The position numbers were made by a program, and so were the translations under genes. Below, piece after piece: positions 1 through 64,000 of a stretch of DNA of 64,000 bases. The stretch lies in NCBI GenBank assembly GCA_040954595.2, contig CM082578.2, positions 13,112,304 through 13,176,303 of the forward strand, written 5' to 3'. Source of the stretch: Balanoglossus misakiensis. Lineage: Eukaryota > Animalia > Hemichordata. The first letter of the stretch is position 1; every line of letters begins with the position of its first letter. Under the pieces are notes generated by a model that was given only the letters and a program-made list of their open reading frames with translations, was not told where the DNA came from and did not search any database.

Positions 1-3000
1 AAATCATCCAGAAATGACAATTTTTCGACTTTGCGAAATATCAAAATTTCTTCATTTTTTTGAAAAAACCATGGGTTATAGCTCATGAAAATCATCCAGA
101 AATGACAATTTTTCGACTTTGCGAAATATCAAAAATTTCTTCATTTTTTTGAAAAACCATGGGTTATAGCTCATGAAAATCATCCAGAAATGACAATTTT
201 TCGACTTTGCGAAATATCAAAATTTCTTCATTTTTTTGAAAAAACCATGGGTTATAGCTCATGAAAATCATCCAGAAATGACAATTTTTCGACTTTGCGA
301 AATATCAAAATTTCTTCATTTTTTTGAAAAAAACCATGGGTTATAGCTCATGAAAATCATCCAGAAATGACAATTTTTCGACTTTGCGAAATATCAAAAT
401 TTCTCATTTTTTTGAAAAAACCATGGGTTATAGCTCATGAAAATCATCCAGAAATGACCATTTTTCGACTTTGCGAAATATCAAAATTTCTTCATTTTTT
501 GAAAAAACCATGGGTTATAGCTCATGAAAATCATCCAGAAATGACAATTTTTTCGACTTTGCGAAATATCAAAAATTTCTTCATTTTTTTGAAAAAACCA
601 TGGGTTATAGCTCATGAAAATCATCCAGAAATGACAATTTTTCGACTTTGCGAAATATCAAAATTTCTTCATTTTTTTGAAAAAACCATGGGTTATAGCT
701 CATGAAAATCATCCAGAAATGACAATTTTTCGACTTTGCGAAATATCAAAATTTCTTCATTTTTTTTGAAAAAACCATGGGTTATAGCTCATGAAAATCA
801 TCCAGAAATGACAATTTTTCGACTTTGCGAAATATCAAAATTTCTTCATTTTTTTGAAAAAACCATGGGTTATAGCTCATGAAAATCATCCAGAAATGAC
901 AATTTTTCGACTTTGCGAAATATCAAAATTTCTTCATTTTTTTGAAAAAACCATGGGTTATAGCTCATGAAAATCGTCCAGAAATGACAATTTTTCGACT
1001 TTGCGAAATATCAAAATTTCTTCATTTTTTTGAAAAAACCATGGGTTATAGCTCATGAAAATCGTCCAGAAATGACAATTTTTCGACTTTGCGAAATATC
1101 AAAATTTCTTCATTTTTTTGAAAAAACCATGAGTTATAGCTCATGAAAATCATCCAGAAATGACAATTTTTCGACTTTGCGAAATATCAAAATTTCTTCA
1201 TTTTTTTGAAAAAACCATGGGTTATAGCTCATGAAAATCATCCAGAAATGACAATTTTTCGACTTTGCGAAATATCAAAATTTCTTCATTTTTTTGAAAA
1301 AACCATGGGTTATAGCTCATGAAAATCATCCAGAAATGACAATTTTTCGACTTTGCGAAATATCAAAATTTCTTCATTTTTTTGAAAAAACCATGGGTTA
1401 TAGCTCATGAAAATCATCCAGAAATGACAATTTTTCGACTTTGCGAAATATCAAAATTTCTTCATTTTTTTGAAAAAACCATGGGTTATAGCTCATGAAA
1501 ATCATCCAGAAATGACAATTTTTCGACTTTGCGAAATATCAAAATTTCTTCATTTTTTTGAAAAAACCATGGGTTATAGCTCATGAAAATCATCCAGAAA
1601 TGACAATTTTTCGACTTTGCGAAATATCAAAATTTCTTCATTTTTTTGAAAAAACCATGGGTTATAGCTCATGAAAATCATCCAGAAATGACAATTTTTC
1701 GACTTTGCGAAATATCAAAATTTCTTCATTTTTTTGAAAAAAACCATGGGTTATAGCTCATGAAAATCATCCAGAAATGACCATTTTTCGACTTTGCGAA
1801 ATATCAAAATTTCTTCATTTTTTTGAAAAAACCATGGGTTATAGCTCATGAAAATCATCCAGAAATGACAATTTTTCGACTTTGCGAAATATCAAAATTT
1901 CTTCATTTTTTTGAAAAAACCATGGGTTATAGCTCATGAAAATAATCCAGAAATGACAATTTTTCGACTTTGCGAAATATCAAAATTTCTTCATTTTTTT
2001 GAAAAAACCATGGGTTATAGCTCATGAAAATCATCCAGAAATGACAATTTTTCGACTTTGCGAAATATCAAAATTTCTTCATTTTTTTGAAAAACCATGG
2101 GTTATAGCTCATGAAAATCATCCAGAAATGACAATTTTTCGACTTTGCGAAATATCAAAATTTCTTCATTTTTTTGAAAAAACCATGGGTTATAGCTCAT
2201 GAAAATCATCCAGAAATGACAATTTTTCGACTTTGCGAAATATCAAAATTTCTTCATTTTTTTGAAAAAACCATGGGTTATAGCTCATGAAAATCATCCA
2301 GAAATGACAATTTTTCGACTTTGCGAAATATCAAAAATTTCTTCATTTTTTTGAAAAAAACCATGGGTTATAGCTCATGAAAATCTATCCAGAAATGACA
2401 ATTTTTCGACTTTGCGAAATATCAAAATTTCTTCATTTTTTTTGAAAAAACCATGGGTTATAGCTCATGAAAATCATCCAGAAATGACAATTTTTCGACT
2501 TTGCGAAATATCAAAATTTCTTCATTTTTTTGAAAAAACACATGGGTTATAGCTCATGAAAATCATCCAGAAATGACAATTTTTCGACTTTGCGAAATAT
2601 CAAAATTTCTTCATTTTTTTGAAAAAACCATGGGTTATAGCTCATGAAAATCATCCAGAAATGACAATTTTTCGACTTTGCGAAATATCAAAATTTCTTC
2701 ATTTTTTTGAAAAAACCATGGGTTATAGCTCATGAAAATCATCCAGAAATGACAATTTTTCGACTTTGCGAAATATCAAAATTTCTTCATTTTTTGAAAA
2801 AACCATGGGTTATAGCTCATGAAAATCATCCAGAAATGACAATTTTTCGACTTTGCGAAATATCAAAATTTCTTCATTTTTTTGAAAAAACCATGGGTTA
2901 TAGCTCATGAAAATCATCCAGAAATGACAATTTTTCGACTTTGCGAAATATCAAAATTTCTTCATTTTTTTGAAAAAACCATGGGTTATAGCTCATGAAA

Positions 3001-6000
3001 ATCATCCAGAAATGACAATTTTTCGACTTTGCGAAATATCAAAATTTCTTCATTTTTTTGAAAAAACCATGGGTTATAGCTCATGAAAATCATCCAGAAA
3101 TGACAATTTTTCGACTTTGCGAAATATCAAATTTCTTCATTTTTTTGAAAAAACCATGGGTTATAGCTCATGAAAATCATCCAGAAATGACAATTTTTCG
3201 ACTTTGCGAAATATCAAAATTTCTTCATTTTTTTGAAAAAACCATGGGTTATAGCTCATGAAAATCATCCAGAAATGACAATTTTTCGACTTTGCGAAAT
3301 ATCAAAATTTCTTCATTTTTTTGAAAAAACCATGGGTTATAGCTCATGAAAATCGTCCAGAAATGACAATTTTTCGACTTTGCGAAATATCAAAATTTCT
3401 TCATTTTTTTGAAAAAACCATGGGTTATAGCTCATGAAAATCATCCAGAAATGACAATTTTTCGACTTTGCGAAATATCAAAATTTCTTCATTTTTTTGA
3501 AAAAACCATGGGTTATAGCTCATGAAAATCATCCAGAAATGACAATTTTTCGACTTTGCGAAATATCAAAATTTCTTCATTTTTTTGAAAAAACCATGGG
3601 TTATAGCTCATGAAAATCATCCAGAAATGACAATTTTTCGACTTTGCGAAATATCAAAATTTCTTCATTTTTTTGAAAAAACCATGGGTTATAGCTCATG
3701 AAAATCATCCAGAAATGACAATTTTTCGACTTTGCGAAATATCAAAATTTCTTCATTTTTTTGAAAAAACCATGGGTTATAGCTCATGAAAATCATCCAG
3801 AAATGACAATTTTTCGACTTTGCGAAATATCAAAATTTCTTCATTTTTTTGAAAAAACCATGGGTTATAGCTCATGAAAATCATCCAGAAATGACAATTT
3901 TTCGACTTTGCGAAATATCAAAATTTCTTCATTTTTTTGAAAAAACCATGGTTATAGCTCATGAAAATCATCCAGAAATGACAATTTTTCGACTTTGCGA
4001 AATATCAAAATTTCTTCATTTTTTTGAAAAAACCATGGGTTATAGCTCATGAAAATCATCCAGAAATGACAATTTTTCGACTTTGCGAAATATCAAAATT
4101 TCTTCATTTTTTTGAAAAAACCATGGGTTATAGCTCATGAAAATCATCCAGAAATGACAATTTTTCGACTTTGCGAAATATCAAAATTTCTTCATTTTTT
4201 TGAAAAAACCATGGGTTATAGCTCATGAAAATCATCCAGAAATGACAATTTTTCGACTTTGCGAAATATCAAAATTTCTTCATTTTTTTGAAAAAACCAT
4301 GGGTTATAGCTCATGAAAATCATCCAGAAATGACAATTTTTCGACTTTGCGAAATATCAAAATTTCTTCATTTTTTTGAAAAAACCATGGGTTATAGCTC
4401 ATGAAAATCATCCAGAAATGACAATTTTTCGACTTTGCGAAATATCAAAATTTCTTCATTTTTTTGAAAAAACCATGGGTTATAGCTCATGAAAATCATC
4501 CAGAAATGACAATTTTTCGACTTTGCGAAATATCAAAATTTCTTCATTTTTTTGAAAAAACCATGGGTTATAGCTCATGAAAATCATCCAGAAATGACAA
4601 TTTTTCGACTTTGCGAAATATCAAAATTTCTTCATTTTTTGAAAAAACCATGGGTTATAGCTCATGAAAATCATCCAGAAATGACAATTTTTCGACTTTG
4701 CGAAATATCAAAATTTCTTCATTTTTTTTGAAAAAAACCATGGGTTATAGCTCATGAAAATCATCCAGAAATGACAATTTTTCGACTTTGCGAAATATCA
4801 AAATTTCTTCATTTTTTTGAAAAAACCATGGGTTATAGCTCATGAAAATCATCCAGAAATGACAATTTTTCGACTTTGCGAAATATCAAAATTTCTTCAT
4901 TTTTTGAAAAAACCATGGGTTATAGCTCATGAAAATCATCCAGAAATGACAATTTTTCGACTTTGCGAAATATCAAAATTTCTTCATTTTTTTGAAAAAA
5001 CCATGGGTTATAGCTCATGAAAATCATCCAGAAATGACAATTTTTCGACTTTGCGAAATATCAAAATTTCTTCATTTTTTTGAAAAAACCATGGGTTATA
5101 GCTCATGAAAATCATCCAGAAATGACAATTTTTCGACTTTGCGAAATATCAAAATTTCTTCAATTTTTTTGAAAAAACCATGGGTTATAGCTCATGAAAA
5201 TCATCCAGAAATGACAATTTTTCGACTTTGCGAAATATCAAAATTTCTTCATTTTTTTGAAAAAACCATGGGTTATAGCTCATGAAAATCATCCAGAAAT
5301 GACAATTTTTCGACTTTGCGAAATATCAAAATTTCTTCATTTTTTTGAAAAAACCATGGGTTATAGCTCATGAAAATCATCCAGAAATGACAATTTTTCG
5401 ACTTTGCGAAATATCAAAATTTCTTCATTTTTTTGAAAAAACCATGGGTTATAGCTCATGAAATCATCCAGAAATGACAATTTTTCGACTTTGCGAAATA
5501 TCAAAATTTCTTCATTTTTTTGAAAAAACCATGGGTTATAGCTCATGAAAATCATCCAGAAATGACAATTTTTCGACTTTGCGAAATATCAAAATTTCTT
5601 CATTTTTTTGAAAAAACCATGGGTTATAGCTCATGAAAATCATCCAGAAATGACAATTTTTCGACTTTGCGAAATATCAAAATTTCTTCATTTTTTTGAA
5701 AAAACCATGGGTTATAGCTCATGAAAATCATCCAGAAATGACAATTTTTCGACTTTGCGAAATATCAAAATTTCTTCATTTTTTTGAAAAAACCATGGGT
5801 TATAGCTCATGAAAATCATCCAGAAATGACAATTTTTCGACTTTGCGAAATATCAAAATTTCTTCATTTTTTTGAAAAAACCCATGGGTATAGCTCATGA
5901 AAATCATCCAGAAATGACAATTTTTCGACTTTGCGAAATATCAAAATTTCTTCATTTTTTTGAAAAAACCATGGGTATAGCTCATGAAAATCATCCAGAA

Positions 6001-9000
6001 ATGACAATTTTTCGACTTTGCGAAATATCAAAATTTCTTCATTTTTTTGAAAAAACCATGGGTTATAGCTCATGAAAATCGTCCAGAAATGACAATTTTT
6101 CGACTTTGCGAAATATCAAAATTTCTTCATTTTTTTGAAAAAACCATGGGTTATAGCTCATGAAAATCAGTCCAGAAATGACAATTTTTCGACTTTGCGA
6201 AATATCAAAAATTTCTTCATTTTTTTGAAAAAACCATGGGTTATAGCTCATGAAAATCATCCAGAAATGACAATTTTTCGACTTTGCGAAATATCAAAAT
6301 TTCTTCATTTTTTTGAAAAAACCATGGGTTATAGCTCATGAAAATCATCCAGAAATGACAATTTTTCGACTTTGCGAAATATCAAAATTTCTTCATTTTT
6401 TTGAAAAAACCATGGGTTATAGCTCATGAAAATCATCCAGAAATGACAATTTTTTCGACTTTGCGAAATATCAAAATTTCTTCATTTTTTTGAAAAAACC
6501 ATGGGTTATAGCTCATGAAAATCATCCAGAAATGACAATTTTTCGACTTTGCGAAATATCAAAATTTCTTCATTTTTTTGAAAAAACCATGGGTTATAGC
6601 TCATGAAAATCATCCAGAAATGACAATTTTTCGACTTTGCGAAATATCAAAATTTCTTCATTTTTTTTGAAAAAACCATGGGTTATAGCTCATGAAAATC
6701 ATCCAGAAATGACAATTTTTCGACTTTGCGAAATATCAAAATTTCTTCATTTTTTTGAAAAAACCATGGGTTATAGCTCATGAAAATCATCCAGAAATGA
6801 CAATTTTTCGACTTTGCGAAATATCAAAATTTCTTCATTTTTTTGAAAAAACCATGGGTTATAGCTCATGAAAATCATCCAGAAATGACAATTTTTCGAC
6901 TTTGCGAAATATCAAAATTTCTTCATTTTTTTGAAAAAACCATGGGTTATAGCTCATGAAAATCATCCAGAAATGACAATTTTTCGACTTTGCGAAATAT
7001 CAAAATTTCTTCATTTTTTTGAAAAAACCATGGGTTATAGCTCATGAAAATCATCCAGAAATGACAATTTTTCGACTTTGCGAAATATCAAAATTTCTTC
7101 ATTTTTTTGAAAAAACCATGGGTTATAGCTCATGAAAATCATCCAGAAATGACAATTTTTTCGACTTTGCGAAATATCAAAATTTCTTCATTTTTTTGAA
7201 AAAACCATGGGTTATAGCTCATGAAAATCATCCAGAAATGACAATTTTTCGACTTTGCGAAATATCAAAATTTCTTCATTTTTTTGAAAAAACCATGGGT
7301 TATAGCTCATGAAAATCATCCAGAAATGACAATTTTTCGACTTTGCGAAATATCAAAATTTCTTCATTTTTTTGAAAAAACCATGGGTTATAGCTCATGA
7401 AAATCATCCAGAAATGACAATTTTTCGACTTTGCGAAATATCAAAATTTCTTCATTTTTTTGAAAAAACCATGGGTTATAGCTCATGAAAATCATCCAGA
7501 AATGACAATTTTTCGACTTTGCGAAATATCAAAATTTCTTCATTTTTTTGAAAAAACCATGGGTAAAGCTCATGAAAATCATCCAGAAATGACAATTTTT
7601 CGACTTTGCGAAATATCAAAATTTCTTCATTTTTTTGAAAAAACCATGGGTTATAGCTCATGAAAATCGTCCAGAAATGACAATTTTTCGACTTTGCGAA
7701 ATATCAAAATTTCTTCATTTTTTTGAAAAAACCATGGGTTATAGCTCATGAAAATCGTCCAGAAATGACAATTTTTCGACTTTGCGAAATATCAAAATTT
7801 CTTCATTTTTTTGAAAAAACCATGGGTTATAGCTCATGAAAATCATCCAGAAATGACAATTTTTCGACTTTGCGAAATATCAAAATTTCTTCATTTTTTT
7901 GAAAAAAACCATGGGTTATAGCTCATGAAAATCATCCAGAAATGACAATTTTTCGACTTTGCGAAATATCAAAATTTCTTCATTTTTTTGAAAAAACCAT
8001 GGGTTATAGCTCATGAAAATCATCCAGAAATGACAATTTTTCGACTTTGCGAAATATCAAAATTTCTTCATTTTTTTGAAAAAACCATGGGTTATAGCTC
8101 ATGAAAATCATCCAGAAATGACAATTTTTCGACTTTGCGAAATATCAAAATTTCTTCATTTTTTTGAAAAAACCATGGGTTATAGCTCATGAAAATCATC
8201 CTGAAATGACAATTTTTCGACTTTGCGAAATATCAAAATTTCTTCATTTTTTTTGAAAAAACCATGGGTTATAGCTCATGAAAATCATCCAGAAATGACA
8301 ATTTTTCGACTTTGCGAAATATCAAAATTTCTTCATTTTTTTGAAAAAACCATGGGTTATAGCTCATGAAAATCATCCAGAAATGACAATTTTTCGACTT
8401 TGCGAAATATCAAAATTTCTTCATTTTTTTGAAAAAACCATGGGTTATAGCTCATGAAAATCATCCAGAAATGACAATTTTTCGACTTTGCGAAATATCA
8501 AAATTTCTTCATTTTTTTGAAAAAACCATGGGTTATAGCTCATGAAAATCATCCAGAAATGACAATTTTTCGACTTTGCGAAATATCAAAATTTCTTCAT
8601 TTTTTTGAAAAAACCATGGGTTATAGCTCATGAAAATCATCCAGAAATGACAATTTTTCGACTTTGCGAAATATCAAAATTTCTTCATTTTTTTGAAAAA
8701 ACCATGGGTTATAGCTCATGAAAATCATCCAGAAATGACAATTTTTCGACTTTGCGAAATATCAAAATTTCTTCATTTTTTTTGAAAAAACCATGGGTTA
8801 TAGCTCATGAAAATCATCCAGAAATGACAATTTTTCGACTTTGCGAAATATCAAAATTTCTTCATTTTTTTGAAAAAACCATGGGTTATAGCTCATGAAA
8901 ATCATCCAGAAATGACAATTTTTCGACTTTGCGAAATATCAAAATTTCTTCATTTTTTTGAAAAAACCATGGGTTATAGCTCATGAAAATCATCCAGAAA

Positions 9001-11493
9001 TGACAATTTTTCGACTTTGCGAAATATCAAAATTTCTTCATTTTTTTGAAAAAACCATGGGTTATAGCTCATGAAAATCATCCAGAAATGACAATTTTTC
9101 GACTTTGCGAAATATCAAAATTTCTTCATTTTTTTTGAAAAAACCATGGGTTATAGCTCATGAAAATCATCCAGAAATGACAATTTTTCGACTTTGCGAA
9201 ATATCAAAATTTCTTCATTTTTTTGAAAAAACCATGGGTTATAGCTCATGAAAATCATCCAGAAATGACAATTTTTCGACTTTGCGAAATATCAAAATTT
9301 CTTCATTTTTTTGAAAAAACCATGGGTTATAGCTCATGAAAATCATCCAGAAATGACAATTTTTCGACTTTGCGAAATATCAAAATTTCTTCATTTTTTT
9401 GAAAAAACCATGGGTTATAGCTCATGAAAATCATCCAGAAATGACAATTTTTCGACTTCGCGAAATATCAAAATTTCTTCATTTTTTTGAAAAAACCATG
9501 GTTTATAGCTCATGAAAATCATCCAGAAATGACAATTTTTCGACTTTGCGAAATATCAAAATTTCTTCATTTTTTTGAAAAAACCATGGTTATAGCTCAT
9601 GAAAATCGTCCAGAAATGACAATTTTCGACTTTGCGAAATATCAAAATTTCTTCATTTTTTTGAAAAAACCATGGGTTATAGCTCATGAAAATCATCCAG
9701 AAATGACAATTTTTCGACTTGCGAAATATCAAAATTTCTTCATTTTTTTGAAAAAACCATGGGTTATAGCTCATGAAAATCATCCAGAAATGACAATTTT
9801 TCGACTTTGCGAAATATCAAAATTTCTTCATTTTTTTGAAAAAACCATGGGTTATAGCTCATGAAAATCATCCAGAAATGACAATTTTTCGACTTTGCGA
9901 AATATCAAAATTTCTTCATTTTTTTGAAAAAACCATGGGTTATAGCTCATGAAAATCATCCAGAAATGACAATTTTTCGACTTTGCGAAATATCAAAATT
10001 TCTTCATTTTTTTGAAAAAACCATGGGTTATAGCTCATGAAAATCATCCAGAAATGACAATTTTTCGACTTTGCGAAATATCAAAATTTCTTCATTTTTT
10101 TGAAAAAACCATGGGTTATAGCTCATGAAAATCATCCAGAAATGACAATTTTTCGACATCGCGAAATATCAAAATTTCTTCATTTTTTTGAAAAAACCAT
10201 GGTTTATAGCTCATGAAAATCATCCAGAAATGACAATTTTTCGACTTTGCGAAATATCAAAATTTCTTCATTTTTTTGAAAAAACCATGGGTTATAGCTC
10301 ATGAAAATCATCCAGAAATGACAATTTTTCGACTTTGCGAAATATCAAAATTTCTTCATTTTTTTGAAAAAACCATGGGTTATAGCTCATGAAAATCGTC
10401 CAGAAATGACAATTTTTCGACTTTGCGAAATATCAAAATTTCTTCATTTTTTTGAAAAAACCATGGGTTATAGCTCATGAAAATCGTCCAGAAATGACAA
10501 TTTTTCGACTTTGCGAAATATCAAAATTTCTTCATTTTTTTTGAAAAAACCATGGGTTATAGCTCATGAAAATCGTCCAGAAATGACAATTTTTCGACTT
10601 TGCGAAATATCAAAATTTCTTCATTTTTTTGAAAAAACCATGGGTTTATAGCTCATGAAAATCGTCCAGAAATGACAATTTTTCGACTTTGCGAAATATC
10701 AAAATTTCTTCATTTTTTTTGAAAAAACCATGGGTTATAGCTCATGAAAATCATCCAGAAATGACAATTTTTCGACTTTGCGAAATATCAAAATTTCTTC
10801 ATTTTTTTGAAAAAACCATGGGTTATAGCTCATGAAAATCATCCAGAAATGACAATTTTTCGACTTTGCGAAATATCAAAATTTCTTCATTTTTTGAAAA
10901 AACCATGGGTTATAGCTCATGAAAATCATCCAGAAATGACAATTTTTCGACTTTGCGAAATATCAAAATTTCTTCATTTTTTTGAAAAAACCATGGGTTA
11001 TAGCTCATGAAAATCATCCAGAAATGACAATTTTTCGACTTTGCGAAATATCAAAATTTCTTCATTTTTTGAAAAAACCATGGGTTATAGCTCATGAAAA
11101 TCATCCAGAAATGACAATTTTTCGACTTTGCGAAATATCAAAATTTCTTCATTTTTTTGAAAAAAACCATGGGTTATAGCTCATGAAAATCATCCAGAAA
11201 TGGCAATTTTTCGACTTTGCGAAATATCAAAATTTCTTCATTTTTTTGAAAAGACCATGGGTTATAGCTCATGAAAATCATCCAGAAATGACAATTTTTC
11301 GACTTTGCGAAATATCAAAATTTCTTCATTTTTTTTTAAAAAAACCATGGGTTATAGCTCATGAAAATCATCCAGAAATGACAATTTTTCGACTTTGCGA
11401 AATATCAAAATTTCTTCATTTTTTTTAAAAAACCATGGGTTATAGCTCATGAAAATCATCCAGAAATGACAATTTTTCGACTTTGCGAAATAT
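1..11493. repeat. 88-bp tandem satellite array, ~130 near-identical copies, runs off the left edge
   Basis: Unit GAAAATCATCCAGAAATGACAATTTTTCGACTTTGCGAAATATCAAAATTTCTTCATTTTTTTGAAAAAACCATGGGTTATAGCTCAT (88 nt counted at 1321-1408) repeats head-to-tail and ends abruptly mid-unit at ...GCGAAATAT 11493. Variation is mostly +/-1 homopolymer length plus rare substitutions. Confidence 0.99.
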
Positions 11494-11549
11494 AAAAAAA
11501 ATGATGATTTCAATATACGGAACGCAGGGCTTATCTTAGGATGAGCAGA

Positions 11550-11900
11550 GCTTATACTATTTTGAGATTGGGTGTTGGTGATATACGTGTACTAGTATTA
11601 CCAGCTTTACGTGTGCCAGTGTACAGCTTTACGCTAATGGCAAAACCAAATGTCTCCACCAGATGATAAGAAGTAATTTCGTCCAGAAATCCCAATCATG
11701 CTCGATCCCACAAATAGATATTCCTCGACCGCATGGGATGGTAATGGGATAATTAATAAGCCTCTATGGCCCATGGATTGCGTTCGCATCGTTAATCATT
11801 GTGGTGTATCATGCAGAACTCGATGATCTCGTTGATCGCCGTGTTGTTTGTGGAAGATATGTGATATCTCTATACGGAGCTTTCACGATCGCAAGAAGTC
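11550..11900 (+). mobile_element. Possible highly decayed non-LTR retrotransposon (CR1/L2-like) RT C-terminal fragment
   Basis: Frameshifted pieces LGV-x-D (~11568), PQI-x-YSSTAWDG (~11708-11742, like the P-x-x-D-Y-x-S-x-V-W motif of CR1/L2 ORF2) and ELDDLVDRR (~11816). No intact ORF; pattern recognition only. Confidence 0.3.
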
Positions 11901-12042
11901 GTTCGATCAAATTACATAAGAGTATATGTAGGACCTCGCATATTGTATTACAAGTCGAGACTTGACAAAAATCCTACCGAGGGAACCTGCACCTAAAATG
12001 AAATCCCCATCCTCGATTGATGCAGCTTCATAAACATAAAGT

Positions 12043-12075
12043 GGGGGGGGGGGGGGGGGGGGGGAGGGGGTACTC
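12043..12075 (+). repeat. Poly-G tract G22-A-G5 followed by TACTC
   Basis: Directly visible; G-quadruplex-capable; may be the end of a small interspersed repeat. Confidence 0.8.
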
Positions 12076-15000
12076 TCATAGAAGTCCCAGACAAATATAC
12101 CAATATACCAAGAAGTGGGTAGTAATTTAGGATACAGTGATCCAGAATGGGCTACGCTGATTTGGATTATTTATGCATGAAATCGTATGGCCCGAAGCGC
12201 ACCAATAAATTAATAAATACCAGTTTGGTTTATAAGGGCTTTAAAATCGTTTCTTTTAAATAATACCCGGCGTCGATGCCGGCAATTCATCCAGGTCAAT
12301 CAGATGACGTCATTTTTTGTGTGGCAGAATAGGAACCGAACTAAATTTCAAGACAAATTTATTGTTAAATGGGGCTAGGATTTGCTGGTGGGTAAAATCT
12401 GGGGAAAGTGGTTAATGCGCGTGAGGCAATAATTTTGTGTTTAATCTGCGCGTACATGTACTTGTCTGAGTGCGTTATCGAAATAGTACGGTAAGACGCC
12501 ATTGCGTCTAAATAATAGACGCCATAGGGTCTGATTAATTGAATCGGTGGCCTCTTTACTTGTGACCCCCGGTCTACTGTTATTACTTCTAGACAAGCCT
12601 AAAACCGAAGATGTCGACGGACCAGCCTGATAATCTTTCTTTCAAAATGTGTGTTTAAAGGGCGTGCATTCTTGATCCGAAATCGTTTTTTTTTCGCCGG
12701 CGGGGAGACCCCCAATGGTACAGTCTAAGACAGGCTTTGTGACACCTGACCCTTATTTATATAAATCTTCTGATTGAATCCTTATCAGTATTGCCGAATC
12801 CAATGGGGAATAAATCGATTGCGGAGTAGTGTTATAGATCCGTGTTCATCTTCGTTTCCAGGGGTCTTTGCTACCGTGGAGAGGCGGTTGCTGCACAACG
12901 AGAACGGCAAAAAAATACGGTGAGGATAAGAACAGAGCTTATCTCTACAGTTAGTTTTAATCGAATTGTGACAATTCACGTGCCTTAATAAACTTTATTT
13001 CTGATATTGAAAACTTGGTTTAGTGTTTTGTATAGTGCCTAAGGGGCTGGATGTGGCATGTTTTGAAACAAACGGTTGTATCATGACTCAATTTCTGATG
13101 TAAGTTCACATAGGACACGCGAATAAATAAACTTTAACTTAGCTATAGTCCGGCAATGGTAGTCTGCGATGTCAGATACCTCTTTGTTGGTATCTTTGTT
13201 TTGGTCACGAAGTGGTTTTCGATCCCTGGCTCCAGCACAATGTCATTTGTCCTGAAAAAGCTATGAAATTAAAAAAATATCTGTTACTTTCTCATGATGC
13301 GTCAGTTGGTTTCCAATAGCGACAAATTCGGCGTTTGTTCTTTTGTTGTCTGTTATAAGATTTGAGCGAAAAAGCATTTCTAGGGAATCAAAAAATCGTC
13401 AGTGGTGGTGGAAAATGTAAAAATATACTTGGGTGTTGTTATATTTAGTGCAGAGTCGCACTTAGGTGGTCGCGTGTTAAAGTCGCCGGCCACAGCAAAG
13501 AAAGAGTCGAAATAGAACCCGAAGTAACGGAATATTCAAAAACGTGAGATGGAATAGTATGACCATATTGTAAATAAATTGGAAATACGACTTAATGTTA
13601 TTTTTAAACCCTTATTCGCATCGAGGCAGTCGTGTTGAAATCCTCAGATCACACGTTTTGCTTGGATAATCATGTTGCACTGTATGTCGTGATCACTGAC
13701 CGGATTTCAATGGGTGACTTCTTGCGGTGAACTAAACTTAGAATTCATGCACCGCCACCATATCAAATATTCCCTCGTTTTCGTATTACCGTTTCGTATT
13801 ACCATGGGAGACGAAACTGCTCCAGAGCTTCCGCGGGCCATGTTGCATCAGTTGCGGAGGACGATAGATCACATTTCATGAGCTTGTGCACTGGGCCAAC
13901 TCGGATGCTTTGTAGAATATAAAGAAAATTGGTATTTTGATTAGAATTACACAAGTGTATTCAGTCATACACTTTATTTTAATTGATTATTTCCCTTGTT
14001 GTCTATTAGCAAGCCTAGAGGGTCAAAAGTTCACCAGCAGCCAGAACTGACAGCGATCTTTTCGATGTGCTTCAACGGCAGAGGGACCTGTCAAGACGGT
14101 TTGGGACATACTCGGAGGGCGCCCTCTGTGCACAGAAAGGTGCGTGGTGCCCTCTTGATAAAAAAATCATTAGTGAAAGTTAATTATAAGACAATTTGAT
14201 ACAGCTGAAATAAGCTCAGAGATTACGCAACTAAAAACACAGCAAGTGTATAAACTCATAACTTGGAGCTTATAAATAAATACAAATGCATTGGAGCAAG
14301 CCTAGTTACTTAATTTATCGCTCTCCGAAAAACGTACCGATTTAGGTCACTGATATTACATTGCATTTATTTTCAGATTATCTTCAGATGTCTGTCCCCA
14401 GCAACTTGAAACACTCGGATGCGCGTGGGCCTTGCTGCCGGGATCATGGACTCAGCGGAGCGATAAATTATCACGTGGACGTACAAATGTACATGTATGG
14501 CGCATTTCGTTGGAATAATACGATAATGAGTTTTCATCGGTCCGTGTACTATCCAGTCTTTCTTCTTCTTTTTTACCGCGATTTCCTCGGAGTAAATCAT
14601 TTAATCCGGAGGCTTTAAAATACATATAGAAGCCATATTCATCCTTCAGAATGAAAAAGCGACTGATGTTACAAAACGTGCAGCTTTACATCAGTGAGGT
14701 AATTGATAATCCGATGGGTGTCCAGGGGGTCGTAGAGAAGAGCGTACAGTGCATCGAGGAACCATAACAAGAATTAGACTGACTGAACCATAATACTGTG
14801 ATATGTGTGTACTTGTCCGAGTAAGAATCAAATTGAACACTGCCGGCTGTCTTACTCGCGAATAATCCCAAAGTGACAATACATTATATTTTGAAACTGG
14901 AGAACCAAAGTACATGTATAGCAAAGTCGCAAGTTAATTGAACCCCAAAATAACATAGATCTTTGTCTTACATATACTAGCACCTCCAGAAGGAATTTGT

Positions 15001-15995
15001 TCCAAAAGATGAACACCCAGTTATCTTTTGTAGCGCCCTCATAATTGAAAAAGCAGAGTTATTTTGTTTATTTTTAATTATTCGTTTGTAGTAAGGGAAT
15101 GGGTGTAAAACGAATGAGATCGTTAGGGGAGAGGAGAAAGATGGCTAAAAATGTTTAGATAACATATTCGCATAAAAATTAAAAAAATGTAGCAATAGTC
15201 ACACCAAAGGAAAGTGGAAACCGAATTGGCCGAGTGTAGCACTTTTCTTGGACGACGAGTCAACATTGCCGTCATATTTGGCTGAGTCATAAAAAAGATC
15301 TCTATCCTAAAATTTATTTCAGGTATTTCCAGATGTGTGTTAAATGAACTTGCGTTGTGCATTGGCCGGCGCCCGCCACCAGCGCAGCACAACTAATCCT
15401 CTTTAGACAAACACGATGCCTGACACGGCATCCGGGCATTTCAGTGTCAAATCTCGGCGGACCTCGATACCACAACGTCCTTGCTCTTTGCTGAAGTTAA
15501 AAGTGTTGCGTTCTGACACTAACAGGAGAAGAGATATCGATTAATCGAAAACATGCGTCACTGATTTGCATATGTCTCAGTCTTTGCTGCCAGAAGAGCA
15601 ATCGGGACGAGTAAAATACGCAAATAACACCGATAAGGACATTTCAGAATCGGACCTTGAGAATTGGACCCAGATGTCATTAATAAAATAAAGTGTACTT
15701 CAACTAGAAATACTTTGACTTAATTTTTTTCTTGCCGTAGAACATCTACCTAGCTAATGCATTATTAATTGGATTTTCAAATAACCATTTGTATGTAAAC
15801 ATAGCTCCTTTTATTGCGTGCGCCAATCTTATTGTTCCTTCGGTCCAAAAGTGTAGAAGCTCGCAGCAGGTGTGACCCTTCCCACGTACGGCCGTACAGA
15901 CAAACAGTGACCATCCGTCAAGCACCGGTGTGCTTCTTAACCATTTGCGGGAGCGTTATTAATCACTTGTATGTTTCTACAATGTGAAAAAGACG

Positions 15996-18900
15996 ATGGA
16001 TAGATCGAAAAATCGGGACTTAGGGACATCGAGACTAGTCTTAGGATTTCTGATTGCAGTTTGTTTCAGTCAGAGTGGTGAGTAATACGTATGCAAAAGT
16101 AACAGTTATATGCACGTTTTTGGGCATTGTCTGTCGGCCATTTTTTATGTAACCAGTGTTCTGACGACTTGACTTAATTTCTCTGTTCGATATCAATTAC
16201 CGAAATCTAGTCATTTAAAGATTCAATTTTTGATGGCGGTCTTCGACTTGAGTCAAATGAACTCGAAAACTTAACCAAAATCCTAAAATTGGAAACGGAA
16301 ATTAGAAAAAGAGTGTATGCAAATTACTTGACAATATGTATTGATGGAAAAAAACAAGGCAATCATCATGATGTCGAAAGCTAAAAAAAACGCAGATTTC
16401 GCTGAAAATGACGATATGAAAGATTGTCAAATTCAAATTATTTATTTCTTACAATCGTCTTCTAGCTATATGTTTAATGTCATTTGAGAACAAAATCAAA
16501 CTGGGGTTTTGATTTGCCAAAGTTACTGCAGTCGTTACGTCCGCACACAACGCACTTGCGAATTGATAAATAATTAATAACTCGAGATTTTGTACCGCGA
16601 TTTTCTAGATGGCGAGCATTATTTTGCTGTTATGCTGCTGTATACAATTACATGACGCCCCCTGTATTATAGTTTGGTGATATTTTGTATTTTTGTCGGT
16701 TTCCTATACTGATTCATATTTTAGTTAATCTCATAAATTGTTTAACCTTATGAAATTTGTTGTGTATCAAGATACAGAAATCTGGAAAGAACCGTCTTTT
16801 ATGTTATTTTTGTCCGAGGATTTCAGCCATGAAATCACGATTTCGAACACTCGGCTTATTTCAATAATGTTACGGCTGGGGGAAAACAATGATCTAATTT
16901 TCAATCTATCATCTTAAATGTCGACGTGATCAAACTCATGGCGCGAAACTTTTATGTTTTAATCACATTTCTCTTGCAGTCGTACAGAGCTTAGAACCAC
17001 ATTTGTGCAAGAAAACAGTCCCTGATAAGTGTGAAGGCTGGCAGTGTGAAAGGTTTGTCATTGACGTCAAATCCTTTTCTGTGTGTTTTGTGAAAAAATA
17101 AATATCCCTGGCGAAGAGGGGCGTAATTTAAGTGAAGATGTGGATGCTCGATTTCAATGTACATTGTACATGTATGCAACCACCTGTGTGAAAGTTTTGT
17201 GAAATCTGTTAAACTGGAATGCGCTGCCTGCCAGTGGTCACAGATTTCATATATCTATCAATTAGTGATGACATTGCTATTTTGCGTAACCATCATATGA
17301 CATCAAATCAGTTGTAAAAGTTAACTTGAATATTCATTTGCAGTAATTTACCCATCGCATGCTATCACGGAACATGCAACAACGAAACGGGAGAATGCCA
17401 GTGTTCACATTGTTGGACTGGTATCCAATGTGACCGTTTGGGTGAGTAACATGGCCTTTGGTCACCGGAGAAGATGCTTCATGAACTCATATATGTTTTC
17501 ACATAAAGGCAACTCTAAAATTGATGTCTAGACATCAATATTTTATGTCTCCATAAATTGTTTCGAATTGCGTATAAAAAAAGTCGCGGCCATGTTGATC
17601 TCCGCGTCCATGGTGGTCTCGATGTAAACTAACCGGCAAACCTTAACCACGATGACGTCTGTAGTAACCAAGTGGAAATCTCACATTCACTGTTTGTGAG
17701 CGTTTCGGCTCAACATGTGTGTACACACACTAATGGCGATAATCTAACATTATTGCAATGTCTGAACTCTGCCACCGAATAGAGCCAACAATGTATGTTT
17801 ACCAGTACGTTTTCAATCATGATCACCGTACTTGACATGTTGCGTCTGTATAAAACATGTCACGATGTTTACTACTGTAATAAAATCTGTCTCAAAATAT
17901 TAAACACTTTTAGGCATAAAGCTGTCTGATATATTTATACTTTTAACACATCAAACAATATGGAGGAAAATTGATTTTAAATAGGTCCACGTTAATCCGA
18001 AAGCCTCCATTGTCTTGTTGACAGTCGCTACCATACTTAAACTCTGGTATCGATCCATCCTTCCTTTGCAGAGAACAACAATGTCCCCGTGTTTCTTGAG
18101 AAGGTCGCGGAAGTAGAAGTGGACATCAACTCGGGTGATGACGTAGTCGCTACCGTCCTCGCGAGGGACCTGGACGCACTCAAGTGCCCGGATGACGACG
18201 AGTGCGCCTGTGCACGAGTGAATTATTTCATAGACTCTGGCAACAACCAATCGCTGTTCATGATACACCCGCATTCAGGTGTTATAAGTCTCGCGCCCGG
18301 TAAACTTCTCCGGGAGGGGCTGAAACACGCTCTTATCATAGGAGCACGGAATGCCGTTCCGCATCGTAAGGGACGGTCGATATCATTCGAAGAGACTCCG
18401 GGCGTCTCCAAGACGACGATACTTGTGTCTGCCGTTTCAAATGACGAAACGGCGCATTCAAGGAGAAAGCGATCGGTAAGAGGAAACAAACATTTTAAAT
18501 AGTTACAATATTACTTTAATAAATTTTTATTGTTTTTTTTTTGCCCGTGGGAGTGAAATTTCTTAAAATACTACTTCAGTACCTGGGCCAAAAGGATTCA
18601 TCGAAAGTGTCGTTAAACAAATGTTCAGTTCAGCTGAAATTGATGTAAATAGATTAACCGAATCCTGTAAGAGATGACCCTCGAGCCCTAAAGATGGATC
18701 CAACGGTAGCCTAAACGAGGCGTTTTAAATCAAACGTTTTGAAAAACGGAATGCGATGATAACATGTCTTGTTAATATTTTGATTCCAATATAGTCTGTG
18801 GGACTTCCGGATTCTGCAACGTTCGAGATCGAGAAATATGGCGACTTTGAGACAGACGCGAGTGTCATGGTGGGGACAAAGGTCCCCATGGGTCTTGTAA

Positions 18901-21900
18901 TATGGCTGCCTGCGATAACTACAAACATCACGGCGGAATTACTGACAGACAAAAATGGGACCGCTTTGATGACCCTATGTGACGTCAGAATCACTCATGT
19001 AGGGTCGAACTTCCCCGATTTAGAGGTTGACGACGTCATCATTACGATGGAAGCCGAAGCTGGAGATTATCGGGTAATTGAATTTATTATTTATTTCATC
19101 GTATCTGACTTCCATACATGTACCTTTCAAAAAAGACATTATGATCAATTTTTCGACAAATGACATATCATGCAGGAACATGTTGTTTACCTTAAGGCTA
19201 ACTCTATATGTGAATTAATTTAATCTCCGTTTGTGAATACCCAAAGTATGACCGGGCAGTGATCCAATTTGGCGAGGTGGTGAACCAGGCTACGGACACG
19301 TCAGATGAGGAGACCAGCAAGATCAAGATAGAGTTCTACGCCATCATGCAGCACGTGGAAAACGTGACAGACGGCGACCGGATCTTCGTCTCCGGGGCAG
19401 TGGAATATGACGACGAGGTGTGGGGTGGGCAGATACCCTTCACTTTCGTGCAGGAAGATTGGGTAAGGCGAATAAACAGCCATGCGTCAAAAACTGCAGG
19501 CCGTGTTTGTATTTATTTACAGGCATCATATCAATCCGTGTAGTAATCGGGATGATAATTTATTGGGATCAACACTGAGTCATTCTTTCCGCCACAGGTG
19601 AAACAAGCCGCGGTGTTGACGGCAGGCGGAGCGTCGGAACTGAGTAAACTGTCCGCCGAGATCTTCAACTTCACCATGGAATTGAGCGATCCTGCTAACG
19701 ATGTCCGAGTCGATGTTTTCACGCCTTACAACACGTCCGATGCCTTTTCGGTCTGTCGAGTACGCGTCGCGGACAAAGGTGCGTTTGAATATCGATGTGA
19801 CTGGTTTATTCTTTTCCAATAGGCGATTAGCCCCAAGAAATTGTCCACCGGTAGGATTACATGCACATTTTCAATGCAACTGATATATTTGATACCATTT
19901 GAATTGGATACCATTTATTCAATTCTGCAGGTTCTAGTTTCGGGTGTTTACCGGACGAGCTGCCGCAGGTATCATATGAAAATGCGACCGGTGTAAACAG
20001 TATAGCTTCCATGGATTTCGGTACAATTACCAACGCAGGTAAGTGCGAGCCCCGTTCAAAGACAAGACAAATTTTAAGGGATCTTTAATAGGAAAGAGTC
20101 TGTTGTATTTACTTGATTTCGTATTGCAATCTATTTTCCATTGGAACTATTTTGTTGCAACAAATTGGTTACTGTGAGGTCCACAACAGCCCCAAAATTA
20201 AACATGACCACTGTTTGTCTTTTGTTAGGTTCACGTATCGACACAACAACGTCCGAAGACAACACTATCTCTGGCCAGTTTGTTGTTGTCCTCACGAACA
20301 ACACCGAAGTTGTCGCAGGAGAGAAATACTGGCTCGGTGTGTCGCTCGTTATCGACGATTCGGAGATCTACTCGTCTCAGATAGCCGTGACAGCCAATCA
20401 GATTGCGCCCCCAACGATGGTAAGTTTTTCCAAGAAAGATCGATTAATCGATCGTGCAGGAAGAAAGACAAAGGTATTGAGCGAAAGTAGGAATCAAATA
20501 TAAACACTTTGTAGATTGTAATTTGCTAAACATGTGCATTCACACCAGGCGCCCTTTTTCTGTTGGCTGCGAAGTGCTGAATGTTGTTGTTGTACAAGTA
20601 ATGTTTGCGAACGTTGTCACCACTCAATATCATTCACATGTGTACCTCTCTATCTGTCTGTCTGTTTGTCTGCCATAATCACGGATCAAAATTCTCTTTC
20701 ATGTAGGCTACAAGCCCAGACATTTCCTTCTATGCCATCGACAGCAACGAAGTCGTCATCGGCGGCTCCGTCGGTTTCATCGTCAGCGTCACCCTGCAAG
20801 AGAGCGTGACCACCGCCTTGGTGATTGACATGTCCATGCCGTACAGCGACGGCACCCCTATCCTGTCCATCTGCAGCGCAAAAGTACTCAGCGTTGGTTA
20901 CAATATGCCCTGTGTCGGCGATGCCATCATGGACTATTATCAAGAGGTGGGTGGTGTCCGATACCAAACGATTTGCTTCGACATAAATATATTGGCTATC
21001 AGGCCAGTGCAGAGCCCAATTTTGTCCAGTCTGTGTACAACCACCATATTTGGCGACTTTGGATTTAGATGTAGAAGAAAGATGTTCTAATTACTGATGT
21101 TTAATTTTAAATCTCTCCTTGCTTTACTGTCTCTTCAATTTTGCCAGGATGGTTCAAAAACCGATTATGTCCAGTTCAATTTTGGTCACGTGGCTAACGT
21201 CGGAGAAAGACATCTTGACGGCGACAACACCATTGTCGTTCACGTGACTGCTAAACTGGAGCCAGACCACCCGGCCATCCAGATGAACAGCACTTTCCTT
21301 GTCACCGCCGGTGTGCGTTATGAGATGGCAGACGATGACGTGTTGTGGATTGCGCAGAACCCAATTAATGTGACTGATGACGCGCACGACTATGTGGGAG
21401 ACAAGGTAGTGTTCGCGTTGATTTTCCCCGTGTTTTGTTTTGTTTACGTAGAGCAATTCTCGGATGTTGAGAAAAAGTGTTCTGAACGACAAGGGTAGGG
21501 TGAACTCACATTTGACCGGGTCGCATTCATTCATTCATTTCTTTCTTTAAAAAATATTGTAGGTACCAACCTTCCAAATAATCAACCGGGCTGACGACAT
21601 CTACATCTACAACCGCTCGGCGGCGTCTTTCGAGTTCGAGATGTTCATCCCCGCCGCGACGACGTTCGAGCCGTTGACGGTTTACATCTCGATGCCGGTG
21701 GTGGAGCACAGGTCCCTGATGAGCGTGTGCCGGGTGGAGCTGGTCCACTTCGGTCAGAACTTCGCGTGCTACGACACGGGCGACATCAACATCCGGTACT
21801 TCTCCACCCAGAACGACGACCTCAACGACCAGGTCAGGATCCAGTTCGGCATCGTCAGCAACCCCGAGTTGGAAGACACGGAGGAGAACAGAGAAGGGAG

Positions 21901-24900
21901 CAAGATACGCTTTGAGATTCACGTCAACTTGGAGGAACACGTGAAGTTGGTTGATGGTATGGAAATTTGGAGCAGCATCGACGTCACCATCAGCGAGACA
22001 AGTTCGTGGACGGGACAGATACTCTTGGTGGCAAACTTTACCAGACCAGACCTGTACCTGGTAAGCAAATATATTTTCTGTTGTTAAATATCGGGATGAA
22101 ACCAATCAACGCTTTTAAAACGCAATTTGATAGATTCCTCCCCACTTGTTAATTACGTTGTGTCATCTACTCATTGTTACCAGGGGGAAACCGAGCCCGA
22201 GTACGACTTTTACCGAGAGTCACGCCGAGGCAGAAAACTGAAAGCCGGCGGCACCGCCATCTACTACGTCTCCATGATGACGTCAGAGCAGACCGTGACG
22301 GGCTATTCCCTCAACGTGACGGCACCGAACGAGACCCTTTCCGTCTGTCGAGTTCATCTGGTCGAAGCCGGCCGAAACATACCTTGCTTGGACCTGGAGA
22401 GGGAGGCTTCCTACTTGTCCTATGATGAAGACAGTCACTTCGACGCCGCTGTCCTTGACCTGGGGCCACTACGGAACACAGGTATGTGGATTTTGAAGTA
22501 CAATTTCTTCTCTCTCAGCAGTTAGGCCACTTTCGATGGTCTGTGTCCGACTTGTACGTCATTTTGAACGCCATTGGTAAAGATACACGGTCACAGGTCA
22601 CCTATACGCAAACTAAGCCACTATTACCATAAGTTATCTAACCAATCGAGACACGCCGTTTTACCCATATATGGGCACATGTAAATTAGAGATGACTATA
22701 TACCTTTACATGTATTCATAGTTTGAGTAGGTTTCTTTTGATATTCACAACCTTTGCTCTACGTTTTGCCATGCCAAGGTTTACCGCCTACCGCCAACGA
22801 TGACGACAACTTGATGGTCGCCCAGGTGGTAGTCCAGATGAGACCAGCGGCGCTGCCACCTGACAACATAACCCTCCCAGACGACCAATACTTCTCGGTT
22901 GCCATGAAGACCGGGACGCAAGACGTATGGACCGCAGACGATTATTTGGAAGTGAATGTTGAACCACCAGATTTAAATTTCGTGAGTAAATTAAGTTAAC
23001 ACATGCGTTTTATATTGCTGGTGAAATGTACACGTCTCGGGGGTAGAAAAATGATAGTCCTCCAAATATTCCAAATCCAATTTTTAATGTAATTTTTAAG
23101 AGAGAATGCCATTGAATTTTGATCCTAAACCGTTTGCTTGCAGACTGTGCTTCCGGAATTTACCCTGGAAAAGCTGACCTCGGAAACGATGGTAATGATT
23201 CGCGGCGCCGCCGTATTCAATCTGGATATGTACATCCCCTACGCCACCATAGCCGACTACCAGGTGTCGTTCTTCAGTGACGTCACACAGGCGCACAAGA
23301 TGCAGGTCTGTGACGTGCAGATCGTGTCCAGTGGCTGGAACATACCGTGCGTCAACGGCAGTCACGTGAACACGATGTACGAGTCCTCGTACGAGGATGA
23401 GCATTACGACGCCGCCTACACGGATGTTGTCACCCTGAACAATATGAACCTATATGGGACCCTACAAGACGACGTGAACAAGGCAAGTTGCATGGAGACA
23501 GAGCAAAAAATCAACTTTTTGCAAAGCGATGAAAGGGGAGACAACGATAGGGGGGGGGGCATCTGCTAGCAAGTGGAAGTTTGGCGTGAGAAGTTCACTA
23601 ATTTGAAATTTAAAAAAGTTTGAGATATTAAATTTCCTGGAAAGTGAGCGCACGAAAGCAACATAGTGAACGCCCTGTTCGGGGTACTTGTGGGTACTTG
23701 AAAATATCCGAAGTGTATGCTGCTCCTAAGAAGCAGTTTACACATTCCTGGCAACAGACATCGTCCAGAATTACCCCCCTCTCCCTCCTCCGACGGATTG
23801 ACTTACCATTGGTTTACACTATTTGTTTGCATTAGGTCAGAGTTCAGGTGGTAGCTCAGTTGGCGAACAACGAAACCATCGAGGACGGTGATGAATTCTG
23901 GGTAGGTGCGTCTGTCTCTGTCAACGATGGAAACATGTGGCTCCTTCAGACTCCGTTCACTGCCACAGAAGACATCATATCCGACGAGGTAAGGAACATT
24001 TACCCGACCATGGTACTCGGAAGCATGTAGCTTTGAGAGAAACTGAAAACGACCAGAAACCATTTTACCGTGATTTCAAATCAGGGGAAAGACGTACCCT
24101 CGCCACAAAGTCATGCAGCGAATTTCAGCACTTTGATTTCCATTGACGATAAAATGATGTCCTGATTTTTTCCCTCACAGGTCCAAGGAGACCCGATCTT
24201 TGACCTGATCCCGCCCTACGAAAACGTCACCATGATGATCGGAACCGAGGAGACGTTCATGATGAATATCACCATACCTCCCATGTCCACCCCGTTTGTG
24301 ATCAACGTCAGTATGCCCTACATCGGCGACGAAGCCCTGCTTAGCATCAGTAAAATGGAACTGGTCTACGTTGGCAAGAATTTTGCCTGCAGTCCCTTCT
24401 GGAAATTGGAACCAGAGTACATTTCGGACACACAGACCAGTCAGAACACGACGGCCATCATCGATTTCGGAATCATTATGAATCATGGTGAGTATTATAA
24501 TTATTAGAGTTCTAATAAGAATTCGTGATGATATTATCAGTTCCGTGCATGTGTCGACATTTTCCGGTAAGAATACGAAAGCTATTCGTTGATCCCTATG
24601 TCGCCCTCTACAGGCACGTCCTACTATTACCAGTACGGCGATTACCAATATGGGGACGACGACTTCCACATAACTCTCACGGTGCAGTTGACGGATCACG
24701 CGGAGAACACCAACCATTCCATCGTGCCATTCAACGTGTCCTTCCACTACAGCCAGGACAGAGTTGTCACTTTGAACGAGTCCGTCGAAGTTCTGGTGTT
24801 GGGCGACGAAGAACCAGAACTTCTTTTCAACCTGACCGTGGCGGACTACGATCCGGCCGAGGTCAACCAGGGGTAAGATTTGTTTTAGCAAGAATCCCTG

Positions 24901-27900
24901 CAAACAATTCAATACGTCAATTGCCACTATACAAGGTTATCTTTATGAAATGGCACCTTGAATGCTTGTAACTAACATAAGTTAGCGTTCGCTCCGTAGG
25001 GATGTATTGGATATCTACGGGATGATTCAACACTCGAACACGTCATCTTCACATGCGCACAGCGTCAGGATAAACTTTATGATCCCGGATTACCTGGAGT
25101 TCTCTGAAGTTATGGAATTCGAAGGGCCAGAACCGTGTATAACTACGGGAGTTTATGGACTACAATTCCACGTAAGATATCCATTTGGAGTTTACCTCGT
25201 GGCTTCCATTAATACAAGTTATCAATGATAACACTCGTAATAAATATGCCACGATCCTGGACACTAATAACCCTAATTACTTCATTCATCTTTCAGTTTG
25301 ACGAGCTGTTTTTCACCGATTACTACTGGTTCCATTTCAACCTGACTATGGATCCTCTGCGCACTATAGAAATTGGGTCCAACTTCGTGAACACCACTGT
25401 GCCTATCGATGCCATTTACTACATCCGACAGGGCGTCGACAGCGATGGTAACGTGGAGCTGGGAGACCTTTACCAGACGCCTACTGAGGTGGTGGACATC
25501 GTGTTCAACGTCGCCGGTGGGTGTCCATAGAATTTCCAGGCCTTTTTCTCCATAACTCTCATCATAATGTCGTTGCAATGCCAATAAACGTATGCGTAAA
25601 AAGGGTAGTCCTTTTCGAATATAGTTTACATCATTATAACGTCACAACTTGCATGGGCCTTGCATGGCGGACGTCATGCGCTGTTTCTAAGTTTTCGCTG
25701 TAATTTGTCATATTCCCTCTGTTAAAAGTTGAAACTCCACTGATAATACCATTGTCTCCACAACTGTTGCAGAATGTTATGACGTCATTGGCATGGGAAC
25801 ACTGGATCCTTGTCAGTTCACGGCGAGTTCGTATTCGGACGATCACACACCATCAGAAGCCGTGCTTTACACCGGGACCGGTTGGGGATCCGCCGTGCGT
25901 GATATGGCCCCTTACAAAGGCAACGACTACATTCAGGTAAGCATCCATGTTATGATTTCAAAATACACAAAGTCCATGCTTAACTACATTCTACAAGTTT
26001 CATTTAAACGTGATGTATTTATTTATTTACAGGTTTTGTTCGATGATATCTATCGCGTCTCTGGGATCACAATACAGTGGGGAGACGCAGAGGCTTTGTA
26101 CGTCACTAAGCACCGCATGGAATACAGCAATGAAGGGTTAATCTGGCACGACTACCAAGAAGATGGCACAGATGTGGTAAGAAGCGCGCTGTCATTTAAC
26201 TTTTTGATAATGGCGTCTTTTCGTTGCAAATACCTGCTGTTTAAATTAGTCACAAAATGCATGTACGAAACTGTAGATATGTCCTCAATATGTTTTCAGT
26301 ACGCTGTATATCGACCAGACCTGTATGCATTGTATGAAAATAACGCCAGTTTACATTTTCATCTTCACAGGAATTTGTGAACGCCTACAACGAAAGCTAT
26401 TTGGATCCATGGGTGTTACATATACTAAGTGAGCCCTTTGAAGCGCAATATGTTAGAATTATACCGACAGAATACGAGCCAGTGATAAACAACACCAAAC
26501 ATTATCCTGTGATGCGCTTCGAGTTGTTGGGTTGTATAAAAACACGCATTAGTTCAGAAACCGGTAAGTTGTGTGAGGTCAACTCAGAATAATGTACGAC
26601 TGTTGCGGTAGATGTAATATCACGTACATGACTGGAGACTTTATGCGAAATTTGAATGAAAAAGTTAAATGCAATACACAATTTGTTGTTCGTGCCGCTT
26701 GTGTATCTTTTAACATAAATATGATTCAATTTCTTTTCAGATCTATGCCAGACAACTAGTTTCCCAGGTAGGCATCCCTTTTATGTCATCGGATATAATT
26801 CAAATTCATGGTTACCGGTTTTATTTAAAATAACAACAAGTAGCCATGATATGCATGGAAATAAAGAGGCAGGTTACGTAACTATCAGCTTAGAAGTAAA
26901 TATGCACATGTAAAACATCATCGCACAGGTGCTAATTAACACATTCCGTTATTCTAATTTGTTCCATAGATTGGGGTCATTACGAAAGAGGTTTTATCGT
27001 GGACCCTGTGGATGGAAGCGTGTTTGTCTGCATTTTGGAATACATCGAGTAAGTGTAACAGTTGCGGAATTACTTTGTACAGCAGACTGGTAAATGTGTC
27101 CACCGGGGGTTGTGTGCGTGTGTGGGGGGATTTTGATTTTTCTCCTTGTGTGAGTGAATGGGAAGTATATTTTAACTGATTGGCTCATCACCCCTTTCTA
27201 TCATTTCAGTGGACCAATGCGGTGCTCGTTTTCACGTGACAAAGGCGAATCATGGCACGGTTAGTAAACATTACATTTCTGTGGATGAATTCAACACGTA
27301 CACGTATTCATAGATACATACATACATTTGCGTCAACGATTTTCAAATCCAACAATTATCAGCTATCAAATGATTTCATGTCAACAATTTTAAGTGTTAG
27401 TTTGCGTTTTACACAGACATGGATACAAATGTTGGCAACATACTGGCACTGATACCGGATACAAGGGAGATATACGGGATTGCGCAGAGCAAAATAGCTG
27501 TGATGCGCAGTGACGATCTGGGCGAAACCTGGTACTCCATCCCCGTCGACAATTACCTCGACTACGTGGACAATCCGCCGAGCAACATGGTGAGAGTAGA
27601 AGAGGTGCCGTTCGCCTACATTGCCGATTACCCCGAGCCTACATTCAACGACTCGTCGACGGTGGACGAATTCTACCAGTGGGGAGGTAAGTCGCTTCTG
27701 TGTGAAGGAAAGCCCAGCTCTTGCATTCCGGCATACGGTGGCATGATACATCAATTTGAAGGACACAGATTCTTGAAATATCACAAATGAAACTTAAATT
27801 TTCTTTCATGCTTTCAGCTGCTAAAGATGGCATATACAAACGCGAGCTAGTAGTTGAGACGACGACAGGCCTTGACAATTCCACTTTTTCAACGAGCAGC

Positions 27901-27948
27901 TGGAGTCAGTGGACCCTCACGGGAGAGTGGACGTACCCAGTTTCTTGA
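15996..27948 (+). CDS. Gene A: large secreted multidomain protein (signal peptide, EGF-like, cadherin, furin site, 7 beta-rich repeats, DUF11-like, FA58C/discoidin, Asp-box C-terminal region), ~1878 aa, 28 exons
   Basis: Phase-consistent exons: 15996-16077,16980-17052,17344-17441,18072-18475,18795-19073,19247-19462,19598-19778,19931-20038,20229-20419,20707-20946,21148-21405,21563-22060,22184-22481,22779-22981,23144-23482(GC donor),23836-23988,24181-24487,24614-24872,25000-25171,25297-25516,25773-25936,26033-26176,26371-26563,26741-26767,26970-27048,27210-27259,27417-27686,27818-27948 (sum 5637 nt). N-term MDRSKNRDLGTSRLVLGFLIAVCFSQSVVQS; EGF CYHGTCNNETGECQCSHCWTGIQC; cadherin ENNNVPVF..ARDLD..SGVISL; RRKR; discoidin C..IGM..QFTASS..YIQV..AQYVRIIP..MRFELLGC; Asp boxes SRDKGESW, SDDLGETW; TGA 27946-27948; colinear with gene C. 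Confidence 0.9.
18072..18475 (+). other. Gene A cadherin-domain exon ending in furin site RRKR-S
   Basis: ENNNVPVF (DxNDNxPxF-like), ARDLD (AxDxD), YFIDSGNNQSLFMIHPHSGVISL, followed by HSRRKRS at the exon end. Confidence 0.88.
25773..26563 (+). other. Gene A coagulation factor 5/8 type C (discoidin) domain, 3 exons
   Basis: CYDVIGM..CQFTASS..GW..DYIQVLF..VSGITIQ..YSNEGLIWHDY..PFEAQYVRIIP..MRFELLGC. Confidence 0.9.
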
Positions 27949-28560
27949 AGAGACTTCGGCGAATCCCGTCGCCAGTTAACGCTGTTTAAAATGGGATCGG
28001 TTGACTAGCAGAGTCGATAAATTTTGATCAATTACGAATGAACATCTGGAGAGAGTTTTTTGTGTGGTAAAGTGCCAAACAGACTAGTAGAAAACTATTG
28101 ATTTTATGCAAAAACAAACCATAATTGTAGGTATAGCCACCTGTTCGATAAGCTTATATATGTATATGTAAACACGTTTAATGTTCACGCGTGTGGCAGC
28201 ATTCGTTTTGTACAGTCGTTTCCCGTGATGCTTTTTGGAAGCTTGATCTGATGACGTAACCTTACGTCATATGATGAGTTAACTTTTCGTTTTGATTACC
28301 GTATATGCTGAAATTCCGATCGTAGATTTATTTAAATGTAAATAGACCTTTTAAGAAAAGCTGTATATAATATTATGTGATCTGTTTAAATTTATATTGG
28401 ATTCAGGCTAGTTTTTGCTTCTATAATGTTACTGTTATATATTTTAACGGCGTGATACACGTAGTTTACAATGAAATATAGATGCAAGTCATTGTCAGCC
28501 TGTAGTCAGCCATACGTAACTGAAGTAACTTGCATTTGAACTTGATTGCTTGACGATTGA

Positions 28561-28590
28561 ATTAAAGAAAATATTCCAAGACGAAATAAA
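28561..28590 (+). terminator. Candidate polyadenylation signals of gene A
   Basis: ATTAAA 28561-28566 and AATAAA 28585-28590, ~620 nt after the stop, followed by T/GT-rich sequence. Confidence 0.45.
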
Positions 28591-29356
28591 CTGCGTTATT
28601 GACACAATGTTATAGAAAGGTGCGTTTCATTTCAATTTTCCCCACAGAGTGTCTTTGTGTTATCTTGGTTCAGGTTGAGAGTAAAACAAGTCATGCCAAT
28701 GACTGCATGGCCTCTTTCTATTTACCTTTATCCTGATTATTATGATTCGATATGAAATCAACTTACAGTAGAATGGACACGGCCCATACAAAAAACGTAC
28801 ATTATACTTGCAGTGTCAGTAATGATTGCGATGATCATAGTGAACTTTAAAAAACAATAAGAAGCTTTCAGCATTTTACGAACAGAGACCAGCTAAATAC
28901 CCTCAATGCTGAAAACTTCCGCGACATATATGAACATAGTTCATACTTAGTTACACCATGTTAAAGTGGTAATTCACTTATCTAGCGTATTTCAGCTTCG
29001 GATTAAACATTATAAAAATAACTGAAGAGAATGAGTGTGTGTTTACAATACAACTCTTAAAATATCAAATATCCGCGAACGCCAGCACGATAAATTGTCA
29101 GCGTATTGTCTAAGCAGTTCGTAACGTTCGCAAGATCGGAAATTCGCGTAGGCGTGATATCGCTTGGATGGGTTAGCCTACGTCACTGACACGTGCCTGC
29201 AACTTCAATTCACCCATGTGGAAATATTTATGTATGCACACAGCGACTTTGCAGCCTTTGTCGAGTTGACAGTGAATATATCACTTCCGGGAAGTCAGTC
29301 GACCCCCTCCAAAAAAAACTCGAACTGCCCCGGCAGTATTCCTGTTCCGTACAACT

Positions 29357-31859
29357 TCACGCCGGACAGCGGCAAATGGAGGTGTCGAATATGCCGTACT
29401 TGCACGCAGGCAGTTCACATCCGCCGTTTCTGGCACACCTACAGCAGAAATAAAGATACAGCCGTCAAGTTCATCGTCTGTACACCAGCCAACCGTTCGT
29501 GTCTGTACACTAATTCCTATACATTTAGTCTAACAGTAAGTACCACACTTCACCAAAAATCAAAACCCTTCCCTGTAAGACATGCTGATTTCTAGACCAT
29601 ACTTACTGGCACCCCTCTGCCGGAAGATGCTTCTGACCCCGTTTGATCTTTCCGCACTCTTTATTAGAGTGTAAGCAGTCGCATTCGCATGTGTGCGGAT
29701 CCTGTAAGTAGGGCTCTGGGCACGTCCTGGTACACGTACACGTGCAGCTTTCCTCGTCCCACACTTTTGGCGGTGGGCAGCCACCTGCCGGCGGTGGGCA
29801 TGACGTCAGGGTTTCCAATGTGCGGCCGTTCTCTGGATCTGCTTGGCATTCGCAACTTGTGTGTGTAGTGATGTTCTTGATTGCGACGTGACTTCCTTCC
29901 TCAGAGAAAACGTAAAACTGTGGCACAAATAAAGAAAAAAATCTGCGGTAAGTTTCATGTCACGATTTGTGATAATTTGCATATGAAATGTGAATTCGAT
30001 GATGATGATGATGATGATGATGAGTTGGGAGTTGGTTATCGTGAATGTAATGCCACGTACAGATGTTTCCCGTTAAATTCTGGATGCCGGATATAAACAT
30101 CCAAATTCAGTAGAAAATCTGGTAACGTTTTCGCGGAATCTTGTAAAATGGATTCTCCAAACCCGCCTGTCACGTGACCGTCGTTAAAAAAAACTGGCTT
30201 CTCCGGAAGCACCGTTTCTTAAATACTGCAGACTCGTTCTGTCTGACCTGGTTACTTACTAATTTTGGCGTATGCGTTTGGTTGCCGCTTATGCTTGAGC
30301 AGATCTCGCCTTCCCCGCAGCAACCGCAACTGACGTCACAACGAGGCACGGTCACGCACTCTGGCCAAAGCAGAGTTCCAAGGCGCCGCTCGTAACCCAG
30401 TTCGCTGTACGCATCGACCGTGACCTCGACTGGTTCGGCACACTGGCTCTTGTCAACCTGAACTTGGATTTCAACCAGGTCTTGAGACGTTGCTGTGGAA
30501 GAATTCAACGATTTTATCCTAATTATACATGATGCAAAAATAATTTGCTTCCTTGTATGGTCTGAAGGCATCACCCACTGACCAATAATAGCCACGTTCA
30601 AAATATCAAAATAACAAAATACACAAATACAAATTATATATACCTGGTCTGGTGACAATCGATGGTCCTAACCTCCCAATGGAATTGGCTACGTCTTTCT
30701 CTACTGTCAGATCTTGCCAAACATCTTCTGGCTCTCTGTCAGGAAACAGAATTCGTAGCACGTCATGTATATTCTTGGCCTTGCTTGCTCTGTCCAGTGG
30801 GTTGTCTTCTGAGCCAAACTGTTGGTGAATGAAGAATGATTAGTTTAGTGTAACAAGGTAAGGTTAAAAATAGTACATCGTATGCATCAGTGACCGCGGT
30901 TAGTATTTTACATCTTGACGGTTTGCGTGTCTTGCCTCTAGCTTCCGGTAAGTAACTTCCGGTCATGCTCAGTACAAGTTGACGGGCAAATGCCACGTGA
31001 CCGCTGCATTACTGAAGTATGCGGGAGTGTCCGGAATTACTAGTATTGTCAACCCTACACGTTTGTACATGTACCACGGTCAGGCAGAGGGAATGTGTTT
31101 TGTACCCAGGGATTCTCGAACCCACACGCGGGATCAGACAAGGGTCTCAACAAGGGCAAATAGGATGACGCAACATTCGCTTACGTAAAAATATTATTGC
31201 AACCTTGTCCTGAGATAAAGAAAACCGAAGGACGGCATTCATGTTTTCTTTGTGTGGTTATTCACTCGCGGTCTTTTCAACACACACACAAGCTAACGAC
31301 AAATCTGTATTTTAGTATGGTATCTGTGATGTCTATTCGGGAATGACTTATTGCCCCCCTCTCAAAAATTAGGGAGACTGCATGGCGCTGTTGACCGACA
31401 TAGCTATTACCCAGCTGGGAGAACCACACCATGATGGCCTATATTAATGATTTACAATGTCAATGCAGCCGATGAGTTGGTTAGGTGCATTGACATAGTA
31501 TGTCTGTACAGTTAATCCCAGGTATATGCCATTTCACACAGAAGAGTTAGGACATTTTCCCTGGCTGGACGTGGTCGATGCGATGCGATATTGGAGCAAC
31601 TCTGGCGAATCAAATTTGACAAATTTTCCATAAATCGCGTGAATAACCGCTCCATGACAATAGCTGGGTCACTATTGCCGTTCAATGACCTAGAATCCCT
31701 CCCTTAATGCCAATCGCACGAAACTACTGAACAATTGAGCCTTACCTGTACATTCCACACGGCCTGTAGTCTTCGGGCTCCGAACAGATCAACCGGCGTT
31801 GCCGTGGTTACGGTGAAAACTCCGAGCAGCGAAAGCAGAATGAGGCTTACTCGTTCCAT
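29357..31859 (-). CDS. VEGF: PDGF/VEGF-family growth factor, VEGF-C/D-like organisation (signal peptide, propeptide, cystine knot, CXCXC tail), ~304 aa, 5 exons
   Basis: Minus exons 31859-31746, 30818-30644, 30492-30260, 29917-29607, 29438-29357, phases consistent (915 nt). Signal MERVSLILLSLLGVFTVTTA; propeptide LDRASKAKNIHDVLRILFPD; knot CAEP..LWPECVTVPRCDVSCGCC..IC..HTSCEC; tail WDEESCTCTC, QDPHTCECDC, FDTSICRCPA-stop. Orthology to any particular vertebrate VEGF is not established. Confidence 0.92.
29998..30023. repeat. (GAT)n microsatellite in VEGF intron 3
   Basis: gatgatgat... run visible. Confidence 0.9.
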
Positions 31860-32028
31860 CCTTGAGATCTTGTTGTTGACGTTTACGCTGGGCTGGATGA
31901 TGACGTGTTCGTCGGTAAACAAAGCGACCTCTGCTGACTAATTCAACTGACAAAACCTGACCTTCAACGATTTCCACCCGACTGACTGTTGGTGCGTGTA
32001 TCTGTGGAGACACCTTCCTGTCCCCTTC

Positions 32029-32036
32029 CTTTTATA
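32029..32036 (-). promoter_or_regulatory. Candidate TATA box of the VEGF-like gene
   Basis: TATAAAAG on the minus strand ~170 nt upstream of the ATG at 31859. Confidence 0.45.
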
Positions 32037-32726
32037 GATGCTGTGTTTATTTTTAAGTTTGGAAATTCCACGGACGACAAATGAACCGTGACATCATTAA
32101 AGTGGGGTGCTTCATTCTCCGAACCGACCACCGTTTGGGTTATAATTGTTGTGAGTGCACGCAAGCGCACCATGTACCCAGCCTTCCTTTTAGAGGGATG
32201 GGCCGTTTCTTGTCGTGGGCGAGGTGGGAAAATACGTGGAAAAAACTGCAGACTGATGTCCCGATTAAAATCATCCGATCTTACAAGTATGAGTTCAGCC
32301 ACAGAGGCACGCAAAACGATGAAGAAACTGAGTGGTACCTGCTGTAACTTTCGACTAAACTTTCAGTACGTTTCTGTCCAGTGTATGCAAATACAGGCTG
32401 TGCACGTGTAACATGTGTAACAAAAGCGTTGTAATCGCTGGACTGGGAGCTTGGTTTCAAGAACGGAATTGAAAATTAAACTTCAAGAAACACGATGCTG
32501 GCAGTACTACAGTGTAAACATACATGTGGTATTAAATGCCCCGCTGCATGGAAATTATTTGCATTTTGTTTACCTCAAATTATCTTTCAATGCTTCGATA
32601 GAAATCGACAGCAAAACTGGCATGATTTTCATTGGCGATAGCATGGGCACATCATGTACCGCCATTTTCATGTGTCAGAGAACAAGATTTCACAAGAGAC
32701 CGGGAATCAGCGGTCACCGTCCCGAT

Positions 32727-32736
32727 GGGATTTCCC
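32727..32736 (+). promoter_or_regulatory. NF-kB consensus site in the VEGF / gene C divergent intergenic region
   Basis: GGGATTTCCC matches GGGRNYYYCC; Rel/NFAT-like GGAAATTCC also at 32061-32069. Motif match only. Confidence 0.3.
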
Positions 32737-34387
32737 TCGAACAACAATTGACTCCTTACACTCTGATTCCACGGAGCTCCAGGATATTTATATAAGTTTG
32801 ACGGGGGCGGTTCGACTGGCAACTAATGCATTGTGTGCAATATTTACTTGTTACTTGTGAATTTGACGATCAGCACGTTCACACTTACGAGTCAATTTTC
32901 GTGTGAAAGTAAACTCGTGAAATTAATGTGAAAAAGATTCGTATACAGTGGGGCCTTAAACGAATCACAGTGCATTGCATCATGATTCAGAAAATTCAGA
33001 TGTGAGAATGTTTCATCCCACGGAAACTTGAAATCATGCCGAACCACCAGCTTTAACGAAATTTGATATTTGCATTTTTGTTATTTTTAGGTGTAGAAGT
33101 ATCATACAGGGCGTTTAAAGTGTTTACATGGAATTGATATACATGTAATACTCTTTTAAGTTTTCTTGGTGTTATTCTTGGCAACAGACCACTTTACACG
33201 CCCACCAAAACTTGCGTCGACGGTTCTCCGCGTTCGCGTGTGGAATAGACCGCTGTGGTTTGTCATTGGGTATACACCCGGGACCTATGACATAGCCCGT
33301 GTCATGTATATCCCGGCCCTATGCATCATGTCAAGCGACTGCTGAACGGGGTATTAATTACTTGCAGAGCCTCCCACGAGCTCATCAATTACCAGTACAG
33401 GATCGCGAAAGTTTCACGACGGAAGAGTTGATTGAAGTAATTCGTCGAAAATGTTGTGTCGTTGAACTCTTCGGAGTACAGACACTGAATCGAACCATCC
33501 GCTAAAAGTTTTGTCTGCTCTGGAAGGATGTTTGGCAATGTCAGAAATCGATTACTGTGCGCCAATGTGATAGTAGATAAAGGAATATTGGATTTTCAAG
33601 AGTTTCATTTGCCAATTGACAGTTAAATGATGAAATGCATTAATACCACGGAACAGTAAACAATCAGGCAATGCTACAGTAATCGCTTTGTACAACCCGG
33701 ACAGCATATAAATTGGGTTGGTTGTGCAAGCATTTCGGAGAAATCTAAATCTCATTACTGTGGGAGATGAACGTATTGTGCATGCGCGGAATTTGTTTTT
33801 CATTCTGAAAACAAAGGAAAGTACCCCACGACGGAAAATGACGGACTACAGCACTGAAGGGGCCGTTTAACATTGCAGATACATGGGTCGCTTTCATGAA
33901 CATGCCACAAACAGGACGTTAACAACTCAATTAAAACTCAGAGGTATAAAAAGCAATTTGAATGCTTCATTTATATTGGTGGAATTCGGACAAGAAGTAA
34001 GACGAAAGAACTTGCACACCACATGACCCTTGAAATTAACATAAAGTATATCATGTTTTGAATAAATATAACAAAATAAAATATAAACAAGTAGAATGCG
34101 TGCCACGAAAATGCAGTCCAGAATCAAATAAACTGAGGCTATATTTTCAGGATTACCGGTATTCCATTCTTTGATTTTTCGATCCACCCAGCTTTCCCGC
34201 GAACGATCGTTGTAGTTTAATGTTTTGATCGATATCTTATTCGTATATGCCAGTCGTTGTCATGGAAACTCCAACTGGAGGTTTCATCTCGCGCGATACT
34301 CGCCAAGGAGCAGAACTGACTCTGGCCAGCCACTTTCGACTGACGGGCTTCTTGCTTGCCGGGAGGACGTGCCTCTTTCAGGACAAA

Positions 34388-37300
34388 ATGAAAATGTTTT
34401 GTCAGTGCATTTTGTTGGTCCTGTTGCTGCACACTAATCTTCTAAATAAAGGTGAGAAAATCGAGAGAAAATTGCAATTAATTCAGGCCTAGTTATGTTT
34501 TCGGTAACAATGAAGTCGCATTTTCGTCTTTGCAGTAAATGGCGCCGACGTGCAGTTTTGCAAGAAAAGTGTGAAGGCCGCTGACGACTGTGACTCAAAA
34601 TCTTGTCAGAAGTAAGTATTCTCCAGTATCTTCAACAAAACACCCCGTGGCGAAAGGGAGAAGTGTACGACGCGTATACTTGTGGTATTTTTTGTTGACA
34701 TTTTTGCTGTTGTTTTTCTTATGAACATCGCTACTTTCTTTTTAGTCATTTTCCGCCTGAATCAATGACCATCGCTTACTTTCACACGTTCTTTTCAATA
34801 TTTCAGACCACTTGAGTCGGTGTGTCTCCATGGATACTGCAACAAAGAGGGAGACTGTGTCTGCGATGCATGCTGGGAAGGCCCAAGCTGTGACAAATAT
34901 TCAGGTATTTGACTACATATTACTGTTACGCTAATGTGCCTCGAAAATCAGTCATCCGCTTTCTCTCACGTTTTGCTCAAGCCAAATTTACATTACGTAT
35001 CGTCTTCCCATCAGATCCTACTATTTTGATGGAAACATCGCCATCGTTTCAACGGTATATCTGCGATCTTTTGGAATGTCAAATTTACCTTTTGGTATAA
35101 GCCGGAACAGTTTTGTTCAATGCAAAAGAAGTCGCGCAATGTCGATAAAACAATAATGGCCACCTGCGTCCAAACATGTCTTATCCATTTATGCTCCAGC
35201 GATATTGATCATTTTGCTCAGTTTTCTTTGGAAATTCAATTATTGTACCGAGTATGCAGTGAATGACAATACTGAATATGGAATCAATTAACTAGTACAT
35301 TTAGAAGCAAGAATATCGACTAAAAACAAAATCAAACCCGGTTTAATTGTCCTTCAGTAAGGTTGTCTGGACGATTGTGACGTAATACCACAGAAGAAAT
35401 AGTTTCGGAAACTGCAGTTGCAACAAATGTCAAACGTGATCGTTAAAATTTTGAATTTTTTTTCGATCTGTTTCCCGACCAGGGCGAATAGCTGTCAAAT
35501 ACACTTTACTGTACTGACTTTTGGAAAACTAATGAAAATTTGGCAGAGCTACCAATCTACCTACCAACCAACCAACCAACCAACCAACCAACCAACCAAC
35601 CAACCAACCAACCAACCAACCAACCTACCTACCTACCTACATACCTACTATACCTACCTACCTACCTACAAACGCACACACGCATGCATACACATTTTAA
35701 TGGCCTGAGTTGAAAAACATACATGCATAATTAAACTAATGATGGTCCTTTCCACAGTCAAGTTCGTTAAAAGAAAGTATGAAGTAAACCTTGCTGCCGA
35801 TTTTCCGCAAGGAGTGGATTTCCTGTTTCTCGAAGTTGCGAACGCCGAGGCCGAACGGCGAGATTTCGCCGGCTGCGCAGACGCGGTAGCATTCGCAATC
35901 TCGTGGGACAGCAGTCACACCTTTCAAGTGGATGCAAACAGTGGTGGCATAAGACTCTCTCCCGGCGCCGATGTGCAGGAAGGCGAAGAGCATGGCATTG
36001 AAGTGGTGGCCAGACACAGATCTGAAGACGGTCATCGAAGTTATGATGTCGACACTGCACGGGTTGTCATTCACATTGGCCCAAAGGACAGTGACAATGA
36101 AGTCATACTAGATCGAAGAAAAAGGGTACGCACCTATACATGTACCTACAACCAGTAACACGAAAAAGCGTATTGTATATCGATGGGCAGCGCATTTTAA
36201 CATGTAAAACCCCATGGTGTGGCCACCATTGCAAATTATAGCCAAACTTACTATAAGAAGAAAACTCGCCACTTCGTGTTCTTTAGAATACTTAGACACT
36301 CAGACTTTTAGCCATAAGTGAGAATATGTAATAAATTATGGTGGATTTAATTCCGTTAAACCCTGACAGAATAGAGAATAACAAAAACTGTCTTTCTTTT
36401 CAAAGTTTGTCGCAGGGGAATCTGAGAATGTGACTTTTGCATTGGAGAAAATCGGCGACTCGGTGGACACGACTGAGGTGTCCCTGGGCACGCGGGTGTC
36501 TTTCCGCATGTCGATAACATTTCCGTTGAATTCGGAGACGGACGTGACGGCGGAAATTTACACGGTTGACGAGAGCACGGCAGCGATGGTGATTTGTAAC
36601 CCCGCGGTAACACACGTCGGCGATAACATCGTTATTCCGCCTGAACAGTCGCTCCAACCGATACTCGAGGCTAGCACTGGTAACATTATGCAGGTACTGT
36701 ATTGAATGATGTGTATTATACTGTTTTCATGGCGAAAATGCCAAATTGTTGTTATGGTAGTTATTCTATCTCGCACACTGCAATGCATGGCAGTGTGTGG
36801 GAGAGAATTTGTGTACACTTTCCCCACCAAATCATCCTAGAACTTTGGGAGCTGGAATTTAAAACGGGACTGTAGCACTGTTAACTAATTTTCCTTCATC
36901 ACGTGTATACAAAGCCTGACATTGCCACGTTTGAATTCGGGCGTGTATCCAACAATGGCCTCGATTTGGACAACATCAACTCCAGTCAAATCCACATAGA
37001 GTTCGATGCAGTCATGGTGGACGAAACCAATACCGTTGAGGGCGGCACTTACTGGGTGAGCGCCGGCGCACAGTATGACGAAGAAAACCAGGTCTGGATT
37101 GGACAGAAACAATTGAGTACAACTACGATAGCCTATACTGAGGTGAGAAGTTTTGTAAGTCGTTTTCGTATATAAGTTGCTGATTTGTTGTTTTCTAACC
37201 TGGGAGAGTGGGTGGTGGATGGGGTTTTGAAATGGACTGATACATGGATGGATGGACGGATGGATGGACTATCTGACTGACGCGTCCAATGTATGCTCTA

Positions 37301-40300
37301 GACAATGTGTAATCGACCGCATCTATTTTTTTCTCTTATGTTGTTTCTCCAGCCGCCGATCGGTTCTGCTGTCGTCGAATTTGACGTGCCGAGTGTTGTT
37401 AATGCCGGATCTACCTTCATCGCGACCCTTGACATCTTCGTTCCCCAGCAACAGGCGTCCATCGTCGTAACAGTCAACGCTCTGTCAGGCTACCCAAACG
37501 CAATGTCTGTGTGCCATCTTGGAATCGTCCGCGTAGGATCGGATTGGGATTGCATGCCCATATTTGAAGCCGTTCCACTGTTCACCTTAGATGATGGAGG
37601 AGTCTTCAGCAAGCAAGCCGAATTAAATCTTGGTACCATAAGGAAAACCGGTACGTCATAAGCAATCGTACGGCTGGGCAGAGCATTCTCTCTTCTTGTC
37701 CACGTGACTCTCCTTTCAGAACTGCGATTCCCTGGTTTGCTTTTTAACACTCCCGATATTTCTATGATATTTTCAGTTGCACCAGGTGTCAGCGACCCTC
37801 TGGACACGCTGATCTCTTTGGAGATCTTGATGACAGTTGCAGCAGACGTTTTGATTGGTGAGACCTTCCACGTCGACGCTGCGGTCGAATTCGACGGCGC
37901 CCCCTTGTGGTCATCGGTTGTGCCTGTAGCAACAGCACCTGAGCTGCTGCCAATTCCACTACAAATTGTAAGTCGCATACACCCCGAGATAATTTCAGTA
38001 TACTAAGTATATGGGCTTGTTTTCCAAGCAAGCAAATGTTTTAAAACATAATTGCTAAGAAGTTTGGCGACAACTGTGTTTAAAGATTGGAGAGATGATA
38101 TTTTACCTCGCATTCTTAAAGAGAACGTTAGTGCACGGCGTGGGCAGATTGTGAAGGGTGACAAAATGTCGGAAGAGGGGAGGGGGGTGAGATGAATGCG
38201 AGAAAAATATTTTTCAGGCGCCGCCCGGACTTGAACCTGGGGTCTCTAGTTGTTACCAACCAGTGCTCTTACCAGCTAAGCCACAGCGCCTTCCTACTCT
38301 CTCCACAGTTTCTTAAGATCATAATAAAATGCGCAGTACATGTAAGGCAGACAAAATATGACGTCGGATAAGTCGTCTTGAAATCGATACCGGCTGTTAA
38401 AAATTCCTCGCGTGTAAGACAACATAAGTCAGCACGCATAAATTTCGCAATATTGTCCCGCCATTGTGTATTCTGCAACTTTCATTCGCGACGATGTCAA
38501 ATGACAATTTTCCCCTCAACCACATGAACAAAACAGGAGCAAAGCGATTTTGATGAAAAGAGCGAGGCTGGAAAATATTTCCACAATGGCGGCCATCATC
38601 GCCAACTCTGTCTCAGTGTGGCGCATGTGTATGGAAGCGAGGACGGACACAGCTGTCCTCGCGCATGTGTTTTACGAAAATATTTCGTGTCATGATGTGG
38701 CACGCACTGTCATACTTGCCCCGATCATGCCAAGAATTTTACAAGCATTAGCCCGAGTAAGCGACTTCTAACTGCACAAGTGTCATTCTCACACAAGTTT
38801 GTTTTCACAAATGGCTTATATCTATAATAAATCCCACGTACTTCTGACTTACATTTGATTCTCTATCCCTGGTACTTCAGCTACCGGAGTCACTCGGTTT
38901 CCGCACATATATCGACGATAATGTTGTCATCAACGCGTCCTTCGTCTTGGACCTAGATGTTACCTTGGTGGAAAACACTGTTGGCGATTACACGATTGAC
39001 TTTGCGATGCCCTTTGACGAGACGGCCATGATGAGCATCTGTGACGTCACCCTGGTATTCACGGGTTTCAACATACCTTGCATCTACCACCTGGACGTGG
39101 AGCTGAGCTCCAGGGGTCATCCTGAGGTCAAAGACCGGGCGACCATCGCCCTCTCGTCTGTCCGCAATCTTGGAAGACGCGGCGGGCCCGACGACGATAA
39201 ACTGATTTTCAGGAGCGTCGTGAAAGTCGAAAATCATCGTTTGCTGTCGCCCGGGTCAACCGTGGAGGCGTTAGCCCGTGTTAATGGCGACGCTACATTT
39301 AAAACCTTGGCAGTGGTGGCACCGAACCAAATAACGGTAAAAAATTGTTTATGGATTCTTCTAAATGAAGTGCGATGGACAATATTAGTTGCATGTTAGT
39401 CTCACGATATATAATTACAATAAACAAAGCCTATGACATATACCATCCTGTAGATTTTAAGAGCTTGTGGATAAAAATGATTTTATAATGATAAAATATT
39501 GCCCCACCCAATGAAATTTATTTCCAAGGATAAAGTTCATCATCACCATCAGAAACATAATGTATACACGGCTACGTTACCTGGGGTATGATATTAGCCT
39601 GCAAAACTTGGGATAATAAACGACGCCTTTTTGCGTGTGTTTTTTGCAAGAGTGATTGAATAAACCTGTACTATGAACATGATGCCTAAGGCAAATATTT
39701 ATTCTCTCCTTTATGTTGTTCTGTGTCCACTTCCAGAACGCTAGTCCAACTTTCTCTGCATCAACCTTACCATCCAGTTACGTCTACCCAGGAGCGCCTA
39801 CATCAGCCACATTTGTGATACACACCTCACCAGGAGAGACCCTTGCATCCGTGACCGTTCACGCCAGTCAACGGGGCTCTCCCTCCGCACTGTCGATATG
39901 CCAGGCGAAAGTGGTTTACGTGGGCGACGGTTTGCCTTGTCTCCAAAACGATGTTAGGACCATCAACAACCAAGTGGAGTATACTGTCGAGTGAGTTTAG
40001 TTTTCTCAATCATATACGACAGGTCACGTGAGTGAATGAATGAGTGAGTGAGTGAGTGAGAAAGTGAGTGAGTGAGTGAGTGAGCGATACTCAATTTCAA
40101 TTCACAACCACCACCACCACCACCAAACAACAACAACAACAAATTTTGTGAGAATAGCAACATTAAACTTCAACCTTTTCCTTTCCAGTCAGCAATATGC
40201 CACAGAAGCAACCATACATCTCGGCACAATATCGAATGTACAAGTAGACGAGTCGTGGAATGCCATCAACGTTTTCCATCACATGATTATGATCAGCGTG

Positions 40301-43300
40301 GTCGTGGTTCTTGAAGGCGAAATGTACGGACCGGAGTATGGTGTTGACTTCACCGTATCCACCGGAAGCGACGTTTGGTCCGATAATACTACCGTCTTGA
40401 CGGGCGCTTCACTTCCAGGTCTAGCAGCAACTGTAAGTTACTACCTACAATTGTGTGGATGGATCAAACTCTGATTTTGGCGTAAAAAAAACTGATTAAG
40501 GGGCTCTGTTCTTCTTACAATCTGAAACATTAACAAAGTAGTCTTGCCTTACGTGTGCATCATATACTATCTGAATGCAGGTGGCCCCCTTAGACAGCTC
40601 TCTGCAGAAGGTGTACCCGCCGACCAATCGCGTGGCGCCCGGAGACTTTGCCAAGTTTGAGATTCACGTCGGAGTGCCTCAGTGGCAAGCGGCGAGTTTC
40701 ACAGTAGAAGCCACAGTTGAAGACAGCATGCACGTTTGCTCGTTAGTTGCTGTCAGAGTTGGCAGACACTATCCGTGTGTCGAAATCGAGACCTTGCCTG
40801 AAACGCAGTTCGAAACAAACGCTGACAGCAACAGGAATGTAAAGGCCACATTCACCAAAACAGTCATAAACGTCAGTAAGTGGTCTTGGTCTTTTCGTTG
40901 TTTGGAGGATATAATGCGATCAAACCGTTAACGAAGGTGCTCTTTGATTGAAGTGTCCATGTTCCTTGAAGACCTGGCCTCTGCTGCAAATTTGATGACT
41001 AAGCGATTTCAAATTGCAATTTTTGGAAAGAGTTCGACATATCTTCAATGTGGCCTTTGTTAAATCTATCTTATGCCTCGATTTCTTTCGTTCTTACAGG
41101 CCCACCAGGCTTCAATATGCACATCACTGAACAGGACTTTTTTGTCTTCGAGTTGGTGGTTCAACTGAGCGGAGACTTGGATGTAGCCTACGATGGTGCC
41201 GAGTTCCTGGTCAACGTATCCTACGTGTGCGGGGAGACGCAGCAATGGAACAACCACTCCCGGTTGATTATCGACCATTCCCTTCTTCAACCACAGGTAC
41301 GGCCGGTAATTTTCAGCGCATAGTCAAAATTACAAAAAGAGGGGGGGGGGGGGGGAGGGAGAAGAAGAACGCAAGAAAACAGATTGCAGACAAGACATCA
41401 TGAATCAAAATTTTGCGTTTTGATCTCGAATCACTTTCGTAACGTCTTTTCTAGTTATACGGTACCGCGGTCTTCAACATTTATGCAGATGATCCAACGA
41501 ACATTATCAGAGGAAGTATCTTCACCGCGATATCCACCGTCGAAGTGCCAGTTGGTAGCTCCATGCCATATAACGTCTCCTTCTACGTTGATCCCGCTAA
41601 TCTTGGGGAACTGTCTATCTGCGGTGTCAGGGTGTCGTCAGTAGGCGACAACTTGAGGTGTATTGTGACAAACAAAACGTCAGATAGCGTGGCAGAAATG
41701 TGAGTAGAAATATACTTCTTGTATGTATGTATATGTGTGTGTATTTATGTACGTAGTACGTACATGTACCCCATTTATGTTTTTCTTTCTACCATTGTCA
41801 TTACCAGAGGAGAACAAGGAACCACTGATAGAATAACCATGAACATGGGCTATATCTGCAACGTTGGTAGCCCAGGCGAACTCTATGAGCCGTCAGAGAA
41901 TATGGTAAGATCAATCGCAAATCTTGTTGATTATCATAAATATTCGTACTAAATTAAATATGCCAGTACTGCACTGTGGTCTCAATAGACAACAGTTTTC
42001 AACTTCCTTATAAATATGAATGCCTTGCCCATCAAATCTGCCTCGGTCGTTCCTGAGATATCTTGTCAACAAACATCAGCCGGACAGACAGACAGACAGG
42101 GACAATACCGACAGATAGCCAGAAACTATAAAGAGGCACTTTGTGTGAGAATTCACAAAATGATGACCTTTCTAGCCATGAGGTGTATATAATATATTTT
42201 TTTCTCATCTGCAGGTTGAATTCGAAATCTATGTCCGTGTCATGAACTCCGCGGATTTAGTCGTCGGCAGTGACGTCACGTTACATGCCGAGTTGCTTCA
42301 GAATGACGGCATCAACGGCGCTGTCACTGATGCAAGGAGTCTTGGGCTCTCAATCTCCTCCACCACACCATCTGATATGGTCAACGTTGGTGAATTAAAC
42401 CTGAATGATTCGGTGAGTTTGATTGGTCACACTTCAGCAGTCGAGAGGTGGGTGTATAATATCTGGATTGTCTTTCAATCATGGTTGCATTAAGTGTCTG
42501 TATTTTCTGGGTTCATAACCATTTTCGACTCGATTTCTTTACGCTTGAAGGCATCGTTTGAACTTCAAGGGCCCGAACTTCCAACCAATCTCCGACCCGG
42601 CAACACGGCTGTATACAACATCACAATGACGCTACCAATCGGAGCAGCCTCTCTCAGCATGGACGTCGAACTGCCATTCGCGGACAGCGCCCAGATGGCA
42701 ATTGTTGCCGTCGATGTCCTGTATGCCGGGGAGAATATAGGCTGCTTCGACTACAGCTTGCAGCCGACATTCACATCCAGGGACGGCAGTTCGCAGCATG
42801 ACGCGGCTGAGCTCGATTTTGGAGTAGTTGTCAATACAGGTAGTGTTTTCCTTGTGACGGCTATAATTTTTATATCGACTTTTACTCATCATACACGGAT
42901 TTTTTGGGGAAGGAAGGAAGGAATGACCGACATGGCTACATATTATCATTCATATAGATAGCAAATAACATTGTTCACTTTTTTATGACAACAAAGCTTT
43001 TAAATTACCTTTCAGGTGTCACAAAATCGAGCGGCGCGTGGACAGAAGAGGATGACCAGATAATCGTCAGCGTCGCGGTGCTTCTCACCGACGCCATTGC
43101 AAACGTCCACGGTGTCAGTGTCTGGTTCAGCGCCGGTGTCACTTATGCTAATAAGCTCACCTGGATCGGCGAACAAATTACCTACGTCTCACGTGATAAT
43201 CTCGAACGGCCTTATTTGGATGTTAACGTCACGCCGCAAAATGATGTATATGGCCTTGTTCGTGGGTACGCATCTTGTCATTTAAACTATGGGCCTATAT

Positions 43301-46300
43301 ACGCAGTATTTTACTCGGGTTTGATAATAGAAAAGGTGTACTAGCCTATAGGACAAAGCCCAAAATAACTCAAATTTTCAAGTGATTGTGAGATTTTTTG
43401 CATGTTAACCATAGTTTGTCAAACGCCACAAGTCATGTAGCACCCCAACCGTAATGTTATCGATATCTGACACACACGTTTAATAGTACTATCTTGCAAT
43501 ATTTCTCAGAGATTCTGTCAGCTACAACATAACGCTGTATCACACGCCGGACTCCTCAGCCGAAGCCCGCAACGTGACCGTCTCCCTCTTTCTGCCGCCG
43601 TTCCTCGGGTACTCAGGCTATCAACACGCAGGCGTAGAACCGAATCTCGTCGCGAACTTGTCGGCTGGGATCTCATTTCAGGTGAAGATTTTGTACAGGT
43701 CCCGGCATCCAAGTTTGTACTGTTTTGCTTTTGTTTCGTTAAAACTACTCGGCGAATCGGAGTTCGCAATTATGCAAATCACAGTCAGACTCCACTCGCC
43801 ACTCTCAGACATGTGTGCATTCTATTGCCCGGTTGTGAGTCGCACTATCCGAAGACTTGATTGTCTTTCGATGTCTTATTTCCCTTGCAGTTCACCCGAC
43901 TGTTTTTCACCGACATCGTCACCGTAGAAGTGGACGTGCTGATTGACCCCGCGAATACCTTAGAATTGGTCGGCAGCATCCGAGCCGCCACGCCGATCGA
44001 ACTGCTCTATTCTATGCATCCACGCATCGGAAACATAAATCCAACTGGAGCGGTGTTTTCCGAACCGGGACTTAAAGTCGGCACTTTCAATTTCACTCGT
44101 CCATATGAAGGTACAGGAGGCACCGGAGGGGAGGGAGGGGGTTTACTACTTTCATGATTAACTTTTCTGCAACCAGCGCCCATTATTGAAACTCTACCCG
44201 CTTCTAAACCAACCTCTCAGAAGTAAATAAATTCACCCTAAAAAGTTAATGCCACTGTCTCATACGATTTCGCCCGCGAATCGCTTACAGCTCATGCCTG
44301 AAACGATTAATAAATGTTAACTACCTTTTGCTTTTCTGGTCAGCTGATGGTGGATGCGATGTAGTAGCACTTGGGATGGAAAGTGGGGACATCCAGGACT
44401 GCCAGATTCTGGCATCGTACGAACCGGAAGAAACTGCTCCAGGTCACTTTGCCCGATTGAACATGAATAATGCGGGTAAGAGAATCTTATACCCCCCCCC
44501 CCCCCCCACTACAGGTTTACCCACACACATCTGACAAGGCGGTCGGTTATACACGAAAGCTTCGACTGGTGATTGGTCAAACCCCAGGTGCGGTGCAAAG
44601 CACGTAAAGAAATCTAGACCAAAGATTACATTATATGAATTAAGTGTGATACATGCCCCCCCCCCCCCCAACACACCTTACACTTTCCATCTGACGGACA
44701 GCTCGGCCCCGATCTTTGTTTTCAAACAGCCTGGAAAACCCAGTCCCGATCAGATGATAGTAACCGCTGGATCAGAATTGACCTGGGTAAAAGACACAGA
44801 GTCACGCGACTGGCTACTCAGGGTGGCGAGGGCGTGGACGCCAGCGGTGGTTTCTACAGCGGACAAATCGAAACCTTCCAGCTGCTATACAGTGATGACG
44901 GAATGCTATACCGCACAGCTGAGTCTCAATCCACATCTACTAATCTGGTAAAGGATTATGTATGAAGAGATTTCACAACTTGTTTAGCTCAGAGCATATA
45001 AACGCAATACAAGAATACAAAATATGAATAATATAACCCTAATGCGATGGAATGTAGAAAGATATTTATGCGCATTATATCCATGTAAGTACAGTTTCAA
45101 TAATGAGTGTTTGTTTTCTTTGTTTTACTGTTTTGTTCAGTTTCTGCACGGCGTCGTGCCTGATGCAAATGCCATCACATACCACGATCTGCTAGCCCCT
45201 GTCGAAGCTAGGTACTTCATGCTATACATTTACACGTTTGACACAAGTGCCGCCGAGACGTATACTGCCCTTCGCATGGAGCTGTATGGCTGTCCGTTGG
45301 AAGTTAATCTTGCAACAGGTACTATACATCTTGTTTGTTTGTCTGTCCACCCAACACTATAATGTAGAATCCTCAAGTGGGTATGATCATGTCATGTACT
45401 ATTGTTTTATGGTCAAGTACATAAATGCTTACTATTCCTTTTTCTTCACCGTAGATGTTTGCGAGGTGTCTGCGGTCGATAACTTGCCGGAAGAACACGA
45501 CAGAAGCTTTGTGGTTGACAATGACAACAATACGCTGTATCTTTGTGACGTCAATCGAGACTACCCGTCTCCCAGGCTTCTGATAGACTCCCAGAGTGCC
45601 GTGGTGCTTCCAACGAGGTAAATCACCAGTAATAAGTCGTGCGAGCCCAGGCATAGATCGTGGAGCGAGAACTCTTCGGTCTGCGGTCCAGAGTAGATTG
45701 CATGGTTAATTTCTCCGTATTGAAAAACAATCTTGTCGATTCATTGCAAAACAACGACAACAACAACAACAACAACAATTGGAAAATTAATTAATAATTG
45801 GAATTTTATGGTATGATCTCTAACACAACTATTGGTCTTATCTCCCCTAAAAATGCAGACACAAATACTGGGAATGCGCCTCGACTGCAGATGGATCCAC
45901 GTGGAAACGTAAGCGCATCGATGTCGTTGATGTTTCCGTTGTGTTACGTTTCTATAACGTATAGTGTATATCTTGGTTTATCCACAATGAACGGGCCGAT
46001 GAGAAAATATATAATGCCCAAACAATTGTCCGAAAGTTAGTAGCTTTGTCCCTACAGAAGTCCATGTACTCATGATACATTCGTTGTTCACCAACGCAGG
46101 TCTCAGCGATCTGGTGCGCAGTTTTGCAGGTTACGACACGACCAACAAGACCGTCTACGCCGTCTCCGCCGGGAATCTCCAAGGCTTTCATTACATCTCG
46201 TCGCTGGATGGCGGACTGACCTGGAACCCCGTGTCGCCTCCTGAATGGGACGCAGTTAAATCCAAAGAAGGCTTCGTTTCTGCGATTTCAGTGCCATACG

Positions 46301-46623
46301 TATCCAGACAGAATGACTTCGATAGTAATGACCCTGACATTGATCCTATTTACACACTGGATAACTGGGGAGGTTGGTCAGATTACTTCTCGCTTGAACT
46401 GTCTCTGTCTCTCCTCTCTCTCTCTCGTGTTCTTAATGCTCATATCATATGTATAGTTCAGTACGCTTGACTTCTATACTTGGATAAAGAAGCCAAATAC
46501 CAATATAACCGTCCATTTTCTATTTTTCTTTCAGCATCTTTCGGTGGGATGCAGCACAACGTCGCTTCCACCTGGGAGAAAGTCCTCGATTGGAACACCT
46601 GTCCAATATTGAACTGTGTATAA
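34388..46623 (+). CDS. Gene C: paralog of gene A with the same domain order (degenerate cadherin domain), ~1876 aa, 27 exons
   Basis: Phase-consistent exons: 34388-34451,34536-34611,34807-34904,35758-36125,36406-36693,36915-37142,37353-37650,37777-37967,38881-39336,39737-39990,40189-40432,40581-40875,41100-41296,41455-41699,41808-41904,42215-42412,42551-42839,43016-43265,43510-43681,43891-44110,44344-44475,44730-44947,45141-45318,45455-45617,45859-45908,46100-46372,46535-46623 (sum 5631 nt). Signal [24 protein letters not shown]; [26 protein letters not shown]; cadherin-like [12 protein letters not shown]; RRKR; discoidin [47 protein letters not shown]; Asp box SLDGGLTW; TAA 46621-46623. Confidence 0.9.
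35551..35669. repeat. Compound (CCAA)n/(CCTA)n microsatellite in gene C intron 3
   Basis: accaaccaacc... grading into acctacctacc... Confidence 0.95.
38216..38290 (-). pseudogene. tRNA-Thr-like pseudogene or tRNA-derived SINE head, intronic and antisense to gene C
   Basis: Minus strand GGCGCTGTGGCTTAGCTGGTAAGAGCACTGGTTGGTAACAACTAGAGACCCCAGGTTCAAGTCCGGGCGGCGCCT: 7-bp acceptor stem GGCGCTG/CGGCGCC, A box, B box GGTTCAAGTCC, T5 run just downstream; resembles eukaryotic tRNA-Thr(AGT) but has an 8-nt anticodon loop and a T-stem mismatch. Confidence 0.75.
40028..40141. repeat. (GAGT)n followed by (CAC)n(CAA)n microsatellites in gene C intron 10
   Basis: Directly visible simple repeats. Confidence 0.9.
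44344..45318 (+). other. Gene C FA58C/discoidin domain, 3 exons
   Basis: [31 protein letters not shown] and LRMELYGC motifs in canonical order. Confidence 0.93.
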
Positions 46624-48297
46624 AGAGAGTTTCTACTTTACAGAGAATCGAATTTTCACAACGAACTCAATCTGATGACCAAAAGACTCTTTAGTTATGT
46701 TTACATATGACAGGCGTCTAGCCAAAGAATCCTTTTACAAGGCTAAATTGACTATCGGATACAAAATTCAACGTTTAGGCGAGCCTGCTACACTTATATT
46801 CGTCGCCCGAGGGCGCTTAGTTTGAGGAATCCTGTATCCATCCGACACTAAACAAAAGCCATGCCACCATCGCACGCTTGATGGCGTCCTGCGCTTTCCC
46901 CACCTTTTAAAGGGTGATTTTTCATATGTTTAGGAATTCGGGTAGCTATTAGAAGTCGTTTTCACAACCATGTGTTATCCTTTTTCGCTGAAATCAAAGC
47001 AAAAAAGCTTCGTCTTTCTCGATAATAAAGTAAAACTTTTCATGACATAACCATTTCGAACTGCATACCTGTACAGAACGTCTTTCCTGGTAATCAAATA
47101 AATTGCACTATATAGTACCAACAGAATCTTATGAACTTGCCTCCTTTCTTTGTACTAAAATTCGTCCACACACCTGCACTAACACAAGACAGTCAAATGC
47201 CGACCAATGCACTTTTGGCGACTGGAAATCCACAGTTCATGACTGATAAATATATTCCACTTTTCACACTATGTACACACACTTTAAAATTTCACCTCAA
47301 CAAAGCAGAAAAATATAAATACCCAATTTTTAAATGGCATGGAGTTTTAAAATCTTAAAACAATTTCCACAAAGCTTACGGACATTTTATAGCTTGAGCC
47401 AGTCTCTTGCTATTAAAATCCTACACATTTAGAAATTATGCATCACTTGAAGCGTATTACCCCAAAAATAGCATGCTGCCACTTCCTTCCTGTGAAGAAC
47501 AATAACAACACTTTTAGCACCATTAGACAATCTGTAAATATTTCACCTGCTGGTGTTGTTTATCAGAATCCTGAGAGTGGGAATTCTCCCATCTTTTCGT
47601 CACACAGTGACAGCTATATAGGTGAAGTGTGAATTATACCATACTTTCCCTATGTCAGTTACTTGTACACACACCTGTACAGTACATGCATACCTAATCT
47701 CCACACTCTAAGTTGGCTACACCCCCCTCCCCCTGAATGTGCAATGGGATGCACCTTAACTTACACATGATAAGTGCAATAACTTACATAAAAACAGTAA
47801 AGAAACACATGACATGTTCAAGATCAGAAAACAACACCTTACTTTAAATACAAATATTCAGAATTTTCTTTCATATGAAATTAATTGAGAGAAATAAAAT
47901 TAACCCATGTCTTGGTAAGTTACCCAATAATAAAACAGTTTGAATCCTATAAAACAAAAACACTTCTGGGCAAAAGATTACCACTTGTATCAAAAATTAC
48001 AAGCTTTCATAAGTTTATCAAAGGCAGTACGTAAAACGATAAATAATCAAAATTAGCACCAATTCTTATGTGACATAAAGTATTTATAAATTCTTATTGA
48101 CATAAATATAAATAGGTATACAATATCTTACTGTCAGTGTGCTACTGTGGTCTGTATTGTATTGTTCTATACTAGTATGCTGCTATTAGGTTTTTTCTAC
48201 AGGTTCAAAATGTTTTCTCTTCTTTTTTTTACAACTTACCTTAGGCTAAAACAAAGTACATTTTATTTGAAAAATAAACAATTAGAAGAATCTTGTA

Positions 48298-51200
48298 TCA
48301 CTGGTTCAAAGTTGGGTGGTCACACACACAATACTGTAGTGGTACGTTCTTGTCTTGGCAGATTTGGAACGGCTGATACAGACTGAGCTGTTTAACCTGT
48401 TGGTGAAATAAAAAAGGGATGAAAGTGAGAATCAGTAAGCAGTGATCTGGGAGTGGTGTGTTAATGGAATTACGGGGTATAAACAAATAAAGTCTTGTAG
48501 CAAACCGTGGGCTGTGAGAGAGTCCAGACATATGAGTTCACACTGGGACCATTAAAACGTTTCTAAAATGTCCATGCACGGTCTTGGGGCAACAGGCCAC
48601 TTTTTCAATTCAGTCAAATGTTTTCTATGTATTAGCAATAGACCCAGACTTCTGCCAAGATATGACTGATAATTTCGCAACTTGATGCTTGGGAAATTTC
48701 ACATGACTTCAAACTCGGACACCCAAACAATGAGCTCTATTGTAAGTATAATTAATTAGGCTTCAAATTAATTAACTGCAAGTTAATCAACCTTGCAAAT
48801 TGTCCCTGACCTTGTGAAAAAGTAGATTTAATTTAGGGATTCGCTGATCCATGAAAATAATGAAATTACAACCTTGAAGACTTTTCACATACACAACCAT
48901 TTCATGACATTTCCCTGTCGGCTCTTATGTACGTTCTCCATAATATTCTCATAGACGGAGAAAAAATTTCAAATCCGGGGGAAGATAAATCTCCCTCACA
49001 ACAATGAAAACCCTACTTTCAGCAAAAGAAGGCTGTGTTGATCACCCTCACCTGTTTGATGTCACGGCGGTCATCCAAGACCGCTTGCCACACGGTGTCT
49101 TTTTCCACGGCCCTGAACGTGATCTGGTAAAGCCTAGACCACTGTGAATTGGCCGAGGGGTTGGTGTTCACAAAAATGTGAAGGATTTTTTGGAAGTGGA
49201 GGTCAAGGCACGAACTTTTCCTCCTCAGCTTATTGCTCCTGTTTATGATTGATTTCTGTGTACATACAAAAATGAAAAGTGGTTGATTGGTTGGTATAAC
49301 TGAGAATCTTCAACTGCTCTTCACAAGGAACGCACTTGGACATCACTACTCTGACTATTGGATAAATCACAAAACGACACAAAAATTGCATCACAGAGTC
49401 ACAGCTACTTGGTACCTACCTGTGTGTGTTTGTCATTGACATACTTCAGTGCTATCTCTACCATCATTCTGTGCTCAGAATTCCACTCAGTCTGATCAAG
49501 TTTCTGTTGGGAGGAAAGATAGAAAGAGAAAGGTCATCAACAGGTCATTCATTTTTGAGAGAACTTCACAAGATTCAGCACAAGGGACCTTCATGCTTAG
49601 TTAAGATGAGTATAGTTCACCTGCATATGACCGCACACACAGCTCCATGACGGAAAGCCAGCATCCTCACAACTCCGGTTTCTGTCAACAGAAAAAAAAT
49701 GTGGAATTTAATAAAAAGTTACAAACAAATCGCTATCTTGAATTGAAGCTGGCTTAGCAAGACTTTGTACTCTGTGTGCATAAGTTTTCTGAAGTCTAAA
49801 GCACTTAATCACATCCTATATCAAAGGTTCTTGAAAATTGTGCATGGGTATTGCTTTCAACTTATGTTTGCAAGGAAACTGAAATGTACCTTTGAATGAC
49901 ATCTGTCAATAAATTTTTGGCTTGAGGTGCTACCATGCCACTGAATGAATTGAAATCGGGATAGTGCAGCAGTGATTTCATTGTCTTGTGCAAGTCAGAA
50001 TGAACCTGAAAAAAAAGATAAAACATTTTTGGACAATGTGAATAAGTTGGCAAGACCTCTAAATGGCGAGGAATAAATCGTAAGAAATCAACTCTTGTCA
50101 AGTCACAAACTTTGATTCCTGTGTAATTTTTCTGGTTCCTCATTGTTTTTACTGAGACTGTGGTACTTGCAAACATTGCATTGCCTTGTTCTTCACACAA
50201 GGGTCTGGAACAGCGCCTCTGGTGCTTAAAGTTGAGAATCTCTTGTTTTTCATTTAATCTGGCAACTTATTTTGATATTTCTCATCAGTGAAGCTTACCA
50301 TATATCTCTGCTGATTGTCAGTGAGTGTATCAAAGATATCCGGTCTCTCATCGAATATCCAGGAAGGCAGAATCATGGATAAGAAAGGGAGAAGTGTTTC
50401 ATAGTATCCACCTAAATGTGATAAATCAGCGTGGTACGCTTTTCCATGATCTCCCATTAAAATCTGGAGAGAAAAAAAATTAAAAATGTTTATTGAATTG
50501 GGTACTCTGGTCAGGATATCTGGTGTATTTATTACACAAATATGGGATAACATCATCCTTGCCACACAAACAGCGGATATACAGAGGCCGCTCCTGTTAG
50601 GTCGTGGGGTTCTGACAGATCAGTGTGTGTAATTATCTGGCAGGCAGTTGGGGTTACGGGTGAAATCTCAGTGGACCAGTGAAAACTTCCGTGCCACAGG
50701 GAAAGCATCCTGCCTGGGTGACACTGGGTCGGGTTCTATCGTATCAGTGAACACTATAGTACAGAGAGTTGAGGATTTTCCTGTAACCACTGCAAAATTC
50801 AAAATCTTAGGAAACAGGTCATGTCAGAATTACTGTGGCTATAGAGTGAACATAGATCAAGACATGGCAGCTTAACTAGGTTTAAAACCTTTTGAAGCTT
50901 CGGCTGTATGTATTGTTTTATATAGTCTGGTTGGACCTCTTTGCTGGGAAACGCAATGATGTGTTAAATTGAGTTACTATTACTACCAGGGTGCACCGGT
51001 GTTATTTTCTTCACTCTATCCATTAGTCCACTTTCACTGTACTTGACACAACAACAAACTAAACCGAAGAAAAACTTCTTCAAATCAAACCACCGCAGGA
51101 CATGTGAAATTCCTGTCATTGTTTGCCGACCACTATAGGTTTTATGCAACATTATTACACCAGACACTGGCGGTGTTTACAATGACACAGGCTTGAAGGA

Positions 51201-54200
51201 CTTCCCCCATGCTAGACCTGCATGGCCATGTTTGTAGGTGGTCCGACACTAAGGATGTGGGATGAGCAAAACACCACACGTTAAAGGTCGATCGCCAGAA
51301 GTCAATGACGTGAAGATGGCAAAGACAACGAGCAGTTCATTGATTTCTGAGGGTCGATGCACCCCTTTGAATGCAATAAGATATAAGTTCAAAGTTATGG
51401 GATTATTTGTGAAATATGTTGACAAGTGACTATGGTGTTGAAAGGGTAGGACAAGAATAGGGCGGACACCAGATTGACAAGTCCCAGTCGACTTCCGCAG
51501 AGTCAAGCTTGCACTGATTCAAAAGCAAACAAGCTGGAGGTTGCCTGAGGGCTCAGTATCTCGTTTGCCGATGGCCAAAGAGCTTGACTGTGCCGATGAC
51601 CACCTCCTGGTAGCTGCCAGCAATAACAGCAAGATCTGAGGTCAAGTTAAGACCTCAGCGTTTCCTTCAGAAAACATGAAACTGTCACATGAACCTGCAT
51701 TCCTTCAGAAAATGCACAACTGCCAACTGAAATGGATTTTTGACACAACCCAGCAGCTGTCATGGCATGCATTTAATTCTTGCATCTGATACGATAATAA
51801 CTTAATAAAAAAATATGAAAAACCAACAAATTTGCACCATTCCTGATTAATCAATCGTGAAAATGTTGCTGCTGAACTGAACCAGCCTGAACAGCCAAAC
51901 AAAATCAGAATATCATTCCACTTCACTGCTGGCTCGTACATGCAATGTGCTTGACCGCCTATCAATCAAAAGCTGAGCACAACTGCTGGTTCAAAAATGC
52001 GTCAAATTCCAAACATGCAAGTGCTTTTACTTTATGCTGGATATGAATGTATGTCACATGGGAAAGCATACATGCATTCTCAACTTTCCCAGTTGCATAA
52101 TCAGATTTACCATGTCAACACCTACCACAGCTAAATTAGGATTTTCTGCCATTAGTAATTTCAGAAACTCTGCCAGATCTTCATCCACCTGATTCACAGA
52201 CTCTTCTTCAGCCCTGCAAATAATCGGAGTGACATTTAAGGATATACATGAACTGGAAGATTTTGAACCCTCCATCGCTATACCGCCAATATAAAAATAC
52301 ACAATTCATATTTTAAAATACATACATGTATCTGAAAAAATTCACTGCATGTCAGAAAATGCATAGCATATTGCTCCACTAAAACATTTGCAAAAGAGCT
52401 TCAAACACAGTACATTTTATTTTCCAAGCAAAGCACATCCTCACACACTTCAACCAACATACCTGTGGCCAGCATTCAAATCTATGGCCGCCCACTTGGC
52501 AGGATGGTCTTGTTGGAAGAACTCCCTGGTATAGTTGAAGAGATACTCATGCAGCATATGATCGCCATCACACAGGCCAGCCCAAGTGTTGGCTTCAACC
52601 TGCAAAAAGCATGAACTGTGTTATACATGAAACGCCTTGCATACTAAGGCTCCCATCAATGTGACCTTTTGGTTTGAATTGTTCTACGAAACAATCACCT
52701 TTTTACAATCGACAAGGCTTTCCTGTTTATAGTAAACATACACGGATACCGTTCTTAACAGCCGTTTCACATACTTCTCATTTTTAAATCTTTAGAAGAT
52801 TGTTTATGAATCACTTCAAGTGATGTAACGGTATGTTACAGTCCATTTTACATGCCAAAGACTTGCATGGATTGTTTGCAGAGGCAAAGTAAAAGTTTCA
52901 CATGGTTCCAAACGTTTCAACGACGTTTTACGCAGCAATATTAAAACTAAAATCATACGCACCTCTTTGTTTTCATGTTTCATCCAGCCGTGTTCAACAT
53001 GGGGTAAAGTCGGTGGCTGATAATGGCATTCCTGCGGAAAAATTGGGAGAGAAAGGATAGAAACCAGGATATATTTTAATACACAAACCACCGAGTGCAC
53101 ACTGACAGAGATTGACAGCAGAGCTGCAAGATGTCAAGTACCTTGTTAGGAGTTTTCAGATTTTATGGTCAACGAAGGGAGAAAGCTTGAAAGCAAGGCA
53201 TCGGTCAGTCTCTTGAATTTGCTATTTTTGGATATCTGAAACAGTTTGGTGAACTGACAGCTGCAGAGAGTTTGGTTGCATTTGCTTTCTGTTCCCTTGT
53301 TTGAATGAGACTGTCTTTAAACCATCAGTTTCGACACGTGTTACTTCAAGATCAACAGCAACGGGAAGGGAGGGTCAGCATCTGACAGAGGGTCATATAA
53401 AAAAGTGCTCAATAAAGTTTTATGAGATATTTATTGAAAAGCAGAAGTTTACTAACTCACGATAAATCAAGTGCTTGCTAACTCTACCTCACACTTTAAG
53501 GATGGTGTATAATGTGAATAAAAGTATCAAGTCTGTAAGCGGGGGACCTCATGAGTATTGCCAATGAATCATTTAAAAATATTATGCACACACATACACA
53601 AGAGGAATGTGTTCCAAATAGACCACATGGACCTTAAAACATTATAGTGAGTGAACACTGGACTAAGAAGACGGACGGATGGGTGTGTGTGTGCGTTTGT
53701 TTGGTGGGTGGAAGGATGGACCATGATAACTTCAACTCGTGATATGAACTCGTGATACAACTTGGTAGAAACCAGGATGAAACCCAATGTAAACATCTGG
53801 AAAAGTTAACTCATCAAGAACAGCCAAGGTAAAGGTCTCACAGATCATATTTCACAACCTCTCTGCTTGTCCATCAGGACAAATTTAGTGACTGTGGTGA
53901 GGACAACGTTAACTAGGAAAACCTTTTTAATTACAGCCTTCTTTTCGTAAACCCATGGATAGAATTTAGGCTATAAATTAAGAAATCCATTTAATGTCAA
54001 CTGAGCATGTTACAAGAATTAGCATTGACATACACACAAGCACACAGACTGACATTAGCATGGTGCCAACATGACCAAGATTTGATTTTAATGAATGTGT
54101 ACAGACTGAGGCAGTCACCAATTTATGGGATTGATACCTATACGAACTCTCTTAACTCCCTGCTTCCTGTTTGAGTCAAAGTTCATGCCCTTCAAAATAT

Positions 54201-57200
54201 GTGTCGAAGATATCATTTGGTAGAAATAGCTTTTAATTGCTTAACACTTATGGAGTGCAGGCCGACATGTCAGTGTTCTTTAACACAAACATATATCCAC
54301 CAGGGTTCATACGAACTCAAATGCATTCAATATTCAAGGACTCTGCTAGAGTATTTCCAATGCTTTTCAACTGGGGTTTGTGGTCAAAAATGTCATTTCT
54401 TCAGGAGTGACTATATGTATGGTGTGAAAAGCTGCTGAACTCAAGAAGACTTACTTTGCATGGTGTTCTTGTTCCCATCATGCCACTGCTGTTGTCGATA
54501 CCATAGAATGTAAGATAACCTCGCTTGGCCGCATACTGCCATATCCATTCACGCACACTTTTAGCATACCTGTTTATACGAATGAGTTTGAATTGTTCTC
54601 GTGAGTCTGGGATAAAGCTAAAAGAAGCCCACCTTGTTGACCATAACAAAATATTGCTGTAAGTGCCAGTTGGGCTATAAAAATAAGTGGTTCTGTTCCA
54701 CAGCAGGAACTGTTAGCTTTCACTCATCATCCTACATGTGTACATCCTACACCTATATGAAAAACTTTGTTCCCAACACTTTATGGATCATAGATCTTTC
54801 ATACAAACGGTGCATTAATATCATATATTCCCAACAAAGCATGGTGAGCCTTGGGTGAACTACTCACAATGCTTTCTTCAATTTCTCTTCATCAATGTTG
54901 TCATAGTATTCTCCAGAAAACATTGGTGTTAGATTGAGAACTGTAGACCCAGCCAGTGCATTCAGTCTGTTGAAGAGGAATGCTTGGTATGGAAGTCTGT
55001 CTGTACCAGGGTTTCTGTGATCTGTAGAATAAACAAAAGAAATAATCACACATCTCAGCTATTTTAGAATGCCCGCTGCAGATGAGAGGTAAAACTAAAA
55101 TCATTTTGATGCGTGAAGCGTTATCATGTGTATATAATCCAGACACAGTTCAGGTTAAAGTTCCATGATACGAAACAGGCCTACTGTATACAGGGACAGA
55201 GCAGTACTAACACTTCATATAGGAAAGAGTATGTTCTTATTTGTAAAATATCATTTTTTTGATATCTTTGCTAACACAGAAATCAGCAAACAAACAAATA
55301 TTATCTTTGAATAGGGTTGTGAACAAACAAAACAGACAAATAAAAACCAAATAACCAATGCTTGTTATTGACAATTATATGTACAACACACAGCTTTATT
55401 GTACATGTAGTTCAAAATCATCCTACACAAACAGAATTCTGCAGAAACACCTGCAGACACACACACACACTAACAAACAAATGCCAAAGTTCTTTCTCAT
55501 TCGCAAAGACCATCAAACAATGCAGTATATCTTCAAACCAAGCTTCCATTGCTCAAATGAACTTCCGAGAAAACAATCCTAAGCAAACCCCAGTGTTACC
55601 CTATCAAAACTTTGCCACCGCCAATTTAATACAAACCTTTTGATAGTCTGGCAGATGCCAATTTAAAGAACACTTTGAAACACCCAGACACTATCTTTTA
55701 GGGTTAAAATAACACCCCAGGAAGTGGCAACAATTCAGAAAATACTTGGGAGTCAATTAGGGTAAGGTGAAACACTGAGGCTGGGACATAACTTTTCTAT
55801 CAGGGAGGTAGGAGTTGAATTTGTTTTTACATGGTTGAAATTGCAGGAGTGACTTTCTAACACAAATGCAGCTTTCGTACAAAAACAACTTCAGATTAAT
55901 AGATAAACAAAAGAAAAGGACTGGAATGTACTGGTATGTGTGAACATTGTGATGGATAAGACGTACCAGCCGCAGTTGGCTATAGCTATCTTCACTGTGA
56001 ACCAGTGCATATTTCATTTGTTTCCGCTAGGGTGGGGAATATGTTTACAGTACATGGAGAAATACCAGGTACACAAGGTTTTAAATTATTATGGAGTCAC
56101 ACCCAAGGTGTTACCACATAATAACTAATGCCGACATGTTGCAGCAGTGACAAAAGACTTGCGTTCGCAAACCGTACTTTGCAGTTTCTAGTCCGAAACT
56201 GAGGCCACTGAAAACGATGTGAATATGGAGAGTGGGGAGGTCAGTGACCCAGGAGCACAGACCACAAATACTTCCAACTTCATCTTCAGTCCTTTGAGGA
56301 TATATTTTGTTTAAATTAATCAACACCACTGATCTCGAGGGAATGGATGGCCCTTTTCACCCTGACCCTCCACTTAAAGGCACCTAAAAGTACAGTGCAT
56401 TAGCCCTGGTTCCAATTACTTAATTGCGGACTAATTGAATGGCAATTAAAGATGAACAAATTACCATTACAAGAGTGCTGATGTAAAATCCATTTGAAGA
56501 TAGGATGGATAATCATGGTTGATCTGGGAGTATCACTAATAAATTGCGTTGCAATGTAAATGCATTGTAAATGCAATGTCTTTCTTTTTTATTTTATCTC
56601 CCAATAAAAAAGGGACGACCGACAAAGTTTTTCCTTGTTATTGATCTGTCCATCAGAAAGAGACACTCAATATTTTCATGTGGTTACAAGAACACATTAA
56701 CCTTGACATCAGCCCTCATCAATCCTGCCTTTGCTTGATCATAAAGTCTGCTCGAGCAGTTATTTATACTAAGAGTATGACAGAGGGGAAAATAAATTCT
56801 CTTGGACTCTTCAGGGGATGAGCAGCAGTTGTTAGATTCATTTACATTCCGGTCAGGAATCTAAAACACAGCATCACAGGAGAGTATTAATTGAAATACA
56901 ATACAGCGTATGGGAGGAGGAGGTTGAATGTCAAGTGTGGCCACTGTATAAAAACAAGCATGTTTTCAATCAAAGAGGCTCCTGTTGGTACATGTACATT
57001 TAACAGGTCCCCAAACTGGTCTGAAATGCACAGTAAAATAACCAGAAGAAGATTTACAAGTACATGTACACATACACACTGACATACCCAACACACACAC
57101 TTGCCTGCAAACTGTCTGTAGTACATCTGATTCAGAAGAGCCATTGTTTTGGGAAGGCCGCATTTTCTGTGAGCGTGTGCCCTGGAGAGTGAATCCAAGG

Positions 57201-60200
57201 TGATGACCAGCACCGACAACGGTTTCCATGATGGCTCTCGTCTCCTCGTCTCCAGGTACTTTTCGAACTGGTCTACGTTGATGGTCACATTTTTGATGAA
57301 CTGGGTGTGATAGTTATGGATGTCCCTGTCACTGTACACATTAAAAATACGAAAGAAATCAAGGTTGATGTACTTGCTCGTGCAATATGCAAGCAATTTC
57401 ACTATGAAAAGATGTAAATCTGACAAATGTAACTAATAATTTTCCAGTATTTTATTGTTAACCCACTGCCAGTTTTATGTTCTACTCCCTACAACATGTT
57501 GACAAGTCCTCTACTCAGCTTGTTAGTTATATATGATTATTATGTCTCTGCCTGTTTGACTGATTTCTACCATCACCGTTTGTATAACCAGAATTAAAAT
57601 TCTTGACAGTGGATCAGTTTTGTGGTCCCTTGCTAGACTGCAGTTGAGCAATCCTCCAACACAATGTAATTATATAGAGATTGATTTGACTAGATCCAAT
57701 TTCACACATCATTACTTTTCACTTTTTTCAAGGTTGTGACCTTATATCCATGTCCCCTCAACCAAACATGTTTGGAAAACATAGTGGCAACAGTTTGCAT
57801 CATCCCTATATGATTGCAAGGGGAATATTTTTGCCATAGCTACCACCCGCAGCGAGTCACGTTGGTCTTATTAAATTCAAGGCTCATGGATGCACTGCCC
57901 TTGTGTGTTCTGTCTGACCACATGCACGACCAAACACAATATGATATACAGCTATCAGCAATAATTTATTTCAGTAAAGTTGATCTTAGTATAAAAATAC
58001 CTATCTACCTGTTACCTTTACAGTAATTTGTATGTGTTCATTTGGAAAGTCATACTCATTGACACAGTCAAACAAATCACATCATTTGGCCAAAAGAGAC
58101 ATTAAATGGTATGGCAGCTTAGAAAGTATTCACCAATTAATTCTCAGTTTTACATACATATGTATATGTAACCATGCATAGCCCAGCTTCTCATAACTCA
58201 ACAATGTGGCCATCAAATTGCTGCAAATCGTCCAACGATGTCAATGGCAGAGAGTATCGAGCTAGGCAACAATCCTTGTGCAATAATTATCAGTTTAGGG
58301 GCTAGTCCCTGCTAGTACTGAGTCAGGACACATATTCCACATTGAATGGACACACGTTCTGATTGTCCCTGGAAAAGGCTGCCTGGGGGAGGGGGGGATA
58401 AGTTAATAGCTCAAAAACCACAAAACCATGGACACTTGGTAAAGTCTAGACACCAACTCTATTATCATGGTCCTTTTTTAATGAACCGTGAAATCAAAAC
58501 AAACTTGCCCTGGGAGAGGCATGACTTCCTGACTATATCACTACCAGATGTTTGGTTTCCAATATTGAAAACCAACTATAGTCACCACTTAAACCACGGG
58601 CGTTTCGGACAAAAAACGCTGCTCTGGCGATAATGGTGGGATTGAGATTAACAATACACTTCACACTCAGGTATGCATACAGCCTTGAGATGTGCATACC
58701 TCTTGAACAAACGCCATAACTGGGTGGTATTCTTGTAAAAGTGCATTTTACATTTGTAATTTGAAGTTTATTCACTTGAAACTAAAGTGGCTATACCTGT
58801 CAGCAGTGTCTCTGTGTACAGTCAGCCAGCTACATGTACCGTAGCTAGGTCAGACACAAAGTACATTCCAAACATTGATATGGAGCTCCTGGAATTACCC
58901 AAAGCCATATCAGGCCTTCACTGTCTGTACCATGTACACATATACAGTAGATGTACAGTAAGGTTTCTCTCAAGCGATACACTTCCATGCAGGCCTGAGC
59001 TGGTCATGTCTTCCCAGAGAAGTAAAATCACTATAGTGGTCTTCATTCCTGCAGTGTTATACATTTTTGCATATTTTGTGATAGACTAAGTCACATTTTG
59101 TGATGATTTATATAAAATCCACCCCTGGCTGTTTTCCAGGTCTGCAAAAATGGTGTCTGGAAATCACCAGGATGACTTCAAGACCAAGATTGTGAGGGCA
59201 ATACTGGACATGAATGGTGACAGCTTCAATGGGAATATTGCACCACAGATAACAAATTCCAAGAGTACAGTGATCTTGGATTGTGGTCATCTCTGGCAGA
59301 TGATACAATTTGTTTTCACAGCTACAATGTTTGTGATTCTTTCACACACAGTAAAAAGCGACATGTTTGTGTTGACCTTTTTGGCCGAAAGCCACTTTGG
59401 TGACCAGTCTCCAGCGAGCGACACAATGACTACAAAATGATATTTTCTATTATTTCACTTGATTCAATAGACCTGACACTTGACTTGCTAGTATAGTGCT
59501 TTGTCGCTGTTCTCACAAATGCGACAGATTAAATTAGCATACTGCACTGAAAGTCAGCCATGCATGCAACTCCGGGTACTGTAACTCACAATCAGCTACA
59601 GTAAAACTTTGCCAAATTTATTGTTGTTGTTTTGTTTTTTTGAAGTACTGTCACCCAGGGCTCAGATCAACCAGAACTGCATTCAGAGTTGGAAGGAAAC
59701 GGAAAGACAGTTTGCAGCTGGTTGAGAACTGTGTATCTAGCACATGGCATGTTGGTACATGTTAAAAGGCTACCACAGCTGTTGCCAGTTGAAAGATTCC
59801 TTCATCATGTACATGTAACACATGCACTTTGCCAGTTATGAAAACTTAGATACTATGTTCATGTTTGTACTACTGGTCTTTAAAATCAAACTCATTAATG
59901 TAATAGTTGGCCACACACTCAAAAAAAAAAATTAGTACGCGTCGACTTACCTCTCATCTTTGCACACAACATCAGCATAGGTCGACTTCATAGGAATGGA
60001 CGTTGGTCCTTCCAGATACTTCCACTTTGGTAGACGTGTGAATCGTCCATTTTCGTCAGGTAACTCCCATTCTGTCCTCTCCACAAAATTCACTCTGACA
60101 AGTCCTGGACATCTTATGTGTATTGTACTGTAAAGGACAAAAAAATGTATTACAAAGTTTGATGATAATAGAATCATTTCAAAGACAGTATATTTTCCAA

Positions 60201-63200
60201 TGTGTTTTTATTTAAAAATGAAAAGTATTTTTACTACTCTTTAATTTTTTTAGTACCCTTTTGTATGAAAATACAATATGTGCATGTCAATTTTTATTGT
60301 GCTGACCCTTGTCTGCAACCTGAGTGTCCTCCAACCTGTAACTCAACCAAGTAACTACATTCATGCAGAACATGTTGAAGTCAATGTCAACATGACATAC
60401 AGTCTAACCATGAGCAATGGAACACAAACCAGGACTATATTGAAGGTGTTATGTGTGGATCATGTCAATAATTCTATGCATGTACAACTATGCATGTGCG
60501 ACTATGAGCAGTCACTGTCTACTGCCTCCATTATCTTCATACTGGCCTCACTGGGGTGATTTTTTATTGACCAGACTGGCTTTAAAACTGGGCCAGGAGG
60601 ACATAAGACCAGTTTGCAAATGACTTGAATGCAAACTGTGATTACCTAACACTACATCACCACTCAGAATGCCCATTAAAAACCCTGTTCTTTGACGTCA
60701 GAACACTGAGTATGTGTATACACAAAACAAAACACCCTAAAATGCAGGACAAATTCGAGTCGTCAACTTCGCTTTGATTCCTCACCGCTAGTGGATCGAG
60801 GATGAAAAGCACCACAACAATCTGTAATAACATGAACATTTTCTACAACTTACACGTAATACGGCAATTAATCTTTCACAAAATCCAGAGCAAGCATATA
60901 TGGCACATTTACATCTCAAAGAATGAAGCCATTTTTTAAGTGTTATGTTTACCCCAAACAAACCATTACACATGCCGCTTGCTCCAGGAATTTGAGTTCT
61001 AAAGACACAATTACTAGTGAAGTAAAAACACCCAAGGGCGAGGTGACATTGCTGATCAACTGCACTGAGGATGTACGTCAACTGTGTGTTGTTTCTATAG
61101 CCTTCCTTTTCTTTCACTTTTCCTCCTCATTGTTTGTGTGGTTTTAATTGTTTTATCGCTGTCCTAGTTTGCCTTTGTACTTTAACTCTTTTAACTGCTG
61201 AGTAGACATTTTGGCAGAAGCAACCGCAGTGATCGAGCTCAGGTTGCAGCCTTTGAAATAATTCAGGAATATTATAGCACATGTGTATGCAATTTCCAGC
61301 AAAACAATGTACATGTACAGTCAAACCTCTGTTAGTGGCCACCTCTATATAGGGGCCACCTCTACATAGTGGCCACTTTGTTACGGTCCCTGTGCAATTT
61401 CAATTGGCCTGTATACAATGTATAAATGAAACAATGTATGCACTTGGGAGTAGTCTGACTGAGCTCTGATATCTGAGTTACAACATAGTACATGCATCTA
61501 AAGGACAGCATGTTACAAATCAAAACAGACAGAATTGAAATATAGCAACAGGCGTGTCACCTCAGAGTGACTTATATAGAATGCGTACATGTGATACCAG
61601 GATCAGATGACATAAGAGACACTTAATGTTTGCTGTTACCACAACTTCCTGACAAAATAAAACTCTTATCAAAAGGAAAATTATGGGGAGCTACAACTTA
61701 AGTCAACAGTACAAGAGTTGTCGAGTACCACAAAACAAATATAGCTGGCTCTTGATGTTAATGGGTTTGGGTGGATGGGTGGGGTGTTGGCAGACAGACT
61801 TAACAGGAAATTGGCTGCTTTGCGCTTCTGAACAAAACAGCTCCACTTGCTTGTAGTACAGGGAATTCTCAACCCATGCTCAACCAGACAGTTTGCTATT
61901 AACAGTTATGTAATCAAGCTATTTACAGGTCAGATCTTCACACTGAAGGTGACAGTAGATTCTCTTTGAAAAACTATTTGTTGTAAACAAGTGAATACCA
62001 CCATTAAAACTCAGAAGGGCACGAGTAGAACATGAGTTTCTAGCTAAAACTAAACGTAATTCTACTGAATGAGATAAAATTCAATGTTGGGGTAGTGACC
62101 GTAGCTTGTGTACGTACATCAAAGCATGTGTAAAAGATGTATAAAGTCGTGATCCACCACTACCGGGCCATTCTTTGCATGGCTATCTTGTCATTGTCCA
62201 CAGTGTCATCTTCATAATAGAGCTGTTGGACCTCACAGTGGGCTGGTTTGTTGATGTAATTTGGGGCTCTACTACAGTTGTTATTAAAATTACCACGTGA
62301 ATACAGAGGCCTATATACCCTGAATCCCTTTCATTCTGCAACACAGCCGTGCAGACTGCAATTCAATGACAATACCTACTGCTAATGGTACATGTACAGC
62401 AAAACCCTTCTGAACTGAACCCTGTCTAATCTGGAAACCTGTCTATACCGAACACCCTGTCCATTCCCCTTCAAATAAAGCCACATGTTAAAAGAACCTC
62501 TATAAACCAGACACCTCTGCAAACAGAACAATATTCTCGGTCCCTTTGCTGTCCGGTTTAGACAGGTTTTACTGTATTTATGAAGTGGATAGGACAGGTA
62601 TAGATTGGCTACATGTGCAACACAACTATCCAAAGTACTACACTGTTAAAGCTGTCATCGACTTCTACCGGAAATTTGACAACAAATGGAACTGATTGTA
62701 TAACACTGTCCAATTTACGCTGGGTCGTCTGCATACAGCCGAGTGTGCTGCTGGTATGTGACAATTACCGAGCGGCTACAACTAACTGTTATTGCCCATT
62801 CGGATACCATTTACCACAGTCACGACCTGCTGATTCACTGGAAATTGAAGTCACATGTACAACTGCAATGACCCGTTGGCCATGTATACTTCAATCTGCA
62901 GCAGAGCAGACAGTCCAAACAATTGGCAAATGGATTTATTTACACCACACAGAAATCACTTGAGAAGATGGAAGCATGTGGTAGCTGGCTTTGCTTCGTC
63001 TGTATGTACATAACAGAGAGATAATCCATGACCAACAATCACAGACATTATAAAAAATCTGCTGAACATACAGCAACTTTTTAATAATTATTAGAGGGTT
63101 GGACAATAATTACATTAGTATAATCTCACCTGGTGTCCCTGTCAAAATGTGAAAAAGTTTCTGCAAGATTGCACTTCCAGCGTATATCTTTAATGCATAC

Positions 63201-63376
63201 GTGCGCCACGTGCTCTGTTGGTAAGATACACTCGGAGTCAGTTTCTGGTCCAATAGCTTCCGTGAAGAGGTGACTTTCCAGTTCCTTGAGACGTCTGAAT
63301 TGGTTCCTGACGTAGGTGATCTTTTTCTTGACCTTCGTCAGACTGTAGGCTTCAGATCCATTGACGGACGATACAG
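48298..63376 (-). CDS. DUF229-family protein (alkaline phosphatase/sulfatase superfamily), 5'-partial; 14 exons in window, >660 aa
   Basis: Minus exons 63376-63130,60127-59951,57331-57105(GC donor),55021-54868,54617-54455,53031-52963,52599-52463,52213-52126,50463-50299,50005-49890,49681-49621,49503-49420,49255-49052,48396-48298, phases consistent. Motifs SVLVITLDSLSR..LPKT, FNRLNALAGSTVLNLTPMFSG, WIWQYAAKRGYLTFYGID, NAGH, VDEDLAEFL, ILMGDHG, ETLLPFLSMILP..NQQR..DLHKT, RSCEDAGFPSWSCVC, terminal YCVC. No start exon found inside the window. Confidence 0.85.
61318..61390 (+). mobile_element. Truncated Tc1/mariner (pogo-like) MITE end with internal GGCCAC(CTCTA) repeats
   Basis: TA|CAGTCAAACCTC terminus followed by three GGCCAC subterminal repeats; no matching right TIR found. 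Confidence 0.55.
62397..62574. mobile_element. 178-bp Tc1/mariner (pogo/Tigger-like) MITE with TA target-site duplication
   Basis: Left TA|CAGCAAAACCCTTCTGAACTG; right end reverse-complements to TA|CAGTAAAACCTGTCTAAACCG; internal repeats of the ACCTGTCTA motif. Confidence 0.85.
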
Positions 63377-64000
63377 CTGAAATCAGAAATGGATTCAAAT
63401 GTTATTACGTACACTTGACAACTTCTACTCAGGGGTCACTTATTCTTTAGGGGTTTTGCAACATATTTGTTAAAGAGTTGGCCACTTATAAGTTTAACAT
63501 ATACCGTACACATCACCAGGCTTTTTATGAGTGAAACAAAAATACTTATATTTATAATCCACAGCATACTTGAATTAATATAAATGCCACGCAACTACAT
63601 GAAATATCATATCATACAAAATAAGTAAATAGTCCAGAATCCAGATTTCTGGTGTTTTTTTGCTATACGCTTCAACTTAGTTCACAAACTGTGTGTGTAG
63701 CATAGCAAAAAGTTTATTGCGGAATTTTGAACTGAAATTGCAATGTGCAAATATGTGTATGCCCTGCTCGTTGCCATGGTGATAATACCACATACTGGTA
63801 CTGTGTTAAAGAATGTGAACCCTGAGTTTGCCCCAGCGGATTGTCAACGGGGAAGGCGATTATTAAAAAAAAGGTTTTTGACGCCTTTGAAGCCACCAGA
63901 GATTCTGAAACCCCTATCTCTTTTATTTCTAATCAAATACCCCATGAAGAGCATCGGGGAAGAGGTGTGAACTGGAGCGTGATGGTTTTGTCGGCCATTA

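What the first reader, a model, noticed from the sequence alone, without database searches (positions are those of the whole stretch)
18795..24872. Staggered cysteine pattern: repeat 1 lacks Cys2 and repeat 7 lacks Cys1 in both paralogs
Seen: repeats carry C-x12-C. Gene A: R1 TLCDVRITHVGSNFPD (C1 only), R2 SVCRVRVADKGSSFGC, R3 SICSAKVLSVGYNMPC, R4 SVCRVELVHFGQNFAC, R5 SVCRVHLVEAGRNIPC, R6 QVCDVQIVSSGWNIPC, R7 SISKMELVYVGKNFAC (C2 only). Gene C: R1 [16 protein letters not shown] (C1 only), R2-R6 both, R7 [16 protein letters not shown] (C2 only). Inference: intra-repeat pairing would leave two conserved free thiols, whereas C1 of repeat n bonding to C2 of repeat n+1 uses all twelve and explains the end losses exactly, giving six inter-domain disulfides that rigidify the array. 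Alternative: intra-repeat bonds plus an R1-R7 bond closing a ring or polymerising chains head-to-tail.
Basis: partly seen in the sequence, partly recalled or inferred. Interest (0 to 1): 0.8.

Follow-up and report, generated by a model that had tools for sequence, protein, structure and literature searches.

The report
Disulfide-chained repeats in an animal protein
An unstudied family of large invertebrate proteins, predicted to be secreted, carries seven bacterial-pilin-like domains whose cysteines are lost in neighbour-to-neighbour pairs, so each domain is likely stapled to the next by a disulfide, which would give a covalently locked stalk.

Summary
The pattern is real. Genes A and C are intron-containing paralogs from a hemichordate-like animal (79% and 56.5% identical to two Ptychodera flava proteins). 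Layout: EGF, cadherin-like domain, furin-type site, seven ~165-residue repeats, an eighth compact domain, discoidin, BNR-like tail. In 39 seven-repeat proteins from several bilaterian phyla, R1 lacks C2 in 38 of 38 and R7 lacks C1 in 39 of 39. Internal losses settle the pairing: C1(n) and C2(n+1) vanish together at 23 junctions and singly at 3, whereas C1 and C2 of one repeat vanish together 3 times and singly 28. In an unbiased scan the C1(n)-C2(n+1) pair ranks 1 of 21,904 inter-repeat column pairs. The repeat folds like CnaA-type pilin/CLIPPER domains (Z 11.7-13.4) but has no conserved isopeptide lysine. Best reading: six intrachain inter-domain disulfides lock the array (0.8); a full ladder would bypass 93.5% of its backbone under tension. 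Several lineages lost one or two staples, so an unbroken ladder is not essential. The biological role is unproven. I found no description of the family in ten literature searches.

The parts
16980..27948 (+). Gene A, 27 coding exons found (signal-peptide exon not located); ortholog of P. flava XP_070558199 (P0001)
   Evidence: open spliced frame; 1466 of 1848 aligned residues identical
16980..18475 (+). Gene A N-terminal part: Cys-rich segment, EGF-like domain, one cadherin-like domain, furin-type RRKR site at the exon end
   Evidence: (EGF and cadherin matches in P0001/P0002 are below Pfam cut-offs)
18795..19462 (+). Gene A repeat 1; C1 codon 18978-18980, C2 absent (Asp 19017)
19598..20419 (+). 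Gene A repeat 2; C1 19754, C2 19945
20707..21405 (+). Gene A repeat 3; C1 20872, C2 20911
21563..22060 (+). Gene A repeat 4, a single phase 0-0 exon; C1 21728, C2 21767; the domain that was folded
22184..22981 (+). Gene A repeat 5; C1 22346, C2 22385
23144..23988 (+). Gene A repeat 6; C1 23309, C2 23348
24181..24800 (+). Gene A repeat 7 (end approximate); C1 absent (Ser 24349), C2 24388
24801..25516 (+). Gene A eighth, compact domain (start approximate); the matching region of P0009 has a weak DUF11 match; one unpaired Cys at 25136-25138
25773..26563 (+). Gene A discoidin (F5/8 type C) domain
   Evidence: PF00754 E 2.3e-16 in P0001
26741..27948 (+). Gene A C-terminal BNR/Asp-box-like region and stop
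   Evidence: BNR E 0.08; Atlas leads at 0.88-0.90
34388..46623 (+). Gene C, paralog with the same layout; signal-peptide-like exon 34388-34451, last exon 46535-46623; ortholog of P. flava XP_070558196 (P0009)
   Evidence: (903 of 1598 identical)
36406..43265 (+). Gene C repeats 1-7: C1 only in R1 (36595), both in R2-R6, C2 only in R7 (42743)

Best explanation
Genes A and C encode large proteins, predicted to be secreted, in which each of seven pilin-like beta-sandwich repeats is likely joined to the next by a disulfide from C1 of repeat n to C2 of repeat n+1, which would lock the array into a stiff stalk carrying a discoidin and a BNR-like head. Shown here: the sequence pattern, its conservation, the paired losses, the predicted fold, the absence of a transmembrane segment. 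Inferred: (1) the chain enters the secretory pathway (signal-like exon in gene C; 34 and 19 N-glycosylation sequons) and is cut at the basic site, freeing the EGF-cadherin part as a pro-region; (2) repeats stack head to tail with C1 at the C-terminal pole and C2 at the N-terminal pole, and oxidation staples neighbours; (3) because C1 and C2 of one repeat are only 13 residues apart, staples and these short strands would form a continuous covalent path of 65 residues in place of 996, so the oxidised stalk would resist extension and would survive nicking. I put the bonding at 0.8 and a load-bearing or adhesive-stalk role at about 0.45.
For: End losses: 38 of 38 R1 lack C2, 39 of 39 R7 lack C1. 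Junction co-loss: both present 205, both absent 23, C2 only 3, C1 only 0 of 231, at five different junctions: J2/3 (scorpions, P0022; also the partial centipede protein), J3/4 (P0068), J4/5 (P0069), J5/6 (Diadema; Babylonia), J6/7 (Diadema, gastropods, Lineus, Macrostomum, P0067, P0069). Phylogenetically independent pairs pooled over junctions: of 10 pairs differing in C1(n), C2(n+1) follows in 7.9 and goes the other way in 0, while C2(n) follows in 1.1. Eight hand-picked non-redundant proteins: 9 co-lost junctions against a shuffled mean of 2.1, reached in 0 of 200,000 shuffles. MI-APC scan: rank 1 of 21,904, z 9.2, next best 5.2; the reverse pair C2(n)-C1(n+1) ranks 21,543. Two of the three discordant cases have gained another Cys in the same repeat (Antedon column 33, P0068 column 133), at positions that strand order and weak within-domain couplings place at the same pole as C1 (inference). 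In the AF2 model C1 (residue 56) is near the start of an unbroken strand 53-63 and C2 (residue 69) lies beyond its end. Fold: CnaA-type pilin domains and CLIPPER, Z 11.7-13.4. Basic site R-x-K/R-R in 26 of 37, and a KR/RR pair in 9 of the other 11.
Against: No disulfide was observed: the structure tool returns no coordinates, so no SG-SG distance was measured. Three junctions keep C2 without C1; for Lottia (a Cys one position off in R7) I found no substitute. Co-loss cannot tell an intrachain from an interchain bond. Staples were lost at least eight times, J6/7 in 15 of 38 proteins, which argues against an unbroken load path being essential. No single junction has enough independent pairs for significance; only the pooled count does. 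The tree is FastTree, midpoint-rooted, with one long-branch join. The six-repeat model has pTM 0.56, so domain packing is not established. Nothing here shows expression, location, ligand or tension.
Confidence: 0.8

Rival explanations
1. The same C1(n)-C2(n+1) pairs form between two chains laid side by side, one repeat out of register, cross-linking a fibre or mesh.
For: It predicts the same end losses and the same co-losses. Disulfide-linked protein fibres exist (ENA pili, PMC11362473). Many homologs also end in a Cys-Cys motif and carry unpaired cysteines.
Against: Strand order puts C1 and C2 at opposite poles of the domain, which is what head-to-tail stacking within one chain needs (inference). 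The second-ranked inter-repeat coupling (column 33 of n with 112 of n+1, z 5.2) fits the same head-to-tail interface (weak).
Confidence: 0.09
2. The two cysteines meet at the domain interface but do not form a disulfide: they bind a metal ion or pack as free thiols.
For: Co-loss shows coupling, not chemistry.
Against: The protein looks secreted (signal-like exon, sequons, EGF and discoidin domains), a setting in which paired cysteines are normally oxidised (general knowledge). No His or third Cys is conserved in over 45% of the 290 repeats.
Confidence: 0.07
3. One reading: C1-C2 bonds within R2-R6, plus an R1-R7 bond that closes a ring or links chains head to tail.
For: It also uses all twelve cysteines in genes A and C.
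Against: Within a repeat the two are lost singly 28 times and together 3 times of 194, and those 3 sit between two lost junctions. C1-C2 within a repeat ranks 5,933 of 10,329 pairs. R7 C2 is lost in 15 proteins while R1 C1 is kept in 38 of 38, and R7 C2 tracks R6 C1 (24 both, 16 neither, 0 discordant of 40).
Confidence: 0.02
4. Register artefact: the true domain boundary lies between the two cysteines, so the bond is an ordinary intradomain one.
For: Repeat boundaries drawn from sequence can be shifted.
Against: A boundary between them would pair C2(n) with C1(n+1), which predicts the opposite end losses; that pair is co-lost in 1 of 25 cases and ranks 21,543 of 21,904. Phase-0 introns and the single-exon fold fix the register.
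Confidence: 0.02

Closest known systems
CnaA-type domains of Gram-positive pilins (EbpB 9LJ6, RrgB 2X9W/2Y1V, LrpA 8WB8, BcpA 3KPT) and CLIPPER/DUF11 (9IFR)
   Same: Predicted fold: Z 13.4 (rmsd 2.9, 135 residues) to EbpB, 12.4 to RrgB, 11.7 (rmsd 2.2, 116 residues) to CLIPPER. Tandem stalk between a signal peptide and adhesion-type domains, stabilised by covalent cross-links (bioRxiv 10.1101/2025.04.25.650565, passages).
   Different: Animal genes with introns; 6-12% identity to these matches; no conserved lysine (highest column 21%), so no isopeptide; the cross-link is a predicted disulfide between domains, not a bond within one. That survey judged its eukaryotic isopeptide hits to be false positives. 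Cohesins and integrin alpha leg domains score Z 10-11, so the fold match does not prove descent from pilins.
Single inter-domain disulfides in animal receptors: Siglec-3/CD33 and PlexinC1 Sema-IPT2
   Same: A conserved disulfide ties two beta-rich domains of one extracellular chain and fixes their relative position (PMC7426717, one passage; PMC7181871, five passages).
   Different: Those are one bond per protein between unlike domains. Here the same bond is built into the repeat unit and recurs at up to six consecutive junctions.
Bacillus endospore appendages (S-ENA, L-ENA)
   Same: Beta-rich units joined lengthwise by disulfides into a very stable fibre (PMC11362473, ten passages).
   Different: ENA bonds are between separate subunits of a self-assembling polymer with a jellyroll fold; here the units are repeats of one chain with a fixed count of seven.
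Discoidin (F5/8 type C) domain proteins such as lactadherin
   Same: EGF near the N-terminus and an F5/8 type C domain near the C-terminus of a secreted-type protein.
   Different: The 1,300-residue repeat region, cadherin-like pro-region and BNR-like tail are not part of those proteins (recalled); the repeats match no Pfam family above cut-off.

Membership tests
CnaA-like isopeptide domains (pilin middle domains, CLIPPER/DUF11) | CnaA-like beta-sandwich fold | tested here: met
   AF2 model pLDDT 96; top VIA matches are pilin domains and CLIPPER, Z 11.7-13.4; Foldseek agrees
CnaA-like isopeptide domains (pilin middle domains, CLIPPER/DUF11) | Conserved Lys for the Lys-Asn-Asp isopeptide triad | tested here: not met
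   Highest Lys frequency in any column of 290 repeats is 0.21
CnaA-like isopeptide domains (pilin middle domains, CLIPPER/DUF11) | Match to Pfam DUF11/DUF7507 above the curated cut-off | tested here: not met
   DUF11 in 1 of 22 proteins, 17.7 bits against 24.6, on the eighth domain; DUF7507 in 2 of 22, 14.6 bits against 27 in P0035
CnaA-like isopeptide domains (pilin middle domains, CLIPPER/DUF11) | Common ancestry with the prokaryotic domains | tested here: inconclusive
   Fold match and Atlas leads at 0.89-0.92 with DUF11 in 12-37% of members of two clusters, recognition below the tool's mark; every named full-length hit is an animal protein
Arrays with inter-domain disulfides (working kind) | Cysteines of neighbouring domains conserved and lost as pairs | tested here: met
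Arrays with inter-domain disulfides (working kind) | Sulphur atoms in contact and oxidised | not testable with these tools
   Structure tool gives no coordinates
Cadherin superfamily | Several tandem cadherin domains and a transmembrane segment | tested here: not met
   One cadherin-like stretch, below cut-off in P0002 and seen in 8 of 22 proteins; highest 19-residue hydropathy beyond residue 60 is 1.64 (A) and 1.86 (C), and the C-termini are polar
Discoidin (F5/8 type C) domain proteins | PF00754 above cut-off | tested here: met
   60.5 bits in P0001 and 43.4 in P0009, cut-off 28.2; 16 of 22 proteins match at E 0.1 or better
Discoidin (F5/8 type C) domain proteins | Binding to phospholipid, carbohydrate or collagen | not testable with these tools
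   No ligand test available

The most novel reading that the evidence does not exclude
An ancient bilaterian 'one-chain pilus': CnaA-type domains related to bacterial adhesin stalks, in which the isopeptide lock is replaced by a disulfide ladder running domain to domain. Force would pass through six S-S bonds and five 13-residue strands (65 of 996 residues), making the oxidised stalk nearly inextensible at about its folded length, while reducing or losing one staple would free about two domains to unfold: a redox-switchable tether whose compliance lineages tune by deleting single staples.
Probability: 0.3. Interest if true: 0.82.

Novelty: new variant of a known kind. Interest (0 to 1): 0.62.

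Why it matters
Cross-links that block forced unfolding are known inside single domains (pilin isopeptides, titin disulfides; PMC8355295) and between subunits of fibres (ENA). A repeat unit that carries its own neighbour-to-neighbour staple with both ends 13 residues apart is a different design and would give a continuous covalent backbone without an enzyme or polymerisation. The family has no Pfam model for its repeats and no name, yet it occurs in hemichordates, echinoderms, brachiopods, annelids, nemerteans, flatworms, molluscs, scorpions and a centipede with a fixed count of seven. Natural staple-deletion variants make the mechanical idea directly testable, and the unit could serve as a stiff, reducible protein spacer.

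Tried and rejected
No whole genome is held for the window. Sequence search of R4 against the PDB gave nothing below E 0.56; the full protein matched only through discoidin and EGF. A homolog search with the full alignment was crowded out by cadherins and returned no new family member. Complex prediction with R4 and R5 of P0001 as separate chains gave no answer (score 0.00, alignment not used, partner fold uncertain); it is not counted either way. The six-repeat model against the PDB gave only generic multi-Ig matches with TM below 0.2. NCBIfam gave no useful match. No RNA holder was listed. Earlier findings of this scan: nothing shown. The IQ-TREE run did not finish, so FastTree was used. Gene A's signal exon was not found by tblastn. 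No further paralog pieces lie in the window (0 of 60 tblastn hits outside the two genes). Rejected: isopeptide bonds (no Lys), cadherin membership, register artefact, intra-repeat pairing. Literature: five accession terms gave 0 papers; searches listed no paper on this family or on a disulfide ladder in such an array; passages of PMC6003135 and PMC8878817 concern other FA58C proteins. Supplements were not read, and proteomics tables could list these proteins under other identifiers.
Full report
Setting. The window is animal genomic DNA: an 88-bp satellite fills 1-11,498 and the genes have introns. I built spliced models from the sequence. Gene A (16980-27948, 1,850 residues without its signal exon) is 79.3% identical to Ptychodera flava XP_070558199 and 68.6% to Glandiceps XP_077978323; gene C (34388-46623) is 56.5% identical to P. 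flava XP_070558196; A and C are 22.5% identical to each other. The organism is therefore likely an acorn worm. Both proteins read: Cys-rich segment, EGF, one cadherin-like domain, RRKR, seven repeats, a compact eighth domain, discoidin, BNR-like tail. No transmembrane segment is evident.

Observation. Repeat starts coincide with phase-0 introns in both genes, so the register is not a matter of choice.

Homologs. A search of 1.84 billion representatives with R4 gave 35 hits and an alignment search gave 20, of which 17 were new. Named full-length hits are all uncharacterised animal proteins from hemichordates, crinoids, sea urchins, Lingula, Owenia, Lineus, Macrostomum, bivalves, gastropods, cephalopods, scorpions and Strigamia. 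I aligned 40 database proteins with genes A and C. Left out: near-duplicate cluster members (P0003, P0037, P0038, P0041-P0046, P0048), partial proteins (P0006, P0027, P0029), twelve short fragments and four unrelated cadherins. A repeat HMM found seven repeats in 39 of 42; P0002 (6, truncated), P0032 (6, lacks R1) and P0017 (5) were excluded from the counts below. The octopus protein with five repeats still has C1 only in its first and C2 only in its last, though it may be a faulty gene model.

Pairing test. The two commonest Cys columns each hold 220 of 290 repeats. R1 lacks C2 in 38 of 38 scorable proteins and R7 lacks C1 in 39 of 39. For the six junctions, counting a Cys one residue off as present: both 205, neither 23, C2 only 3, C1 only 0 of 231. 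Within a repeat (R2-R6): both 163, neither 3, single 28 of 194. For C1(n) with C2(n-1): neither 1, single 24; with C2(n+2): neither 4, single 25. These rows are related, so I counted events. On the FastTree tree paired losses fall at five junctions in at least eight places. Pooled independent pairs: of 10 that differ in C1(n), C2(n+1) follows in 7.9 and never goes the other way; of 9 that differ in C2(n+1), C1(n) follows in 7.8; the same-repeat partner follows in about 1. No junction alone can reach significance; 8 to 0 pooled gives p about 0.008 by a sign test (my arithmetic). In eight hand-picked non-redundant proteins, 9 junctions are co-lost against 2.1 expected, 0 of 200,000 shuffles; the intra-repeat count of 2 is reached in 112,761 of 200,000. 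A scan that knows nothing of cysteines (MI-APC over 234 repeat pairs, weighted at 60% identity, not otherwise corrected for descent) ranks C1(n)-C2(n+1) first of 21,904 with z 9.2; the intra-repeat pair ranks 5,933 of 10,329.

Exceptions. Antedon and P0068 lost C1 of R2 but keep C2 of R3; each has gained a Cys elsewhere in R2 that its closest relatives lack, at a position I infer to lie at the same pole as C1. Lottia lost C1 of R6 and has a Cys one position off in R7, with no substitute found. These three are counted against the model.

Structure. AF2 folds R4 alone into a nine-strand sandwich, pLDDT 96. C1 is residue 56 on strand 53-63, C2 is residue 69 after the following turn. Alternating strand direction puts C1 at the pole where the chain exits and C2 at the pole where it enters; weak within-domain couplings (26-116, 28-114, 21-54, 54-119, 2-69) agree. 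This is inference, as no coordinates are returned. The best structural matches are CnaA-type pilin domains and CLIPPER (Z 11.7-13.4; Foldseek TM 0.53-0.59), with cohesins and integrin leg domains close behind, so descent from bacterial adhesins is possible but not shown. No lysine is conserved, which rules out the isopeptide triad.

Mechanism. Likely: secretion, cleavage at the basic site (R-x-K/R-R in 26 of 37, KR/RR in 9 more), head-to-tail stacking, six staples. The shortest covalent path from C1 of R1 to C2 of R7 is then 65 residues instead of 996 (A) or 998 (C), 93.5% bypassed. Thirteen extended residues are about one domain length (recalled dimensions), so the oxidised array would have little slack, the effect that isopeptides have in some pilins (PMC8355295 and bioRxiv 10.1101/2025.04.25.650565, passages). 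Against a strict load-path role: J6/7 is gone in 15 of 38 proteins and other staples were lost too, so local stiffening or protease resistance may be the selected property. The discoidin and BNR-like domains suggest a binding head; the ligand and tissue are unknown.

Comparison. It works like a cross-linked adhesin stalk but is not a member of the isopeptide-domain families. Single inter-domain disulfides (CD33, PlexinC1) and inter-subunit disulfide chains (ENA) are known, so the chemistry is not new; its repetition along a tandem array of one animal chain was not found in my ten searches. I read only the passages returned, no whole paper and no supplements, and the library lacks most subscription journals.

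Verdict. Observation confirmed, interpretation supported by strong comparative evidence, direct proof outstanding. New variant of a known kind; interest 0.62.

Noticed in passing
window 1-11498: 88-bp tandem satellite, 130.5 copies, 98% matches, 28% GC.
   Followed up: no
window 29606-30667 (- strand), further exons likely up to about 32000: PDGF/VEGF-like gene with CXCXC repeats lying between the two paralogs; PDGF match below cut-off, CXCXC above.
   Followed up: partly
window 23483: Gene A uses a GC-AG intron here; the frame and the P. flava ortholog support it.
   Followed up: yes
window 25136-25138: Unpaired Cys in the eighth domain of gene A, at a position resembling C2, shared only with P0001 and P0068; R7 has no C1 to pair with it, so it may be a free or interchain thiol.
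   Followed up: partly
gene C R5 and R6 (window 41100-41296 and 41808-41904); repeat column 112 in homologs: Gene C and P0009 have two extra Cys (R5 column 154, R6 column 112). Column 112 is Cys in R4 of 23 and R6 of 23 of 39 proteins, mostly molluscs, with no clear partner.
   Followed up: partly
homologs P0010, P0015, P0024, P0039, P0056, P0059, P0060, P0061, P0066: A Cys in R7 and one in the eighth domain occur together in 9 of 41 proteins and never singly, in an annelid, scorpions and bivalves: a likely second kind of inter-domain staple.
   Followed up: partly
window 46535-46623 and homolog C-termini: Most homologs end in a Cys-Cys motif; gene C ends with two spaced Cys and gene A with none. 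Could mediate oligomer formation.
   Followed up: no
On the tree A groups with crinoid and Lingula proteins and C with sea urchin proteins, pointing to an old duplication.
   Followed up: partly
P0033 (unnamed 189-residue fragment): An R7-like repeat with neither cysteine; if it comes from a protein with a single repeat it would fit the neighbour-pairing rule.
   Followed up: no
window 35549-35669: ACCA/CTAC microsatellite in an intron of gene C.
   Followed up: no
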